Source of the DNA: a virus
Lineage: Duplodnaviria; Caudoviricetes
DNA: 64,000 nt
Reading direction: 5' to 3' (one strand)
Virus record (IMG/VR): IMGVR_UViG_3300005937_000001
Location: 23,425-87,424 of that record
Shown here: positions 1-64,000 of the stretch, piece after piece
How positions within the stretch are numbered: position 1 is the stretch's first letter
Layout: each line of letters opens with the position of its first letter
Made by a program: the position numbers and the translations under genes
Notes under the pieces: generated by a model
Seen by the model: the letters and a program-made list of their open reading frames with translations, nothing else
Database searches by the model: none
What the model was told of the DNA's origin: nothing

Positions 1-738
1 CCCGCCGGCATCACGTTCGGCAAGGCTGTGAGCCAAGGCAACAGATCGAAAGGTTGCGTCCTTGGTGGCGCAAGCTTCGTCGGTATCAGCGTGCGTGACA
101 TCACGCTCGATCTGGTGTCGGTCGACCCACTTAGCACGGTCCCCAATCCACTTGACGCTTATGGCCAGTGGACCAACGTCGCGGTGCTGAGCCGCGGTCA
201 CATCTGGGTCAAGCCGCAAGGCTTGGTCGCAGCTAACGACGCTGCTTTCTACGATCCTGCCACTGGCAGGTTCGGCAACAGCGCTAGCGGTCTTGCGGCT
301 TCTGGCTGGGTGACGTTCGCACGCAATCCGTCGAACAACGAGACCTTGGTTATCAACGGCGCCACGCTCACGTTCGTGACCGGCACGCCGACCGGTGATC
401 AAGTCAAGATTGGCGACACGCTGGGTGACACCCTTGCCAACGCAGCTGCGGTGATGGACGGCAGTGCGACTGCAGGCTTTGCCGCTCTGACGTTCCGTGC
501 TGATCCTCCAGTCTATCCAGGCACGAGCAGCGGCGCCGATACGATCTTCATCCAGGCCAACGCTGTCGGCACTGCCGGCAACGCACTGGCGATCACTTCG
601 GGCCCCGCGGGTATGACCAAGTCTGGTGCCACGCTTGCGGGTGGCACGGCCGCAGCCACAGCCATCGTCGCCGCTAAGTTTCTTGACGCTGCAGTTGCAG
701 GTCAGCTGGCGCGCGTTTCGCTTGGCATCCAACAGTAA
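1..738 (+). CDS. Head decoration/cement protein (5'-truncated) with an inserted ~120-aa domain
   Basis: Frame is open from base 1 (PAGITFGKAVSQG...). Lies directly upstream of the capsid gene. G-x-S-V-R-D and G-x-I-W-V motifs resemble cement proteins that accompany DUF2184 capsids. Confidence 0.65.
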   Translation, partial: PAGITFGKAVSQGNRSKGCVLGGASFVGISVRDITLDLVSVDPLSTVPNPLDAYGQWTNVAVLSRGHIWVKPQGLVAANDAAFYDPATGRFGNSASGLAASGWVTFARNPSNNETLVINGATLTFVTGTPTGDQVKIGDTLGDTLANAAAVMDGSATAGFAALTFRADPPVYPGTSSGADTIFIQANAVGTAGNALAITSGPAGMTKSGATLAGGTAAATAIVAAKFLDAAVAGQLARVSLGIQQ

Positions 739-768
739 CCAGGGCTGATGAGATAGGAGCACACGACT

Positions 769-1719
769 ATGTCGTTCAATATGTTTGCCGCAGATGCTCA
801 GCAGCAAGCCCTTGGTTTCCTGGTGAGCCAGACCACCTACATCGAACCGCTCGTGTACAAAATTCAGTACCCAGAGCTGAATTATCGGGACCTTGTCCCG
901 ATCGATGCGAGCGCTAGCGAGTGGGCGAAGAGCGTTACTTTTTTCAGCGTTGACATGGTTGGTCGCGCTGATTGGTTCAACCATCTCGCACGCGACGTCC
1001 CGCTCGCTGACATCACTCGCGGCCGGCATGAGATCGGCATCGAGATGGCAGCCGTCGGATATCGCTACACGCTCGAAGAACTCGGGCAGGCGATGATGGT
1101 GCCGAACGTGAACTTGACGACGGATCGCGCGGCTGCGGCCAAGCGGGCGTACGAAGAGTTCGTCTACAACAAGTGTCTGTGGGGTGCGGTCGAGAAGAAC
1201 TGGCTCGGCTTGCTCAACCACTCCGCGCCGACAGTGATCAACGCCGGCGCCACGTGGGCTTTCCAGCTCGCGCAGTCACCGGTGGGCACAACGCCCATCC
1301 TCAACGACATCAACGGCGTACTAACCAACATCTGGCAGGCATCGTTGACGATCGAGACCGCTGACACGTTGTTGCTCCCGCTCAAGAGCATGGCGCAGCT
1401 CGGCATCACGCAGCTCCCGAACACGACCATGAATCTCATGGAGTGGATCAAGCGCAACAATATCTACGCACAGACTACCGGCACCCCTCTCAACATCACC
1501 GGTGTGCGTGGTCTTGACACTGCAGGCGCGAGCGGTAACGCGCGTGCGGTCGCGTATCGCAAATCACCAGACATCGTGAAGATGCACATCCCGATGCCGC
1601 ATCGCTTCCTGCCTGTGTGGCAGACAGGGCCGATGGTGTTTGACATCCCTGGCATCTTCCGCCTCGCCGGCGTCGAGATCAGGCGTCCAGGTGCCTTCCG
1701 CTATCTGGATGGCATCTAA
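769..1719 (+). CDS. Major capsid protein, DUF2184 family
   Basis: 316 aa with SD AGGAG. FLVSQTTYIE...Y-P-x-L-x-Y-R-x-L-V-P start and ...GVEIRRPGAFRYLDGI end are typical of DUF2184 (HK97-fold) capsids. Confidence 0.85.
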   Translation: MSFNMFAADAQQQALGFLVSQTTYIEPLVYKIQYPELNYRDLVPIDASASEWAKSVTFFSVDMVGRADWFNHLARDVPLADITRGRHEIGIEMAAVGYRYTLEELGQAMMVPNVNLTTDRAAAAKRAYEEFVYNKCLWGAVEKNWLGLLNHSAPTVINAGATWAFQLAQSPVGTTPILNDINGVLTNIWQASLTIETADTLLLPLKSMAQLGITQLPNTTMNLMEWIKRNNIYAQTTGTPLNITGVRGLDTAGASGNARAVAYRKSPDIVKMHIPMPHRFLPVWQTGPMVFDIPGIFRLAGVEIRRPGAFRYLDGI

Positions 1720-1732
1720 CCAAGGAGCACTC

Positions 1733-2170
1733 ATGGCTGAACAAGCACGCGAAATTAACATTATCCGCGGCCCCGATCTGCAAGCGCAGTATCACGCGCC
1801 AATGCGACCGGAGCCGTCACCTGAGCGACTGGCGGCCGATCACTCACGGGTAACGGTGACCAACACCAGCCCGAACCAGAACCACATCGTGATCGACCGC
1901 TTCAATGTTGGCCACGAACTGCGGCCTGGTGAGAAGCGTGAGTTGGTTATGCTCAACGATGAGATCGCCAACTTTCAAGAGAATCGTCGCCCTGGGCGTT
2001 ACTACCCTGAAATTCAAGCGGGGGACGAGCCCAAGCCGAAACCACCGCACCCGATCTTGATCGAAGGCGTGCCGGACATGGTCGACGACGTGCGTGCGCG
2101 GCAAGAAACGCAGCAACGAGAAACTATGCGCAGGCGCGTAGAGGAAGCGAGAACCAAGGGCCGTGGCTAG
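1733..2170 (+). CDS. Hypothetical head-associated protein
   Basis: ATG at 1733 after AAGGAG (track ORF 1640 is over-extended). Lies between capsid and connector genes. Confidence 0.6.
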   Translation: MAEQAREINIIRGPDLQAQYHAPMRPEPSPERLAADHSRVTVTNTSPNQNHIVIDRFNVGHELRPGEKRELVMLNDEIANFQENRRPGRYYPEIQAGDEPKPKPPHPILIEGVPDMVDDVRARQETQQRETMRRRVEEARTKGRG

Positions 2171-2582
2171 TAGCCAAGAGGTCATCGCTTTCCGCCTTGG
2201 CTATCCAGAGTTCAAAGCACTCTCGGACCCAGACATTGCGTCAGCATTCGATGATGCTGACGTGTGGCTCGATCCGCTCATGTGGTCAGTGCGGGACTAT
2301 CCTACAGCCCGCGCTCTGTGGGTTGCGCACAATCTCAACATCTTGGCGATCCTGCTCGCGCAACAGCAGACCATGGGCGATCTGATGGGCTTCACCAACA
2401 ATCAATTGAGGTCGATCGGTTTTGGTGAGCGACGTGTGGCCTTCGGCCAGGTACGCGGGCTCATGACCAAGCCCGCAGGGCCGGCGGCGAGCGCATCTGA
2501 TCAGACGCTCGAAGAGACCTACTATGGCAAGCTGTTCTTGATGCTGATGCGACGCAACGTTCCGGCAATCATGACTGTTTGA
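2163..2582 (+). CDS. Head-tail adaptor, DUF4054-like
   Basis: F-x-x-x-YPEF...D-x-x-I start and T-x-YG-x-x-F-x-x-L end; typical position after capsid. Confidence 0.6.
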   Translation: MASSQEVIAFRLGYPEFKALSDPDIASAFDDADVWLDPLMWSVRDYPTARALWVAHNLNILAILLAQQQTMGDLMGFTNNQLRSIGFGERRVAFGQVRGLMTKPAGPAASASDQTLEETYYGKLFLMLMRRNVPAIMTV

Positions 2583-2596
2583 GGGAAAAGTAGCTC

Positions 2597-3016
2597 ATGC
2601 CTCCAGTCCTCTGGCGCGGTTTCGAGCGTCTCGTCGACAAGATGGTCGACGCACAGTTCGGCGAGCCAGTCGAGCTGCACCCTTGGACGACAGCCACGGC
2701 CGCGACCGAGGGCGGGCCTGATCCCGCGCGTGAGGTGCTCGTTACGTGGGGTATTCTAGTGATGCCTGGCGCTGCGGCCCTCGGTGAGGGTGGCTCGGTA
2801 TCAGTCGGCATGTCCACGCGCGTGGTCGCCAACGACACCTGGCTGAGCATTCAAGAGGACCGCTTGGCCAAGGCGAGACTGGAGACCTGGAAGGAAGGCG
2901 ATCGTGTTTACTTCCCCGATCGCGATCAGTGGTTCACGGTTCTCTACCCCACGCCATCTGTGACAGCGCGTCCGCAGATTGAGCTTGCGCGTATGCAGAA
3001 GGGCACCCTAGAATAG
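2597..3016 (+). CDS. Putative head closure / head-tail joining protein
   Basis: 139 aa, beta-rich, GDRV motif; position in the neck module. Confidence 0.5.
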   Translation: MPPVLWRGFERLVDKMVDAQFGEPVELHPWTTATAATEGGPDPAREVLVTWGILVMPGAAALGEGGSVSVGMSTRVVANDTWLSIQEDRLAKARLETWKEGDRVYFPDRDQWFTVLYPTPSVTARPQIELARMQKGTLE

Positions 3017-3019
3017 GGA

Positions 3020-3493
3020 ATGGGCGAATGTTCCGTTTCCGGCTGTGACCGCAAAGCGCGTGGCCATGGTTACTGCAAAAATCACTACTATCGCTTTGTG
3101 AAACACGGTGATCCACTGCACGTGGACAATGCTTGGGGCGAGGCTCAAAAGTTCTTTGAAGCACGTGTCCTCACGTATCGGGGCAACAAATGCTTGATCT
3201 GGCCATTTGCGCGTAATGATTTCGGATACGCAATGCTGTGGCATGAAGGCCGGATGCATCGAGCTTGCCGATTGATCTGCGAGGCTATCCACGGGTCGGC
3301 GCCAAAGCTGTTCTCAGCGCATTCGTGTGGCAAGGGCAAGCTGGGTTGCGTCAACCCAAAGCATCTTCGCTGGGCGACTAAAGCGGAGAATGAAGCAGAC
3401 AAACTGAAACACGGAACGAGCAATCGAGGACGACGACGTGTCATTACTCCGGCCAGTCATCAGAACGTGCGTAGTCGCCGCACTCAGAGATAA
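3020..3493 (+). CDS. HNH homing endonuclease
   Basis: N-terminal CSVSGC...GYCKNHY zinc motif, CLIWP, and AHSCGKG..CVNPKHLRWAT..EN..D HNH core. Confidence 0.75.
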   Translation: MGECSVSGCDRKARGHGYCKNHYYRFVKHGDPLHVDNAWGEAQKFFEARVLTYRGNKCLIWPFARNDFGYAMLWHEGRMHRACRLICEAIHGSAPKLFSAHSCGKGKLGCVNPKHLRWATKAENEADKLKHGTSNRGRRRVITPASHQNVRSRRTQR

Positions 3494-4346
3494 GACTTGG
3501 GCTGAAGAGCGTGTTTATGATTCTGACCTCACGCCGTTGGCAGAAGCAATTCTTGGTCAAGCTGCAAAGCCTTACATCGTAGTTTACACTGACAGTGATG
3601 AGCGTACGCCAGAAGCCGGCGGCGAGATGTATAACGGCCGCTCCCGCTTACTGCAGATCGCAATCGAGATCGGCGTAGCATCAGCAGTGCACGACCCCGA
3701 TCAGAGCGACAACATCGTTATTAAATTTAGCTCGGCCGATGAAGGACTAGAGTGGGCTTGCGATATTATCGAGAGCCAGGCCATTGCCGCTCTCTACGGT
3801 GATCCGCATTCCGACTGGGGTGACTTGCTCAAGCGCTTTGCCCCAACCGTCAAAAAGATGCCAAGCCGCCGCGGCGGCCAGAGCGAGAAGGGCATAAAGT
3901 TTGCGGCCAGGCGCACGGTCTTTGTGGTCAACACCATTGGCGACTTCGCGCCTGGCGTGGTGCCTGTGCCAGGCAGTCCGGTGTGGGACTTTCTACGTCT
4001 ATGCAAGGCTTCTCCTGCTCTTGGCGTTGTGGACCGCGCTAGTATTGTGGAGCAGCTATTGACGACGACACCAAACGCAGATTGGCGCATCGCACAGGCC
4101 TATCTCGGGCTCGACACGCAGAGCATCAAGAATCTCAACCCTGATGGCGTGCCGCTGCCGTGGGGTAAGTACAAGGTCGAGTTGCCGATAGAAGAGCCAC
4201 CACTTGACGACAGTGATAAGCGCGATGAGCCCCCGCCGCTGAAGGACATCACGTTGCACGATGACGATCCGCGCGAGTTGCCGTCGCCGTGGGGTGTGGA
4301 GATCGAGCAGCTCGTGATTACGCGTCCGCTGCTGACCAGGAAATGA
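3438..4346 (+). CDS. Putative tail terminator/completion protein
   Basis: 302 aa; A-x-x-RVYDS and P-x-I-x-VYT motifs as in tail-terminator-like proteins; neck-module position. Confidence 0.45.
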   Translation: MSLLRPVIRTCVVAALRDKTWAEERVYDSDLTPLAEAILGQAAKPYIVVYTDSDERTPEAGGEMYNGRSRLLQIAIEIGVASAVHDPDQSDNIVIKFSSADEGLEWACDIIESQAIAALYGDPHSDWGDLLKRFAPTVKKMPSRRGGQSEKGIKFAARRTVFVVNTIGDFAPGVVPVPGSPVWDFLRLCKASPALGVVDRASIVEQLLTTTPNADWRIAQAYLGLDTQSIKNLNPDGVPLPWGKYKVELPIEEPPLDDSDKRDEPPPLKDITLHDDDPRELPSPWGVEIEQLVITRPLLTRK

Positions 4347-4984
4347 CGGCGCGAGTCAAGGTTAAAGCTGACGATATCTTGAGATGGGCGCGCTATCTCG
4401 ACGCCGTGCCAAAGAAGACGCGGCCGGCAGTTGCGCGTGCGATCAACGATTATGGTTCACGCGCGGCTGAGAGCTACTCGGAAATGCTCTCCGCGCGTAC
4501 GGGCCTGGACGCGCACGAGATACGCAATCTGATCGAGATCAAGGAAGCGACGCCGGACAATCTGATCTGGGAGATGGATGCGAGCGCGGTCGCGATGCCG
4601 CCCTCTAATTGGGAGCGTCCTTGGGAAGCGCGCAGCGACAAGACGTTCCAACAGCAAACGCTGGTGAAAATCGTCACCTCAGGTGATGACGTCACTTGCG
4701 ATATCTGTGCGGAAGCTGCGTTGAACTCTCCCTACACGATGGAAGAGATCGGCAACCTTTCGAAGCGCTGGCAGCACTGGGAACCAGCGGCAGGGGTGAC
4801 CGGTACGCGCACCAATCTCCTGCACCCGAATTGCCGTTGCGTGCTGCAGCCATGGCGAGAGACGCGACGGTTATCAGTGTCGTTCGGCGGTAAGAGTGCG
4901 CCGCCTGAGTTACTCAACGCACGCCAGTTCGGGCGCCGCGTCGCAGACGAGCTGAAAGTGGTCATAAGGGCGATCAAGCTATGA
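4343..4984 (+). CDS. Neck/tail completion protein (gpZ-like) with a CxxC...HPNCRC motif
   Basis: ATG at 4343 overlaps the previous stop (ATGA). A-x-A-R-A-I-N helix of gpZ-like proteins plus TCDIC and HPNCRC. Confidence 0.5.
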   Translation: MTARVKVKADDILRWARYLDAVPKKTRPAVARAINDYGSRAAESYSEMLSARTGLDAHEIRNLIEIKEATPDNLIWEMDASAVAMPPSNWERPWEARSDKTFQQQTLVKIVTSGDDVTCDICAEAALNSPYTMEEIGNLSKRWQHWEPAAGVTGTRTNLLHPNCRCVLQPWRETRRLSVSFGGKSAPPELLNARQFGRRVADELKVVIRAIKL

Positions 4985-5931
4985 TCTTCAACGCACACGA
5001 ACGTTTGTTGCATACCTTGGCTGAAACGCAGCGCCGAATGGCGACCGCCGATCGCATGGGCACGGTGCATGAGGTCAAGCAGGAAGGCGGCGAGCAAAAG
5101 ATCAGGGTCGAGATGGGGCTCGATCCGAACGGCAAGCCGCTGATCGGCCCTTGGATGAACACCACCGACAAGCGCGGCGCCACGCGCGAGCAGCACCAAT
5201 ACAAAAAAGGCCAGAACGTCCGCATCAGCGGCCAGGATGGCGACTACCGCCAGGCCACGGTGACGGCATGGGCCGAGGGCAAGAGCTTCCCGCAGCCCGA
5301 TAGCGCACCCGAGCACGGCTATGGCGACAGCTATCAGGCCGGCAAGCTCCACACCGGCAAATGGCTACCGGAAGACGACCAGCAGCAAGGTGGCGGTGCA
5401 GGCCCCCAGGGTGGCGGCCAGAGTGGGGGCCAGAGCGGCCAGGGAGGCCAGCAGGGCGAGAAAAACCACCGGCATGAGGTCTGGATAGCCAAGGACGACA
5501 ATAAGCCGCCAGCGCACTCGGGAAAGTCACGGATAATGCAAGGTGGGGATGGGGGTGGGCAGCAAGGGCAGCAACAAGGACAACAGGGGCAACAGCAAAA
5601 GAAGCTCGAAGAAGCGGTCATGGTTTCGACCGATGAAAAGAACGGCTTCACAGGTCGCGTAGGTAAAGACGTCAGAGTTGCTGCACATCCTGAAGGTGCA
5701 AAGACCCGCGCCGGCAAGACTTACTACTCGGCAAAGAAAGACGACAACGCGGTGATGCATACCGAGAAGCATCTCTACAACCGCGTCAAAAAGAATTTCT
5801 ATTACTTTGCTGAAGACGGCGTGCCGTACATCAACAAACCTTGGCAGATCAAAGAAGAGAAGAAGGACGATGAAGTGCCCAACGATGATCAATTGGGCAA
5901 CAAGAAGTCAAAAGGCGGCGGTGGAAAATAG
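4981..5931 (+). CDS. Baseplate spike/assembly protein V-like
   Basis: N-terminal G-T-V-x-E-V...IRV...PW...GQNV OB-fold of gpV, followed by Gly/Gln linkers. Confidence 0.7.
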   Translation: MIFNAHERLLHTLAETQRRMATADRMGTVHEVKQEGGEQKIRVEMGLDPNGKPLIGPWMNTTDKRGATREQHQYKKGQNVRISGQDGDYRQATVTAWAEGKSFPQPDSAPEHGYGDSYQAGKLHTGKWLPEDDQQQGGGAGPQGGGQSGGQSGQGGQQGEKNHRHEVWIAKDDNKPPAHSGKSRIMQGGDGGGQQGQQQGQQGQQQKKLEEAVMVSTDEKNGFTGRVGKDVRVAAHPEGAKTRAGKTYYSAKKDDNAVMHTEKHLYNRVKKNFYYFAEDGVPYINKPWQIKEEKKDDEVPNDDQLGNKKSKGGGGK

Positions 5932-5940
5932 GAGGCTGCA

Positions 5941-6180
5941 ATGGCATCGCACAACACCAGTGCACGAAATCAATACTTGGAACGTGAGGCCGGACGCAAG
6001 CCGGACCCGCTGTTCGAATACGAGGTGACTGATCCGAGCCACAAGCCCGATCTCAATGGTGAGCTGGCCGGTGGCAAAGTTTATCGCAAGGGCACCAAGG
6101 AGTTCGTACAGCTCACCAAGAGCCAGGCGATGTTTTATCTCGACAGTGGTTCGATCAAAGCTGTCGAGCCGCCGAAGTAA
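5941..6180 (+). CDS. Small baseplate-associated protein
   Basis: 79 aa, SD AGGAGG, lies between gpV and gpW; LT-x-x-QA-x-FY motif. Confidence 0.55.
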   Translation: MASHNTSARNQYLEREAGRKPDPLFEYEVTDPSHKPDLNGELAGGKVYRKGTKEFVQLTKSQAMFYLDSGSIKAVEPPK

Positions 6181-6185
6181 ACTAG

Positions 6186-7307
6186 ATGGCAAAACAAGTT
6201 CTACCTGGCGCACCGTTTCTGATTGTTGGTGCGCCAGTCTTTGGCGTACCGACACTCAGAAGTCTTGCAGCTGCTAGTCTTACTGTTGCCTCGCCGGTTT
6301 TCGGCGAACTGATCATCCAGCGTGGTTTTCTCGATCCGTTAGGCATTACGACGGCGCCGGCGGAAGCCGGCATTGCAATTCAGTACACGACTGTTCTCAA
6401 ACCGATCGACGATTCGATTGGTTCGCCAGTCATCGGGCAACCGTTACTGCGGCGATACATCCGGCCAACCGATCCGTTTGTCATTGGGTCGCCTGTACTG
6501 GGAACGCCGCGCTTCAGGATGCAGCGCATCCTAGGCTCGATCTCCACCGAGGCCGGCGCTCCTGTATTCGGCGATCCGTGGTTTTTCATCAACTACCACC
6601 TCACGCTGCCGCCCGCGGTTGGGTTGGTAGCTGGATCGGAAGACCTTGAAGCGCCCGCGCTCGGACTTCAGATCAATCTCTCCGCCTGGTCGCTGCAGGT
6701 AGGCGCGCCAGTTTTTGGCAGCCCGTACTACACGCAGCGCTTCGCCGGCGTCGGTGATCTTCGCGGCCTGCCGGCAGAGCCCAGCAAGGCGACGCCCTAC
6801 TTTCGCGAAATCAACGCGATCTGGCCGGACCTACTTAACCAGCGGGCAATCATCTCGCCCGCGCGTAATGGGGTCAACCGCGAGACTGGTCGGCTACTCC
6901 AGGGCTGGGAGCACGTCGAGCAATCGATGAAGGTGATCTTCGCGACGCCGTTCCACGAGCGCATCTTGCGTCGCTGGGTCGGCAGCTATGTGCCGTACAT
7001 CCTCGGCGAGACCTACGTAGCGCGCATTGTTACGCGGTTCTTCTGGGCGATCTCCGTTTCGATCGATCTCTGGGAGCCGAACTACCGCATCAAGCAGGTC
7101 TTCTACATGGGCGACGCGCTGAGCAAGTGGTCGCCCAAGATACTCGACGCGGTTGGCGAATATCGGCTCGGTCACGGCATCTTCCGCACCGAGGGCGTCT
7201 ATCGCCCGCGCGCTCACCTCGGCGACGCCTCTCCATATCAGCCGCGCGCGGTCGCTCTGGTCGGCAACGGCACTGAAATTTGGGACCCAGCACTAGCGCA
7301 GCCATGA
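6186..7307 (+). CDS. Baseplate wedge gpW/gp25-like with N-terminal GxPxxG repeat extension
   Basis: C-terminal G-V-x-R-x-TG...EHV-x-QS...IF-x-TP-x-x-ER-x-x-RR-x-x-GS...WEP is the gpW signature. The first ~190 aa carry GAPVFG-like repeats. Confidence 0.7.
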   Translation: MAKQVLPGAPFLIVGAPVFGVPTLRSLAAASLTVASPVFGELIIQRGFLDPLGITTAPAEAGIAIQYTTVLKPIDDSIGSPVIGQPLLRRYIRPTDPFVIGSPVLGTPRFRMQRILGSISTEAGAPVFGDPWFFINYHLTLPPAVGLVAGSEDLEAPALGLQINLSAWSLQVGAPVFGSPYYTQRFAGVGDLRGLPAEPSKATPYFREINAIWPDLLNQRAIISPARNGVNRETGRLLQGWEHVEQSMKVIFATPFHERILRRWVGSYVPYILGETYVARIVTRFFWAISVSIDLWEPNYRIKQVFYMGDALSKWSPKILDAVGEYRLGHGIFRTEGVYRPRAHLGDASPYQPRAVALVGNGTEIWDPALAQP

Positions 7308-8272
7308 GCCGACTGAGCGTTATCAATCTTGCAGAACTGAAACGGATGGTGGTGCTGGAAAGCATTAGCACCGAAAAGATTCTGTTCGACCGTATGGAGC
7401 GCTTCAAGACGCTCTGGCTCACCTACGACCCACCCAACGGCGCGCAGTACGACGTCGGCGGGCTCGAGTTCGATCCGATAAAAATAACTCAGGAAAACTC
7501 CACCTTCTTCGAGTTGTTGTTGCGTGACCGTGTTAACCAGGCAGCCCGCGCAGTGACGCTCGCCTATGCAATCGGAACCGACCTTGACGCCATCGCTAGC
7601 CGCTATCCTGGCGGCGTACCTCGTTTGCCTGACGAGCGTGATGATCGTTATCGCCGTCGCGTTTGGCTGAGCCCCAACGTTCTCTCGCCGCACGGCACCG
7701 CCGAGATGTACGTGTTCTGGGCGCTCACCGGCGATCCGACCCTGCACGATGCCAGCGCGACGACGATCGAAGGCACCGGCAAGGTGTTTGTCACGATCAT
7801 GGCTGAGAGCGGCAGCTTGGCGAACGTTGCTTGGGTGCGCGATTACGATCGTCTCACTGGTCAATTTCTCCAAACCAGATGCGAGCCGGTGTTCGATCCG
7901 GTGCCAACGCTACAGCAGATCATCGACGTGCGCCTTTACATCCTCGATGAAGCGCGCCGCGGCTTGACGGACGAGATCATCGTCTACGGTCCTCAAGTCA
8001 CGAACGTCAACTACAAGTGCCGTATCTGGTTGTTTCCGAACGTCACTGTCGATTTGGCAATTTCCGCGATCGAGCAAGCCTTCACTGAGCTGATCGAGAA
8101 GCAACGCTGGATCGGTTATGACCACTCGCGCATGGAGATCGATGCCGCGCTGGCGCAAGTCGGTGTGCACCACGCCATCATCGACGAGCCAGTCAAGGAT
8201 GTCATGGTCGGTGACCGCGGCGTGGTGAAGGTCAATTCTGTTGAGGTGAGACTGGTCGGAAGGATGGAATAA
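7304..8272 (+). CDS. Baseplate J-like protein
   Basis: ATG at 7304 (ATGA overlap). RVNQAARA..LAYA.GTDLD.IA, E.DDRYRRR and S..G....Y.FWA motifs. Confidence 0.8.
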   Translation: MSRLSVINLAELKRMVVLESISTEKILFDRMERFKTLWLTYDPPNGAQYDVGGLEFDPIKITQENSTFFELLLRDRVNQAARAVTLAYAIGTDLDAIASRYPGGVPRLPDERDDRYRRRVWLSPNVLSPHGTAEMYVFWALTGDPTLHDASATTIEGTGKVFVTIMAESGSLANVAWVRDYDRLTGQFLQTRCEPVFDPVPTLQQIIDVRLYILDEARRGLTDEIIVYGPQVTNVNYKCRIWLFPNVTVDLAISAIEQAFTELIEKQRWIGYDHSRMEIDAALAQVGVHHAIIDEPVKDVMVGDRGVVKVNSVEVRLVGRME

Positions 8273-9640
8273 ATGGCTATCCCCGACATCGAGAATTTTC
8301 CCGATGCGGAGATGCTGGCGGACCCTCCGCGTATCTATCTCGATCGACCTGGCAAGGAGACACTCTACCAAGCGGCGACGGGGCTAGAGAAAGCGCTCGC
8401 TGACAGCGACGCTGAGCGCCTGATCCGCATCTACGCTGAAGCGATCATCGACGTCTGGGACCCGTACCGCATCGCCTTCCGCAATTTGCCGTTCCTGGCT
8501 TGGGCCATGGGCGTCAATATGTGGCAGGACGAATGGCACGAGATTACCAAGCGCACCTGGGTCGCGCGGCAGTGGACGTTCAAGTCGTTGCGTGGCACTG
8601 CCGACGGCACACGCATGGCGATCGATTACATTGGTCGCGACGTCTCGCCGTTCGGCTATCAGGCACTTCACTTCACGGTGCCACCGCAGCGCGTGTACTC
8701 CGGCCCTTCGTTAACGAAGGAAGAGCGCGAAGCCTGGCTGGCAAACATGCCGCAGCTTCGCGTCTGGCGCGTGCAAGAACGCGGTTGGGCTCCGCGGGGC
8801 AAATGTTTCTACGGTGGGTCCAGCAGCGCACGACAGCGCAATTTTAGGTTCTATCTCGGCGGTGTCGATGCCAGGCCTTTCGGTTGCTGCATCACACCTA
8901 CGACCGCGATCGAGCGCCTGCACAGGCGTGCACGCTGGATCGTGCGTGGGGTGGAGACCGACGTCAAAGTAACCGAGTTCGGCTCTTACTGGCGCTTGCA
9001 CTTGCGCGGCCAAGAGGGCAGCTCGGTCTATACCAAGCGACCGTTTCACACGGTACGCCCGAAGCGGTTCTATATTCCAACCACCGCGGCCAAGCGTCTG
9101 ATCACGATCATGGCGCGCGAACGCCTGCCCTGGCGCACGCCCGCGTGGGCAAGTCTCGAACCATTGACGGTGCAGCCGGATCACATCGTCATCAACAGCA
9201 CGCGCAGACGGAGCGTGTTCTGCGACGTGCCGGCGACTGGGCCTTTAGTCCCTAATCCGCTCAGCCAATACTACGTGCCGTCGGATGCGTGGTCGCGCAT
9301 CTACGAGCGCTACTCCATCAACGACGGTTCCACCGAGCTGAACAGTCGGCGCCCCGTGCAATTCATGGGGACTGGACGTTATGGCTTCCCGAAGTACACC
9401 GCGTGGATACGCGTCTCGCTGCGCAGTCTGCGTCCGTGGGCAGTGTTCGGCGGCATTCCGCAAGATCGCTACTTCCAACCGCATGATCCGACGCCAGTGC
9501 AGCGAGCCAAGACCGCAGTGCTGGCCTCGAAGAAGATCGCTGATCGCGTTCTGCTGGAGCTGGGACCGGTGCCGAGCTTCATCGCTGGTCGACCATTCCT
9601 GGCAGGCAAGCAGAGTTTCATCGTCGGCAGATCAATTTGA
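8273..9640 (+). CDS. Baseplate/tail protein I-like
   Basis: LPFLAWAMGV..W...W...KR......KGT-like motif of P2 gpI; follows J. Confidence 0.7.
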   Translation: MAIPDIENFPDAEMLADPPRIYLDRPGKETLYQAATGLEKALADSDAERLIRIYAEAIIDVWDPYRIAFRNLPFLAWAMGVNMWQDEWHEITKRTWVARQWTFKSLRGTADGTRMAIDYIGRDVSPFGYQALHFTVPPQRVYSGPSLTKEEREAWLANMPQLRVWRVQERGWAPRGKCFYGGSSSARQRNFRFYLGGVDARPFGCCITPTTAIERLHRRARWIVRGVETDVKVTEFGSYWRLHLRGQEGSSVYTKRPFHTVRPKRFYIPTTAAKRLITIMARERLPWRTPAWASLEPLTVQPDHIVINSTRRRSVFCDVPATGPLVPNPLSQYYVPSDAWSRIYERYSINDGSTELNSRRPVQFMGTGRYGFPKYTAWIRVSLRSLRPWAVFGGIPQDRYFQPHDPTPVQRAKTAVLASKKIADRVLLELGPVPSFIAGRPFLAGKQSFIVGRSI

Positions 9641-9663
9641 TCGACGATCCATAGGAGCTTCAA

Positions 9664-12003
9664 ATGGAATCGAAAGTGATCTTCCGCGACTATCAGGAGC
9701 AGCAAGCTCAGGATCACAACGATCTGCAGACCTTCACCGAACGGACCTTCGATCACCTCGTGCTCGATGCCGTCACTGCGGAGAGGCGTTACGCAGGGTT
9801 CAACGTTACCAAGACTGGACAGACCGAAATTCAGATTGAGCCTGGCCGTATGTACGACGTGCTGGGCGTGATCTACGCAATTAACACCACGACCGTGCAG
9901 TCGATGGTGTCGTATCTGGCGCCGGCATACTACCGCTACATTCTGCTTACCGCGGTCGGCAACGATGTCGAGACCGACATCGAGGAACGCGACTATCTGA
10001 TCGACGTCACCTCGGGTGCAACTGAGCCACGCGCGGTCGCCACCACGCGCGCTCGCGTGGCCGTGCTCACGTTTATCAGCGGCACGCCGAGCGGTGATCC
10101 GATCAAGCCTGCAGTACCAGTAGGACACGTTGCCGTCGCCTACATTCTCGTCGATCCCACGCAAGTGGTTTCGATCGAGATGGTGGAGAACAACAAGGTC
10201 ACCTCCACCGACAGCCTCGATCTGCGCACCGATGCGCTGGAATTGTTTGCCGAGATTATCGGCCCCAAGGTGGCGGCGCTCGCTGCCGACCTGGCAGACC
10301 TACGCAACCGGCTCAACCAGATGGGCAACCAGCGCCTGCTGATGGCGGTAGCGCAGGACGTTGCACGCGTGAAAGCCTCGCTGCGCTACAACGTGACTGG
10401 AGCGATTGATTACAGCACTGAGTGGTTCCTCGACGATATCTACAGCGACACCCAAGATACGCACATGCAGGGCTACGACTGCATGATCGATGAGGGGTTG
10501 CGTTTCGGCTATGACAACATGGACGAGTGGGAAATCAAGCTGTTCAGCGCCAACGACGCGAACGCAGCTTATTCCAACGGTCTGCTGCTGCCGAAGTACG
10601 AAGAAGTGCTGCGCATGGCGACTACGACGTCCACATCGCCTGATCTCACGCTCGGGATCGCGCAGTATGGCTACCAAGACATCGAGATGAAGCAGGGCTT
10701 TATGAGCCGCACGCGCTTGCGCTACGGCGACTCGTTCTGGGTCTGCTCGAACTCGCTGCAGTGGGACTACAATGATGTTTGGGGCTCGACCAATCGCCTG
10801 GTCAATGCCTACGGCATGAACCCGATCGCTCCACTCTATGATGAGAACACCGGTGTGACGTCGACGCGCATGACGATGATCGGTGCGCAAATTTACGGCG
10901 CCGGTCTCACCATCAATCACGAGCTGTCACGCTACGACCACTACTGGCTCGACACGTGGAACGAGCCATTCATGTACGCCATCACGGTCGACCACGAGAT
11001 TAGGGGCGCGTTCGTCGCCCAGACATTCTTAGTGGCCAACGATATCTGGGCCACGTCGCTGCACTTCTATGTCAGCGCCAAAGGCGCCAACGAGAACATT
11101 CACGTCGCGCTTACCGAGCTGCACGCCGGCGTGCCGGACCCTGAAAAGACGATGGTCAAGGTTGTCCACCCCGAGGCCAGCATCGTGGTTGGCTGGAACA
11201 AGGTGATGATCCCACCGACGTTCATGCGCAAGGGCGCGAAGTACGCGATGTGCTTGATCAGCAACGCTAACCATCAGGTCGGCATGGTGTCTGGTCAGAA
11301 GTATCTTGACGGCACCTTCTTCTACTCGACTGACGGCGTGTATTATCAAGGCGATCTGACTAAAGACTTGATGATGCAGGTTTGGGGCGCCTACTTCAAT
11401 AATTCGCAGGTCGTCATCGAGTTCGAGCCCATCAACCTTGATGGCGGTTTCCGCAATATCGATCTTCTCGCTGAAATGTGGGTGCCGTCGTCAGCAAAGA
11501 TCATTTTCGAGATGAAGCCCAACGGTGTTGGCGAGTGGCAGCCGCTACTGCAAGACAACACCGACGTGCTCTCGATTGCACCGACGATGGCTTACTTCCG
11601 TGCTCGCTTCGATGGTAGCCGCGACATGCATGGTGCGATCAGGCTCACCGGTTCGCGCATGCGAGCGTGGCGCCCAAAGACGCACCTCACGCACACATCC
11701 AACGGGATTGTGCTGGCATCTAACTGCGGAACAGTCCTGGTCACTTGTGTGCTGGAGCATTTCGATGAAATCCCGCACGATCACACGTGCAAGCTTTTGA
11801 CTGGACCGACCTACACGACCATCGAAGACCCCGATGCAACGGTGACCAAGCTCACTGACGCATTGGCTGGACGATGGGAGCGCGTCTATACGTTCAATAT
11901 GTCGCCGGCGATCTCGCAATTCTTGGTGCTGCAAACCGGCGCCACTAATTCCGCGCAGAATACGTTCCACGTCGCGGAGCGAACATTCTTAGGTCTACCG
12001 TAG
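9664..12003 (+). CDS. Large baseplate/tail-fibre-proximal structural protein
   Basis: 779 aa with SD AGGAG; follows gpI; coiled-coil segment then beta-rich domains. Confidence 0.6.
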   Translation: MESKVIFRDYQEQQAQDHNDLQTFTERTFDHLVLDAVTAERRYAGFNVTKTGQTEIQIEPGRMYDVLGVIYAINTTTVQSMVSYLAPAYYRYILLTAVGNDVETDIEERDYLIDVTSGATEPRAVATTRARVAVLTFISGTPSGDPIKPAVPVGHVAVAYILVDPTQVVSIEMVENNKVTSTDSLDLRTDALELFAEIIGPKVAALAADLADLRNRLNQMGNQRLLMAVAQDVARVKASLRYNVTGAIDYSTEWFLDDIYSDTQDTHMQGYDCMIDEGLRFGYDNMDEWEIKLFSANDANAAYSNGLLLPKYEEVLRMATTTSTSPDLTLGIAQYGYQDIEMKQGFMSRTRLRYGDSFWVCSNSLQWDYNDVWGSTNRLVNAYGMNPIAPLYDENTGVTSTRMTMIGAQIYGAGLTINHELSRYDHYWLDTWNEPFMYAITVDHEIRGAFVAQTFLVANDIWATSLHFYVSAKGANENIHVALTELHAGVPDPEKTMVKVVHPEASIVVGWNKVMIPPTFMRKGAKYAMCLISNANHQVGMVSGQKYLDGTFFYSTDGVYYQGDLTKDLMMQVWGAYFNNSQVVIEFEPINLDGGFRNIDLLAEMWVPSSAKIIFEMKPNGVGEWQPLLQDNTDVLSIAPTMAYFRARFDGSRDMHGAIRLTGSRMRAWRPKTHLTHTSNGIVLASNCGTVLVTCVLEHFDEIPHDHTCKLLTGPTYTTIEDPDATVTKLTDALAGRWERVYTFNMSPAISQFLVLQTGATNSAQNTFHVAERTFLGLP

Positions 12004-12010
12004 GAGATGA

Positions 12011-12244
12011 ATGATGGCAGTCGATCTAGGCACTTTGTCTGACGACGTTCAGTATCGCGTAAAACTCAGCAAGCCCGTCGTGATCGGACAGCTGACATTG
12101 TCACCCACCACACTGAACACCGTGAAAGGCAGAGTGCTGAAAGGTTTCCCAGCTGACTCGGTAGAAGCGGTGGAAGAACTACGCGCAGGAGATGCCGGTG
12201 GCGCAGCGTTTCGAGCAACAATACAGAACCAAGAGGCTAGATAA
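12011..12244 (+). CDS. Small hypothetical tail protein
   Basis: 77-aa ORF packed between structural genes, with an SD. Confidence 0.5.
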   Translation: MMAVDLGTLSDDVQYRVKLSKPVVIGQLTLSPTTLNTVKGRVLKGFPADSVEAVEELRAGDAGGAAFRATIQNQEAR

Positions 12245-14051
12245 TCTTGGTGATCCTGAGTTTCATAACCGGCGCTGGGCGGATATCGACCGGCGCATGG
12301 ATGCGCGTGAGAACGACGCAACCAAGATCGACAATGCAGTTGACTCTCTCAAGACCGTAGCGCTTTCCCGCCTCAACGACGATCTGACACCGATCATTCA
12401 ACAGGCGATTGATCGACTGGTTCAGTTCGGTTTGCTGTTCAGCGCGCATTCACACACTGAGCGCACGATCGAACTAGGCAATATGCAGTTCTTGATCGAC
12501 GAGGGCGAGCGTGAAGGGTTCGTTGCCACGGGGTTTCTGATCATTCGGCCGGTGGCCAACCTTGCCATCGGCATGACTGCGCGCACGCTAGATTATGTTC
12601 CGCAAACGGGCGTGCTCACGGTCGAGTCCTATACCGCTATCGGTGGCGGTGTTTACGCGGAGTGGTCGATCGGCGTCACCGGCGATCCCGACCTGGCGCA
12701 CTCGACCCGCTCCGATAACCCACACCAAGTCACTGCGGAGCAGGTTGGTGCCTACAGTAAGCAGCAGAGCGATAATCAGTTCACGGCGGAGATAGCGGCA
12801 CGCACCGCTATGATCACCGATGCATTGAACACGCTGGTCGGGGGTGCTCCGAGTACGCTCAACACGTTGGCTGAAATTGCTCAAGCGCTCGGCAACGATG
12901 CCAACTACTCTGGCACGATCGAGACCGCGCTCAGCAACCGCGTTCGCTACGACGACAACCAGACGCTGAGCATTCCGCAGAAGCAGCAAGTCGGTCTCAA
13001 CGTCGGTGGCACCTCTGCGCGCATGCTGTTGCCGATGGATACGGCTGGACGCCTTCCGCGTGTTGATGCTTCCGCGATCGAGTTTGTCTCGCGAGTGCCA
13101 GAGGGACGATTAAATCTCAACACGTGGCAAACTGGAAATCTGAGCAACACGTATTCGCAGGTCATCTACTACAATCCGGTTAATGGCAAGACTGTGCCGG
13201 TTTATGACCCTGCCTACGGTTACTTCCGCGCTCGTCAATTCACGCTCAACGATACCTCTCTGACAGGCTTGTCGTTGAACATGGCCGGCAATGCCGCCTT
13301 TCCAGTTGGTGTCTACGACCTATGGATAGCTGACGTCGGTGGTGCGATCGCTCTTGGCGTAGGTCCATCTTGGCCAGTGAATCACAACTGGTCCGGCGGC
13401 GCGCCGATACGCAACGTGGCGCAAGGTGGAGTGCCCACGCCTTACGCTGGTTTGTTCGTCAACAGCGCACCAATGCCCTTCCGTTACGGTGTGACGAACT
13501 TGATCACTGTCCCAGCCGGACATGCAACGTGGGTCGGCACCTGTTGGGTTTATCCGACTGTTGGCATCGTTCGCATGGATCGCCACAAGGGCGATGAGCC
13601 TGGGCAATATGGCTGCTGTGGTCTTTGGAACAAGTACAACAAGATCAGACAAGCCATCAGTCGCTCCGACACGCTTGGCAGTTACACGCACGCATCGGGC
13701 GGTGCCTGGTCGCCACAGGCCAATCACACTGGTTGTAACGATTACATCTTCTGGGTTACCGGCGAGACTGCTCCATACTCGGCCTATTATCGCCAGATGT
13801 GTTATGCCCACAGCGCCGGCGGCATTGCGTACATCAGCATTGGGTTGAACGGCAATCCAGGTTACAGCACGTACGGCTACGCGCACATTCAGATCGGTGG
13901 CAACTACATGGACATGTATGCGTTCGCTGATCTCTGGAACGTCAATCCAGGCATGAACTATCTGTCAATGTACACTGTGAGCAGCGGCGTCTATTTCCAA
14001 TTTTTCGGCACTCACCCAAACTGTCAAATGACGCTGAATTGGGATTGTTGA
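12192..14051 (+). CDS. Main tail fibre / receptor-binding protein
   Basis: NPHQVTAEQVGAY and LVGGAPSTLNTLAEIAQALGND..Y fibre motifs; aromatic/Asn-rich C-terminal tip. The start could be the GTG at 12198. Confidence 0.75.
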   Translation: MPVAQRFEQQYRTKRLDNLGDPEFHNRRWADIDRRMDARENDATKIDNAVDSLKTVALSRLNDDLTPIIQQAIDRLVQFGLLFSAHSHTERTIELGNMQFLIDEGEREGFVATGFLIIRPVANLAIGMTARTLDYVPQTGVLTVESYTAIGGGVYAEWSIGVTGDPDLAHSTRSDNPHQVTAEQVGAYSKQQSDNQFTAEIAARTAMITDALNTLVGGAPSTLNTLAEIAQALGNDANYSGTIETALSNRVRYDDNQTLSIPQKQQVGLNVGGTSARMLLPMDTAGRLPRVDASAIEFVSRVPEGRLNLNTWQTGNLSNTYSQVIYYNPVNGKTVPVYDPAYGYFRARQFTLNDTSLTGLSLNMAGNAAFPVGVYDLWIADVGGAIALGVGPSWPVNHNWSGGAPIRNVAQGGVPTPYAGLFVNSAPMPFRYGVTNLITVPAGHATWVGTCWVYPTVGIVRMDRHKGDEPGQYGCCGLWNKYNKIRQAISRSDTLGSYTHASGGAWSPQANHTGCNDYIFWVTGETAPYSAYYRQMCYAHSAGGIAYISIGLNGNPGYSTYGYAHIQIGGNYMDMYAFADLWNVNPGMNYLSMYTVSSGVYFQFFGTHPNCQMTLNWDC

Positions 14052-14053
14052 TC

Positions 14054-14320
14054 ATGCCGCATCCGGTCGTTCCAGGTTTCGTTACGCCTTTCGATGCTAC
14101 GCCGCAGGCAACGGGTCTCTTAGGCCGCGGACCAGTCGTGCAGCTTGACGACAAGATACGCACGCTGTTTCCAGTTGTTGTCGCTGTCAGCATCGGCAAC
14201 ATCGACGACAAATCGACCTGGAAACTTTACTTCAAGCCAGAGGCAACGCAGGCCGAAAAAGATGCGGCACAGCAAGGTGTCAACGACCTGGACGTTCAAG
14301 AGGCGTTGAAGCAGCCATGA
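14054..14320 (+). CDS. Putative tail fibre assembly/partner protein
   Basis: Directly after the fibre. L-D-x-x-I-R-x-x-x-P-V-V-x-VSIG...W...AT.A motif typical of small fibre partners. Confidence 0.5.
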   Translation: MPHPVVPGFVTPFDATPQATGLLGRGPVVQLDDKIRTLFPVVVAVSIGNIDDKSTWKLYFKPEATQAEKDAAQQGVNDLDVQEALKQP

Positions 14321-14517
14321 GGATACGGGTCAAGGACACTGAGGTTGAGTATTACTCGCGGGCGAAGCGTGATGGCGCGCTGGTGCGCGTGCAAGGGCAG
14401 ATGTGGCACGTGCAGGGTGTCACCGCTGACTTGGTTTCCAACCCAGACTCAATTCCCCAGTTTAGCGGCTCGCAGGGCGAGCAGCGGCAGTGGTGGGTCG
14501 AATTGATCGAGGCTTAG
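14317..14517 (+). CDS. Hypothetical protein
   Basis: 66 aa, ATGA-coupled to the previous gene. Confidence 0.5.
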   Translation: MRIRVKDTEVEYYSRAKRDGALVRVQGQMWHVQGVTADLVSNPDSIPQFSGSQGEQRQWWVELIEA

Positions 14518-14769
14518 ATGAACCAAATCAAGACCACGCGGTATGAGGTCGAGCTAGAGACCGTCAGCGACGTTGCTGTCACTGCTATTTTTCGTGACGA
14601 CGTGGTAGGCGATTTCTATCGCGACATCGTCTTCTTTGGTGAACCGCCGGAGCCGGTAGAGGGCACAGCAGTAGTCGACACATCGACGATCCCCACGCTG
14701 ATGAGGGTCAGGATCAGAGCGTCCGCTGTCGATTCACTCAAGATCACGGTGCCGCAGGACGAGTTCTAA
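14518..14769 (+). CDS. Hypothetical protein
   Basis: 83 aa, abuts the previous stop. Confidence 0.5.
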   Translation: MNQIKTTRYEVELETVSDVAVTAIFRDDVVGDFYRDIVFFGEPPEPVEGTAVVDTSTIPTLMRVRIRASAVDSLKITVPQDEF

Positions 14770-14781
14770 CAGGAGATCGCC

Positions 14782-15003
14782 ATGCCTTACCCAAACCCTT
14801 CCGTTGCGCCTCGTATCTTGAGCATCTTCACCGCGCGCACTCCACTCGCTACTGTCAGGCAGTACAACTACGTCGGCTACTTCGATGCCACCATGGCGCC
14901 GACCCTTCCGATATTCACCAACGCGCCAGTCTCGAAGCTGCTCGCGCTTCGCACCGGTGTTCGGTTTCCATACGCGATCGTGCCGATGAAATTTAAGGTC
15001 TGA
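14782..15003 (+). CDS. Hypothetical protein
   Basis: 73 aa with SD AGGAG. Confidence 0.55.
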   Translation: MPYPNPSVAPRILSIFTARTPLATVRQYNYVGYFDATMAPTLPIFTNAPVSKLLALRTGVRFPYAIVPMKFKV

Positions 15004-15179
15004 TGGAGGACCTGACCGGCAGCATTCAGCGAGTATGCGACGGTCTCGCTGATGAAGCAGCTAATCGTGTGAGTGCTGATCTCTCTGGTGAGCAGATCGA
15101 TATTCACTCCGTTGTCTATCGTCACGTCAGACAAGTTCTTATCGACTGGTTCCTGGGTGAGTTCATCCCTGGGCGCTGA
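15003..15179 (+). CDS. Small hypothetical protein (58 aa, below track cutoff)
   Basis: TGATG coupling; reads MEDLTGSIQRVCDG...EFIPGR*. Fills the gap before the sheath. Confidence 0.45.
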   Translation: MEDLTGSIQRVCDGLADEAANRVSADLSGEQIDIHSVVYRHVRQVLIDWFLGEFIPGR

Positions 15180-15224
15180 GTCGTTCGCTCTCATCAATCG
15201 CCACTAACGCAAAGGAGCACCGTC

Positions 15225-17135
15225 ATGGCGCGCCCGACTTTTGGCTTGGAATTTTTTCGCGTGGACGATCAACCGCAGCCCGTCGTCGGCGCGAACATGG
15301 ACGTCATTGGCATCGTCGGCCCGTGCTCCACAGCAGACGAGGAGGCATTCCCACTCAACACTCCCGTCTACATGTATTCCAACGATCTCCCCACCCTCGC
15401 CAAGCTCGGTGATGGCAGTGGGTACTTCGACGGGTACATCGCCGACGCCATCAACGGCATCAACGCCCAGCTCGCCGATTTCCAAATCGCCGCGCAGCTG
15501 ATCATCGTGCGAACCGAATACGGCACGCACGCCGACGCCAATCTCAAGCTGCAGCAGACTATCGCCAACATCATGGGGCAGTCGGTGATGGGCAACGGCA
15601 TCTGGGCCCTGCTCAAGGCGCCGAACAAGCTCTACTGCACCCCGCGCATCATTATTTGCCCTGGCTACACCGGTCAGATGGCGAACTCGCTCAATACGCT
15701 CAAGACCAGCACTGTTGGCCGCGGCTACATCCCGTGGGGTGAGTACACCGTCAGCTTCGGGCCTGGTGTCGCCGAGACCAATGGCGCGAACCTGGTCATG
15801 CCCACCGCGCACGTCGTAGCCAACGCTGAGGGCGAAATCCACGACGACGACATCTACATCGATGGTTGGGGTGCCTGGCTCACCGATGCTCCGACCGCCA
15901 CCATCACGCCACCGGACGGCCCCCCGATTGACGCTCTCGCGGCTAGTGGCCAGATCATCTTTTCGCGTGAGCCTGGCATCGGATCGACGATCTCGCTCGG
16001 CGGCACCACGATCACCTTCGTGTCGGGCACGCCGACGGGCAATCAGGTGCAGATCGGCGGCAACCTCGACATTACGCTCACGCGGCTGCTCGACTTTCTG
16101 CAGAACTCACCCGACCCCAACATCGGCGACAACGATTACTCGCTGGTGCAAGGCACGCTGCTGATTGTGCAGAAGGAGACCGGCGCAGCTGGCAACGGCT
16201 ATCAGCTGCGCAGCACGGTCACTGGCTCCTCGCTCTCAGGATCGCACCTCACGGGCGGGCGCGACGCGCAGCCACCGACGCAGGCGGTGCTGGTCGCCAC
16301 CATGGCGCTCGGGGCCAATCCGATCGCCTCGATGCTCGGCGGAGTGCTCGACGGTCTCATTGGCCATGCTATCGTGGAGAGCGCCGGTATCAGCGAGGTC
16401 GCCGATAAGAACTGGCGCACGACGCTCAACCATCCTCGCCTGATCGGCGTGAGCGGCGGCGTCAAGATCATGGACCCGATCACCGGCGACATCATCGTGC
16501 GTCCGATCGCCGGCCGCATCGCCGGCCTCATGGTTGCGCAAGACTTCCGCATCGGCTTCCCCTCGCACTCGTGCGCGAACCGGCCGATCCAGGGCATCGT
16601 CGGTCCTGCACGCTCGATCGAGTTCTCGCTCACCGATGGCGACACCGAAGGGCAGCAAATTCTCGCTGCCAACCTCGGGGTCGTTGTGCGCGGCTTGATC
16701 GGTGTCGAGACCGCCATCAGCTCCGGCGGCTTCGTCTTCATCGGCACCGACAACATGGGCGACGATGAGTTGTGGAGATTTTACAACGTTATGCGCATGC
16801 GCGATTACATCCACCTTTCGCTCATGCCGGCGCTACGCACCTATCTCGGCCGCAGCAACATCACGCGGCAGACGATCAGGAACGTTCTCTCCACGGTCGA
16901 TCACTTCCTCTCGTCACTGGTGGCGATGGGGCAGCTGCTCGGTAAGAAGGTCACTTTCCGCGGCAACCTTAACTCTGCCGAGGAGATCAGGCTCGGGCAT
17001 CTCACCATCGGCTTCCAGGCGGAAGAGCCGACAGTCCTGCGTCGTATCACCACGATGAGCGCGAGGTACAGACCTGCAATTGATCAAATGGTAGCTCAAC
17101 TCGAACAGGAGTTGAACATCGGTGCAGCGGCCTAA
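15225..17135 (+). CDS. Contractile tail sheath protein with inserted domain
   Basis: P2 FI-like: P..G.IAGL....D...GF..S..NR.I.GI.G..R.I.F, L....I...F.F.G.DN and F.NV.R.RD.I. SD AAGGAG. Confidence 0.9.
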   Translation: MARPTFGLEFFRVDDQPQPVVGANMDVIGIVGPCSTADEEAFPLNTPVYMYSNDLPTLAKLGDGSGYFDGYIADAINGINAQLADFQIAAQLIIVRTEYGTHADANLKLQQTIANIMGQSVMGNGIWALLKAPNKLYCTPRIIICPGYTGQMANSLNTLKTSTVGRGYIPWGEYTVSFGPGVAETNGANLVMPTAHVVANAEGEIHDDDIYIDGWGAWLTDAPTATITPPDGPPIDALAASGQIIFSREPGIGSTISLGGTTITFVSGTPTGNQVQIGGNLDITLTRLLDFLQNSPDPNIGDNDYSLVQGTLLIVQKETGAAGNGYQLRSTVTGSSLSGSHLTGGRDAQPPTQAVLVATMALGANPIASMLGGVLDGLIGHAIVESAGISEVADKNWRTTLNHPRLIGVSGGVKIMDPITGDIIVRPIAGRIAGLMVAQDFRIGFPSHSCANRPIQGIVGPARSIEFSLTDGDTEGQQILAANLGVVVRGLIGVETAISSGGFVFIGTDNMGDDELWRFYNVMRMRDYIHLSLMPALRTYLGRSNITRQTIRNVLSTVDHFLSSLVAMGQLLGKKVTFRGNLNSAEEIRLGHLTIGFQAEEPTVLRRITTMSARYRPAIDQMVAQLEQELNIGAAA

Positions 17136-17641
17136 CGCGAACGTGGGCGACGATTGTTAGCCTGTTGCTTCTTCGTCGCCCACCTCACGTTGCCTGGACG
17201 ATAGTCACCGTTCTTGTCTGGGTAGCGATCAAGTGAATGCTGCGGCGATGGGCGCCGGCCTATGTGGTCACGAAAGGCTGCAAAGTTTCGTCGCCACTTC
17301 GCGCTAACTTTGACACCAATCGCGCCATAAAACTTGAAGCTCTCGGTGTTGGGATTGTAGCAACGCCTAATCATCTCGCACCAAGCACTGTACTCAGGTG
17401 TTTGGCGCCGTCTCAACTTGCCGCCGTGCTTAGTTTTGATCTTGCGCCCCACTTCTACACGAAGGTGTCCGCAGGACTTGGTGATGCCTCGTCGGAGGTT
17501 GGTGCCGATGACGGTCGTGCGCTTGCCGCAACTGCAGCGGCATTCCCAGATCGCAAAGCCGCAAGTCTGAGAGCTGCCGGCGTGGCGGAGGACGGTCAGT
17601 TTGCCGAAGCGTCGGCCCGTGAGGTCGATCATCTGTGTCAT
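17132..17641 (-). CDS. HNH-type homing endonuclease-like protein
   Basis: IDLTGRRFGKLTV...WECRCSCG...L..G.TKSCG, Y..W..M..RC.N...Y...G, SLDR....GDY.PGNVRWAT...Q.NN. Antisense to the late operon. Confidence 0.75.
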   Translation of the reverse strand: MTQMIDLTGRRFGKLTVLRHAGSSQTCGFAIWECRCSCGKRTTVIGTNLRRGITKSCGHLRVEVGRKIKTKHGGKLRRRQTPEYSAWCEMIRRCYNPNTESFKFYGAIGVKVSAKWRRNFAAFRDHIGRRPSPQHSLDRYPDKNGDYRPGNVRWATKKQQANNRRPRSR

Positions 17642-17677
17642 GGGTTCAGATAGTACCATATGAATAGGTGACGACAA

Positions 17678-18190
17678 GTGCCCAACCATCCGTTAGTTCT
17701 CGACTACGCAAATCTCTATTGCGGCTCAGCTCCGAACGACGAGACGAAGAGCAATCATCTCGTTCTGACGGAGCTGACTTTACCGACGCTTGAAATCCAA
17801 TACGTCGATCACCGTGCCGGCGGCGCGCCGGTGGCGGTCGAGATCGACGTTGTCATGACGCGGATGGAGCTGTCATTCGAGATTGTCGGCATCACACCGC
17901 AGATCATGGCGCTGCTGCGCAATCTCGAGTCAAGCAAGCACGACTTCTTCGCCTACGGAAATTTGCGCGACTACATGAGCGGCGACGCGATGCAGCTCGA
18001 AGCGATCTTCCGCGGGCAGCTCGCGCGCGTGGAGCCGCGCCCGATCAGGCGCGGCAACGTCTTTCACATGAAATATCAAGTGCGCGGGCTCATGCGCTAC
18101 GAGCTGTACATCGGTGACGACAACGTTCCGATCTATCGCTGGGACTTTTTCAACAACGAGTTTGAGTCCGGCGACATCATTGGCACATAA
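17678..18190 (+). CDS. Tail tube protein 1 (P2 FII-like)
   Basis: GTG start; LP.L......HRAGG.PV.VEID...ME.SF motif. Confidence 0.8.
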   Translation: MPNHPLVLDYANLYCGSAPNDETKSNHLVLTELTLPTLEIQYVDHRAGGAPVAVEIDVVMTRMELSFEIVGITPQIMALLRNLESSKHDFFAYGNLRDYMSGDAMQLEAIFRGQLARVEPRPIRRGNVFHMKYQVRGLMRYELYIGDDNVPIYRWDFFNNEFESGDIIGT

Positions 18191-18203
18191 GGGAGCATGA
18201 CCC

Positions 18204-18809
18204 ATGCCGAATCCCGTCTATGTAATGGACTACGCCAACTTGTTCTGCGGTTCTGGACCCGCAGATGATGAGGCCTCGAACCACCTGATCCTTACAGAAG
18301 TCAATCTTCCGGCGATGGACGTGCAGTACGCTGACCATCGTGCGGCCGGCGCGCCAATCTACATCGAGCTTGATACCGGCATGGCGCGTCTGGAATGCAC
18401 CTTTGTCCTTGTCGGCATCACGCCACAGGTGATGAACCTGGTGAACAGTTGGATCACCACGGAGCGCAAGTTCTTCTGCTACGGCAACGTGCGTGATCAC
18501 AACAGCGGCGTCGCTCTGCAGGCTGCTGCTGCTTTCATCGGTCAGCTTGGACGCGCCGATCCGCAGAACTTCCGCAAGGGCGATGTGATGCACACCAACT
18601 ATGCCATCCGTAGCATCACGCACTACGAGTTCGCGCTTGCCGATCAGCCTTTGGTGCTATGGGACTTTTTCACCAACACCAGGTTTTTCGGTGGCATGGA
18701 TAAGAACGCGGAGATCAACTCCAACCTCAACATCATGGCGCCGGCGCCAGAAGTTCTGCTCAGAAACTTCCAGGTCGCGCTCGATCCAGGCGCCGGCGGA
18801 CCAGGCTAA
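18204..18809 (+). CDS. Tail tube protein 2 (paralog)
   Basis: Same motif set (LP.MD.QYADHRAAG.PI.IELD); clearly homologous to 17678..18190. Confidence 0.8.
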   Translation: MPNPVYVMDYANLFCGSGPADDEASNHLILTEVNLPAMDVQYADHRAAGAPIYIELDTGMARLECTFVLVGITPQVMNLVNSWITTERKFFCYGNVRDHNSGVALQAAAAFIGQLGRADPQNFRKGDVMHTNYAIRSITHYEFALADQPLVLWDFFTNTRFFGGMDKNAEINSNLNIMAPAPEVLLRNFQVALDPGAGGPG

Positions 18810-18812
18810 TCG

Positions 18813-19298
18813 ATGACGCTAGATATTCTGCGCAAGCATGGCGGCTGGTGCGTTGAGTTGCAGCAGCCGCTCAAATATCGCGGCGACGATGTGTCGGCGA
18901 TCGAGCTACGCCGGCCAACGGCCGAGCAGACTATCCGCTGGAGCAACTGGCAAATTCCCTCGACGCTTGCACTGCTGAGTGAGTTGTGTGGTCTGCCAGA
19001 AAAATTAATCCGTCAGCTGCCATCGGACGATTTTGAGCGCGTGATGTTCGCGCTCACTAACGTTGTGCCGCCTTGGCTCAAGACAGATATGGACGAGGGC
19101 AAACGTCCACTCGCAACACCGGACGAGGTTCTAGCGGAAGCCGAACAAGCTGTCGTCGTGCCTGATCAGCAAGACCCGCGCTTCCCCGCGGTTGATGGTC
19201 CGGTCGTGCGCCTGCGCGAGCGCGAGCCGAAACCCACGCCGCCACCTGAGAAGCCAATCAACCTTGCACCGCCTGCAACGTCCGAGGTGGTGAGCTAA
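18813..19298 (+). CDS. Tail assembly chaperone (gpE/gp41-like)
   Basis: L..PL...G..V..I.LRRPT...L...LCGLP...I..L...DF motif; lies between tube and tape measure. Confidence 0.7.
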   Translation: MTLDILRKHGGWCVELQQPLKYRGDDVSAIELRRPTAEQTIRWSNWQIPSTLALLSELCGLPEKLIRQLPSDDFERVMFALTNVVPPWLKTDMDEGKRPLATPDEVLAEAEQAVVVPDQQDPRFPAVDGPVVRLREREPKPTPPPEKPINLAPPATSEVVS

Positions 19299-22200
19299 TG
19301 GCTGACGACGAAACTACCATCAAGTTACTAATCGAAGCTGAGGATCGCAGCCGCGAGACCTTCGAGGCTGCCAAAAAGCGGGCTGAGGACCTGGCTAAGC
19401 TTGAGATCGATCTTGCGAACAAAGTCAGAGATGCGCAAGAGAAGCAGGCTAACGGTCAGTACAAACTAAACATCTCCGCCAAAGAATTTTTTGATCTGAA
19501 AAAGCAGGAGATGAACGTCCATGCGCAGCTGCAGCAAGCGCAGATGGCGCAGTACGCTGCTCTGCAGAACTTGGTAGCTGCACATCAAAAACTCACCGCC
19601 GCAGTGACAGCGCACGGCAATGCGGCTACGCGTGCTTTTGGCTCCGCAGGCCAAGCTCTGCTTACTTATGGCAAGCACTTCTTGGCAGTCTCTGCGATTA
19701 TAGAAACTGGTCGCCGCGCGCTTGTAACCTTCGCCGAGTACGAGCGCGGCATGAACCGGATCGCATTGGAGTCCGGTAAGACCAGCAAAGAGCTTAACGA
19801 TCTAGGCCACACCTTCACTGCGCTGTCGGGTATGACCGGCCGCCATATGTCGGACCTGCAGGCTAGCTTTCTCAAGATGAAGGAGCAGACTACCGGACCA
19901 TTTCAAGACGTCGTGCATCTGTTTGAGCGTGTCACAACTGCAGCGCACGTCGCCGGCGTTCAGTCAGAGACTGTAGCGAAGATTGCCGCTACTGCGATGG
20001 CGGATTTGAAAATTCCGATAACTGAGATGGGTGACTATCTCGACACGCTGGTCAAGACAGTACCGGCATCGATGATGGAAACATGGGGTCATGTCGGCCC
20101 GCATCTCACGCAAGTTTTGAAAGATATAGGTTTTACCGGCAAGGAGAACGCCGAACTTTTACAAGCTGGATTTGCTGGAGCTGCGCGGGCACTCGGCAGT
20201 GCCGAGCGTGCGGGTCAAGGCGTGTCTAAAGTCATGACCATGGCTGGAGACATCTCAACTCGGCTCGGCACACTGATGGTGCCGCAAATTCAGAGGATTC
20301 AGCAAGCTGGCGGCGACGCCAGTGACGTTATGATCGAAGCTTACGAACGAATGAGAGCGTTGGGTGTCGATGACCCCAACCTGGTCAAACGCTCGCTTGC
20401 TCAACGAATGTTTGGCGTCACTCAGACCGATATCGATGCGTTGAAAGAGGCAGTCGAGCAAACACGCATACTCAAGGAGGTTGCGCACGAAGCCGGCACC
20501 GATGTCAACACGGTTCAGAAAGCGCTTGGTCTATTAGGCAAGGATTCTAAAACGTCGCTCGACACCATCACTGCCAGCTTCAACAACATGCTGGAGTCGC
20601 TTGGCGACATATTGGTGATGAGCGGTCTGCCGAACGCACTCAGTGAATTTCTAAAATCCACTGCTCGCGATATCGAAATGATCGTCAAGCTGTGGAAGTG
20701 GGTTGAAGAGCACGTCCCAGGCATGGGCAGCAAAGGCTACTCGGAACCTGGTGCTGAGCCTGGTGCACCGACGAAGCCTACTGCGCAAGGGCAAATGTTT
20801 GGCGGGGTCGGTCAGTTTTTTGGTCAGTCTGGTCAGATGAAGTGGGACCTGCTGATGCGTATGTTCGGCATCGGCGGCATGGTCCCAGGCGGAGGTGGCG
20901 AGCCGCAGGGGCCTGTGCTCCCGCCCGCGGTGCGTCAGAAGCTCGAAGACGACGCCAAAGCCGCCGCAGAAGCACGGCAGAAAAAAGAAGAGGAGATCAA
21001 AGAGAAGTACGAGCAGCGCAGACTGCTCATTGAGCAGCGGCGACAGCAGCGCAAACCGGCTTATGCGACTGGTGGTAGCTTCGAGGTTGGCGGTCAAGGC
21101 GGCGTTGACTCTCAAGACGTTTCCTTCCGCGCAACGCCTGGTGAGCGTGTAGACGTCACCACACCGCTGCAAGAAAGCCTGCAGCAGCAACAGGACAAAG
21201 CCGATATTGCGATGCGCGAGCATTTCTCGCGCTTCCACCAGACGGCCTTCACTAAAACGACTCCTGCATCTTGGTGGCCTAGTGGTGGTGTCCGTGAGCC
21301 TGGTGCTGCCGGCGGTGGCGGTGGGCGTAGTCCACTCAGTGGCGGTGGTCACCCCAGTTCTGGTGCTTCGACCCGAGGGCCTAGCAGTGGTGGCGGCCAA
21401 GATGGGTCAACTGGAACGACCGAGGCTCCTGGCACCGGCTCGACACCTCTCAAAACACCGACCAACCTCGATGTGACTTCACCTCAAGGGCCAGCACAAG
21501 ACATCCAAACTGCTATCGAGCGAGGCTATCTAAAGCCGCCAGACGCGGGTGGCACTGCAACAGGCGGCGGTAGTCCCTATCTCGCAAACCAACGCGCAGC
21601 TCTGTTCAAGGAGCTAGATGCCAATCCAGCCTTGAAGACGACAGTCGCCCGTCTCATCGCTACCGAGAACCACTCAACGGCTCCTGGCGCACGCGCTGCC
21701 ATCTTGGAACGTCTCGTCAATGAGGCAGTCCGCACCGGCAAAACAGTCGAGCAGATGGTCGGCAAGAGCGGCACCAGTTGGTATGGTCCCATCAAGAATA
21801 ATAACCTGCGCAATTTAAGCGACGAAGAAATGAAGGTTAGCCTGCGCGAGATGGAAACGGTGCGCGGCGGCAGCAACCTTATCGATTTCCGCACTGAACA
21901 GGGTATGTGGAACGATAAACATCGAGAGCATCCCTGGACGAAAAAAGTTGGAGTTGAGAAGTCCCGCCTCAAGAACATCCTTGGTGAGTATTTCAGCGAC
22001 GCGGATCAAGAAGCTCAGAACTGGGCCAATAAGCAACGCGAGGCGATGAAGACCTATGATGCTGCGCATCCGGCGGATGGGAAGCCAGCAGGGGCTACAG
22101 GCGCGCCAACAGTCGGCACTGCAAGCTCCGTCAAATCAGCAGTCTATGCTGGTCAGTCTTTCGACGCACAAGGTAATGTAGTCGATGCGCCTGCTGGGGG

Positions 22201-23308
22201 ATCAGTCGACCTCCCGACTTCGAAAACAGCTGTATGGGCGCCGTCCGTCGAGAAGGACCCAAACTACCCCAACGTCACCGAGCTGCAGCCCAAGGTCGCC
22301 AAGGACCGCAGGCAAGGTCTCGATCCTCGGCTTAAGTCCGCGCTCGACGTTGCAGCTGGTGAGAACGGTCTTAAGGTCGTTGTCACTTCTGGCGGTCAAC
22401 ACAAACACGGCGAAGGCGGCACGCGCACCGGAAGCCTGCGCCACGATCACGGTGGAGCAGCAGACTTTGATCTGGTCGACCCCAAGACTGGCAAGACGCT
22501 TGAGCGTAATGATCCGCGGCGTCTAGCGTTCTTGCAGCGTGCAGCCTCACTCGGTGCCGGCGGTGCTGGTACCGGCTACATGTCGGACAAGCGCAAAATC
22601 CACATGGGCATCACTGGTGCCTCATCAAGAGTCGGCGAAGGCCTTGGCGCGTATGCCGGCAATGATGCTGAACGAGCTGCCATCAACAAAGGCGTCGAGG
22701 AGTGGAAGAAGGACCCGACCAAGCTCGCTCGCATCATGAAGGAGCGCCGCGAGCTGGCGCAGAAGAAGGCTCAAGAGCAACAGGCGGCCAATAAGCCGGC
22801 CACTGCCCCAACCAACACCAAATCGGAAACTTCGAAACCTGCCGACGGGAGAGCCGCCGGCAAGAGCGCCGCTGCCGTTGCAGCTCACAACACTCAGATC
22901 GCTGCTGCTGATACTGGCGACAAAGCTGCCGGCAAGAGTTCAGCTGCTGTTGCCGCTCACACCGCAGCGAACTCACCGGTCGCTGATAAACCTGGTGGCA
23001 TCGGCTCTCGACAATGGGGCGGTGGAGTTCGTGCTGGCCGGCCGTACATGGTGGGCGAGAGCGGGCCCGAGTTATTCACGCCCGCGGGGCCTGGTCAGAT
23101 CACGCCTGGTGGCTTTGATATCGGCGGCATGGCTGCACAGTATCAGCAGTTCGCCGAAATGATGCGCACACCAATCCGTCCACAGATCGAGATGCCACGC
23201 GCGGGTCCGATCATGCGGCGTGCATCTCGACGCATCGAGCAGCAACGCGAGATCGACGTTAGCCGCATGTCGCGGCATGCCGCTCACTCTGACATTGGAT
23301 TTACCTGA
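19298..23308 (+). CDS. Tape measure protein with C-terminal peptidoglycan-hydrolase-like domains
   Basis: 1336 aa; helical Ala/Lys/Glu-rich N-half, ATGGSF.V motif, RHDHGGAAD M15-like motif, R..GG.V.AG.PY.VGE.GPELF.P end motif. Confidence 0.85.
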   Translation: MADDETTIKLLIEAEDRSRETFEAAKKRAEDLAKLEIDLANKVRDAQEKQANGQYKLNISAKEFFDLKKQEMNVHAQLQQAQMAQYAALQNLVAAHQKLTAAVTAHGNAATRAFGSAGQALLTYGKHFLAVSAIIETGRRALVTFAEYERGMNRIALESGKTSKELNDLGHTFTALSGMTGRHMSDLQASFLKMKEQTTGPFQDVVHLFERVTTAAHVAGVQSETVAKIAATAMADLKIPITEMGDYLDTLVKTVPASMMETWGHVGPHLTQVLKDIGFTGKENAELLQAGFAGAARALGSAERAGQGVSKVMTMAGDISTRLGTLMVPQIQRIQQAGGDASDVMIEAYERMRALGVDDPNLVKRSLAQRMFGVTQTDIDALKEAVEQTRILKEVAHEAGTDVNTVQKALGLLGKDSKTSLDTITASFNNMLESLGDILVMSGLPNALSEFLKSTARDIEMIVKLWKWVEEHVPGMGSKGYSEPGAEPGAPTKPTAQGQMFGGVGQFFGQSGQMKWDLLMRMFGIGGMVPGGGGEPQGPVLPPAVRQKLEDDAKAAAEARQKKEEEIKEKYEQRRLLIEQRRQQRKPAYATGGSFEVGGQGGVDSQDVSFRATPGERVDVTTPLQESLQQQQDKADIAMREHFSRFHQTAFTKTTPASWWPSGGVREPGAAGGGGGRSPLSGGGHPSSGASTRGPSSGGGQDGSTGTTEAPGTGSTPLKTPTNLDVTSPQGPAQDIQTAIERGYLKPPDAGGTATGGGSPYLANQRAALFKELDANPALKTTVARLIATENHSTAPGARAAILERLVNEAVRTGKTVEQMVGKSGTSWYGPIKNNNLRNLSDEEMKVSLREMETVRGGSNLIDFRTEQGMWNDKHREHPWTKKVGVEKSRLKNILGEYFSDADQEAQNWANKQREAMKTYDAAHPADGKPAGATGAPTVGTASSVKSAVYAGQSFDAQGNVVDAPAGGSVDLPTSKTAVWAPSVEKDPNYPNVTELQPKVAKDRRQGLDPRLKSALDVAAGENGLKVVVTSGGQHKHGEGGTRTGSLRHDHGGAADFDLVDPKTGKTLERNDPRRLAFLQRAASLGAGGAGTGYMSDKRKIHMGITGASSRVGEGLGAYAGNDAERAAINKGVEEWKKDPTKLARIMKERRELAQKKAQEQQAANKPATAPTNTKSETSKPADGRAAGKSAAAVAAHNTQIAAADTGDKAAGKSSAAVAAHTAANSPVADKPGGIGSRQWGGGVRAGRPYMVGESGPELFTPAGPGQITPGGFDIGGMAAQYQQFAEMMRTPIRPQIEMPRAGPIMRRASRRIEQQREIDVSRMSRHAAHSDIGFT

Positions 23309-23958
23309 TGGCCAACTTTGAAGAACGCTGGAACGGTGAAGCGGCCAGTGGGCCGTTCCCCGAAATCCCTGACAGTGAAATCCACCAGTACCAGCCGCGA
23401 GCGGAGAAGGTGTCGTGGCGCAACATCGCCGATCCATCAACTGGTCTTACGCACCGCACCAACACGCCGGCCTATGGGTTGTCGCAGCCGACCTACGATC
23501 CACAACCAAAGTCAGCGCTCTACATGTGGGGCCCGCTGGCGTTTGAAGTCTGGCCGCTTAACATCCACGAGTTCGACCACGAGACCGACACCGACTGGGC
23601 GCAGAAAGAGATCGCCGGCTCAGCGATCTTCCGCGAGTGGGTCGGAGAGAACGACGAGAACCTCTACTTCCGCGGCAAGATTTTTCCTTATCGCATCGGC
23701 GGCATGAGTGAGCTGGAGCTGCTGGAGGCTTCACGTCGCAAAGGCATTGCGCAAGCGCTGATCCGCAGCGGCGGCAACGAGGGTACGCATCTGGGTTGGT
23801 ACGTGATTGAGAAGCTCGTGCGCGCGCACAAGTTTCTCTCCTCTGAGGGTGTCGGCCAGGTAATTGAGTTCGAGGCAATCTTTACGCGCGTGCCCGTGCC
23901 CGATGATCCGACCGGACACTTCGCGCAGATGTGGACTGCAGGCTATGTTGGGGGCTGA
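23308..23958 (+). CDS. Tail protein U-like (tube initiator)
   Basis: LYMWGPLAF...W...EI.G....REWVGE....L...G..FP...GG motif; follows the tape measure. Confidence 0.75.
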   Translation: MANFEERWNGEAASGPFPEIPDSEIHQYQPRAEKVSWRNIADPSTGLTHRTNTPAYGLSQPTYDPQPKSALYMWGPLAFEVWPLNIHEFDHETDTDWAQKEIAGSAIFREWVGENDENLYFRGKIFPYRIGGMSELELLEASRRKGIAQALIRSGGNEGTHLGWYVIEKLVRAHKFLSSEGVGQVIEFEAIFTRVPVPDDPTGHFAQMWTAGYVGG

Positions 23959-23960
23959 GC

Positions 23961-24281
23961 GTGGCCATCATCGGTTTCGAGTTGCACAGGGTCGCTAGTG
24001 AATACGTCACGGTCGATCTAATCATTTGGAAACGCTACCGTGGCCGTGCCGAGGGCATGGTCGAGCTGATGCTCGACGCTAATCCGCACATCTCACACGT
24101 TCACCGCGTCACGCCGTTCTTGCCCGTCGGCGTCTACATTCGCGTGCCAATCGATCCCAACCTCGTTCTTGGCAGGCCTGCACCGCTCGCGCAGGACAGC
24201 CTGTGGACCGATCGTGAGGGCTATCGGCTCGGTGTTGGTCAGCTGCCGCCCCCAACACCAGCATCAACGACGACACCCTAA
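23961..24281 (+). CDS. Tail protein X-like (LysM-like)
   Basis: GTG at 23961; TVDLIIWKRY...VE..LDANP...LP.G..I.VP. Confidence 0.75.
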   Translation: MAIIGFELHRVASEYVTVDLIIWKRYRGRAEGMVELMLDANPHISHVHRVTPFLPVGVYIRVPIDPNLVLGRPAPLAQDSLWTDREGYRLGVGQLPPPTPASTTTP

Positions 24282-25492
24282 TGGCGACCTTCGACGACAG
24301 ATTTAACGCTGTTAATGAGCTGCACTACGATCCGCTCAAGCGCGACACGCTGATCGGTGAGCTAGACCCGTTCCGTGGTGCCTACAATCAAACCAATCGA
24401 ATGCGGGCGTACGTCGAGGTTATCGTCGATGGCGTTGATATCACCAACAAGATCGAACCTTTTCTGATCAGCGTACGCTTTCGAGACGGCAAAGAAAAAG
24501 ATTGCGAAATTGAAATCGATGACCGCGACGGCAGGTTGCCAATCCCACCATTGTACGCCCCTCTGCAGATATCGCTCGGGTGGGCACGTGAGGGTCTCTA
24601 CAATTTATTTCACGGCACCATCACGGACCTCGAACATGGTTTTGGCCGCAAGCAAGGCGGCCGTCGCATGTGGGTAAAAGGCAAGGGCTTGAACGACGTC
24701 GAGACGCGTTTCAAGGAGCCTATGCAAGACGTGCTCGGCCAGGGCGCGCCGCCTGGTCAGAAGCAAGGTGCCATGCATGGCCTGCCAGATTGGATAAAGC
24801 AGATTGGAAAGAACGCTGGTGTCAGCACCTACGTCAACTCTGCATTCTCGAAGTTCAAGCAGGACCACTGGCAGATGATGGGTGCCAGCCCGATGCATGA
24901 GTTTACATCGCTTGCAGACAAGTTCGGATCGATGCTGGAGTTTGGTCCGAACAACACGGTCTCGTTTCTGGTGCCAGGAGAACGCGGTGTGAGCTGTCGT
25001 GCAGTCTGGCGCGACAATTTAATTGGTTATCGTGTGCGCCCGTGGGAAGCGCGCACGTCGTATGGTGGCGCACAGTCCATGTCATTCGACAACATGGCCG
25101 GCGAGTGGCTGAAGCAATTCACTGACACGGCTAAAAAAGCGATTGGGCCAGGAATAGCTGCTGTCGCAAAGGGCGGATCACCAGGGCCGCAGGCAACTGA
25201 ACAAAGCGCCGGCCAAGCCAACGAAGGCGCTGGCACCACCATGGACTCCGCCTCCTCTGGTCAGGGGCGGATCGTCATCAATGGCGAGCCCCGCGCGCAG
25301 TACGCTAGCATGGTCAGCTTGGAAGGTGTTCGTCCAGGCGTTGATGGTCACTACCACATTTGGATCGCTGAACACATCTACTCGCGCCAGGGCTATGTAA
25401 CTTGGCTCGACGTCACGCCGGTCGCTAAAGCCGAGGGTTCCAACAACGTTTGGTACGGCTTTCAGCCGCGACCCCAGCCCAATATCGGCTGA
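24281..25492 (+). CDS. Baseplate hub / late control D-like protein
   Basis: V.VDG.DIT..I...LISV...D......EIEIDDRDG.L.IP...A.L.I.LGW; last in U-X-D order. Confidence 0.8.
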   Translation: MATFDDRFNAVNELHYDPLKRDTLIGELDPFRGAYNQTNRMRAYVEVIVDGVDITNKIEPFLISVRFRDGKEKDCEIEIDDRDGRLPIPPLYAPLQISLGWAREGLYNLFHGTITDLEHGFGRKQGGRRMWVKGKGLNDVETRFKEPMQDVLGQGAPPGQKQGAMHGLPDWIKQIGKNAGVSTYVNSAFSKFKQDHWQMMGASPMHEFTSLADKFGSMLEFGPNNTVSFLVPGERGVSCRAVWRDNLIGYRVRPWEARTSYGGAQSMSFDNMAGEWLKQFTDTAKKAIGPGIAAVAKGGSPGPQATEQSAGQANEGAGTTMDSASSGQGRIVINGEPRAQYASMVSLEGVRPGVDGHYHIWIAEHIYSRQGYVTWLDVTPVAKAEGSNNVWYGFQPRPQPNIG

Positions 25493-25522
25493 CTTTACTT
25501 CACATCGCAGAGGAGACTGGAC

Positions 25523-25897
25523 ATGGCTGCCAGCCTGGAAGATCGCGTATTGGACCTTGGGCTAAACGTCCTCGACAACGAATCTACAACGATCAGCGTT
25601 TGCTCAACCGAGCCGACGTCCATCGCCATTGCAGCGACCTCGGGCTTGCTCGGCTTCAAGACCGGTGCTGCTGGCGCCATGTTTGGCGCACCAAGCGCCG
25701 GCGCCCCTAACGGCAGGCAGGTGGCCTCGGTGGCAATCTCCGACGGCACCATTACCACCTCTGGTACTGCCAGCTGGTGGGCAGCCTATGCTGCCGGCAC
25801 GCTGCACGCCCACGGCACGCTCTCGGGTGCGCAAGTGGTCACCGCTGGCAACACCTTCACGCTGGCGAGCTTCACGATCAAGATTCCGGCGAGCTGA
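25523..25897 (+). CDS. Small virion structural protein
   Basis: D.VLD.GL..L...CS.EPT...GTA...A...L...Q.VT.GNTFTL.SF.I.IP family seen near phage fibre genes; SD GGAG. Confidence 0.6.
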   Translation: MAASLEDRVLDLGLNVLDNESTTISVCSTEPTSIAIAATSGLLGFKTGAAGAMFGAPSAGAPNGRQVASVAISDGTITTSGTASWWAAYAAGTLHAHGTLSGAQVVTAGNTFTLASFTIKIPAS

Positions 25898-26076
25898 TGA
25901 AAGAGCCTCCGCTCGATATCCAAGCCGAGTTCGCAGAAGAGTGCGAACATGTCATCCGCGCGCTGTCGGGGATGTGCTTCAGCTTCGATCAGAACGGGCA
26001 TTTCTTTCCGCTCGCTTCCGACATGGCCGTGCTTGCAGCCGCAGTAGACCTGCTCAAACGTGCTCGCTCAAAGTGA
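25897..26076 (+). CDS. Small hypothetical protein
   Basis: TGATG coupled; MKEPPLDIQAEF..., 59 aa. Confidence 0.45.
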   Translation: MKEPPLDIQAEFAEECEHVIRALSGMCFSFDQNGHFFPLASDMAVLAAAVDLLKRARSK

Positions 26077-26543
26077 TCCTCGTTCTTGTAGCGTTGTTAT
26101 TCGCAGCTCCGGCCTCAGCACGCGATCTTACGCTGCCCAACCACAAGCTAACGCCAGGCGTCACACGATCGCTCTCCCACGCCAAAATCTGCTCTACGAT
26201 CTGGTCCCGTGATCGCCGTTTCGTCACAGCTAAAATGAAGCTCAACGTCTATCATAGCTACGGACTGATCGGCCCGCGCGATCGGCGGTGCGTGCCCGAT
26301 GCACACGGGCGCCGGTGCGAGATTGACCACCTGATCCCGCGTTCGCTCGGCGGTGCTGATGTGCCCGCCAATCTCTGGCCGCAGCCGTTCGGTACCAGGC
26401 CGTGGAATGCAGCCCGTAAGGATCGCTTGGAGGTGAAGCTGAGCAGAGAAGTCTGCGCCGGCAAACTTGCGTTGAGAACTGCGCGCCGCATGCTAGTCAA
26501 CGACTACAGGATTGCTTATCGTCGCTACATTGGCAATCCGTAG
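26073..26543 (+). CDS. Signal-peptide-bearing HNH nuclease-like protein
   Basis: GTGA overlap start; hydrophobic VILVLVALLFAAPASA cleavage site; EIDHLIPRSLGGAD...NLWPQ...KD.LE HNH core. Confidence 0.65.
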   Translation: MILVLVALLFAAPASARDLTLPNHKLTPGVTRSLSHAKICSTIWSRDRRFVTAKMKLNVYHSYGLIGPRDRRCVPDAHGRRCEIDHLIPRSLGGADVPANLWPQPFGTRPWNAARKDRLEVKLSREVCAGKLALRTARRMLVNDYRIAYRRYIGNP

Positions 26544-26552
26544 GAGGAGGGA

Positions 26553-26753
26553 ATGGGCGTAGACAATCTCAAAGCCGCTTCTTTGGTCATTACCGTGGGC
26601 TGGCAGCCAATGGACACGTTCCCAAAGGATGGCAGCACCGTCGAGATCACCGACGCGAAAGGCTTCATCTGCAGAGCGCAGTGGCATAGTGGACGCATCT
26701 TGACTGCGAGCTTGAACATCGTCGATCCGACAGGGTGGCGAAACTTGGAGTAA
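26553..26753 (+). CDS. Small hypothetical protein
   Basis: SD AGGAGG; WQPMDTFPKDG motif common in small phage proteins. Confidence 0.55.
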   Translation: MGVDNLKAASLVITVGWQPMDTFPKDGSTVEITDAKGFICRAQWHSGRILTASLNIVDPTGWRNLE

Positions 26754-26756
26754 CCA

Positions 26757-28709
26757 ATGCAAGGCGCGACCAGGGCAGCGCTCGTATTTGAAGACACCAA
26801 CATCACCAACGTCGGCATCAAGACTACGATGCACACGCGTACCATTGAAACTCGTCACGGCACCTTCACCGTTTTCGACGAGGATGAGCTGGTCGGGCTC
26901 TCGCTCGTTACCTACGGCGAGTACAGCGAGGGCGAGGTTGAGGTCTTTAGAAAGGTTCTAAGGTCTGGCGATGTGGCGATCGACGTCGGCGCCAACATCG
27001 GCGCGCTTACGGTGCCGATGGCCAAGCTGGTCGGTGAGCAGGGCAAGGTTTGGGCTTTCGAAGCCAGCGACGCCAACCTCAAGCTCCTCTACAAGAACAT
27101 CGAGCAGAATAACCTAAGCAAGGTTGAAGTTCTCCCATTTGCAGCCAGTGACAAGAGTGGCTTTCTAAAGGTCGACAAGCAATCAGCCCTGCACGCCTAT
27201 AGCCGTCGCGATATCAACGAAGGCGAGTTCGAGGTCTCATGCATGACCATTGACGAGCTGAAGCTCGCCAAGGTCAAGCTGATCAAGATCGATGTCGACG
27301 GCCACGAGCTGCAAGTGCTCAACGGTGCAGTCGAAACCATCAAGCGCTGCCGGCCGATCATCTACATCGAGAACGAGATCGCGGAGAAGCGCGAGGCCCT
27401 AGTCGCCTGGTTCATCGATCACGGCTACCGCCTGTACTGGCACCGGCCCTACCTCTTCAACATCGACAACTGGCGCGATGACAAGAAGAACATCTTCGGG
27501 GCACTGGTCTCGATCATGAACGTCTGCATCCCCGATGAAGAGGGCTACGAGGTACTGGCGCTCGAAGAGGTCAGCGACTATCGCAACGATGATCGCATGT
27601 TCGATCGCGAGTGCGAGCGCTATCTTCGCTATGTCAAGCGCGATCCTGGCGACCTGCAATCGCGCTGGATGGCAGCGCACTACACCAACCTGATGCAGCG
27701 TCGACGCGAGGCCTGGGAGCTGGTCGAGGACAATCTCGCGCGCGATCCCGAGCACGTGCCCACGCGCGCACTATCCGCGTTGATGCAGCTGCAGGATGGC
27801 AACTACGGTCGTGAAGGTTGGGCAGGCTACGAGATCAGGCACCGGCAGCCCAACCGCCATCAGTTCGGCGGCGATCGTAACTTCGGCCCGCGCATCAAGC
27901 GTTGGGACGGCGAGAAGACCGACAAGCCGCTGCTGATCTGGAGCGAGCAGGGCTTCGGCGACAACATTATGTTTGCCCGCTTCTTCAAGCACGTGCTTAA
28001 GCGCGCGCCTAACGCCATCTTGGAGTGCCGGCCCGAGCTGTACGAGCTGTTCGAGTATTCTGGCGTCGCTCCGATCGAGTGGCGCAACAATTATTCCCGC
28101 CCCCATCTCTTTCGCCTTGGCCGCACGCTGCCGCGTGTTGAGCTGCAACTCCCCCTCCCTTCCACCGCGTGGGCGCTCGGCGCCGATGACAACATGATCC
28201 GCACCGGCCCGTATCTCGACGTCGACGGGACGCTGGTCGACAACTGGCGCGGTCACGGCAACATCCGGCTCGGCCAGACGCCGGAGGGTCCGCTGCATGG
28301 TGCGCGCATCGGCCTGTGCCACAAGGGATCGGCCACCTCCGAGCGCCCCTACACCCGTGACATCCCCAAAGAGCTGCTGATGCCGCTGGTCCGAAAATTC
28401 GGACCAGTGTTTCCGCTCGACCAGGTGGGACAGTTCGAGAGCTTCGCCATGACCGCGGCGGCGATCAAGGCGCTCGATCTGGTGATCACCGTCGACACCT
28501 CGATCGCGCACCTCGCCGGCGCGCTCGGCGTGCCGACCTGGCTGCTGCTGAGCTTCGATCCCGACTTCCGCTGGGGGCTCAAAGGCAATCGCACGCTCTG
28601 GTATCCGAGCGTGAAAATCTTTCGCCAGCCAAAATTCCGCGACTGGCAGAGCGTGGTCGACGAGGTGATGGCAGCGCTCGATGGCCCTCCAGACTTTTCC
28701 TCTTCCTAA
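26757..28709 (+). CDS. FkbM-family methyltransferase + TPR + GT9-like glycosyltransferase fusion
   Basis: IDVGANIG..T..MA...G..G.VWAFE and IKIDVDGHE (FkbM); W.GE......LIW.EQGFGD.IMFARF and LDLVITVDTSIAHLAGALG.PTW.LL...D.RW (GT9-like). Confidence 0.85.
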   Translation: MQGATRAALVFEDTNITNVGIKTTMHTRTIETRHGTFTVFDEDELVGLSLVTYGEYSEGEVEVFRKVLRSGDVAIDVGANIGALTVPMAKLVGEQGKVWAFEASDANLKLLYKNIEQNNLSKVEVLPFAASDKSGFLKVDKQSALHAYSRRDINEGEFEVSCMTIDELKLAKVKLIKIDVDGHELQVLNGAVETIKRCRPIIYIENEIAEKREALVAWFIDHGYRLYWHRPYLFNIDNWRDDKKNIFGALVSIMNVCIPDEEGYEVLALEEVSDYRNDDRMFDRECERYLRYVKRDPGDLQSRWMAAHYTNLMQRRREAWELVEDNLARDPEHVPTRALSALMQLQDGNYGREGWAGYEIRHRQPNRHQFGGDRNFGPRIKRWDGEKTDKPLLIWSEQGFGDNIMFARFFKHVLKRAPNAILECRPELYELFEYSGVAPIEWRNNYSRPHLFRLGRTLPRVELQLPLPSTAWALGADDNMIRTGPYLDVDGTLVDNWRGHGNIRLGQTPEGPLHGARIGLCHKGSATSERPYTRDIPKELLMPLVRKFGPVFPLDQVGQFESFAMTAAAIKALDLVITVDTSIAHLAGALGVPTWLLLSFDPDFRWGLKGNRTLWYPSVKIFRQPKFRDWQSVVDEVMAALDGPPDFSSS

Positions 28710-31700
28710 ACCACTGACAGTTGGTTCACCGGTCCTCGGGTCGGTGGCCATTTTACCGCGCCGGCTCTACACCGGCCCGCTCACCGTCGGTCGTCCCGTC
28801 ATCAAGATCGCCGATCTGTTCGGTGAGCCCGTCGATCTCACCGTCGGCAGTCCCATCATCGAGGATGCGCCGCTCTATCCGACGTTTCCCTGGTTCAACG
28901 GCCAGGTCGAAATTCTGAACGACTGGAGCCGACGCGATCCCGAAGTCTGGCCGCTTAACTGCCTGAAGTACGATCCCGAAGACGGTAGCGAGTGCAAAGA
29001 GGCGTTGTTCAGCAACTTCAACGCCAAGCTGATGCTGGAGTGCGACGGCGAAAGCTTGATCGGCCGTACCGTCCCAGGCCGCGGCGTCGCCAAGAAAATT
29101 CCGTTGATGCCGCCGCTCGCGTTCATCGATGGTCAGCTGCAGATCGAAGGGCCCCTCGGCGGCTTCGGTGAGACCGAAGACCCACTCATCGTCGAGGATG
29201 AAGTTCTCAAGCTCAAGATCGATGAACCGCTGGAGATCATCAACGGCAAGCTGACGGTCGAGCTGCCGCCTGGCCAGCCGCCCATCCTCGCAATTCGCGT
29301 TCTCACTTCGACCGGCGAGTTCATCCCCACGCCAGGCATGAGCTGCAGCATCGTCGAGATGGTCGGTGCAGGCGGCGGAGCTGCCGGCCTTTCTGGCGGC
29401 GCCGGCGGCTACAGCTGGTCGCCTGGTGGCGGCAGCGGATCGTACAGTCGATCGCTCCTCACCAAGGAGCAGATCGGCAGCTCAATTTCGATAGTCGTCG
29501 GACTTGGTGGAAATGGCGGCGGTGCTAATCAACCTGGCTCGAACGGCGGTCTTTCAAGCTTCGGCTCGTTGGTCATCGCCAATGGCGGAAAGGGCGCCAC
29601 GATATGGCAAGGTGGTCTCGGCGGTGATCCTGGCACCGGCGACTTCACCTCTGCAGGCAACGCCGGCGGTGGCTACAGCGGCATCAATGGAGCTGCAGTT
29701 GAAAATGGCTTTGGCGGCGCCAGCTTCTTCGGCGGCTCGACGCCAGGCCAGTATTGGGACGCGATACGCAACGGCTTGCCTGGTGCCAAGTATGGCGCGG
29801 GTGGAGCGGGTGCTAGTAACGCAGCGCAAACCGCAGGATTGTCAGGAGGCCGCGGCGCCGATGGCGTCATCGTGGTCACAGAGTACGCAGCTCCACGCGG
29901 CACTAAAGGCGACGTTGGGCCTGCAGGTCCGCAAGGCATACAGGGGCCGCAAGGCGTTCAAGGTCCCATCGGCAGCACCGGCCCGCAGGGGCCGCAGGGC
30001 GCCGTGGGTCTGCAGGGGCCGCAGGGGCCGATAGGCTTCACTGGAAACGCTGGCCCCGTTGGCCCCAAGGGCGACGTTGGCCCGCAAGGCGTCCAGGGTA
30101 TTCAAGGCCTCACTGGTCAGACTGGACCCCAGGGTGTCAAAGGGGACAAAGGCGTTCAGGGCGACACCGGTTCGCAAGGTCCGCAAGGTAACGTTGGGCC
30201 GCAGGGTCCGCTCGGCTTGACCGGCCCAATGGGGCCAGTCGGTGCGACGGGTCCGCAAGGTCCAATCGGCAACACTGGCCCGCAAGGCCCGCAGGGCACC
30301 GGCCTCACCATCCAAGGCACGGTGCCGACCTCAGCTAATCTGCCGACAGGGCTCACCACTGCCGACGCCGGCGACGGCTACATCACCGCTGACACCGGCC
30401 ACATGTGGGTGTGGGATGGCGACAGTTGGACCGATGCCGGCAACGTCACAGGTCCTGAAGGTCCGCAGGGTCCCGTAGGTCCGCAAGGTCCGCAAGGCAT
30501 TCAAGGCATCGAGGGCGACGTAGGTCCGCAAGGTCCGCAAGGTATCCAAGGCGTGCAGGGCCCAATCGGCAACATCGGCCCGCAAGGCGTGCAAGGTCCA
30601 ATCGGATTGACCGGCCCGCAAGGTCCAGTCGGCTCGACCGGCACCGGCGTCACGATGAAGGGTTCGGTCGCCACGTCGTTTGATCTGCCGGTCACCGCTG
30701 TTCAAGGCGACGCCTACATCGTACAGGCCGACGACAGCTTGTGGATTTACAGCGGCTCGCAATGGGTGAACGGCGGTTCGATCCAGGGCCCGCAAGGCAT
30801 CCAAGGCACGCAAGGTATCCAGGGCGTACAGGGCCCGAAAGGCGATCAGGGTGATCAAGGCATTGCGGGACCGATCGGCGACATTGGACCAGAGGGACCG
30901 ATCGGCAACACTGGCGCGCAAGGTCCGCAGGGCGTCAAGGGTGATACTGGTGACACCGGCCCGCAGGGCATCCAAGGCCCTATCGGCAACACCGGCCCGC
31001 AGGGCGTCAAGGGCGACACCGGTGACACCGGCCTGCAGGGCATCCAAGGCATTCAAGGTCCAATCGGCAACACCGGCCCGCAGGGAGAGCAGGGCGTCAA
31101 AGGTGATACTGGCGACATCGGCCCGCAGGGTATCCAAGGCGATCAAGGGCCAATCGGTGTGACGGGGCCAGAGGGTCCAATCGGCCCGCAAGGCGTGCAA
31201 GGCATTCAGGGCGTCGTCGGCCCGATCGGCTTGACGGGTCCGCAAGGCACCAACGCCTACACCGCGCTCGCTGCCGGCTTCACCGTCCCGCCGATAGGGC
31301 AAACCGTTTCCGTCATGCTCACCGATGCGAGCTGGGTCACTGTTGGTCAGATGATCTGGGTGCAGGACGCTGGCGTCGGCACCGACACCGCGGGCGCGTT
31401 CAAGGTCACTGCCAAAGTTGGTAACACCATCACGCTGCTCAACATCGATCTTGGCGGACCTGGTGGCGTACCCGACGCGCCGCTCACAGGCACCCTGTAC
31501 GCGCGCAGGAACGGCACTTGGGTTGCTATCAACAGTTTCCCCGAGGCACCGCTCGACGGTGCACAGTACGCGAGAAAGTCAGCGAGCTGGCAGATTGTCG
31601 CGACGCTGCCCGAGGCACCGCAGAACGGTCTCCCGTTCGTGCGCAAGGACGGCGCCTGGGCTGCTACGATAGTCGACGTTCCGACTGACAATAAATTTTA

Positions 31701-32079
31701 CTTCCGTAAAGACGGCGCGTGGATCGAGCAGAAGGTGCCGTTCGCATTTCCGATCGCCGGCCGACCCGTTGCGAATATGCGGATCAACGTGCCGATGGCG
31801 ATCGCGATCATCATCCCTTCTGGTCTCACTGGATCAATTGGCTACGGCGGCACTGCAGCGACAGCGTCGACGCAGTTCGTTCTCAATAAAGTCACCATGG
31901 GAGGATCGATAACGCAGCTCGGCACCGTCACCGCGCCCGCTGGCTCTAGCGGCCCATTCACGTTCGCAGGCGCAGGCGGACCACTCGCAGCGGGTGAGAT
32001 GCTGCAGATCGCAGCGCCGGCCACGCCGGACAACACGCTCGCCAATCTCGGCATAACAATCCTGGCGACGAGGGCGTGA
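28681..32079 (+). CDS. Collagen-like fibre A (Gly-rich domain, long Gly-X-Y shaft, X-type half-domain, tip domain)
   Basis: 1132 aa; GxPxxG repeats at the N-terminus, Gly-rich domain, ~450 aa of Gly-X-Y with two knobs, DAP..G..YAR..G.W repeats. Confidence 0.8.
29899..31248 (+). repeat. Collagen Gly-X-Y coding repeat (GPQG-rich) with two globular interruptions
   Basis: Continuous GGN-NNN-NNN periodicity, e.g. ggcccgcaaggc units. Confidence 0.9.
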
Positions 32080-32894
32080 TGCCGCAAATTTTTCTCTTCA
32101 CTGATGGTACTTCTACATACGTTCGGTACTGGTCTGATCCTGGCGACTGGAATCCAGACGACAACACGGTCGAGTGTCTTGGCGCCGGCGGCAGAGGCGC
32201 GGCGCAGATAGCCGCCCCTCAGGACAACAGTTGGGCTGGCGGAGGTTCGGGTGGCGGTGCTTACGCCAAGGGCGTCAATATCAACCCAGCTTTCCCTGTT
32301 CCCTATGTCGTGCAGCCGCAGTCATTAGTCTACTCACCTTCTACCCTCTATCACACCGTCTTCGGTTCTACTGCGTACTACTTTCAAGACCCGCGTCCTG
32401 GCGTCGTGCAGGCGGAGTGTGGCTCTGCTGGAATAGGCGGCAACCCTCAAACGGCTCCTGGCGGTCAGTGGAAATACCCAACGGGATATGCTGGAGGATC
32501 AGGTGGAGGTGGTTGGGCGCAGCTCGGTGGTGCGCCTTACGGCGGTGGTGGCGGCGGTGCAGCTGGACCGCACGGCGCCGGTGGCAATGGCACGGCCGCC
32601 AATGCCAGCACGCTTGGTACGCCTGGCTACGGTGACGCTGGCTACACTGCCGCACCTGGGCAAGGCGGAGCTGGCGTCAACGGCACGCAGTGGGGTTCAT
32701 GTGGCTGCGGCTCTGCCACCTGGGGCGGCTGGCCGGAGTACGGGCCGCAGAACGGCGGCAACTACGGCGCCGGCGCCGGTGGTGCGACTGGCATGCTCAC
32801 TGGTGCTCGATACCAAGCGGCCGGCAGTCCTGGCCTCATCGTCATCACCTATACGCCGCGCGTGTCGAACGAAATCGTGATGGTCATAGTCTGA
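32079..32894 (+). CDS. Gly-rich fibre tip partner B
   Basis: TGATG coupled; W..P.DWNP.DNTVE..GAG..G and GGGGAAGP.G.G motifs; paralog of 35268..36107. Confidence 0.7.
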   Translation: MPQIFLFTDGTSTYVRYWSDPGDWNPDDNTVECLGAGGRGAAQIAAPQDNSWAGGGSGGGAYAKGVNINPAFPVPYVVQPQSLVYSPSTLYHTVFGSTAYYFQDPRPGVVQAECGSAGIGGNPQTAPGGQWKYPTGYAGGSGGGGWAQLGGAPYGGGGGGAAGPHGAGGNGTAANASTLGTPGYGDAGYTAAPGQGGAGVNGTQWGSCGCGSATWGGWPEYGPQNGGNYGAGAGGATGMLTGARYQAAGSPGLIVITYTPRVSNEIVMVIV

Positions 32895-34522
32895 TGGCGG
32901 AAATCAACCCGCTCGCAGACCCTGGCAAAAACGTAAGCAGCGGTGGCTGGGTCTCTCCGGCTGGCGAATCTGGATTACAGGGCCCGCAAGGCACGCAGGG
33001 CACGCAGGGCACGCAGGGCATTCAAGGCGTGCAAGGCGACACCGGCGCGCAGGGTCCGCAAGGCGTCAAGGGCGACACCGGCGACACCGGCCCGCAGGGT
33101 GTCAAAGGCGACACCGGCAACACTGGCGCGCAAGGTCCGCAGGGCATTCAGGGGCCCGTCGGCGCCGGTCTGCAAATTCAAGGGCACGTCGCAGACGCTG
33201 CAAGCCTGCCGACGGGACTGACAACCGCCGACGCTGGCAAGGCATGGGTCACCGACGACACCGGCCACACCTGGACGTGGAGCGGCACAGCTTGGGTCGA
33301 TGTCGGTGCGCTCGAAGGCGCGCCTGGTGCGGATGGCCCTCCTGGTCCTGCAGGGGCTGATGGGCCTGAAGGTCCTGGCTATCGCGCCACCAGCACGACG
33401 TCGGACACGATCTCGCTCGGCCCGCATACCTTTACCGTTCCAGCCGGCCTCGCGTACACGCCAGGCGCCCGTGTACGCGTGGCCTCGCAGAGCGATCCCG
33501 AGCAGTGGATGGAGGGTGAGTGCACCGCTTACAGCGGCACCTCGCTCACCATCAACGTCGACGACACCAGCGCGATTGCCGATCCCGCTGGCAGTTATGT
33601 CTCCAAGGCCGGCGACACGATGACCGGCGATCTAACCGTCAATAAGAACACACCGACTTTAATTCTCAACAAGACCGCAAGCGATCAGAATGCGATGCTC
33701 TACTCGCAAGTTAATGGAAGCTCGCGCTGGGCTTTCGTTATCGGCGACAACGATCCAGAGACGGGTGGCAACGTTGGTACCAACTTTGCCATCGGCAGTT
33801 ACGCAGACAATGGTTCTTATCTACGCACGCCACTGCGGTTTGATCGAGCAACTGGACTTGGTGTTGTATCCGGCAATCCAGTTGCTGCACTCGGCATAGC
33901 GACCAAGCAGTATGTCGACACTCATCCGCTATCGACGCATACCGTGCTCAACACAGTTGGCTCGGGCACGTACACCACACCAGCAAATTGCAGACGTCTC
34001 AAAGTCAGGCTGCTCGGCGGCGGCGCGGGTGGCAGCAGCTTCAACGTAAACGGACAGTCCGGCGGCAACACCATATTCGGCCCAGCAACGGCAGGTGGAG
34101 GGCAGGGCACTGGCGGTTACTACCTCTCTGGCGCTGGCGGCGTTGTGACTGGTTGCGATTTTGCTGTCCGAGGTGCTTCAGCATCTGCCATCGCGAGCGC
34201 TAACCTATCGCAAGATCGTGGTGGTGGGACGGGCGCATCTGGTCCCTTTGGCGGTGCCGGTGCTGGGAGCTGGGCGACTACTGCAGCTGGAGCCGCTTCA
34301 GCGAATAGCGGCAGCGGTGGTGGCGGCGGTGGTTCGAACGGCAGTAGCAATCCTGGTGCAGGCGGCGCCGCCGGCGGCTACGGTGAATTGGTCATCGATA
34401 ATCCTGCTGCATCTTACTCCTATACTGTTGGTGCAGGCGGACTTGGTGCAACAGCTGGCACTAACTCAGGCGCCGGTGGTGCCGGTGGTTCAGGGGTCAT
34501 TCTTATCGAGGCAATCTTCTGA
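32894..34522 (+). CDS. Collagen-like fibre C
   Basis: ATG at 32894 (TGATG); Gly-X-Y, one knob, [13 protein letters not shown] fibre motif, Gly-rich C-terminal domain. Confidence 0.8.
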
Positions 34523-35268
34523 TGACGTTCACAGACTGGAGCGTAAATATCGCAGGATTGCGCGGGCGTGGCGCTGGACCAACTGGACCCAAAGGTGACA
34601 CCGGCGCGCAAGGATCACAAGGCGCGCAAGGAATAAGTGGACCGCAAGGCTCCAACGCGTACACCACGACGACCGCGCCCTTCACTGTTCCGCCTGTTGG
34701 TCAGACTGTCAGCGTTACGCTCGCCGATGCGAGCTGGATCACCATCGGCCAGATCGTGTGGGTGCAGACCGCGGGCGGTTCGGGCAACGCCGGCGCGCTG
34801 CGCGTCACCGCTAAGGCCGGCAACACCGTCACGCTGCTCAACCAAGAAGGTGGACCCGCGGGCATTCCTGATGCTGTCGATAGCAAGACGTACGTGAGAA
34901 GATACGGCGCGTGGGTCGAGCTGACGATCCCCGTTGTATTCCCATTCGCAGGCAAACCTCTCGCCAGTGCCAAGGTCGTTGTACCAATGGCGATTGGACT
35001 AATTATTCCTGCAAATCTTACGGGCTCGACGGGCTACACCACCGTCAACTCAACAGGTTCTCCAGTGTTCACAGTCAATAAATTGGCTACCGACGGCACC
35101 GCGACTACAATTGGATCGATCACGTTTTCGGCGGGAGTACGTGCCGCCGCAGCTGCCGGTGCAGGTGGCTCGCTCGCTATCGGCGAAGCACTTCAGCTTG
35201 TTGCGCCGGCGTCGCCAGACGCGACACTTGCTGATCTTGGCATTTCTATTCTTGCAGCGAGGGCGTGA
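34522..35268 (+). CDS. Short fibre D (paralog of the C-terminal part of fibre A)
   Basis: Begins MTFTDW; short collagen; shares FTVPPVGQTV...TLLN and ...TLADLGISILAARA with A. Confidence 0.75.
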   Translation: MTFTDWSVNIAGLRGRGAGPTGPKGDTGAQGSQGAQGISGPQGSNAYTTTTAPFTVPPVGQTVSVTLADASWITIGQIVWVQTAGGSGNAGALRVTAKAGNTVTLLNQEGGPAGIPDAVDSKTYVRRYGAWVELTIPVVFPFAGKPLASAKVVVPMAIGLIIPANLTGSTGYTTVNSTGSPVFTVNKLATDGTATTIGSITFSAGVRAAAAAGAGGSLAIGEALQLVAPASPDATLADLGISILAARA

Positions 35269-36107
35269 TGCCACGCGCATATCTCACTACGCCTGGCAAT
35301 AACGCTGTTCAGTACTGGCCCCGCCCCGACGATTGGAACCCAAACGACAACACAGTCGAGGTGATTGGCGCAGGATTTCTAGGTGGCATTCAGGGTTTCG
35401 CACCGCGAATGGCACCGCACGAAGCGGGCGCGCCAGCTCCACGGGCAATCACCTACGGTGGAGGCGGTGGCGGCGGAGGTGCTTACGCCAAGGGCGTTAA
35501 TCTCGATCCAACGTTTCCTGTGCCTTGTATCATCGCCTCAGGAAGCTCTTATGGATCGGCTGGATATCATTCTGGCTTCAACATCACGACCCCTACTCCG
35601 ACGTACGCTCCTGGCATGGTCGTGGCGCGCAATGGCGACCCTGCTGGATCGTATTCTGGCCTCGGTGGTCAAGGCGGCCCCGCTTTTTATCCAACCGGTT
35701 TCAAGGGTGGCAACGGCGGCAACGCACCAAATCAAAGTGATGGCAAGGGTGCAGGTGGCGGCGGTGCTGGCGGTCCTAATGGTGCAGGCAGCAACGGCGG
35801 CAACTCAACATCTGCTGCTGGAGGGACTGGCGGAGCCGCTGATGGCGGGACTGTTGCAGGTAGCGCAGCAAGAGAAGACGGCCGCAGCGGGCAAGAGTGG
35901 GATATGTCGCATGGTTGCGGCGCAGGTGGCGGTGGGCTCACCGGCGGCGTTCCTGTTCAAGGACTCACTGGTCTGGGCGGTAAGTATGGTGGTGGCGGTG
36001 GAGGTTCTACGAGTGGCACAAACCAACCTGGCTCTGGCGGCGACGCTCTCATCATTATCACCTGGACATCGCTACCTCCTGTTCCGCGAGCGCTCATCCT
36101 GACCTAA
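35268..36107 (+). CDS. Gly-rich fibre tip partner E
   Basis: Paralog of B (YW..P.DWNP.DNTVEV.GAG; GGAYAKGVN..P.FPVP). Confidence 0.7.
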   Translation: MPRAYLTTPGNNAVQYWPRPDDWNPNDNTVEVIGAGFLGGIQGFAPRMAPHEAGAPAPRAITYGGGGGGGGAYAKGVNLDPTFPVPCIIASGSSYGSAGYHSGFNITTPTPTYAPGMVVARNGDPAGSYSGLGGQGGPAFYPTGFKGGNGGNAPNQSDGKGAGGGGAGGPNGAGSNGGNSTSAAGGTGGAADGGTVAGSAAREDGRSGQEWDMSHGCGAGGGGLTGGVPVQGLTGLGGKYGGGGGGSTSGTNQPGSGGDALIIITWTSLPPVPRALILT

Positions 36108-36109
36108 CC

Positions 36110-37225
36110 ATGTCTCTTCCTGGTCAAGCAGTCAGCACTGGTGCAGAAGTCTCTCCCGCGGGCGACGGCGGCCTGCAGGGTGTGCAAGGCGTGCAAGGAC
36201 CAGTTGGGCCCGCAAGCACGGTGCCAGGCCCACAGGGCATTCAGGGAATACAAGGCGTGCCTGGCCCTGGTTACGCATCGACGAGCCCGACCTCGAATGC
36301 CATCGGCACCGGCTTAAAAACTTTCACCACTCAGCTCGGGCTTGCATACACCGCGGGCGCGCGTGCGCGCATCTCCTCACGCGGCACGCCGACGAAGTGG
36401 ATGGAAGGCATCGTCAACGCCTACGATCCAGCAAGCGGCGTGCTGCAGCTCAACGTCGACATGACCAGCGACACTGCCGCAGCTGCAGCCACTCCCACGC
36501 CGATTGTGTTTCGCAATTATCTCGGCGGGCTCGAGTTGGCGCCTGCTGCAACTACGATCACGATCGCGACCGGTTGCGCCTGCTCCGATGATGGCTCGAC
36601 GATGATGACGCTGTCAGCGGCGATCACCAAGGTGATCAACGCTGCTTGGTCTGCGGGCAATGGCAATGGTGGTCTCGACACCGGTGCGATCGCTAACAAC
36701 ACCTGGTACAACGTCTTTTTGATCGGCAACGTGAGCAGCGGCGCAGTCGACGTGCTCTTCGTCGTCGGAGCATTAGGCTCAATACCGGCGCCGACTATGC
36801 CGACGGGCTACACCGTCAAACGACGCATTGGATCGTTCGCTACAGGTTCGACTGGGCAGGTCACACCGTTCACGCAACTCGGCGATGATTTTCTTTGGGT
36901 AACGACGCCCATAAACTACAGCAACGCCACGATGGTTCAGGCGCAGACCTCGTACTATCTCAGCGTTCCACCAGGCCTCAAAGTGATCGCTTTCTTCTCG
37001 ATCCACGTGAATGTGGGCACTGCCAGCTGGATGCTTGTTCAATCGCCAGACGCGACTAATGCGCCCAACGACCCTCCAGGGAATAACAACATGTACACTC
37101 TTCCCCAGAGCAACGATTTTCGCATTCGCACCAACACCAATCAGCAGATCAACATTGGGTGCGGTGCGACGAGCGGCGGCCTCTATCTCCTCACCAGAGG
37201 CTGGAACGATAGTCGGGGCAAATGA
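36110..37225 (+). CDS. Short fibre F
   Basis: Begins with a PG..VS.G..VSPAG..GLQG peptide like C; short collagen; fibre-type C-terminal domain (GGLDTG.IANNTWY.V.LI). Confidence 0.75.
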   Translation: MSLPGQAVSTGAEVSPAGDGGLQGVQGVQGPVGPASTVPGPQGIQGIQGVPGPGYASTSPTSNAIGTGLKTFTTQLGLAYTAGARARISSRGTPTKWMEGIVNAYDPASGVLQLNVDMTSDTAAAAATPTPIVFRNYLGGLELAPAATTITIATGCACSDDGSTMMTLSAAITKVINAAWSAGNGNGGLDTGAIANNTWYNVFLIGNVSSGAVDVLFVVGALGSIPAPTMPTGYTVKRRIGSFATGSTGQVTPFTQLGDDFLWVTTPINYSNATMVQAQTSYYLSVPPGLKVIAFFSIHVNVGTASWMLVQSPDATNAPNDPPGNNNMYTLPQSNDFRIRTNTNQQINIGCGATSGGLYLLTRGWNDSRGK

Positions 37226-38256
37226 CCTTCACCGATTGGGACATCGACGCTGTAGGCGTGCAGGGACTGCGAGGGCCGCGAGGATCGACGGCAACCTCAA
37301 CTCCGAGCGCTGACGCTATCAACCTATCACGTGCAGGACGTGACGGCTTGCTGTGGACGCCGGCCACGCTCAACAACCTGATCAATGGCAAGGTGATCTT
37401 CACTCCCCCGTACTTCCGCATCAAGACACTGTTGGGAAACGATCCATCTGCAGCGGACCCAGTGTTCTGCGTCATGCCGGATGCGACGACGATCATCAAG
37501 ATTACAACGGCCAGCGTGCTCACGATGCTCCCTGGCGTCACTTTTGGGGGGCAGGCATCTTCCGCCGCCATCCGGTTATGGCTCTACTTGTTTGCCGACG
37601 GTCGGCTTGGTGTTCGCTGCAACATGGCGGCGAACAAGATACTCGGGCCACCACCTGATCGGATGACTACCGCGAATTTTGCTGCGCCTGGTGCGGCCGG
37701 TGTGACTTATGGAAGCTCAAGCGGTCAGATGCTCTATCGGCCGATCGCTTACGTGGACTTTGACTCCGCTCCAGTGTCGGGCGGTGATTGGTACGGATCA
37801 CCCAGCCGCATCACGATGGTAGGGCCGAACACGCCAATGCCTGGTGCGCGCTTGCAGGAGAGCGGCCAGGCGCAACAGAGCCAAATTACTTGCAACACCG
37901 GCGGCTGGACACAAACAACGATCTACAACTACATCCAACCAAGCTGCGTGCAACATGCCGTACGTGTGAGCTGTAACTCAGATGGGCATCTCTCGGTCCC
38001 AGCTCAGACCGAGTATTGCGTTGCGCAAGTGTTCAGGAACGACGCCACTGCGCTTGCTCAGGTCAATTACTCGTACACATGGACAGCGACTGCTAGCTCC
38101 TCGTTCATCATCTACGCTGGCGGCTTCATCGATTATCCATACACGATCGCCAACACGCTCTACCGCCTTTACGTGCACCTTTCGGTCAACGGCGGCAACA
38201 CGCTGTATATTCCGCACGGCGGAGGCTGGATGCAGACCACCGAGCTGATGACATGA
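37222..38256 (+). CDS. Fibre tip protein G
   Basis: Begins MTFTDW; ATGA coupled; S.DA.NLSR.G.D.L.WTP motif; paralog of H. Confidence 0.7.
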   Translation: MTFTDWDIDAVGVQGLRGPRGSTATSTPSADAINLSRAGRDGLLWTPATLNNLINGKVIFTPPYFRIKTLLGNDPSAADPVFCVMPDATTIIKITTASVLTMLPGVTFGGQASSAAIRLWLYLFADGRLGVRCNMAANKILGPPPDRMTTANFAAPGAAGVTYGSSSGQMLYRPIAYVDFDSAPVSGGDWYGSPSRITMVGPNTPMPGARLQESGQAQQSQITCNTGGWTQTTIYNYIQPSCVQHAVRVSCNSDGHLSVPAQTEYCVAQVFRNDATALAQVNYSYTWTATASSSFIIYAGGFIDYPYTIANTLYRLYVHLSVNGGNTLYIPHGGGWMQTTELMT

Positions 38257-39302
38257 CGTTCACCGATTGGGACATCAACGTTGCGGGTCAGCTCGGGCAG
38301 ACGGGACCGACTGGGCCAGCTGGAACAATAGGGTTGAGCACCGACGCGAACAATCTCTCGCGTTTAGGAAGCGACAGTCTGATCTGGACGCCGGCGACGG
38401 TGACCAACAACTTGATCAATGGCAGGGTGACGGCGACGGTCGCTGCCAACACGACCACCTTCTGGATCAAGAACACCTTGTCCGGTGGCGATCCATCGCC
38501 GAGCTATCCAGTCTACTGCGTAATGCCGGATGCTACTGTCGTGCGGCTCACGGCGGCAACATCGATCACAATTCCGGCCGGCTTCACCTTTGCTAACCAA
38601 GCGACTTCATGGATTCGCATCTGGGTCTATTTGCTAGCAACAGGCGTGCTCGCGGTGCGCTGCTGCATCACCGGAGGCAAGCTAGCAGGGCCGGCACCCG
38701 ATCGTATGTCGGTTCTCGCCTTCAGTGGCGCCGGCGTCTTCGGCAACAACTACGCAGCCGCGCCGGCGACCGCGATCCCGTATCGTCCAATCGCGTACCT
38801 GGACTATGACCTCTCGCCGCAAACAAGCGGCAACTGGATCAATACACCGACCCGCATCACGCAGGTCGGGCCTAATACGTTGATGCCTGGTGCGATGATC
38901 CAAGAGCTGGGGCAAGCGCACCAGAGCCAAGTGACTTGCCAAACTGGTGGTTGGACGCAGACGAGCACCTGGTGCTACATCCAACCGAGCTTCGTGCAGC
39001 ACGCAGTGCGGGTCGAGTGCAACGCCGACATGCTGCTCAACTGCGCTGCCTCTAACGAATACATCATGTCGCAGGTTTGGAGGAATGACGCGACCCCGAT
39101 CGGACAGATCAACTACGCGTACGGTTGGGCGCAGACTGTAGTGTTTTCATTCATTGCGCATGCTGGCTGCCTCCTCGATTATCCAGGCACGACAGCAAAC
39201 ACGCTCTACCGTTTGTACTTCCACATCTACGTCAGTGGCTCGAACATCGCGTACTGCCCACATGGTGGCGCGTGGATGCAGCTAGCGGAGCTGATGACCT
39301 AA
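38253..39302 (+). CDS. Fibre tip protein H (paralog of G)
   Basis: Begins MTFTDW; colinear with G over its full length, ending PHGG.WMQ..ELMT. Confidence 0.7.
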   Translation: MTFTDWDINVAGQLGQTGPTGPAGTIGLSTDANNLSRLGSDSLIWTPATVTNNLINGRVTATVAANTTTFWIKNTLSGGDPSPSYPVYCVMPDATVVRLTAATSITIPAGFTFANQATSWIRIWVYLLATGVLAVRCCITGGKLAGPAPDRMSVLAFSGAGVFGNNYAAAPATAIPYRPIAYLDYDLSPQTSGNWINTPTRITQVGPNTLMPGAMIQELGQAHQSQVTCQTGGWTQTSTWCYIQPSFVQHAVRVECNADMLLNCAASNEYIMSQVWRNDATPIGQINYAYGWAQTVVFSFIAHAGCLLDYPGTTANTLYRLYFHIYVSGSNIAYCPHGGAWMQLAELMT

Positions 39303-39313
39303 GGAGAGCAGCA

Positions 39314-39607
39314 ATGGCACTGAGTTATGAAGAGACCGCGAACCTGATGCGGGACGCTACGTTCATCAATCGTATCAAGATCGCGTGCCTCGTCTACATG
39401 CATGAGATCATGAACGAGCCGTACGAGACGCCCGCGCACGTGACGCGTCTGAAGTGGGCACAGAGCGTCTCGCAAACACCCGACAGTGTCGCGATGCAGC
39501 TCGCGCCGATCGTGGTCATGGACCCCGCTATTCAAGCCGCAGGCGCCAACGTGACCGACTCTGACCTGCAGGTCGCGGTCGTCGGCGCCATCAACAAAAT
39601 GCTATGA
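39314..39607 (+). CDS. Hypothetical virion-associated protein
   Basis: ATG after AAGGAG; MALSYEE.A.LM.D..F..RIK.A family often found after phage fibres. Confidence 0.6.
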   Translation: MALSYEETANLMRDATFINRIKIACLVYMHEIMNEPYETPAHVTRLKWAQSVSQTPDSVAMQLAPIVVMDPAIQAAGANVTDSDLQVAVVGAINKML

Positions 39608-39864
39608 GCTGGAAACGCGAAGGATACTGCTGCAAATGTGGACAGTGCTGTCGTGGCGCGATTGACGGATTACCTGCTCAGGACGACGGCGCTTGCCCTT
39701 ATCTGGCAGCGACGAACGCTGCGGGCGAACGTCTCTGCCGTATCCATGACACCGTCGACACCTACTGGGCGCGCGGCTGCAACGTCTGGCCAAGCGTCCC
39801 GCATCACATCGAAGCCTACGACCGTTGCACCTTTACGTTCGTCTGGGTAGACGATGCCGACTAA
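39604..39864 (+). CDS. YkgJ-like cysteine-cluster (CxxCxxCC) protein
   Basis: CCKCGQCC...CPYL...C.IH...C..WP pattern. Confidence 0.65.
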   Translation: MSWKREGYCCKCGQCCRGAIDGLPAQDDGACPYLAATNAAGERLCRIHDTVDTYWARGCNVWPSVPHHIEAYDRCTFTFVWVDDAD

Positions 39865-42800
39865 GACTTTCTATCTGCTCAACACCGCTGCTGTTGCACC
39901 CAACTACTGGGGTAACATGCAGGATGGCGGCAGCGCGCCTGCAGCGGCTTCGTGCACCTACGGTTGGACGGTTGCCAAGACCGTGGTCACATCCGGCACC
40001 TTCCGGGCGCGCCTGGGTGCAAACGCGCTCGCGACCGTCGGCGGCACTGTCACGAGCGGGATCACCAATACGCTCGCTCCACGCCCAGGCACTGCCGCGA
40101 CCAACACGGCGGCTGGCGACAGCTTCGTGGTCGGTCCACTCAACGGCTCATTTGCGGCTGGCAACTGGACTTTCAACTGGCAATTCCGCACTGCCGCCGC
40201 GACCACGGTCGGCTACCTGCGGATGCGGGTGTGGAAGGGCTCCGACCCGAGTGGCGCAGGCGCCACTGATCTGTCCCCCAGCGGCGTCCCCATCGATGGC
40301 GCCAGCGTCACCATGTCGTCGATCACGACGAGCTACAACAGCTCAATGACGTGGAACGCTCCCGCCATCACGCTCAACAACGAGTACCTGTTCTTCGAGG
40401 TCGAGTGGCGCGAGACGACAGCCGGCACTTCGAACCAGAGCGGCGCCACTTTCCGCCAGGGCGAAAGCTCGATTGTCACTACCAACTTCACCTTTGCGGC
40501 GATCAGCTTTCCGGCAGCCACCAACCTTGCAGTGTCGCAGCCTGTCGTCGGTGGAGGTCTTGGACCTCTTTGGCAACCGATAGAGCTTGGCACCAACCTG
40601 CAAAGCTGGCTCGACGCCTCGGACGCCAGTACGGTTACGGTCACCGGCAGCGGTGTTTCTCAGTGGCGTGACAAGTCCTCGTTTGCCCGCCACGGCAACC
40701 AGACCACTGATGCCAACCGCCCGCCCTACCTTGGCGGTAATGTTATCAAATTTCAGTCATTGGACGCGCTCACCTTCACAGGTAATCCATCCGGTTCCTA
40801 CGACTGTTGCTTCGCTGGACTGCAAGCCGCTGGCGCAACAAACAAGACGATCTTTTTCAACACCTCGGCGGAGATTCCTCTCCGCATCACATCGACAGGT
40901 CAGGTCGGCGTCGTCGATGGTGGAGTCTTTTCCCAAGCCGGCACCGCCACCTGGGAGCCAGACAACGAAGCCCTCTGCTACTTCCGGCTAGCCAACGGCA
41001 TCCCGACTTACGTGGCGATGAACGGTGGCGGATGGCACGAAGCCGCCGGTATGCCCACGCGGCAGATTCTCTCCATCGGCCGCACCGACGCCTCCGAAGG
41101 CTTCGGCGATCTCTACGAGATCGTGCTGCTGCCCTACGAGTCTTCTGATGCTGACAGGCAAAAGCTCGAAGGCTACATGGCCTGGAAATGGGGCTTGGCT
41201 CAGTATCTGCTCGACGACGCCCACCCCTATAAGTCAGCTGCGCCAAGGGTCGGTGGTTATCCCTACCCGACACTCACCGAAATAGGTCCCGAGGTTCTGA
41301 CAGCGAGCGATCTGAGCGTTGCAGCTCCGGTTCTCGGCGCACCTAATCTTGCGGAACTGCTTCCGTCCTCGGACTTGACGGCTATCAGCTTCGCCATCAG
41401 CGCACTCGTCATCAGCACCTCGACCCTTGGTCAAGCTCACAAGCTCCAGGGCAACGCGGCGGCTGCTGGTGCTCCGTCATTCATCACTGCCACGATCAAG
41501 CAAGCGCACGCCTTCCAAGCGCAGCCCGTCACTGCAGGCCTGCCAGTCATCGGCAGTTCTGCTGTCTCGCTCACCGTCAACGTGACGGTTAGTAGCCTCG
41601 CGGTGCCTTCGCCGAGCTTCGGCACGCCGGCGATGGTGCCAATCATTCTGCTCTCGCCCATTGCTTACGCCACGCCACCTCCGGCGCTCGTGGCTGCGAC
41701 GCTCGGGCAGAAGCACGTACTCGCTGCGCCCGCTTTTACCCCAACGTCACCGCCCGCACTCGCTGCCGCGAGCATTACTCAGAAGCACGTCCTGACTGCG
41801 TCCGCTATTGCGGTCGGATCACCAAGCCTTGGCGTTGGTACGGCTAGCGTAGCTTCGCTAGTCCTCACTGCCGTTCCGGTTGCCGCGAGCAATCCTGCAT
41901 TCACGATCCCAGCGCTGCAGCAGAAACATGTGCTGGCAGGAGCGTCAGCGGCCGCGGGATCGCCTGCTCTTGGCGCCGGCATCCTTGGCCTCACCGCCAA
42001 CAGCTTTGCGAGCAGCTCGCCCACGCTCACGGCACCGAGCCTCGGGCAGAGGCACGCATTCACTGCGACCGCGCTTGCTTTAGCTGCGCCGTCTTTGGCT
42101 GCTACGACCCTCGGTCAATCTGGCGTCTTGGCGTGTATCCCCATCGCCATCACGCCCCCGACGCTTTCCGCCGGCGTGCTCGCGCAGAAGCACGTGCTGG
42201 CGGCGAACTCGTTGGCGATTTCTGCGCCGGCGCCGGCAGCAGCCACGCTGAAGCAAGTGCATGCACTTACGACCGCGAGCCTGGCGGTCACCGCGCCGTC
42301 CTTGGGGGCCTGTGCACTCGGACAATCCCACGTCCTTGGCACGCTCTCCCTTGCAGCGGGTGCACCAGTGCTCGCGGCCGCAGTGCTCGGCCAAGCCGGC
42401 GTAATGGCGGCGCTACCGATCACCGTCAGCTCCCCCGTCATTGGCTCTGCAAACTTCAGCCAGAAGCATAGCGCGGTTGCCTCTTCCTTTGCGACTTCCG
42501 CGCCCTCGCTGAGTAGCCCGTCACTCGGCAAGGTGCTTTCGGTTGGAGCGCTCGCCGTCGGTGCCCCAGCCTTAGGCGCTCCTAGCTTGGCCAAGGCACT
42601 GACGGCGGCGCCTCTTGCGGCAGGTGCTCCTGCTCTTGGCACTCCCTCCCTGACTGCTGTGGTCGCATGTGTGGCGGACGCATTGGCGACCACGACACCG
42701 GCAATCGGTACACCAGCGCTCAAGCAAGTCCACAAGCTTGTTGCGGTTATCACCATCGGCCCGCCCGTCCTATCGGTCCCAACGCTCGGCATCATCGGTG

Positions 42801-43864
42801 TGGTGATTGCCGTACCGGCGATAGCGGGTGCTCCGGTCCTCGGGGCCCCAGCACTCGGGCAGCGACACGTCCTCTCTGCCGCTGGGGCCTCGACGGGGGC
42901 GCCGACGATCGCCGCGCCCGCATGCGCGATAAGGGTCGGACTTACCGCGCAGCCGCTGGCGGTTGCGCCGGTTCTTGGCGCACCAAAACTTGAGCAGATA
43001 CACCAACTCACGGCCGCGAACCTGGCAGGATCGGCGCCGGCGATCGGCACCGCTTTCTTCGGTCAGGCCGGCGTGATGGCGGCGGTCCCCTTGTGGATAG
43101 GACCGCTAATCGTCTCTATCCCCAACCTTAGACAGCGCCACCGTTTCACGGAAAACGTGCTCGCCGCGGGCGCCCCCGTGCTTGGGGCGGCGATCTTCCT
43201 GCCGCGGCTGCTGTCGGCGCCCCTGTATGCAGGACACCCCGAGATCGGGACACCGGCCCTCGGGCAACAGCACGCTCTGCAGCCAGTATCCCTGGCCGAC
43301 CGCGCCCCGAGCCTTGGGGCGGCTTTTTTCAGCCAGGCCGGTATCTTGGCCGCGGTCCCGCTGGAAACGGCGCCAGCGGCCTTCTCTGCCCCAGCAATCG
43401 GGCAACGATACAAACTTAGCACCCCTATTCTGCAGATTGGGGGTCCCGAAATAGGGGCACCCCAATACCAGGGCGTCAACCGGCTCCCGAGGGCCTACAA
43501 TCTCTTTGCAGGGCGTTTTAAGCCCCTCCCCGCTGTCCTGGGGCAGGTCCACCCGCTAACGCCGCAGAATGCCTCCGCTGGCCGTCCTACGACCCTTCTA
43601 GCGCCATCCCTGGCAGAGGTGCGGCCCCTGGACCCGCTCGGGGTCGAGGTCGGACCCCCGTCCCTGGACGCGCCGGCGTGCGGGTTGTGGCAGCCGCGGC
43701 CTGGCGATGTGGTCGACGTCATCGGGTGCCCGCACCGCCCGACCATCGAAGGCCGGCGCGGTGGCGCCACCATCACGGCGAAGTCGCAGCGCGCTGCGGA
43801 TATCACCGGCCAGCGCAACGGTGGCGGACGCATCATCGGTCGCAAGCAGCGTGTGACCATCTAA
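39854..43864 (+). CDS. Large virion protein: beta-sandwich + LamG/ConA-like domain + long GxPxLG repeats
   Basis: WLDASD..T....GVSQW.DKS....RP and G.LYEI......DRQKLEGY.AWKWG domain; Ala/Pro-rich repeats with recurring Q-x-H-x-L and A-G-A-P-x-L-G. Confidence 0.7.
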   Translation: MPTKTFYLLNTAAVAPNYWGNMQDGGSAPAAASCTYGWTVAKTVVTSGTFRARLGANALATVGGTVTSGITNTLAPRPGTAATNTAAGDSFVVGPLNGSFAAGNWTFNWQFRTAAATTVGYLRMRVWKGSDPSGAGATDLSPSGVPIDGASVTMSSITTSYNSSMTWNAPAITLNNEYLFFEVEWRETTAGTSNQSGATFRQGESSIVTTNFTFAAISFPAATNLAVSQPVVGGGLGPLWQPIELGTNLQSWLDASDASTVTVTGSGVSQWRDKSSFARHGNQTTDANRPPYLGGNVIKFQSLDALTFTGNPSGSYDCCFAGLQAAGATNKTIFFNTSAEIPLRITSTGQVGVVDGGVFSQAGTATWEPDNEALCYFRLANGIPTYVAMNGGGWHEAAGMPTRQILSIGRTDASEGFGDLYEIVLLPYESSDADRQKLEGYMAWKWGLAQYLLDDAHPYKSAAPRVGGYPYPTLTEIGPEVLTASDLSVAAPVLGAPNLAELLPSSDLTAISFAISALVISTSTLGQAHKLQGNAAAAGAPSFITATIKQAHAFQAQPVTAGLPVIGSSAVSLTVNVTVSSLAVPSPSFGTPAMVPIILLSPIAYATPPPALVAATLGQKHVLAAPAFTPTSPPALAAASITQKHVLTASAIAVGSPSLGVGTASVASLVLTAVPVAASNPAFTIPALQQKHVLAGASAAAGSPALGAGILGLTANSFASSSPTLTAPSLGQRHAFTATALALAAPSLAATTLGQSGVLACIPIAITPPTLSAGVLAQKHVLAANSLAISAPAPAAATLKQVHALTTASLAVTAPSLGACALGQSHVLGTLSLAAGAPVLAAAVLGQAGVMAALPITVSSPVIGSANFSQKHSAVASSFATSAPSLSSPSLGKVLSVGALAVGAPALGAPSLAKALTAAPLAAGAPALGTPSLTAVVACVADALATTTPAIGTPALKQVHKLVAVITIGPPVLSVPTLGIIGVVIAVPAIAGAPVLGAPALGQRHVLSAAGASTGAPTIAAPACAIRVGLTAQPLAVAPVLGAPKLEQIHQLTAANLAGSAPAIGTAFFGQAGVMAAVPLWIGPLIVSIPNLRQRHRFTENVLAAGAPVLGAAIFLPRLLSAPLYAGHPEIGTPALGQQHALQPVSLADRAPSLGAAFFSQAGILAAVPLETAPAAFSAPAIGQRYKLSTPILQIGGPEIGAPQYQGVNRLPRAYNLFAGRFKPLPAVLGQVHPLTPQNASAGRPTTLLAPSLAEVRPLDPLGVEVGPPSLDAPACGLWQPRPGDVVDVIGCPHRPTIEGRRGGATITAKSQRAADITGQRNGGGRIIGRKQRVTI

Positions 43865-43960
43865 GCTTGGGTGGGGAGTATCCTACGCCCTGGGCTCCCG
43901 CCCTCGGCCTGGGCTCGGGCCCGCCGCGGCTCGGGCCCAGGCGCTCCCTTAGAGATCACG

Positions 43961-44644
43961 ATGGAAATCACCTTCCGCTGCCTGCCGAAGTTCGAAGCTA
44001 CCCTGCCGCGGCCAGTGCCTGCAGCTAATCGGCTTCCCGACTGGCTCCGCTCAATGCCGGCAACGGCATTCAGCGAGCTGCAGAAAAAAGAAATTCACAC
44101 CGCCAAGCAGTGCGCGCCGTTCATCGACGCCATGACCGCCGGCTTCCTCATCCCGTTGGCGGTCGACATCAAGGTCGAGAACAGCAAGCTGACTTGGGAC
44201 CGCAACGACCTCGGCGGCAAGCCGCCGGTCAATCAGCACGAGCAAGTGCAGGTGGACGGCACGCCGTTCTCGCGGGTGCCTGTAATCCGCTTCAACAATT
44301 TCTGGACGATCGAGACCCCGCCTGGCTACTCGCTCCTGGTGGTGCACCCTATCAACCTGCACGCTTTGCCGTTCATCACCATCACAGGGCTGGTCGACAC
44401 CGACAAGTACGTCGACAACTTCATCAATTTTCCTGTGCATTGGTGCGACGTTGCGTTCAAGGGCGTGCTGCCGAAGGGGACGCCGATCGCCCAGTGCATA
44501 CCGATCAAGCGCGACGACTGGACATCGTGCTTCGGGACGATCGAAGGCGACGCTGCTAATCGACTGATCGAGGTCTCGCAGGCGGTCGCGGATGAGCCTG
44601 GCACCTACCGCAGGCAATTTCGCGCGCCCAAGCATTGGAGATAG
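43961..44644 (+). CDS. Conserved hypothetical protein, possibly dUTPase-like fold (DUF6065-like)
   Basis: P.PA...LPDWLRSMP...K.C.PF.DAM..GF.IP, F.NFW.I.TPPGYS.L..HP.N, KGTPIAQ.IP.KR motifs. Confidence 0.6.
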   Translation: MEITFRCLPKFEATLPRPVPAANRLPDWLRSMPATAFSELQKKEIHTAKQCAPFIDAMTAGFLIPLAVDIKVENSKLTWDRNDLGGKPPVNQHEQVQVDGTPFSRVPVIRFNNFWTIETPPGYSLLVVHPINLHALPFITITGLVDTDKYVDNFINFPVHWCDVAFKGVLPKGTPIAQCIPIKRDDWTSCFGTIEGDAANRLIEVSQAVADEPGTYRRQFRAPKHWR

Positions 44645-44646
44645 GC

Positions 44647-45459
44647 ATGGCACTGACGCACCACGACGACATCGAGCTGATGATCGGCGACGAGTGGGTG
44701 ATCCGCGGTCGCCTACTCGACGAGGATGGGCAGCCAATCGACCTGGGGCCGGCGAACGTCGACGTCGTCTGGGCACTGTGCGGGCCTGATGGCTATCGGG
44801 TACCAGGCCTCGAAGTCACCACGGTGGAGAAACAGACTGGCGGCGACGTGCTGATCACACTGCCCCACACGCTCACGCGCACACTTGAGCCCGCGCGCTA
44901 CCTGGACTCAATCCGCGTGGTTGTCGATGGCGCACCGTCGACGGAATGGGTCGGTATCATCTTAGCCAACGCCGATCCGTTTCATCTGATTGCACCGCCA
45001 CTACTGGAGACACCACCACTACTGGAGTCGCAGATGGAAGAACCACCTGATGACGGTCAGCTTTACGCCCGCCGCGCTGGCCAGTGGATCGAGCTGCCCT
45101 CCGGTTTCTCGACCATGTTCGAGTACATCTACGAGGACACGCAGACGGCGCCACCGAACAATTCACAGCTAAGGCTCGATAACTCTGACCCCACGCTCGC
45201 GACAAAAATCTGGCTGCACAACAACAATGCTGACAGTGTCGACGTCTCGAACCTTCTCCTTCTGATCGAGCAGGGCTTCATCATCTTTGTGCAAGATAAG
45301 AATGACCCTACGCACCGTGCGCGTTTCCTTGCGACCGGACCAATGATCAACCTCGGCACGTACTGCGAAATTCCAGTCATGTTCGAGGCAATGGTGAGCG
45401 GTGGGGTCCCGCCAAGCGATGGCCAGCGCGTCATCGTCATGGTCTATGGAGGAGGTTGA
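44647..45459 (+). CDS. BppU-like baseplate-upper/fibre adaptor protein
   Basis: GD.W.I...L.DEDG.PIDL N-terminal domain; carries the PPDDGQLYARRAGQW motif also seen in fibres A and D. Confidence 0.55.
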   Translation: MALTHHDDIELMIGDEWVIRGRLLDEDGQPIDLGPANVDVVWALCGPDGYRVPGLEVTTVEKQTGGDVLITLPHTLTRTLEPARYLDSIRVVVDGAPSTEWVGIILANADPFHLIAPPLLETPPLLESQMEEPPDDGQLYARRAGQWIELPSGFSTMFEYIYEDTQTAPPNNSQLRLDNSDPTLATKIWLHNNNADSVDVSNLLLLIEQGFIIFVQDKNDPTHRARFLATGPMINLGTYCEIPVMFEAMVSGGVPPSDGQRVIVMVYGGG

Positions 45460-46874
45460 TGGCGAACGAAAATCTGCACCTGTCAAATGCCGGAGCTGGG
45501 CTCATCAAGCATTTCGAATCCTGCCTACGTCCAGTCGGCAGCAAGTTTCAGGCGTACTACGATCCCGTACGCGTACTGACCATCGGGTGGGGCCACACCA
45601 ATCACCACGGGCGCAAGTTCAAGGCCGGCGCAAAGTGGACGCGCAAAGAATGCGACGACGAATTTCTCTCCGATATGGAGCTATTCGAAGACGCGGTTAA
45701 GCAAGCGGTCAAGGTGCCGCTCACGCAATATCAGTTCGACGCGTTGGTCTCATTCACCTTCAACTGCGGCGCCGGTAACCTGCGATCATCCACTCTGCTT
45801 CGCCTGGTTAACGCCAACGCTTTCGACGCGGCCTCACGCGAGTTCGCCAAGTGGAATAAGGCCGGCAAGAAGGTGCTCAAGGGGTTGACGCGCAGGCGCG
45901 CGAGCGAAGCTCTGATGTTCCAGAATGCTGCTGATGCTGACTACGACGGCAAAGCTGATCCGCGCCCGATCAAGAAGCCGGACGACATACCGATCCACGG
46001 CGTCGAAGCACCGCCGGTGCTACTGCCGGAACTACCAAAGCTCGCAGCCGATACAGCAGCACTCATCCTGCAGACCAGGCTGGGTGACATGGGGTTGCTC
46101 GATCCTCCGCCTGACGGCATCGTTGGATCAGTCACGCGCTGGGCCCTGGAGGCGGCCGGCATCAAGACCCCGCTGACGGTCGAGAGTGCAAACAAAATCG
46201 CGCATCAGCTGTCAGAAATTCCGATGCTGCCGTTGAAGCCTGGTAACGATCTCGCCGGTCGCATCGTGCGCACAGCAGAAGAGCGAGGCTTCTGGATCGC
46301 GCGCCACAAGAGCTGCTGCAACATCTTCTACATCGAAGGCATGAACGAGGACGGCACCACCAACCCCAACAAGCCGAACCGGTTCAACGACCTTCGCGTC
46401 GTGATCAAGTGCAATGCTGATGGCGTGCCGAAGATTGTCGGGCAGTGGCAGGCGACAACTGAGCCTTCAAAGCACTGGACGATTAACCCGATGAACCCCA
46501 AGGGTGCCGCGCGCATCGCATTCGGGCAATGGAAGAGCTGGATCGTCGGCACGCACAACAGCAGCCATGAGGCGCTTATCCAGGTCATGCCGCTCACCGT
46601 CTACCGCGACAAAAACAAGGACTACTCACGCGTGGGTGATGTGCAGGACAGCGGCCTTTTCGGTATCAATCAGCACTGGGGCTACGACCTGCCGAAGGAT
46701 GATCTCGGGCGCTCATCCGCGGGCTGCCTGGTCGGCCGCATGAAGGCCGGTCACCGCGAGTTCATGAAGCTGATCAAAGCGGATGCCCGCTACCAGGCAA
46801 CGGGCTCTTACAAGTTCATGACAACAATCATGCCAGCGCAGTGGGTGCTGGGAACACAGGAGAAGACGCGATGA
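45459..46874 (+). CDS. Modular endolysin: GH24 lysozyme + PG-binding + YkuD/L,D-transpeptidase-like domain
   Basis: LIKHFE...YYD....LTIGWGH, LTQYQFDALVSFTFNCG.G, KW.KAG....GL.RRR..E (GH24); DGIVG..T (PG-binding); GINQH...SSAGC. Confidence 0.85.
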   Translation: MANENLHLSNAGAGLIKHFESCLRPVGSKFQAYYDPVRVLTIGWGHTNHHGRKFKAGAKWTRKECDDEFLSDMELFEDAVKQAVKVPLTQYQFDALVSFTFNCGAGNLRSSTLLRLVNANAFDAASREFAKWNKAGKKVLKGLTRRRASEALMFQNAADADYDGKADPRPIKKPDDIPIHGVEAPPVLLPELPKLAADTAALILQTRLGDMGLLDPPPDGIVGSVTRWALEAAGIKTPLTVESANKIAHQLSEIPMLPLKPGNDLAGRIVRTAEERGFWIARHKSCCNIFYIEGMNEDGTTNPNKPNRFNDLRVVIKCNADGVPKIVGQWQATTEPSKHWTINPMNPKGAARIAFGQWKSWIVGTHNSSHEALIQVMPLTVYRDKNKDYSRVGDVQDSGLFGINQHWGYDLPKDDLGRSSAGCLVGRMKAGHREFMKLIKADARYQATGSYKFMTTIMPAQWVLGTQEKTR

Positions 46875-47200
46875 ACTTTGATTTCTTGAAGGTACTGCAG
46901 ATGCTGCTTTCGGTTCTCGGCCGCGACAAGCCAAAGGTCGAAGAGGTGGTCAAGAACGTCGTCGACGTCATTGGCGATCTGCCAAAGGTAGAGCTGGAAG
47001 AGCAGATCGAAGAGATCGACATGCGCGTTGCGCAAGAGCTTTTAACGAAGCTCGGCTTCGATCCTGGTCCGGTCGATGGTTGGCCAGGGCCGCTCACGCG
47101 CAAAGCGGTGATGGAGTTTCAGGAGCAGAATGACCTGGAAGTCGATGGCCTGATTGGCCAGAAGACCTGGGCCGCTCTGAAAGAAAGAGGAGGTAGCTGA
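46871..47200 (+). CDS. Peptidoglycan-binding domain protein
   Basis: Q.LL.KLGF.PGPVDG..G..T.KAV.EFQ..N.L.VDG.IG..TW..L. Confidence 0.8.
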   Translation: MNFDFLKVLQMLLSVLGRDKPKVEEVVKNVVDVIGDLPKVELEEQIEEIDMRVAQELLTKLGFDPGPVDGWPGPLTRKAVMEFQEQNDLEVDGLIGQKTWAALKERGGS

Positions 47201-47457
47201 TGGGAGCGTTCGGCGCAAAAGTCGCGCAAGTTACAATCGAGTCCGATTGGTGGTCAAAGATCAATTGGACGCAAGTTGTCGCCTGGGCATGCAGCGCGAT
47301 CGCGGTCTTCTCCGGCAACAAGCTGGAAGTGGACGTGGCCACGCAGGCGCAAATCGTTCTCACGATCCAAGGCATCGCAGCCATCATCACGATCTGGCTT
47401 CGCCGCAACAGCACGACCATCACACCAACGGCCGCGGCCAAGCTTGAAAAGCAATGA
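47200..47457 (+). CDS. Putative holin
   Basis: 85 aa, two hydrophobic segments, W.SK.NW start, basic C-terminus; in the lysis cluster. Confidence 0.65.
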   Translation: MGAFGAKVAQVTIESDWWSKINWTQVVAWACSAIAVFSGNKLEVDVATQAQIVLTIQGIAAIITIWLRRNSTTITPTAAAKLEKQ

Positions 47458-48122
47458 CGGATGAGACTTCTTTCGAAGAGCTGCTCGCGCGCCCACGTGA
47501 CGATCGCCTGATCCTTCAGTTCTCAACCGCAGCACCAGACTGGCGTTTCGAGCGGCTGCCGGCACTCTGCAAGAAGTGGCCGATCAGCATGATGTTCAAC
47601 AAGAACTGGGGCAGCGCCTTGATCAGGCGCGCGTGCCACTCGCCGTTCTCGCACGTCGACATGCTGATGAAGGATGGCACTCTGCTTGGTGCTAGCAACA
47701 GCCCGTTCGCGCCGTTTATTCACGGCAACCCGTGTGGCGTAGCTAGCCGCCCGATGGACTATCAGAAGTTCGCTTACCGTCGGCAGATGATCCTGGCGAC
47801 CGAGCGTGCTGATGATATTCGCCGGCTGTGGTCGACGCAGCTCGGCAAGGGCTACGACAACAGTGCGATCCGCGACTTCGCCAGCGACAAGTTTCCAGGG
47901 CAACGTGATTGGCGTCTGAATGACAGCTGGTTCTGCGCCGAAGGGGTCGTATGGGCGATGGAGACCGGACACTTCTGGGGGCCTGAGCCGTTGCGCTGGC
48001 CGAAGAATCGCGTCAGCCCGACGGACATCTTGATGATGTGCATTCACGATCCGCGCTGGCTCAACCGTGACACGTTCTGGAAACCGATCCCTGGCCTCGT
48101 GCTTGGAGAAGGCGAGACCTAG
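47454..48122 (+). CDS. Permuted papain-like (YiiX/YebB, NlpC/P60) hydrolase
   Basis: His before Cys: SPFSHVD...G and Q.GK.YD...WFCAE...A...VSP.D. Confidence 0.75.
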   Translation: MTDETSFEELLARPRDDRLILQFSTAAPDWRFERLPALCKKWPISMMFNKNWGSALIRRACHSPFSHVDMLMKDGTLLGASNSPFAPFIHGNPCGVASRPMDYQKFAYRRQMILATERADDIRRLWSTQLGKGYDNSAIRDFASDKFPGQRDWRLNDSWFCAEGVVWAMETGHFWGPEPLRWPKNRVSPTDILMMCIHDPRWLNRDTFWKPIPGLVLGEGET

Positions 48123-48211
48123 TTCTGCCACGGAAAGCGGCTAAGCAATATCCAGTACAGCGCGCAGTACAGTGCGACACCAACGACGAAGAATAGCGCG
48201 CCGTCGAACAT
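48119..48211 (-). CDS. Possible 30-aa single-TM peptide
   Basis: MFDGALFFVVGVALYCALYWILLSRFPWQN*; below the track cutoff. Confidence 0.3.
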   Translation of the reverse strand: MFDGALFFVVGVALYCALYWILLSRFPWQN

Positions 48212-48226
48212 CTTTAACGCCCGACT

Positions 48227-48258
48227 GACCCCCGAGGGAAACCTCGGGGGTCTTTTTT
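48227..48258 (+). terminator. Rho-independent terminator ending the late operon
   Basis: Perfect 11-bp stem GACCCCCGAGG-GAAA-CCTCGGGGGTC followed by TTTTTT. Confidence 0.85.
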
Positions 48259-48260
48259 GT

Positions 48261-48617
48261 TCAGTACGGGATTACCCAACCTGGCGGCACCCAACCCGCG
48301 GGCACGTACGGCCCGTAGAATCCGTATGGTAGCACGGCGCCGCGCGAACCAGCAAAGAACATGCAGGCCTCGGTGCCGCTGTAGGCGATCTCGCGCCGGC
48401 CGGTAAGATAGCCGAGCTGGATCGCCGACTGGATGCACGATGGCGACGCTGGCCGCGCGACAGGCACGGGGTAGAGCCCTGGCCGCATCACCGGCGGCGG
48501 CCCGTTTCTGAAGCCATCGGCGCGTGCGGGACGGTTGAACAAAGTAACGGCAATCATGATGACAGCAGCGGCCAGCGTTGCTGCAACAATTAAATTCCAA
48601 CCGATAGTGCGGATCAC
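48261..48617 (-). CDS. Exported/membrane-anchored hypothetical protein
   Basis: N-terminal hydrophobic helix ending ARA; SD AAGGAG-like upstream. Confidence 0.55.
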   Translation of the reverse strand: MIRTIGWNLIVAATLAAAVIMIAVTLFNRPARADGFRNGPPPVMRPGLYPVPVARPASPSCIQSAIQLGYLTGRREIAYSGTEACMFFAGSRGAVLPYGFYGPYVPAGWVPPGWVIPY

Positions 48618-48901
48618 GTTCCTTCTCCTTCTCTAAATCCTGGGGAGTTTTTCTCAATATCTCGGCCTAAGCGATCGATCAAAAGGTCCATGTCATGCCC
48701 TCTTGTTGGCGGACTGTTTCCCAACCTCAATATCTGATCTTCAGCCGTTTTTATTCTCATGCCGAGCATCAACAGTTCGTCTTGTGTTGGACGATGTCTT
48801 GCTGCTCGCCACTTTCCAAATGTCGTACGCACGTACACGCAAGTTTCGAAAAGCATGCGGCACACCGCACGTAATTCGAGTTCGTTCAATTCACGAGCCA
48901 C
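48614..48901 (-). CDS. Hypothetical protein
   Basis: GTG start after GGAGAAG; chained overlap. Confidence 0.5.
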   Translation of the reverse strand: MARELNELELRAVCRMLFETCVYVRTTFGKWRAARHRPTQDELLMLGMRIKTAEDQILRLGNSPPTRGHDMDLLIDRLGRDIEKNSPGFREGEGT

Positions 48902-49283
48902 GTTCTTCTCCTTTACTGTTGGTGTCGGGTGGCCCCCGACCAATATCTAAAATTCTCTCGACTGACTGGTTCACTTTCGATTCGAATACATTCATCTGCT
49001 CCAAGATTTGTGCGTGTTGATTTGCAATTTCATCGGTGAAGGTTTTGACTTGCGTCATGCCACGTTCGACAAGCTGGCGTAATGCAGCAACCTTCTTTTC
49101 GAGTTCTTCAACCGCAGCCATGGAAGTCTGAAACATGGAGTCTGACGACGAAAGCAGTGATGGCGTCGGCTGGATTGCTTCGCGTTGCTCGCGCACGCGT
49201 GGGGGCGCGAAGTTACGAAGATCATCCTCGACCTTCGACAACACCTCACGCAGTGGAGGTCTCACTTCTGGTCGTTCAGCCAT
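48891..49283 (-). CDS. Coiled-coil hypothetical protein
   Basis: 130 aa, heptad-rich; SD AAGGAG. Confidence 0.6.
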   Translation of the reverse strand: MAERPEVRPPLREVLSKVEDDLRNFAPPRVREQREAIQPTPSLLSSSDSMFQTSMAAVEELEKKVAALRQLVERGMTQVKTFTDEIANQHAQILEQMNVFESKVNQSVERILDIGRGPPDTNSKGEERGS

Positions 49284-49786
49284 TGCATTCTCCTTTTCGA
49301 TCTTGTCAGGAACGGGAGCAGAAACAGGGCGCCAACAATGACAAAGATTGCCGAGGCCAGCGCCCAGATCGGCATGCGGTTTTCTGCGGCTTTTTGCGGT
49401 GGTGAGGCGGCTTTTTGCGGCGGTGGGGCGGCTTTTTGCACTTGTGGGGCGGCTTCCTGCGGCTGCTCCAGCAATCGAATGATGCCCCTGGTCTGCAGGT
49501 CTTCGGCCTTCAGCACCACCGGCGCTTCCTGCGGAACGGGGTCAGCCGCGGGGGCGACCAGCAGCTGCCCCGCCCGCTGCACTGACGCCTCGGAGGGGGT
49601 CCTCGTAGCACGCCAGTACAACTCAGATTTCGGCTTGCCAGGCCGGCCAACGTACCAACATTTGCGGCCGTCGATTTCGCGCCAGCTCCAATAGGCATTG
49701 CTGCCACCAGGACCCGCACTGCACTCGACCACGTCGCGCGCGAACGCGGGCGAGCTGAGCAGCAGCATGGCCAGAAGCAGGAGCAT
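49262..49786 (-). CDS. Periplasmic/membrane protein (signal peptide, C..W..R.IDGRKCWY.G domain, C-terminal TM)
   Basis: MLLLLAMLLLSSPAFA signal; hydrophobic IWALASAIFVIVGALFLLPFL near the end. Confidence 0.6.
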   Translation of the reverse strand: MLLLLAMLLLSSPAFARDVVECSAGPGGSNAYWSWREIDGRKCWYVGRPGKPKSELYWRATRTPSEASVQRAGQLLVAPAADPVPQEAPVVLKAEDLQTRGIIRLLEQPQEAAPQVQKAAPPPQKAASPPQKAAENRMPIWALASAIFVIVGALFLLPFLTRSKRRMQWLNDQK

Positions 49787-49962
49787 CAGCGCCCCTTGAA
49801 CAGCTCGCAGATGGCGGCGGCGATCTGCAGTGCGGCCGCAGTGGCGGAAGCCTCCGCGGGTGTCAGTCGTGTTGGTTCACCATTGATATCGAAGCGGACG
49901 CGGTTCTCCCGCACCTTGGTAAGTGCGCTCTCGATGTGCTTGAGCTTCTCATCGATCGTCAT
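49786..49962 (-). CDS. Small hypothetical protein (58 aa)
   Basis: MTIDEKLKHIE...ELFKGR*; TGATG coupled to the next gene. Confidence 0.45.
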   Translation of the reverse strand: MTIDEKLKHIESALTKVRENRVRFDINGEPTRLTPAEASATAAALQIAAAICELFKGR

Positions 49963-50155
49963 GATGTAGCGCCCTGTCTATCGTTTGCGCCGCTTCAGAT
50001 GTTTTCCCGATCTTAAGCTGATGGCGCGCCTTGTACATTGCACGCCTGAGATCGCGGATACGAAAGGCCTGCTTAATTGCGATGTCGGCGCTTTTCTCGC
50101 CAAACATCATCGCGCCATCGCGCTCACGCGCGAGCCTCGCTTCAGTGGGTGTCAT
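49949..50155 (-). CDS. Hypothetical protein
   Basis: 68 aa in the overlapping gene chain. Confidence 0.5.
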   Translation of the reverse strand: MTPTEARLARERDGAMMFGEKSADIAIKQAFRIRDLRRAMYKARHQLKIGKTSEAAQTIDRALHHDDR

Positions 50156-50621
50156 GATCGTCGCGCTCGATGAAGTCGTGGATCAACTGCGCAAGCAGCT
50201 CGCCGGAACGTACGCCGCGAAGCTCAGCTTCCAAGATGAGCTTAGTCATCGAGTTCTTGTCGATCGGCACACGTACGCTGCTGTCGCCGTATTCCAACTT
50301 CAACCCGAAATGCTTCTCACCGTCAGTCGGTGCGCCATTAGTCAAGATCAACTTGGGCCTCATGGTTGCCACCCCTTGAGATGAAGGCGGCCTTGATTGT
50401 ACCCCAACGCCGTTGTCGATGCGACGGCGGCGTAAGCTAATTCCTAGACGAGAACAAGTGACCTGCAGCGATCCGAGGGTAACGCCAATGGTCTCGGCGA
50501 TCTCCTCACGTCGAGTGCCACGTTCGACTAGGTTCTTGATCTGCTCGATGCGCTCGGGAGTGAACTTGACTTGGCGCCCGCGCACGGAGGGCGCAACGAG
50601 GACGGGAGCTGGCTGCAGCAT
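50142..50621 (-). CDS. Helix-turn-helix DNA-binding protein
   Basis: RGRQVKFTPERIEQIKNLVERG..REEIAE.IGVT.GSLQVTCSRLGISLRR HTH; resembles (from memory) small Bradyrhizobium-type regulators. Confidence 0.7.
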   Translation of the reverse strand: MLQPAPVLVAPSVRGRQVKFTPERIEQIKNLVERGTRREEIAETIGVTLGSLQVTCSRLGISLRRRRIDNGVGVQSRPPSSQGVATMRPKLILTNGAPTDGEKHFGLKLEYGDSSVRVPIDKNSMTKLILEAELRGVRSGELLAQLIHDFIERDDHDTH

Positions 50622-50691
50622 GGCTAAATCTCCTTTTTGGTTAGTTAATTCGTGTATAAAACTGGTTCACAAAACGACCTTGTGACAAAAA

Positions 50692-50913
50692 TCACAGTCC
50701 CGCCGTCGATATGCGCCGCACCTCGGAGAGAAATCTGTGCAGCATCTTGCCCTTCAGTGCTTGGTCGGGGCATCGTCGGATCACCATCCCAGAGCAGATC
50801 GCCAAGGCGGCGACGTAATCATCGACCCTGCCGTGGGCCTCGGCGATCGCTTCGATCGTGCCGCACAACGATCCGACGCGTTTCGCGCGTTCATCATCTT
50901 CTTCATCCATCAC
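50692..50913 (-). CDS. Hypothetical protein
   Basis: 73 aa in the chain. Confidence 0.45.
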   Translation of the reverse strand: MMDEEDDERAKRVGSLCGTIEAIAEAHGRVDDYVAALAICSGMVIRRCPDQALKGKMLHRFLSEVRRISTAGL

Positions 50914-51140
50914 TGGTCCGCTCCTACGAACACTCGCCTAGGCTCGCACGCGTCCGACTCTTGCAGGTCGAAGATGCCGACGGTGCACAGCTCGACCACC
51001 ATCTCGGAAAACGTTTTGCTTTCCTGCACTGCCATGATCTTAATTTGCTTGAACACGTACTCAGGAAACATCACCGCAACTTTGGGATCGTGGCCCTTCT
51101 CTCGAAAGCCCTTGGGCATCGACTTCTTTTTCTTCGTCAT
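50910..51140 (-). CDS. Possible ribbon-helix-helix protein
   Basis: KVAVMFPEYVF.QIK.MA..E.KTFSEMV pattern. Confidence 0.45.
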   Translation of the reverse strand: MTKKKKSMPKGFREKGHDPKVAVMFPEYVFKQIKIMAVQESKTFSEMVVELCTVGIFDLQESDACEPRRVFVGADQ

Positions 51141-51519
51141 GCGGGTTCTCCGTTAACGTCGGCGCGCCGATCTCCGGCGCAGATAACTCTAAACCTGGCG
51201 GTGGATCGAACGCGGCGTTGTGCTTCTTGGCCTTACGCGTCAAGAAAGCTTCGTGCTTCAGGCGCACCGCTTCGGCCTTGGCCTCGGCTGCCGCTTCTGC
51301 GGCTCGCGCCCGCGCGGCGCGCGCTTCGGCTGACCAGTCGGCATGCCACAGCAATGCGTGGCAACGGGTGCAGACCCTGAGATCACCGCCAGCGATCAAC
51401 ACCGAGGGTTCGTTGCAATCGCTGCAGCGCCAGCTCTTCGTCAACCATGGCGCCGGCGGCGCGACTGGCCGCTGAACTGGCGGCAACCGTGCAGGTCCTG
51501 CTGGCTTGCTGGGCATCAT
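51061..51519 (-). CDS. Zinc-finger hypothetical protein
   Basis: CSDC...CTRC pair followed by an Ala-rich helix. Confidence 0.45.
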   Translation of the reverse strand: MMPSKPAGPARLPPVQRPVAPPAPWLTKSWRCSDCNEPSVLIAGGDLRVCTRCHALLWHADWSAEARAARARAAEAAAEAKAEAVRLKHEAFLTRKAKKHNAAFDPPPGLELSAPEIGAPTLTENPHDEEKEVDAQGLSREGPRSQSCGDVS

Positions 51520-52331
51520 CCTGCTTTCCTGAGTTCACGGGAGACGTAGTCATCGCTACGCGGGAGCAACACCGAGACCTTATCGGCGTAGCCCGTCGGA
51601 TCAGCATCATCGCCGGTGAGATACTTGTGGACGATGTACGAAATTTCGCAGCCTTGCTGCCACTGCCGAACCTGCGGGCCCTCCTCGCTTTGCTGAAGCG
51701 CGGTCAGCACGTCGAAGAATGCGTACCGGCCAACTTCATCGGAAGCGCAGCGCAGCACCCCCGCACAAAGCAAATTTTCGACGGCGAGATGTACGCCGGT
51801 GTTGGCATGTTTGTCCGATCGACGCATCAGCAGTCCAGTGATCCCGCAGTAAGCGACAACGCCCCTGGAACTGAAGAGATCGATCTTGCTACGCTCGCGC
51901 ATGCGGGCGAGTGCATGCCAGGAGATGAATGCCAGCCGGCTGCGGTTCATCATGATGTGACCGTTCCGCCGCAGCATGCAGATGTAACCGCGGACGAGGA
52001 TGCCTTCGAAGCCGACATTTGTCAAAGGATGCTTGGCAACTTCCCAGGTCAGCACCTCGCAGCCACCGGAACGCGAACGGCTCATGTGGCAATTGACGAA
52101 GCAAGCGGCGTCCTCCTGCGCCTTGCGCAAACGCGTGATGCCGGCCTTGAACGCGAAAACCGCCTGGCGCGGGCCACCAACTTCGGACATTGCCTTGCCC
52201 CAGGCCTGGAATGCGTCGCTCCAGTTCTTGGTGCCAGGCGCCAACAGGTGCGCACCCGCGGCCCCGCGCGCGGCGAGGTCCCGCGTCATTTGCGCGGCGA
52301 ACACTCGGCCCTCGGTCGAGACGATGGACAT
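51516..52331 (-). CDS. Hypothetical protein
   Basis: 271 aa, ATGA-coupled; SD GGAGAAG. Confidence 0.6.
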   Translation of the reverse strand: MSIVSTEGRVFAAQMTRDLAARGAAGAHLLAPGTKNWSDAFQAWGKAMSEVGGPRQAVFAFKAGITRLRKAQEDAACFVNCHMSRSRSGGCEVLTWEVAKHPLTNVGFEGILVRGYICMLRRNGHIMMNRSRLAFISWHALARMRERSKIDLFSSRGVVAYCGITGLLMRRSDKHANTGVHLAVENLLCAGVLRCASDEVGRYAFFDVLTALQQSEEGPQVRQWQQGCEISYIVHKYLTGDDADPTGYADKVSVLLPRSDDYVSRELRKAG

Positions 52332-52332
52332 G

Positions 52333-52776
52333 TCACGCCCTCTCTTCTCCGCAGATTTTGCAAGTGTCGATCAACCCCGACTTGTCAGTTTCCCAGACAT
52401 GCTTGCAGTCAGTTCGTTTGAACGAGTGAAATTTCGTGCCGTGCTTATCAAGCTCGCGCAAGATTGCGATCATCGTCTCTGCGTCTGCTTCAGTTAAAAA
52501 CTTGACCGCTCCATGTTCCCCCGACACCACGCTGTGCGTTCGTCTGGTCGAGAAGCCAATGCACCAATAAATGAGAGGGTTCTGTATGCGCGCGGCCATC
52601 GCACGGCAGTCAGCGGCGGCTTCGACCGCTTCATCGGTGGCCGACAGTCCTAGAAAGCGATCCGCCATTCGGTCGAGGAAGGCGCGCAGCAACTCAAGCT
52701 CGGCCTCTAGCTCCTGAATGCGCTTACCATAGGAAACGTGTTCTTCCATCTCAGCGTGGTGATCAGGATTACTCAT
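52333..52776 (-). CDS. Hypothetical protein
   Basis: 147 aa with C-terminal CKH...CKIC motif. Confidence 0.55.
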   Translation of the reverse strand: MSNPDHHAEMEEHVSYGKRIQELEAELELLRAFLDRMADRFLGLSATDEAVEAAADCRAMAARIQNPLIYWCIGFSTRRTHSVVSGEHGAVKFLTEADAETMIAILRELDKHGTKFHSFKRTDCKHVWETDKSGLIDTCKICGEERA

Positions 52777-52973
52777 GTCTCGCCTCTCAACCTTGCCGCT
52801 ATCTCGCGGCAGTTAGCGGCTTCTTGTCTCAGATCGCGCTCTCTGAACGTGCCCGCTGCTGCATCGGCCTCGCGATCCAAGTAGTCCGCCAGTCCGCCGA
52901 GGGAGACAGCGGCCTCGGCGAGTTGTTGATGCAGCCGCCGGTTAGCTTCGATCCAATGCTGGCAGTCGCTCAT
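52773..52973 (-). CDS. Hypothetical protein
   Basis: 66 aa, ATGA coupled. Confidence 0.5.
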   Translation of the reverse strand: MSDCQHWIEANRRLHQQLAEAAVSLGGLADYLDREADAAAGTFRERDLRQEAANCREIAARLRGET

Positions 52974-53236
52974 CGGCGCAGCTCCGGCCGCAGCCGCGGC
53001 GCGCTCTCGGTGCCGGTAATCCGGCCGGCACCGTCGCGGAACGTGGTGGTGCCATTGGCGTCCCTGGTGGTCGTCTCGGTGATACGGCCCGAGCTGTCAC
53101 GCCACGTGCGCGTCCCGTTGCTGTCGGTCGACGACGTGCCGATGATCCGGCCGCTGGCATCCCGCAGCGTCGTGCTTTGGGCTGACGCTGCGATGGTCGC
53201 AACGAAGAGGAACACGATTGCGTAGAGCGGCTTCAT
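52970..53236 (-). CDS. Small secreted protein with RD-x-S-GR-I repeats
   Basis: MKPLYAIVFLFVATIAASA signal; three RD(A/S/G)xGRI beta-hairpin repeats. Confidence 0.65.
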   Translation of the reverse strand: MKPLYAIVFLFVATIAASAQSTTLRDASGRIIGTSSTDSNGTRTWRDSSGRITETTTRDANGTTTFRDGAGRITGTESAPRLRPELRR

Positions 53237-53453
53237 AAGCTTCCTCCCTGTACTGACGACGGCTATCGTCATCAAAAAGTTTTCTGCACTGTGCACGGAT
53301 ATGCTGTGGCACGTCAGTGTAATGCACACGGGTGATGGGCTCAGGTTTGCGGGGCACGACCGACCATCGCAGCAGATTAGGTGGAGAAGTTTTTGCTGTA
53401 GGCCTTTCGGCAATGTAATAGTAAGAGCCATTGATCAACTCACTGATGAACAT
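53097..53453 (-). CDS. Hypothetical protein (3' end overlaps next gene)
   Basis: Start overlaps the TSCPD stop; ~140-nt overlap downstream lowers confidence. Confidence 0.3.
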   Translation of the reverse strand: MFISELINGSYYYIAERPTAKTSPPNLLRWSVVPRKPEPITRVHYTDVPQHIRAQCRKLFDDDSRRQYREEAYEAALRNRVPLRCDHRSVSPKHDAAGCQRPDHRHVVDRQQRDAHVA

Positions 53454-53764
53454 TCTTCATCTCCAATACGATCGACAACGGCGCCGATGATGGTCGACGG
53501 TGTGTTGTCGTGGTTACGCGTGATGGCGTGCCGAATCACCTCCAGCGGCACCCCGTGCTGCAAAGCGAGCGAAAGTAAGATCGCGCCGTCACGCGCGGTC
53601 GCGTCTAGGTCCGATCCGGCCTTGGCGCCGGAGATGAAAACTTCGCCGATGCGCCTGTCCTGGTAATAGCCAAGGCTGACCTGGAAGGTGGTGTTCTGCC
53701 CTCCCCACTGCATTTCGAAGCTCTCAGAGTGTCGACGGTTGGGCAGGGCTTCGCGCGTGCTCAT
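53435..53764 (-). CDS. Stand-alone TSCPD domain protein (class II ribonucleotide reductase C-terminal-like)
   Basis: RE.LPNRR.SE.F...G.Y.D..IGEVFI...K.GS.L....RD.AILLSLALQHGVPL..I. Confidence 0.7.
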   Translation of the reverse strand: MSTREALPNRRHSESFEMQWGGQNTTFQVSLGYYQDRRIGEVFISGAKAGSDLDATARDGAILLSLALQHGVPLEVIRHAITRNHDNTPSTIIGAVVDRIGDEECSSVS

Positions 53765-53941
53765 TTTAATCTCTCCTTTAAGAGGGATTTCAAGCCTAAC
53801 TTAATTTTTCGAGGAAAGCAATTGCGGCGGTCGACAGCCTTGAACGGCAAATGAGCGTTATCGGGAGAGCGAGAAACCGCAGGCTGTCTTTCTGAGAGCC
53901 GACCCCACCGCTGGCCAACCGGAGTACTATCTCGATCCCGA

Positions 53942-54442
53942 TCAGTAAATCAGCTCGCTAGGATAACCCTTGAAATACTGGCCGCGCACGCAGCCGATCA
54001 TGTCGCCGAGGTCCCAGAACTCGAACTGAGAACGGTGCTCGCGAATGTACTCGATGCGCTCCTGCCAGTCGAAGCAGTTTGCCCAGGTCTGGTCAGCATG
54101 CTCCTGCTCTAGATTGCTGAGATGCTCCTCATCGAGGACAGGGTAATCCTTCAGCTTGTCCTTGATTTCGTCCGCGATGCGGAGCGCCTTGTCGCTCTCG
54201 TCCGAGCCATCGGCCTCGATCGCGATCCACTCGACCCAACCGACAAGCCAATGGCTCTCGCGCACGAGCGTGATGACGTCGCTTTCGCCACCAAGCTCAC
54301 GCAGCATGCAGACGAAGTTCGACTCTTCCAGGGCGTCGCTGTCACGCGAATGTCCAACGCCGGCGCCGTAGTGGTTCGGCCACGTTGCACCGAAATAATG
54401 CTCGGGCAGCGTCCAGCGCTTGAGGTTCTTTGGTTCGTACAT
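53942..54442 (-). CDS. Hypothetical protein
   Basis: 166 aa, preceded by GGAGAACTCAAATG. Confidence 0.7.
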   Translation of the reverse strand: MYEPKNLKRWTLPEHYFGATWPNHYGAGVGHSRDSDALEESNFVCMLRELGGESDVITLVRESHWLVGWVEWIAIEADGSDESDKALRIADEIKDKLKDYPVLDEEHLSNLEQEHADQTWANCFDWQERIEYIREHRSQFEFWDLGDMIGCVRGQYFKGYPSELIY

Positions 54443-54457
54443 TTGAGTTCTCCATTG

Positions 54458-54700
54458 TTAGAAAAACCAAGTCAGCAACATCCAGGCGAAGACCATGCAC
54501 AAGATCACGGCTGGAATTGCTAGCCAGTTCGAGGTGTACCACGTCAGCCCTACGATCAAGACGAAGGTGTAGAACACCAACGTGGCGGTGGCGTACTTGC
54601 GCGATGGAAAGATTACCATCGCGATCAGGTCCATGATGCGATCGTACCAAAAAAGCAGGCCCGATTTCTCGGGCCTGTTACCATTCGTAGATTGTCGCAC
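54458..54700 (-). CDS. Small two-TM membrane protein
   Basis: Two hydrophobic segments (LVFYTFVLIVGLTWY; WLAIPAVILCMVFAWMLLTWFF); start uncertain. Confidence 0.5.
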   Translation of the reverse strand: MRQSTNGNRPEKSGLLFWYDRIMDLIAMVIFPSRKYATATLVFYTFVLIVGLTWYTSNWLAIPAVILCMVFAWMLLTWFF

Positions 54701-54704
54701 GGGC

Positions 54705-55427
54705 TTAGGCCACTTGGCGTTTGCGCCGATAACGGTTGAGACCGATCATCCCGCCGAGCGCCATGATCAGGCCAGGCAGGCCGGCGCCGACGATCGGGCC
54801 AGGCACAGTCGATATCCTCGTTTCCGGTCCCGTTCCGAAGCTGAACTCAACGGAGTTGATGCCGGTGAAGGTCGTGACACCGCTGAGGTCGAGATGGATC
54901 GCCAGCGGCCCAGACACCACGAACGGGTCAAATTGCCCGCAGACCAGCGAGCAAGCACCGGAGAAGTCGGTGCCAGTCGGCAGCAACAGTTGGCTCGGCT
55001 GCCCACCACCGAGGGCGGACATGTAGATGATGGTGCCGCCGCCAGTGATGCTAAAAGTCCCCGTACCACTGTCTGGGGGAACCGTACCTAGCCCGACCCA
55101 CCGCAACGGATCACCAGCAACATTGACCGCGGTACCGCCGTCAATGTTGGCAAGCTGGCCAGTAGCGGTTCGGCCGAGCAGGGTGCCCGCCGAGCTGTCG
55201 AGAACAATCATGAAGTCGCTTAGCGTCTGACCGGCACTGTGAATGTCGGTCGAGTTGAGTGTGTTGCGCAGAACAATGTCAATCGAACCATTGTTCGTCG
55301 TGACATCGGCCGAAGCGGCAAGCGCTCCGTCGCTGCCGGTCCCTGTCACCGAGAACGAGAACATGTTCGCGGCAGCGGGTGATGCGAGCGCCAAACTTAT
55401 GCCCGCGGCAAGTAGCAGTTTTCGCAT
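54705..55427 (-). CDS. Cell-surface protein with signal peptide and PEP-CTERM-like (VPGP...GAGLPG) sorting tail
   Basis: MRKLLLAAGISLALASPAAA signal; C-terminal VPGPIVGAGLPGLIMALGGMIGLNRYRRKRQVA (motif + TM + basic tail); SD AGGAG. Confidence 0.8.
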   Translation of the reverse strand: MRKLLLAAGISLALASPAAANMFSFSVTGTGSDGALAASADVTTNNGSIDIVLRNTLNSTDIHSAGQTLSDFMIVLDSSAGTLLGRTATGQLANIDGGTAVNVAGDPLRWVGLGTVPPDSGTGTFSITGGGTIIYMSALGGGQPSQLLLPTGTDFSGACSLVCGQFDPFVVSGPLAIHLDLSGVTTFTGINSVEFSFGTGPETRISTVPGPIVGAGLPGLIMALGGMIGLNRYRRKRQVA

Positions 55428-55607
55428 GTATGCTCCTTTGCAAGGGTTCCACCCAAGAAGAACCTTCACGAAGTAGCTCGATTAAACCAGCGCTATTTTT
55501 TAGACAACGCTTGAAAATTAACGGGACGCCTGCGTTCGCGAGAAAATGCGGTGAGAGGCTTGCTCTCACCGCACTTGCTACATTTTGATTTCCTCATGGC
55601 TCGCGGC

Positions 55608-55838
55608 TCAATCAGGGACGAAATTGAAGTAAAAGCGGGGGCTGTGAACAAACTCCAGCGAGCCCTTCGCGCCGTCGCTCTTGCGAGTGACGACAACGAA
55701 CGGCGCCATGAAGCCGTGCACGATGAAGTCGCGGCTCAGCGCCGCGGTGTCCCACAACGACCCCGCTTCCGCGAAGTCGCGCGCGACTTGTCCGCTCTTA
55801 ATCATGTTGCGGCGGACGCTTTCGGTTTCGTCTTTCAT
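55608..55838 (-). CDS. Hypothetical protein
   Basis: 76 aa, preceded by GGAGAACTCAAATG; F.V.GF.APFVVV.RKSDG.KGSLEF.HSPR.YF.F family. Confidence 0.7.
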   Translation of the reverse strand: MKDETESVRRNMIKSGQVARDFAEAGSLWDTAALSRDFIVHGFMAPFVVVTRKSDGAKGSLEFVHSPRFYFNFVPD

Positions 55839-55853
55839 TTGAGTTCTCCTTTC

Positions 55854-56756
55854 TCACGTTAGATACTCTTGCACGTCATCCCACCGATCTGAGATCGCCT
55901 GCAGCTTTTCCTTGTTAGCGTCTTCGCGTGCCTGTGCTGCATTCCACGCTCTTCGATCGATGAGGCCTTCGATGTTGGTGCGGATAAGCTGATCGATCAC
56001 GGTCGGATTAAGAGCATCAAGCTCCCATGATTCGTTTCCGAAACGGTCGATGTAGCCTGCCGCCCGACTGTCAGTCTCTTTTGCGGGATTAGGCGGCGGA
56101 TTGTATTGCTGGACTTGATCCATATTGAGCGCGAGCCGTCGCACTTCGAAGCCGGCAAAGAGCGAAAACATTCGCACACGATCAGTGTTGTCGCGTGTCA
56201 TATCGATGCCACTCGGATCGTGATCGCCGAGGTGAAAGATGATCGGAATTTGCCCGCGACGCTTAAGATTGCGGAAGCGTTGACCAGCCTCATACTGAGA
56301 ACTCTGCGAGGCGTAGCCGCGACAAGCGAAGTAGCTCGTGCGCAGCTCGTTGCATGCAGTTTCGATGACACCGACCAGCGCGTCCTTCTCGATCCACACT
56401 TCGGGGCGATACTTCTGCCCGCGCCACAGGTCTTCCTTGTACTGGCGCGCGCACGCCTCGACGATGTCCTCGGGCGCGTCCCAAGAATTGACACTGCGGA
56501 CGTAGCGGGTGCGGTCCTCCATCATGGCCCAGTCGATGAGACCGGCCAAACGCGCATCGTTCACGATGCCGCCGAGACGGGCGTACTCAGTCTGCTTGTT
56601 GGGGATGAGACCACGCGCGACAAACTGATAGTAGAGCTGCCGCAGCGTGAGCACGAGCCCTTGCTGCTCGTACTCCTCCAAGATGTCGTTTGCCTTCTCG
56701 ATGATGTCGAGGCTTGATTGACGAAATTTCTTTTCGATGAACGTCTCTTTAGCCAT
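55854..56756 (-). CDS. Topo VIA/Spo11-like winged-helix + Toprim protein
   Basis: LTLRQLYYQ.VA (WH), EVWIEKDAL, CRGY.S.S, LGDHDPSG.D (Toprim DxD), ELDAL. Start fixed by GGAGAACTCAAATG. Confidence 0.75.
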   Translation of the reverse strand: MAKETFIEKKFRQSSLDIIEKANDILEEYEQQGLVLTLRQLYYQFVARGLIPNKQTEYARLGGIVNDARLAGLIDWAMMEDRTRYVRSVNSWDAPEDIVEACARQYKEDLWRGQKYRPEVWIEKDALVGVIETACNELRTSYFACRGYASQSSQYEAGQRFRNLKRRGQIPIIFHLGDHDPSGIDMTRDNTDRVRMFSLFAGFEVRRLALNMDQVQQYNPPPNPAKETDSRAAGYIDRFGNESWELDALNPTVIDQLIRTNIEGLIDRRAWNAAQAREDANKEKLQAISDRWDDVQEYLT

Positions 56757-56939
56757 TTGAGTTCTCCATTGGAGCATCGGTGCTCCTAAAGCTGATGGGC
56801 CAGATTCGGATTGAATGTGCGGGGCGATGAAAAATAAAAGCGAGACCGCACCACCTTCAACGCCACCGGCAGGCCTTACTCAGCAGCTCCAGTGGTGCGG
56901 TCCCTACCCTGGTTCACAAGGCGCCTCGTGCCAGGGGTC

Positions 56940-58454
56940 TCAGTTGATAAACACCAACTCGGACTGCGAGCGGGTGACCGCAACATAAGCAAGATTGTCT
57001 TCCTGCTTTAGTTGCCATTCTTGCCGCGCGTACGGTGACGGGCACCGGCGTGCATGCTCGACCAGCATCACCCGCTGCCATTCACGGCCCTTCGAGCGAT
57101 GATAGGTGCAGAGTGTCAGCAAGCCGGCTTTCGTGACATCGTCGGCAAACAGCTCGTTGACGAACACACGCACGTCATCGAGGCTGGCCGCGCCGGATCG
57201 CTGCTTCGACACCTTGTCCTGCACCGCGGTGCAGATGACGCGCAACGTGTCACAGCGATCAGCGATCTCCCCAACTTTGTCCTCTTTACCCTTGGCGATG
57301 GCCTTCTGGGTTTCCCGAGCTTGCCAGTCTTCGAGCTTGTCGAGGAAAGCGGGGACGGTCGACACGGTCTTCCAGCGATCAACCAGACGCAGCAGCCCGT
57401 TGCCAATCTCGCGGCCCTCGACCTTGCAAGCCACGCCGCGCCGAATGAGCGCGTAGGCCTGCTCGACCAAGGGAGCGGTGTTGCGGCACAAGATGCTATC
57501 GGTCGGCCGCAGCTCGGCCGGCAGCTCGGTGGCTTGCGTCACCGTACCATCGACCGCGCCGTCGGCAGCCTGGATGTCCGGCACGTACCGCTGCGCCAAC
57601 TTGACGACCGCCTTGGGGCAGCGCCAGGTCATGGTGAGCGGCAGCACCTCCGCGTCCATCTCGTCGATCAGCTCGTCGAGCGCATTGGCGGAAGCGCCGG
57701 CAAAGCCCATGATCGCCTGCCGATCGTCACCGACGACCATCAAGCGGCCGTTAGGCTTCAAGAACTTTTTGACCAAGGCACGGCGGGCACGCGAAGTGTC
57801 CTGCGCCTCGTCAAGAAAGATCAGGTCCTTGCCGAACCGAACGACAAGGTTGTGCACGAGCGGGAATAAGACCATGTCGTCGAAGTCGACGATGTCGGTC
57901 TTGTCCAGCGACTTTTCGTAGATCGTCTGCGCAGCCTCGATCACCTTATCCATGTCGGACGTGTTGTCGAAACCGTTGACGCCGTAGTGCGCAGCCATCT
58001 CGTACCAGGCGTGCGTGTCGCGTATCTGCACGTCATCAAAGAAGCCGAAGCCTTCGAGCTTCGCGAGATGCACGAGATCGCCGATCGCGCCGAAGAACTT
58101 GTCGAACACCGGCGCGTTCTCCGCACGCAGAAGATCGCGAACCTTGTAGTTGTCGACCTTGACGCCCTTGAACGCAAAGCGCACGAGGCCAAAGCCGAGG
58201 CTGTGCGTGGTGACGGCCTGGCACTGCTTCCAGTCGATGTTACGCTTTTTCAGCTTGCCTTCGATCTCGACCTGGATCGCCTTGCCGAAGGCGCAGATGG
58301 CAACTTCGTGCGTCGGGTGCGCGTCGATGTAGGCGACCGCGGCTTCGAGAATGGTGCTGGTCTTGCCAGTGCCGGCGCGGGCGCGCAGGCACTTGTGGCC
58401 ACTGCCTTTGACGACAGCGTCGACAAACGCGACCTGTTGATTAGTGAGCTTCAT
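56940..58454 (-). CDS. UvrD/Rep-like SF1 helicase
   Basis: ARAGTGKTST (Walker A), DFDDM, FLDEAQD, VVGDDRQAI.GF.GA, LT.TWRCP, L.RNTAPL, TYHRSKGREW, NLAYVAVTR. Confidence 0.9.
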   Translation of the reverse strand: MKLTNQQVAFVDAVVKGSGHKCLRARAGTGKTSTILEAAVAYIDAHPTHEVAICAFGKAIQVEIEGKLKKRNIDWKQCQAVTTHSLGFGLVRFAFKGVKVDNYKVRDLLRAENAPVFDKFFGAIGDLVHLAKLEGFGFFDDVQIRDTHAWYEMAAHYGVNGFDNTSDMDKVIEAAQTIYEKSLDKTDIVDFDDMVLFPLVHNLVVRFGKDLIFLDEAQDTSRARRALVKKFLKPNGRLMVVGDDRQAIMGFAGASANALDELIDEMDAEVLPLTMTWRCPKAVVKLAQRYVPDIQAADGAVDGTVTQATELPAELRPTDSILCRNTAPLVEQAYALIRRGVACKVEGREIGNGLLRLVDRWKTVSTVPAFLDKLEDWQARETQKAIAKGKEDKVGEIADRCDTLRVICTAVQDKVSKQRSGAASLDDVRVFVNELFADDVTKAGLLTLCTYHRSKGREWQRVMLVEHARRCPSPYARQEWQLKQEDNLAYVAVTRSQSELVFIN

Positions 58455-58477
58455 TTGAGTTCTCCAGGGTTGCGGGG

Positions 58478-58522
58478 GATATTGTGAAGGGGCAGGGACG
58501 TCCCTGCCCCTCGGGCAATATC
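58478..58522. promoter_or_regulatory. 24-bp perfect palindrome inside a longer hairpin upstream of the helicase
   Basis: AGGGGCAGGGAC|GTCCCTGCCCCT at 58488-58511, flanked by GATATTG/CAATATC. Confidence 0.6.
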
Positions 58523-58702
58523 TCACGTGCTGAAATCAAACAGCGTTGAGAGTAGCGGCACCTCGGTTTCTTTCGAGATGCGAGGCACCCGATAGGTGTA
58601 GCAGTCGGCGCAGACGAACCACTCAACGCTGTTCTTGCCGACTTCGACGCGGTTCAGCTCCCGAAAGCGCTTCCCGCAGCAGTCGCAATTACGCAGGTTC
58701 AT
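58523..58702 (-). CDS. Small zinc-finger protein (59 aa)
   Basis: CDCC...CADC; ATGA coupled. Confidence 0.5.
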   Translation of the reverse strand: MNLRNCDCCGKRFRELNRVEVGKNSVEWFVCADCYTYRVPRISKETEVPLLSTLFDFST

Positions 58703-59013
58703 GACTTGCTCCGCTTGTTCAGCGCCACGTATTCGGCGCGCGTGATCTCGACCGTCGGCGCGACTTCACAGAACTCGGGAGTACGATCCCAACGCGCACT
58801 GGTGGAGGCCTTGCGAGCGAGCTGCTCGCTACCAGAGAAGCCACTGGTGCCCCAGCTAATCAGTTCACCAGGCTGGGCGCGGCCTTCCTTCACCATCCAG
58901 TCAGCAGCCACGTAGTGGCCGTGGACTCGATACGCGTGAGTGTATTTGCGGCCGGCGGTCGAACGCGTGAGCGTCGTGCCGTCGCTGAAGTTTGCTGCAT
59001 AGTAGGTCGTCAT
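58699..59013 (-). CDS. Hypothetical protein
   Basis: MTTYYAANFSDG...; preceded by the variant GGAGTAATTGAAATG. Confidence 0.6.
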   Translation of the reverse strand: MTTYYAANFSDGTTLTRSTAGRKYTHAYRVHGHYVAADWMVKEGRAQPGELISWGTSGFSGSEQLARKASTSARWDRTPEFCEVAPTVEITRAEYVALNKRSKS

Positions 59014-59018
59014 TTCAA

Positions 59019-59240
59019 TTACTCCGTTCGTGCGAGCTTGCTCGCGGTGAGATTGAGGATGCCGGCGTTGCGGTTCCAGGCGACGGCAAGTTTTCTGTCT
59101 TGCCAGTTCGCCTGGACATGCTCGCCTTTGGCGTAGCAGATGTGTTCGAGCGCATAGAGCACGTTTGCCAGGCCGACCTTGTCGACCATGCATTCGAGCG
59201 CGACCATGGCGTCCGAACCTTCTTCGAAGTAGGCGCTCAT
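59019..59240 (-). CDS. Hypothetical protein
   Basis: 73 aa, ATGA coupled. Confidence 0.6.
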   Translation of the reverse strand: MSAYFEEGSDAMVALECMVDKVGLANVLYALEHICYAKGEHVQANWQDRKLAVAWNRNAGILNLTASKLARTE

Positions 59241-59527
59241 GCGGGCACCTTGATCTTGCCGGTACGAGCAACAACGCGAACCATCGTCACCGGCGTGACA
59301 TTGGTGTGCGCGCGGATGAACTGCGGGGAGAGCTTCTCCCGCACAGCGTCCATGTCGAGCGTCTCGCGCTCGGTCTCGCTGACCGTGGCACGATACAACT
59401 CGCCCTCATAGGCGCCGGCGCCGTTCTCAATCAGAATGGCCTTCAGCTCGGCCTCCTCGGCCTTGAGCGCAGCAAGCTGCGCCTTGACCACGCCGAGGCG
59501 GTCAATGGTGGGGGACAGGTTGTTCAT
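59237..59527 (-). CDS. Hypothetical protein (coiled N-terminus)
   Basis: IDRLG..KAQ.A.L...E..LK..L motif; preceded by GGAGAACTCAAATG. Confidence 0.7.
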   Translation of the reverse strand: MNNLSPTIDRLGVVKAQLAALKAEEAELKAILIENGAGAYEGELYRATVSETERETLDMDAVREKLSPQFIRAHTNVTPVTMVRVVARTGKIKVPA

Positions 59528-59539
59528 TTGAGTTCTCCG

Positions 59540-59731
59540 TTATTCGACAGAAAGACCATCGGCAACCATGCCGTCGACGATGGCAGCGACGTAGCGAGCC
59601 TCGACGCAAAGCGACGGGCCCATCCACATGTAAGGCTCGGCCTCGATGTGGTTGGCCATCCACTCGCGCGCCGTGACAGAGACCGGCGTGAGCGTGCAGA
59701 TCGAGCCGTGATTGCAGAAACGAACGTCCAT
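59540..59731 (-). CDS. Hypothetical protein (first early gene)
   Basis: MDVRFCNHGSI..LTP.S..A.EW...; preceded by GGAGAACTCAAATG. Confidence 0.7.
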   Translation of the reverse strand: MDVRFCNHGSICTLTPVSVTAREWMANHIEAEPYMWMGPSLCVEARYVAAIVDGMVADGLSVE

Positions 59732-60277
59732 TTGAGTTCTCCAATTTAAGTGGGGGATTGCCAGGCTGGTCACCCTGGCAGGAGGCCGACAGTATGTTGT
59801 TCGCCCCGTCGGCTCGGCTCCGTACTTCTGAGGTACCGAGCGGCTCCAGATCATTGGCCTTGCCGGACAGGCGAAAAGCTTAATCCAGTCGGCCGCTCAG
59901 CACTTCGGAAATACGAGAGAGCCCGCAAAACGTTGTCTCAGAGCGAGACAATGTTTAAGCGGGCCCCCGTGTGTCTCGATATTTCTTCTCGCCTCGACAC
60001 TCGGGCCCTATCTGCTATTTTTGATCGAGCAGTTCGATCCCCCTTCGTTGAGTGCGCGAGTTGGAGCAAAAGGGCTAGGCTGCCAGCACGCGCGACCGCT
60101 CTTGTGTCGGTCCTCCGCGGATAGCTTACCGCCTAGCGCACCCCTCCTCGGGGGGCACCCATCCGCGAGCGTGCTTGCGAAAACCTGGTGCCCCTGGACG
60201 TAGCTCCGATCGGGGACCTAGGCACCGCGCGGGCCTGGGGGGTGGACTGCTCGGCAACGTGCCGCGGCCACCCCCGA

Positions 60278-60306
60278 AATATGGCTGAAACGGGCCCAAT
60301 TGTCAA
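60278..60306 (-). promoter_or_regulatory. Putative leftward sigma70 early promoter
   Basis: Minus strand TTGACA-17 nt-CATATT. Confidence 0.55.
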
Positions 60307-60358
60307 GGTTTCCTTGAAAATTCTTGTAGGGAAAGAAGTCCTTGATTTTAGGCCTAAA
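60303..60358. promoter_or_regulatory. Candidate operators in the divergent control region
   Basis: TCAAGG-TTT-CCTTGA (60303-60317) overlaps the -35; a second CCTTGA at 60340; palindrome TTTAGGCCTAAA (60347-60358). Confidence 0.4.
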
Positions 60359-60376
60359 TTTAGAGTAAAGGGAAGC

Positions 60377-60607
60377 ATGAAAAAACCAGACCGGCGCGGA
60401 CGCAAGCGCATCAACCCTCTGCACCCCGCAGTGCGTCGGGCGATGAGGGACAACGGCGGAACGTTAAAAACACTCGCAGACAAGCTAGGGATCACACCTC
60501 AAGCACTTGCGATGTGGGGAAAACACATTCCGCTTCATCACGTTAAGGCCATCGCAAGGATGAGCGGTATGGATCGAAAGAAGCTCCGACCAGACATCTT
60601 TAGTTGA
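60377..60607 (+). CDS. Cro/YdaS-like HTH regulator 1
   Basis: GG.L..LA..LGITPQA...W...IP....AI...SG.....LRPDIF. Confidence 0.75.
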   Translation: MKKPDRRGRKRINPLHPAVRRAMRDNGGTLKTLADKLGITPQALAMWGKHIPLHHVKAIARMSGMDRKKLRPDIFS

Positions 60608-60711
60608 GTCGGGCATCCGACTTAAAGGTTGTAAAAACAATTTCAAATTGAACCTGACGCCAAAGTCGAGTACATCGCTCTGGCGGCGACAAGTGTATTG
60701 GAGTCAAATGG

Positions 60712-60963
60712 ATGGCTAAACGAAGGAAGAGCAAGCCGGCCTGGCGCTGGCGTCAACCAAACGACCTAAGCCCAGGCCTACGATTGGCCGTCGAAGCAGT
60801 CGGCGGCAACATGTCTGAGCTAGCCCGAGCCCTTGATATTACACCGCAAGCCGTGAGCCTGTGGGATGACATCCCGTTCCGACGCATCGTTGCGATCGAA
60901 CGAGCGACTAAAGTCCCACGCGAGCGCCTGCGGCCAGACCTATATCGGCGAAGGTCGGCTTGA
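60712..60963 (+). CDS. Cro/YdaS-like HTH regulator 2
   Basis: GG.MSELARALDITPQAVSLW..IP..R..AIE.AT.VP.E.LRPDLY. Confidence 0.8.
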   Translation: MAKRRKSKPAWRWRQPNDLSPGLRLAVEAVGGNMSELARALDITPQAVSLWDDIPFRRIVAIERATKVPRERLRPDLYRRRSA

Positions 60964-61005
60964 ATTAACTTGAATTGAATTTCCGGCCGATCTACTTTTC
61001 GGCCC

Positions 61006-61647
61006 ATGACAACTCGTGGCGCCGATTACCCTCGCATAGCGAACGACGACTACCCTACTCCACCAGAGGTGACGCGGGCCCTGTTCGATAACATCGAGCT
61101 GGGCCCGTCTATTTACGACCCCGCGTGCGGGCGTAAGAAGAAAATCCTGAAGGTCGCCGCTGAGCGCCATTACGACGCCGACGGCAACGACATCATTTTC
61201 GGCCGCGATTTTCTCAAGGCTCTCGTCCCCATCGGAGCAAGCATTGTCACTAACCCACCGTACGGCGATCGCCGCGGCACTCTTGCGCTACGCTTCATTG
61301 AACAGGCGCTCGTCCTCACCGAGCTTTACTGCGGACAGGTTGCCATGCTGCTGCCGGTTGATTTCGACAGCGGCAAGACCCGCGCGCACGTGTTCCAGCA
61401 CCGTACCTTCATGCGCAAGCTCATCCTGCTCGATCGCATCCGGTGGTTCGACGGGCAGTCAGGATCGACGAACCACGCGTGGTTCATTTGGGACTGGGCG
61501 CACAGCGGACCACCGACCATCAAATACATCAGGATCAATCATGGGGATCATGAGCCGGCGCAAAGGCGCACGCATCGAGCTGGACGTTCTGCACGAGCTG
61601 CAGGACGCCGGCATCATGTGCGAGAAGCTGTCGTACGCGTACCGTAA
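61006..61647 (+). CDS. DNA amino-methyltransferase (NPPY type)
   Basis: D.Y.TP, IYDPACG (motif I), IVTNPPYG (motif IV), AWFIWD. Confidence 0.75.
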   Translation: MTTRGADYPRIANDDYPTPPEVTRALFDNIELGPSIYDPACGRKKKILKVAAERHYDADGNDIIFGRDFLKALVPIGASIVTNPPYGDRRGTLALRFIEQALVLTELYCGQVAMLLPVDFDSGKTRAHVFQHRTFMRKLILLDRIRWFDGQSGSTNHAWFIWDWAHSGPPTIKYIRINHGDHEPAQRRTHRAGRSARAAGRRHHVREAVVRVP

Positions 61648-61843
61648 GACGCACGACATCCGCGTGGTGCTGTTCGACAAGCATCTCAAAATGGAGGTGA
61701 AGTGCCGCGCTAAGGGCTTCGCCACCATCTACAACTGGCTCAAGCCGGTTGATCTCCTGGTGCTGCGGCGCGACCGCAGCGAGGCCCTGGTCGTGATGCC
61801 GATCTCGACACTGGTCGAGCTGACCAAAGGGAAGCGAGAATGA
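61541..61843 (+). CDS. Holliday junction resolvase-like PD-(D/E)XK nuclease
   Basis: SRRKGARIE...L...G...D.....EVK...IY.WL...DLLV.R.DR...LVV; start at 61541 or 61550. Confidence 0.7.
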   Translation: MGIMSRRKGARIELDVLHELQDAGIMCEKLSYAYRKTHDIRVVLFDKHLKMEVKCRAKGFATIYNWLKPVDLLVLRRDRSEALVVMPISTLVELTKGKRE

Positions 61844-63951
61844 TCATCACACGCGACATGGAGACCCGCAGCACCGTCGACCTCGAAGAGGTTGGCGTCT
61901 ATCTCTACGCCACGCATCCGACCACCGAGGTGCTAACTTACTGCTATTGCGTCGACGATGGACCGGTGCAGGTCTGGCACCCTGGCGTGGAGCCGGTGCC
62001 CAAGGTGTTCTTCAAGGCGACGAAGTGGGTCGCGCACTTCGCGCAGTTTGAGACCCAGATCGAGCAGCACATTCTCACGCCGCGCTACGGCTTTCCCGAA
62101 GTGAAGATGGAGCAACAAGTCTGCACCATGGCGCAGGCGAACGCGGTGGCACTCCCTGGCAAGCTGGAGAAGGTGGCTAAGGCAATCAACAGCGAACACC
62201 AAAAAGACGAGGCCGGCGCGCGGCTGATGATGCAAATGGCCAAGCCGCGCAAGCCGAAGAAGGGCGAGGACCCCAACGGCATCTACTACGTCGACACCCC
62301 CGAGAAGCGCGCGCAGCTCGATGAATACTGCAAAATGGACGTCGCCGCGACGCGTGAAATCTATCAGTCGCTGCCCGATCTCACGGAACAGGAGCAGCAG
62401 ATTTGGCTGCTCAGCGAAAGCGTCAATGACCACGGATTTCATCTCGACCGCAACCTAGCAAAAGCCGCGGCCAAGATCGCCGAGGAGATGAAGCCGCGCA
62501 TCAACGACGAGCTGACCAAGATTACCAACGGCATCATCACGGCGTTCACACAGGTACCGCGCATCACCAAGTGGGTTCGGCAGCACGTCCCCGAGATTAA
62601 GTCGCTCAACAAGGAAAAGCTCGGCGAACTGCTCGATGGTGATCTCCCAGACCACGTGCGCCGCGTGCTTGAGCTGCGCCTGTTAGGGGCGCAGGCGGCC
62701 GTCGCTAAGGTCGGCGCCTTGCTGCAGCGTCGCTCTCCCGACGGCCGCGTGCGCGGATCATTCGTCTATCATGCCGCCGGCACTGGTCGCTGGTCGAGCC
62801 GTGGCGCCCAGGTGCATAACCTCAAGCGCCCGCTGACCAAGGAGCTGCAGAAGGCAATCGAGGTCATCGGCAGCGGCGACACCGATCTTGCCCAGCGCAC
62901 CTATAACAACCCGCTCAGCGTCATCGGCGATTTGATCCGCAGCATGGTCATCGCCGCGCCTGGTCATGTGCTGATCGGCGGCGACTTCAGCGGCATCGAG
63001 GCACGCGTGACGGCCTGGATTGCCAAAGAAGAGAGCAAGCTTGAGGTCTTCCGCAAGTACGACGCCGGCCTGGGGCCCGATCCTTACATCGTCGCGGCCA
63101 GCACCATCTTTGGCATGCCTACGAACCAGATCGGCGAGGAATCGCCGCAGCGACAGGTCGGCAAGGGCGCTGAGCTGGCGTTCGGTTTCCAGGGTGGTGT
63201 GAATGCCTACAAGCGCTTCCTGCCAGGCACCAGCAACATCAAGTCGGACACGCAAGTACAGGCGGTCTGGCAGGCAGAACACAACACGCGCAGCGGCAGC
63301 GAAGCTGCAGCGGTAGCCGCGGCGGTGGCGGCCAACGTCAACATCAACTTCACCGATGAAGAGATCGAGGAGATCAAGGTTAAGTGGCGCGCTGCGCACC
63401 CGCGCATCTGCTCGCTCTGGCACAATCTCAAGAACGCGATCGAGTACGCGGTGGACCGCAAATACACCGAGGACGATCCAGCAGTCGTGCGCGATCGCAT
63501 TCGCATCTGGTTCGAGGGTGGCTTCATGTGGATCGAGCTGCCAGGCGGGCGTCGCCTCGCATACCCGCATGCGCGCTATGGCCGCTCCATGCCGATGGGG
63601 AAGAAGTCCAAGTTCGTGACGTTCGGCACCAAGTGGGGGCCGGAGGGCGTCGTGTTCAAGGACAACGCATCGGGCGCCTGGAACGACACCCGCATGTACG
63701 GTGGCCTGGCCACCGAGAACATTGTGCAGGCGATCGCACGCGACTTGCTGGCCGAGGCTATGCTGCGCGCCAAAGCCGCGGGCTTCGAGATCGTCGCTCA
63801 CGTGCATGATGAGATCGTGATCGAGGTGCCGGAGAGACAGGCGGAGTTTGCCAAGGCACGCTTCGTCAAGCTGATGTCGCAGTCGCCAACATGGGCTGAT
63901 GGCCTGCCGATCAAGGTCAAGGCCTGGATCAACAAGCGATACATGAAATGA
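61840..63951 (+). CDS. polA: Phage family A DNA polymerase with 3'-5' exonuclease
   Basis: D.ETRS (exo I), AH.A.FE, YC..DV, GTGRWSS, DFSGIEAR (motif A), RQVGK..ELA.GF.GG (motif B), HVHDEI (motif C). Confidence 0.92.
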   Translation: MIITRDMETRSTVDLEEVGVYLYATHPTTEVLTYCYCVDDGPVQVWHPGVEPVPKVFFKATKWVAHFAQFETQIEQHILTPRYGFPEVKMEQQVCTMAQANAVALPGKLEKVAKAINSEHQKDEAGARLMMQMAKPRKPKKGEDPNGIYYVDTPEKRAQLDEYCKMDVAATREIYQSLPDLTEQEQQIWLLSESVNDHGFHLDRNLAKAAAKIAEEMKPRINDELTKITNGIITAFTQVPRITKWVRQHVPEIKSLNKEKLGELLDGDLPDHVRRVLELRLLGAQAAVAKVGALLQRRSPDGRVRGSFVYHAAGTGRWSSRGAQVHNLKRPLTKELQKAIEVIGSGDTDLAQRTYNNPLSVIGDLIRSMVIAAPGHVLIGGDFSGIEARVTAWIAKEESKLEVFRKYDAGLGPDPYIVAASTIFGMPTNQIGEESPQRQVGKGAELAFGFQGGVNAYKRFLPGTSNIKSDTQVQAVWQAEHNTRSGSEAAAVAAAVAANVNINFTDEEIEEIKVKWRAAHPRICSLWHNLKNAIEYAVDRKYTEDDPAVVRDRIRIWFEGGFMWIELPGGRRLAYPHARYGRSMPMGKKSKFVTFGTKWGPEGVVFKDNASGAWNDTRMYGGLATENIVQAIARDLLAEAMLRAKAAGFEIVAHVHDEIVIEVPERQAEFAKARFVKLMSQSPTWADGLPIKVKAWINKRYMK

Positions 63952-64000
63952 CCGACCCGTTCGAGGATTTCGCCGATCGCAATTCGACCGCGTACAATCG
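63948..64000 (+). CDS. 5' fragment of next replication gene
   Basis: ATGA overlap with the polymerase stop; MTDPFEDFADRN... runs off the window. Confidence 0.45.
   Translation, partial: MTDPFEDFADRNSTAYN

Follow-up and report, generated by a model that had tools for sequence, protein, structure and literature searches.

The array described here is carried by the 87-kb genome of an uncultured soil myophage and was analyzed within a window of 64,000 nucleotides, to which all coordinates below refer. It is preceded by genes for sheath, baseplate, and head-closure proteins and consists of genes A to H, all encoded on the plus strand. Gene A (28681..32079) encodes the putative chain-initial fibre protein (1132 aa), composed of a long N-terminal region that includes a glycine-rich domain, an extended collagen tract that contains two intact inter-collagen domains, a domain of X type (X-large), and a C-terminal tip. 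No other protein of the array has a large non-collagen part at its N-terminus. Gene B (32076..32894) encodes a stand-alone glycine-rich protein which is paralogous (40% identity) to the likewise glycine-rich product of gene E (35265..36107). The product of C (32894..34522) starts with a short X-type peptide followed by collagen, one intact inter-collagen domain, a domain of Y type (Y-large), and a tip with a glycine-rich domain at its end, and that of D (34522..35268) combines a different short peptide, denoted W, with a short collagen segment, X-large, and an A-like tip. In F (36110..37225), an X-type peptide, collagen, and Y-large are followed by a predicted disordered Ala/Pro linker and a mobile tip module. 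Finally, G (37222..38256) and its paralogue H (38253..39302; 55% identity) are candidate chain terminators that begin with W peptides (37225-37257 and 38256-38288, respectively) and lack X- and Y-type domains; in G, the peptide is followed by three to four collagen triplets and a tip. We refer to the X-large and Y-large domains as sockets and to the N-terminal peptides as plugs. Thus, C, D, F, G, and H all start with conserved peptides of 11-21 residues that lead directly into collagen or tip, and D, G, and H have no N-terminal domain besides the W plug. Each X socket gene is separated from its plug gene by one of the genes for glycine-rich proteins, B or E.

The gene junctions from A to H are TGATG or ATGA overlaps or else a 2-nt gap. 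The gene coordinates and the translational coupling given in a preliminary description of this DNA proved exact. The array belongs to the collagen-like phage tail fibres: the collagen profile PF01391 matches A (E = 7.9e-37) and C (E = 2.7e-7), and many tail-fibre PHROGs match the array. The same description had each protein ending in a distinct tip, which is incorrect for two pairs: the tips of A and D are homologous, with 40% identity over the whole C-terminal part, and G and H are 55% identical. Relatives of D in four IMG/VR loci (L005-L008) have only the C-terminal tip in common with it, and the F-type tip is found on many unrelated anchors, including that of Bradyrhizobium phage ppBjS10J-1, where it is the sole part in common. 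A comparison of F with the second domain of Mtd yielded 16.7 bits, below the cut-off of 24.6; the possibility that an Mtd-like F tip is the target of a diversity-generating retroelement was rejected because there is no reverse transcriptase (RVT_1) match in the whole 87-kb genome. For G, the Atlas search provided no usable lead.

Intact and split X and Y domains

X and Y are domains of ~80 residues that usually connect one collagen segment to the next in the same chain; neither type has a Pfam or NCBIfam model. The Y module comprises a ~65-residue core (GY.ATS ... GLAY ... WMEG ... NVD) and a sixth strand, GSGT.xDWxIxxAG, and the X module a core (NAYT..FTVPP.GQTV...ASW...GN..TLLN) followed by the segment PG..V.SG..VS.GG leading into collagen. 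Among the 378 Y instances in the best 150 homologues, ~350 carry GSGT(F)xDWxIxxAG 9-13 residues after NVD, and intact X domains run on into PGxxVxSGxxVSxGG and then collagen. The contiguous forms given in the preliminary description, in which intact homologues continue directly into VSPxG- and TFxDW-type segments, are therefore correct.

In the window, none of the four socket copies is complete: all stop after the fifth strand and run via a linker into the tip. X-large of A (31252..31443) ends after TLLN, and the tip follows where the usual PG..V.SG..VS.GG segment is missing; the copy in D (34654..34842) is 67% identical. Y-large of C (33377..33571) represents the five-strand part of the six-strand domain, being cut after NVDDTS, and is ~46% identical to that of F (36269..36469); both retain all conserved core residues of intact domains. 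The trailing X segment, absent in cis from A and D, is found at the N-termini of C (32921..32983, residues 10-30), where it is homologous to the segment after intact X domains, and F (36119..36181, residues 4-24). Likewise, the sixth Y strand, absent in cis from C and F, is found at the N-termini of D, G, and H; the W plug of D (34525..34557, residues 2-12) corresponds to strand six of intact Y domains and scores 29.3, the canonical median being 29.7. When all 87 kb of the genome were scanned in six frames, X-large was located only in A and D and Y-large only in C and F, with three occurrences of the TFTDW-type motif, all at the starts of D, G, and H, and two of the VSP(A/G)G-type motif, both at the starts of C and F, confirming the socket positions and the placement of the motifs at gene starts reported previously.

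The X core of A and D matches homologues with E values down to 1e-46, and phrog_31840 matches F (residues 23-164) and D (residues 2-85) at adjoining profile positions. Unbroken modules, such as those of P0004 (seven Y copies), P0262 (seven X-like copies), and phrog_31840, are the same domains by sequence (E down to 1e-67). In fibres with unbroken modules, however, the last segment is present in cis and the chain continues straight into collagen, whereas in the window array a tip and a gene boundary precede that segment. Judged by sequence, the nodes of C and F are thus split members of the Y module, and those of A and D are split members of the X module.

Recurrence of the split form

The split arrangement is not restricted to this genome. 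In de-duplicated IMG/VR loci, 24 of 28 truncated Y domains have an ORF starting with a W plug within 60 nt of the stop codon, compared to a background of 41 W-plug starts among 14,053 ORF segments; for one further domain, the W-plug gene comes after a gene for a 98-aa protein, and three (in L015, L018, and the second in L033) have no plug gene downstream. Truncated X domains are likewise followed by an X-plug gene in ~14 of 17 cases, the pattern being seen in L012, L097-L101, L103, and L106-L108, with several, as in L104 and L105, having no plug gene downstream. An open barrel can therefore apparently exist unplugged. Some loci form chains of four to five genes in which sockets and plugs correspond 1:1: there are three of each in L010 and four of each in L016, the last protein having a plug and no socket, and both of these chains of four to five proteins use the Y type alone. 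In L026, L033, and L067, the upstream protein stops directly after Y-large and ends without a tip, indicating that the Y module also serves as a plain joint. The plugs differ slightly by position in the chain, and orthologous positions across loci keep their variant.

Megablast of 20 kb against deposited phages gave no match, nor did tblastn of Y-large against 50,697 deposited phage genomes at 1e-6; with the cut-off relaxed to E values up to 1, a single marginal match was obtained, to Aphanizomenon phage CL131 (E = 0.6). No cultured model phage was found among the deposited phage genomes. No RNA sequencing runs carrying the sequence are listed, and the one DNA run that contains it in full is probably from the source sample. 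Genome contigs contain 12 loci with Y domains, almost all intact, as in Hoeflea sp. YIM 152468; the split form is present only in a Xanthobacteraceae MAG.

One rival explanation of the array dispenses with any completion in trans. Mobile tip cassettes, each consisting of a linker, tip, stop codon, ribosome-binding site, and ATG, might have been inserted by homology at a conserved loop before the last X or Y strand, so that the plugs are gene remnants and the downstream proteins attach otherwise or act as independent alternative fibres. The tips are clearly mobile, the F-type tip being a case in point; the A-B-C and D-E-F segments do resemble a tandem cassette duplication; and some open sockets have no downstream plug gene. 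Yet the downstream proteins have only a plug and a few collagen triplets at their N-termini, and the 87-kb genome shows no alternative socket-like or adaptor site to which they might attach. Moreover, all ORFs are intact in dozens of split loci, proteins that otherwise differ greatly share the conserved plug, and the long chains contain one plug for each socket. We thus regard recombination scars without trans-completion as unlikely, and a history of insertion is in any case compatible with trans-completion.

Covalent joining, in which recoding (read-through, frameshift, or long-range bypass) or splicing would restore an intact X or Y domain within one chain, appears extremely improbable. In L026/L027, socket and plug are in the same frame, one TGA and four codons apart, so that read-through could yield a fused product there. 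In the window, by contrast, 0.75-1.5 kb of tip sequence separates socket from plug, with a whole gene more for the X type; the frames of socket and plug differ; and translation of each plug gene can begin at a start codon of its own, which overlaps or adjoins the stop codon of the gene before it. We know of no bypass of 0.75-1.5 kb in length.

Structure models and proposed assembly

The AlphaFold2 (AF2) model of an intact Y domain has six strands, with the W segment forming the sixth (pLDDT ~92). In the model of F, the residues past NVDMTS are disordered (pLDDT <50), the sixth strand is not formed in cis, most of the first strand is lost, and the core has a pLDDT of 65-90, compared to 88-95 in the intact domain; both predictions are for single chains, and only seven sequences cover the socket in the F alignment. 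The nearest solved folds to the intact Y model are small beta-barrels, with weak matches; Foldseek searches of the PDB with the intact Y and F models returned nothing at E <= 0.001. A complex of three copies of the C node with three of D(1-44) was modelled with a score of 0.49 (runs, 0.43, 0.49, and 0.51), against 0.15 for the best control. The runs agreed in at least 83% of contacts, with a partner pLDDT of at least 49. Of 80 solved complexes, 58 reached the pass mark for such models, as did 2 of 110 mismatched pairs; at scores of 0.60 or lower, just 7 of the 80 solved complexes passed, along with both passing mismatches. Joint modelling of C and D hence lends weak backing to strand completion. 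The previously proposed completion of each socket by the N-terminus of the next protein is supported by homology, by the AF2 fold of the intact Y domain, by the lack of a substitute strand in cis in F, and by the strongly recurrent order of socket, then plug, across many unrelated loci, and weakly by the direct C-D model.

Given that separate proteins are each cut before the last strand of a domain and that the next protein starts with this strand, the pieces most likely form a many-tipped fibre. We infer that the plugs of C, D, F, G, and H most likely complete upstream sockets, and that the array probably represents one multi-protein collagen-like tail fibre, with segments joined non-covalently at split beta-barrel nodes. 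Each array protein would trimerise by itself, and the N-terminal plug of the downstream trimer would insert into the open barrels of the upstream trimer, restoring the canonical node; the downstream collagen would then prolong the fibre, with the upstream tip hanging on its linker as a side branch. Attachment to the baseplate would fall to A, whose large N-terminal part has no equivalent in the other proteins. C and F, each with an X plug and a Y socket, and D, with a W plug and an X socket, would act as extenders, and G and H, having a plug only, as terminators competing for Y sockets, so that the resulting fibre might show up to ~5 receptor-binding tips. Several features count against this single fibre, namely, three W plugs (D, G, and H) for two Y sockets (C and F), the position of B and E between X sockets and plugs, and the unplugged sockets elsewhere. 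Strand completion also faces a geometric objection: the intact last strand returns to the trimer axis, and a split node must share that axis with the tip-bound upstream chain.

The suggestion that two alternating orthogonal socket types enforce the order of assembly is not supported. The L010 and L016 chains are built with a single joint type, and the types in the window allow cycles (C -> D -> C); type alone can therefore not fix the order. This bears on a further possibility, namely, that the joints are real and the order is not fixed, extenders and terminators competing to yield virions with mixed fibre length and tip content, for instance when G or H caps C early, when C-D units are repeated, or when F takes the place of C. 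C and F are indeed equivalent by type, D, G, and H all carry a W plug, the W plugs outnumber the Y sockets, and other loci chain several proteins through one joint type. On the other hand, the position-specific plug variants, kept at orthologous positions, could encode pair specificity, and tight translational coupling may favor pairing of neighbours; mixed fibres are accordingly conceivable, if on the whole not very likely. Somewhat doubtful is the more general reading of X and Y as portable, mutually orthogonal split-barrel connectors, with C or F and D alternating until G or H caps the chain and fibre length and tip content varying per virion. With such an open-ended assembly grammar, nature would have a non-covalent equivalent of the split-domain tags engineered for trimeric fibres, and the connectors could be reused to equip phage fibres with receptor-binding tips of choice.

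Known composite fibres and implications

The preferred reading, a single fibre of strand-completed segments, can be compared with several known systems. In chaperone-usher pili, a subunit with an incomplete beta fold receives the missing strand from the N-terminus of the next one, yielding non-covalent head-to-tail polymers that include terminator subunits; the pilins are monomeric Ig-like folds which lack the seventh strand and depend for their assembly on a periplasmic chaperone and an outer-membrane usher. The array proteins, in contrast, are presumably trimeric, collagen-like phage proteins of cytoplasmic origin with an unrelated six-strand barrel-like fold, and no chaperone or usher family was detected among the array and neighbouring proteins scanned. 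The likeness to pilus donor-strand complementation drawn in the preliminary description thus extends to the principle, and not to fold, chaperone, or usher, and is an analogy of mechanism only. The long tail fibre of T4 (gp34-gp35-gp36-gp37) is also composed of several separately encoded proteins, placed end to end in an unbranched fibre with a single tip; unlike the array, to which it has no homology, it contains no collagen, and no single domain recurs in split form at its joints.

Closer parallels come from the branched receptor-binding proteins of Klebsiella phages KP32, K11, and KP34, which feature a branching domain and a conserved N-terminal docking peptide (PMC13352976), with related branched cases in the tail-spike complexes of Ackermannviridae (PMC11414711) and LtfA/LtfB of T5-like phage DT57C (PMC4728585). 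As proposed for the array, the first protein of the KP32-type systems combines a virion anchor with a docking domain, the next consists of a short N-terminal peptide and a receptor-binding part, the genes are adjacent, and several tips share one attachment site; the KP32-type secondary protein needs the peptide to bind the domain in order to enter virions. C, D, F, G, and H similarly possess a docking-type peptide, lack an anchor domain, and are encoded by translationally coupled genes. However, the KP32-type docking domain is T4 gp10-like and has a complete fold, whereas the array node is an inter-collagen barrel without its own last strand, the peptide corresponding to that strand; searches of A, C, D, and F against Pfam, PHROGs, and NCBIfam found no T4 gp10-like branching domain. 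Fibres of the array type further differ in having nodes of two kinds, up to 4-5 proteins chained in series, and a collagen-like shaft. In the solved structure of BppU-BppA from Lactococcus phage Tuc2009, which is described as containing a composite titin-like domain (PMC4742702), a short beta segment of one adhesion-device protein completes the beta-sheet of a small domain in the other, as proposed for the array. There, a C-terminal hairpin of BppU acts as the donor and an Ig-like domain of an accessory protein as the acceptor; the joint is not formed from a domain that occurs unbroken in relatives, is not serial, involves no collagen, and has no sequence relation to the array. Docking peptides and trans completion of sheets are thus already known in phages; the present arrangement did not turn up in literature searches on strand complementation, donor strands, or strand insertion in tail fibres, and collagen fibres are unmentioned in the RBPseg atlas.

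If the proposed assembly is correct, many uncultured phages of soil and rhizosphere assemble adhesins with several tips from segments encoded by separate genes, following a rule that can be read from sequence: a barrel is cut before its last strand, and this strand opens the next gene. Fibre composition and likely multi-receptor host recognition would then be predictable from metagenomes, and strings of short "hypothetical" fibre genes without an anchor domain would be accounted for. The joints would also offer small natural connectors with which phages of laboratory strains could be engineered in modular fashion. In addition, the rule would fix frequent start-codon miscalls. Two such miscalls were encountered in this analysis.

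Organization of the fibre gene array

The record containing the fibre genes (87.4 kb, from IMG/VR, with an estimated completeness of 98%) originates from a rhizosphere metagenome and represents a myophage, with genes for tail sheath, baseplate wedge, head-closure and tail proteins located upstream of the array. We found no close cultured relative, the top match of the sheath protein being to a Microcystis phage (43% identity). The region 28681-39302 is occupied by eight genes of the same direction, A (28681-32079), B (32076-32894), C (32894-34522), D (34522-35268), E (35265-36107), F (36110-37225), G (37222-38256) and H (38253-39302), whose starts overlap or abut the stop codon of the gene before. 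Truncated inter-collagen domains of two types, referred to as sockets, were confirmed at exactly the coordinates of the preliminary description, namely, X-large in A (31252-31443) and D (34654-34842), with 67% identity, and Y-large in C (33377-33571) and F (36269-36469), with ~46% identity. Each socket type has a corresponding N-terminal peptide, or plug: C and F begin with PG..VS.G..VSPAG ahead of collagen, and D, G and H with MTFTDW.(I/V)...G, after which come a few collagen triplets, so that three W-type peptides correspond to two Y sockets. Apart from the plug, these five proteins have no N-terminal domain. A six-frame scan of the whole genome found the plug motifs and the X and Y domains confined to the array genes.

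Contrary to the preliminary description, the C-terminal receptor-binding parts, or tips, are not all distinct: A(832-1132) and D(19-248) share 40% identity over their complete C-terminal parts, and G and H share 55%. Together with the 40% identity of B and E, this paralogy makes A-B-C(head) and D-E-F(head) resemble the products of a tandem cassette duplication. B (32076-32894) and E (35265-36107), each placed between an X socket gene and a gene with an X-type peptide, are stand-alone glycine-rich proteins with no family match, which resemble glycine-rich domains in A (~residues 200-400) and the C-terminus of C; the upstream junctions of both read ...GCGAGGGCGTGATGCC... Between X-large and the tip of A lie four tandem repeats of ~23 residues (..P.AP.DG..Y.R..G.W..; 31468-31728), a region matched by Pfam Fibritin_C (E 3.6e-8), whereas D has a single copy. 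The same motif opens the tips that follow Y-large in a homologous protein (P0080), and in two comparison loci (L010, L016) it opens the tips behind the plug of the terminal S74-type proteins.

Intact relatives and predicted folds of the split domains

None of the Pfam, NCBIfam or named PHROG families covers X or Y. Both domains occur frequently in metagenomic fibre proteins: searching 1.84 billion cluster representatives with the Y part of F yielded 1,617 matches at E <= 0.001, and the matching proteins often carry several copies in tandem. Among the best 150 of these 1,617 proteins, ~350 of 378 Y instances continue, 9-13 residues past NVD, into GSGT(F)xDWxIxxAG and then into collagen or the next Y copy. 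Similarly, intact X continues from TLLN into NP.G....G..V..G..V..(A/S)G and collagen, so that the contiguous forms given in the preliminary description proved correct for both domains. In addition, F 23-164 and D 2-85 match adjoining positions of the phrog_31840 profile. Judging from these continuations and the profile placement, the N-terminal peptides of C and F are homologues of the last segment of intact X, and those of D, G and H of the last segment of intact Y. The split and its exact position are established, and all conserved core residues of the intact domains are kept in the split sockets.

An intact Y domain from another locus was modelled by AlphaFold2 (monomer, 23-row alignment) as a six-strand beta domain with a mean pLDDT of 81, in which the W segment forms strand six (pLDDT ~92). 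Foldseek detected only weak likeness of this model to small beta-barrels, for instance in V/A-ATPase subunits (the N-terminal crown domain) and in Klebsiella phage depolymerases. In the AlphaFold2 model of F (residues 21-371, monomer, 27 alignment rows, of which 7 cover the socket), no strand occupies the sixth-strand position, barrel strand one is largely lost, confidence in the core is lower than in the intact Y domain, and the Ala/Pro linker past NVDMTS falls below pLDDT 50. The hydrophobic stretch after this linker is part of the tip module, since it also accompanies that tip on anchors lacking a Y domain. Most ten-residue blocks of the F tip exceed pLDDT 90, although confidence dips at model residues 161-170 and 301-310. 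The missing sixth strand, disordered linker and weaker core in the model, combined with the kept core residues, argue that Y-large is unlikely to be a complete fold by itself.

We also modelled the C-D joint as a complex of three C nodes (each comprising collagen, Y-large and 30 tip residues) and three D(1-44) chains, using 8-row alignments for both proteins. The complex scored 0.49 (runs 0.43, 0.49 and 0.51), compared with 0.15 for the best of three controls; contact agreement between runs was at least 83% and partner pLDDT at least 49. Of 80 solved complexes, 58 reached the pass mark, as did 2 of 110 mismatched pairs; passing scores <= 0.60 were obtained for only 7 of the 80 solved complexes and for both passing mismatches. 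Thus, the complex model is compatible with a plug-socket joint and lends it weak support, but does not carry it.

The F-type tip (36470-37225; ..LPNYLGG.. to ..GW.D.RGK) is a mobile module that occurs on a wide variety of N-terminal anchors, one of which belongs to a cultured Bradyrhizobium phage (OP596615.1, protein WAX24466.1; L011), and its fold shows only weak likeness to the C-terminus of the Bdellovibrio Bd2133 fibre. A weak Mtd-like match in F was considered as a sign of a DGR, and this reading was rejected because the genome lacks a reverse transcriptase. The other fibre protein of the phage (12192-14051) carries, at residues ~85-165, an apparent Y-like barrel, divergent but unbroken, that includes a W strand in cis (...GGGVYAEWSIGVTG; plug score 14.2) and that the Y-core profile did not pick up.

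Recurrence of the socket-plug gene order

The strongest evidence for completion in trans is the recurrence of the socket-then-plug gene order in other loci. The first cases came from individual look-ups of Y homologues without the W strand: a socket gene whose stop codon is followed after 3 nt by a gene beginning MSFTDW (L009), a socket gene and a plug gene separated by a 98-aa gene (L013), and chains of four genes with three sockets and three plugs (L010) and of five genes with four of each (L016). In both chains, the first protein contains a large anchor region, all middle proteins consist of a plug at the start, a truncated Y and a tip, and the last one combines a plug with a Peptidase_S74-type tip, without a socket. 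Plug-gene starts were miscalled 50-70 codons late (L010 5081, L016 2164), at an internal MEG of the Y core or downstream of it; the real starts, straight after the preceding stop, encode the plug. Such calls will conceal the architecture in databases.

We then gathered 79 IMG/VR loci with the socket profile and scored them automatically, obtaining 131 intact and 35 truncated Y domains, the latter reduced to 28 once duplicates and one misclassification were removed. Twenty-four of the 28 are followed, <= 60 nt past the stop codon, by an ORF with a W plug at its start, and one more by a plug ORF after a small gene; by comparison, a plug-like motif occurs in the first 60 residues of 41 out of 14,053 ORF segments, true plugs included. 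Three truncated domains (in L015, L018 and the second in L033) have no plug gene downstream. In L018 (~7050-7075) and L033 (~9690-9719), the protein ends straight after the truncated Y, and the open barrels may represent a free fibre end or an acceptor for a partner encoded elsewhere. The X survey covered 13 loci and one case from L012: the plug gene comes immediately after the socket gene in L012, L097, L098, L099, L100, L101, L103 (twice), L106 (twice), L107 and L108, unlike in the array interrupted by B and E. This order is absent from L104 and L105. Bacterial genomes mostly carry the Y domain in intact form, with a split form present in a Xanthobacteraceae MAG.

Recombination scars would explain the origin of such an arrangement, but leave unexplained the intact, anchorless downstream proteins, the conserved plug and its one-to-one match with sockets. 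Covalent joining of the halves by recoding is implausible in the array, where they are in different frames and separated by an entire tip and, in the case of X, by an entire gene as well; this favours separate proteins, as proposed previously, over products of splicing or bypassing. Recoding might apply elsewhere. In L026/L027 (~7490-7570), only one in-frame TGA, four codons with a Shine-Dalgarno-like GAGGA, and an ATG separate socket from plug, with no tip, so that read-through of the stop codon could produce a fused intact domain beside two separate proteins. In L026, this GAGGA and the start codon occupy the position of the loop. The upstream proteins of L026, L033 and L067 stop straight after Y-large, without a tip, with a plug ORF beginning <= 15 nt from the stop, suggesting that the split module also works as a plain joint.

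Proposed assembly of a branched fibre

Collectively, homology, recurrence and the AlphaFold2 models of intact Y and of F support the core of the interpretation, namely, completion in trans and a branched multi-tip fibre, with predicted binding between plug and socket. Trimers would form separately, and the plug of a downstream trimer would complete the open barrels of the upstream one, so that the downstream collagen continues the shaft, whereas the upstream tip would be held sideways by its linker. A would anchor the entire fibre on the baseplate, and G and H would terminate it. Thr, Pro and Ser at residue 2 normally permit removal of the initiator Met; every plug protein seen has one of these residues, and Met removal would give the plug strand a clean start.

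By type, the grammar is A to C or F, then either to D, from which C or F can follow once more, or to a terminator, G or H. Therefore, contrary to the original suggestion, two socket types do not by themselves enforce the order A-C-D-F-G/H, and loci with one joint type chain equally well; a fixed order would have to arise through finer specificity of the pairs or through translational coupling of adjacent genes.

That a peptide or strand of one adhesion protein completes, or docks on, a domain of another is already known. Experiments have established branched receptor-binding complexes in Klebsiella podophages, held together by a conserved N-terminal peptide that docks on a branching domain (PMC13352976), similar complexes have been described for Ackermannviridae (PMC11414711) and DT57C (PMC4728585), and in the solved Tuc2009 tripod a BppU hairpin completes the BppA beta-sheet (PMC4742702). 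Literature searches returned no account of a split inter-collagen node with a tip at the cut and serial chaining. The array differs from those systems in its node, for which a canonical inter-collagen domain is cut at one fixed loop (hundreds of relatives have this domain unbroken), and in having two node types; in arrays of this kind, the tip inserted at the cut would create a branch rather than a simple joint, and up to 4-5 proteins are chained serially. The architecture occurs widely, can be recognized from sequence and lends itself to simple tests. Outside the chain, a 1336-aa protein (39854-43864) consists mostly of degenerate repeats around ..LGQ.H.L.. and has one PHROG match, phrog_10356 (virion structural protein).
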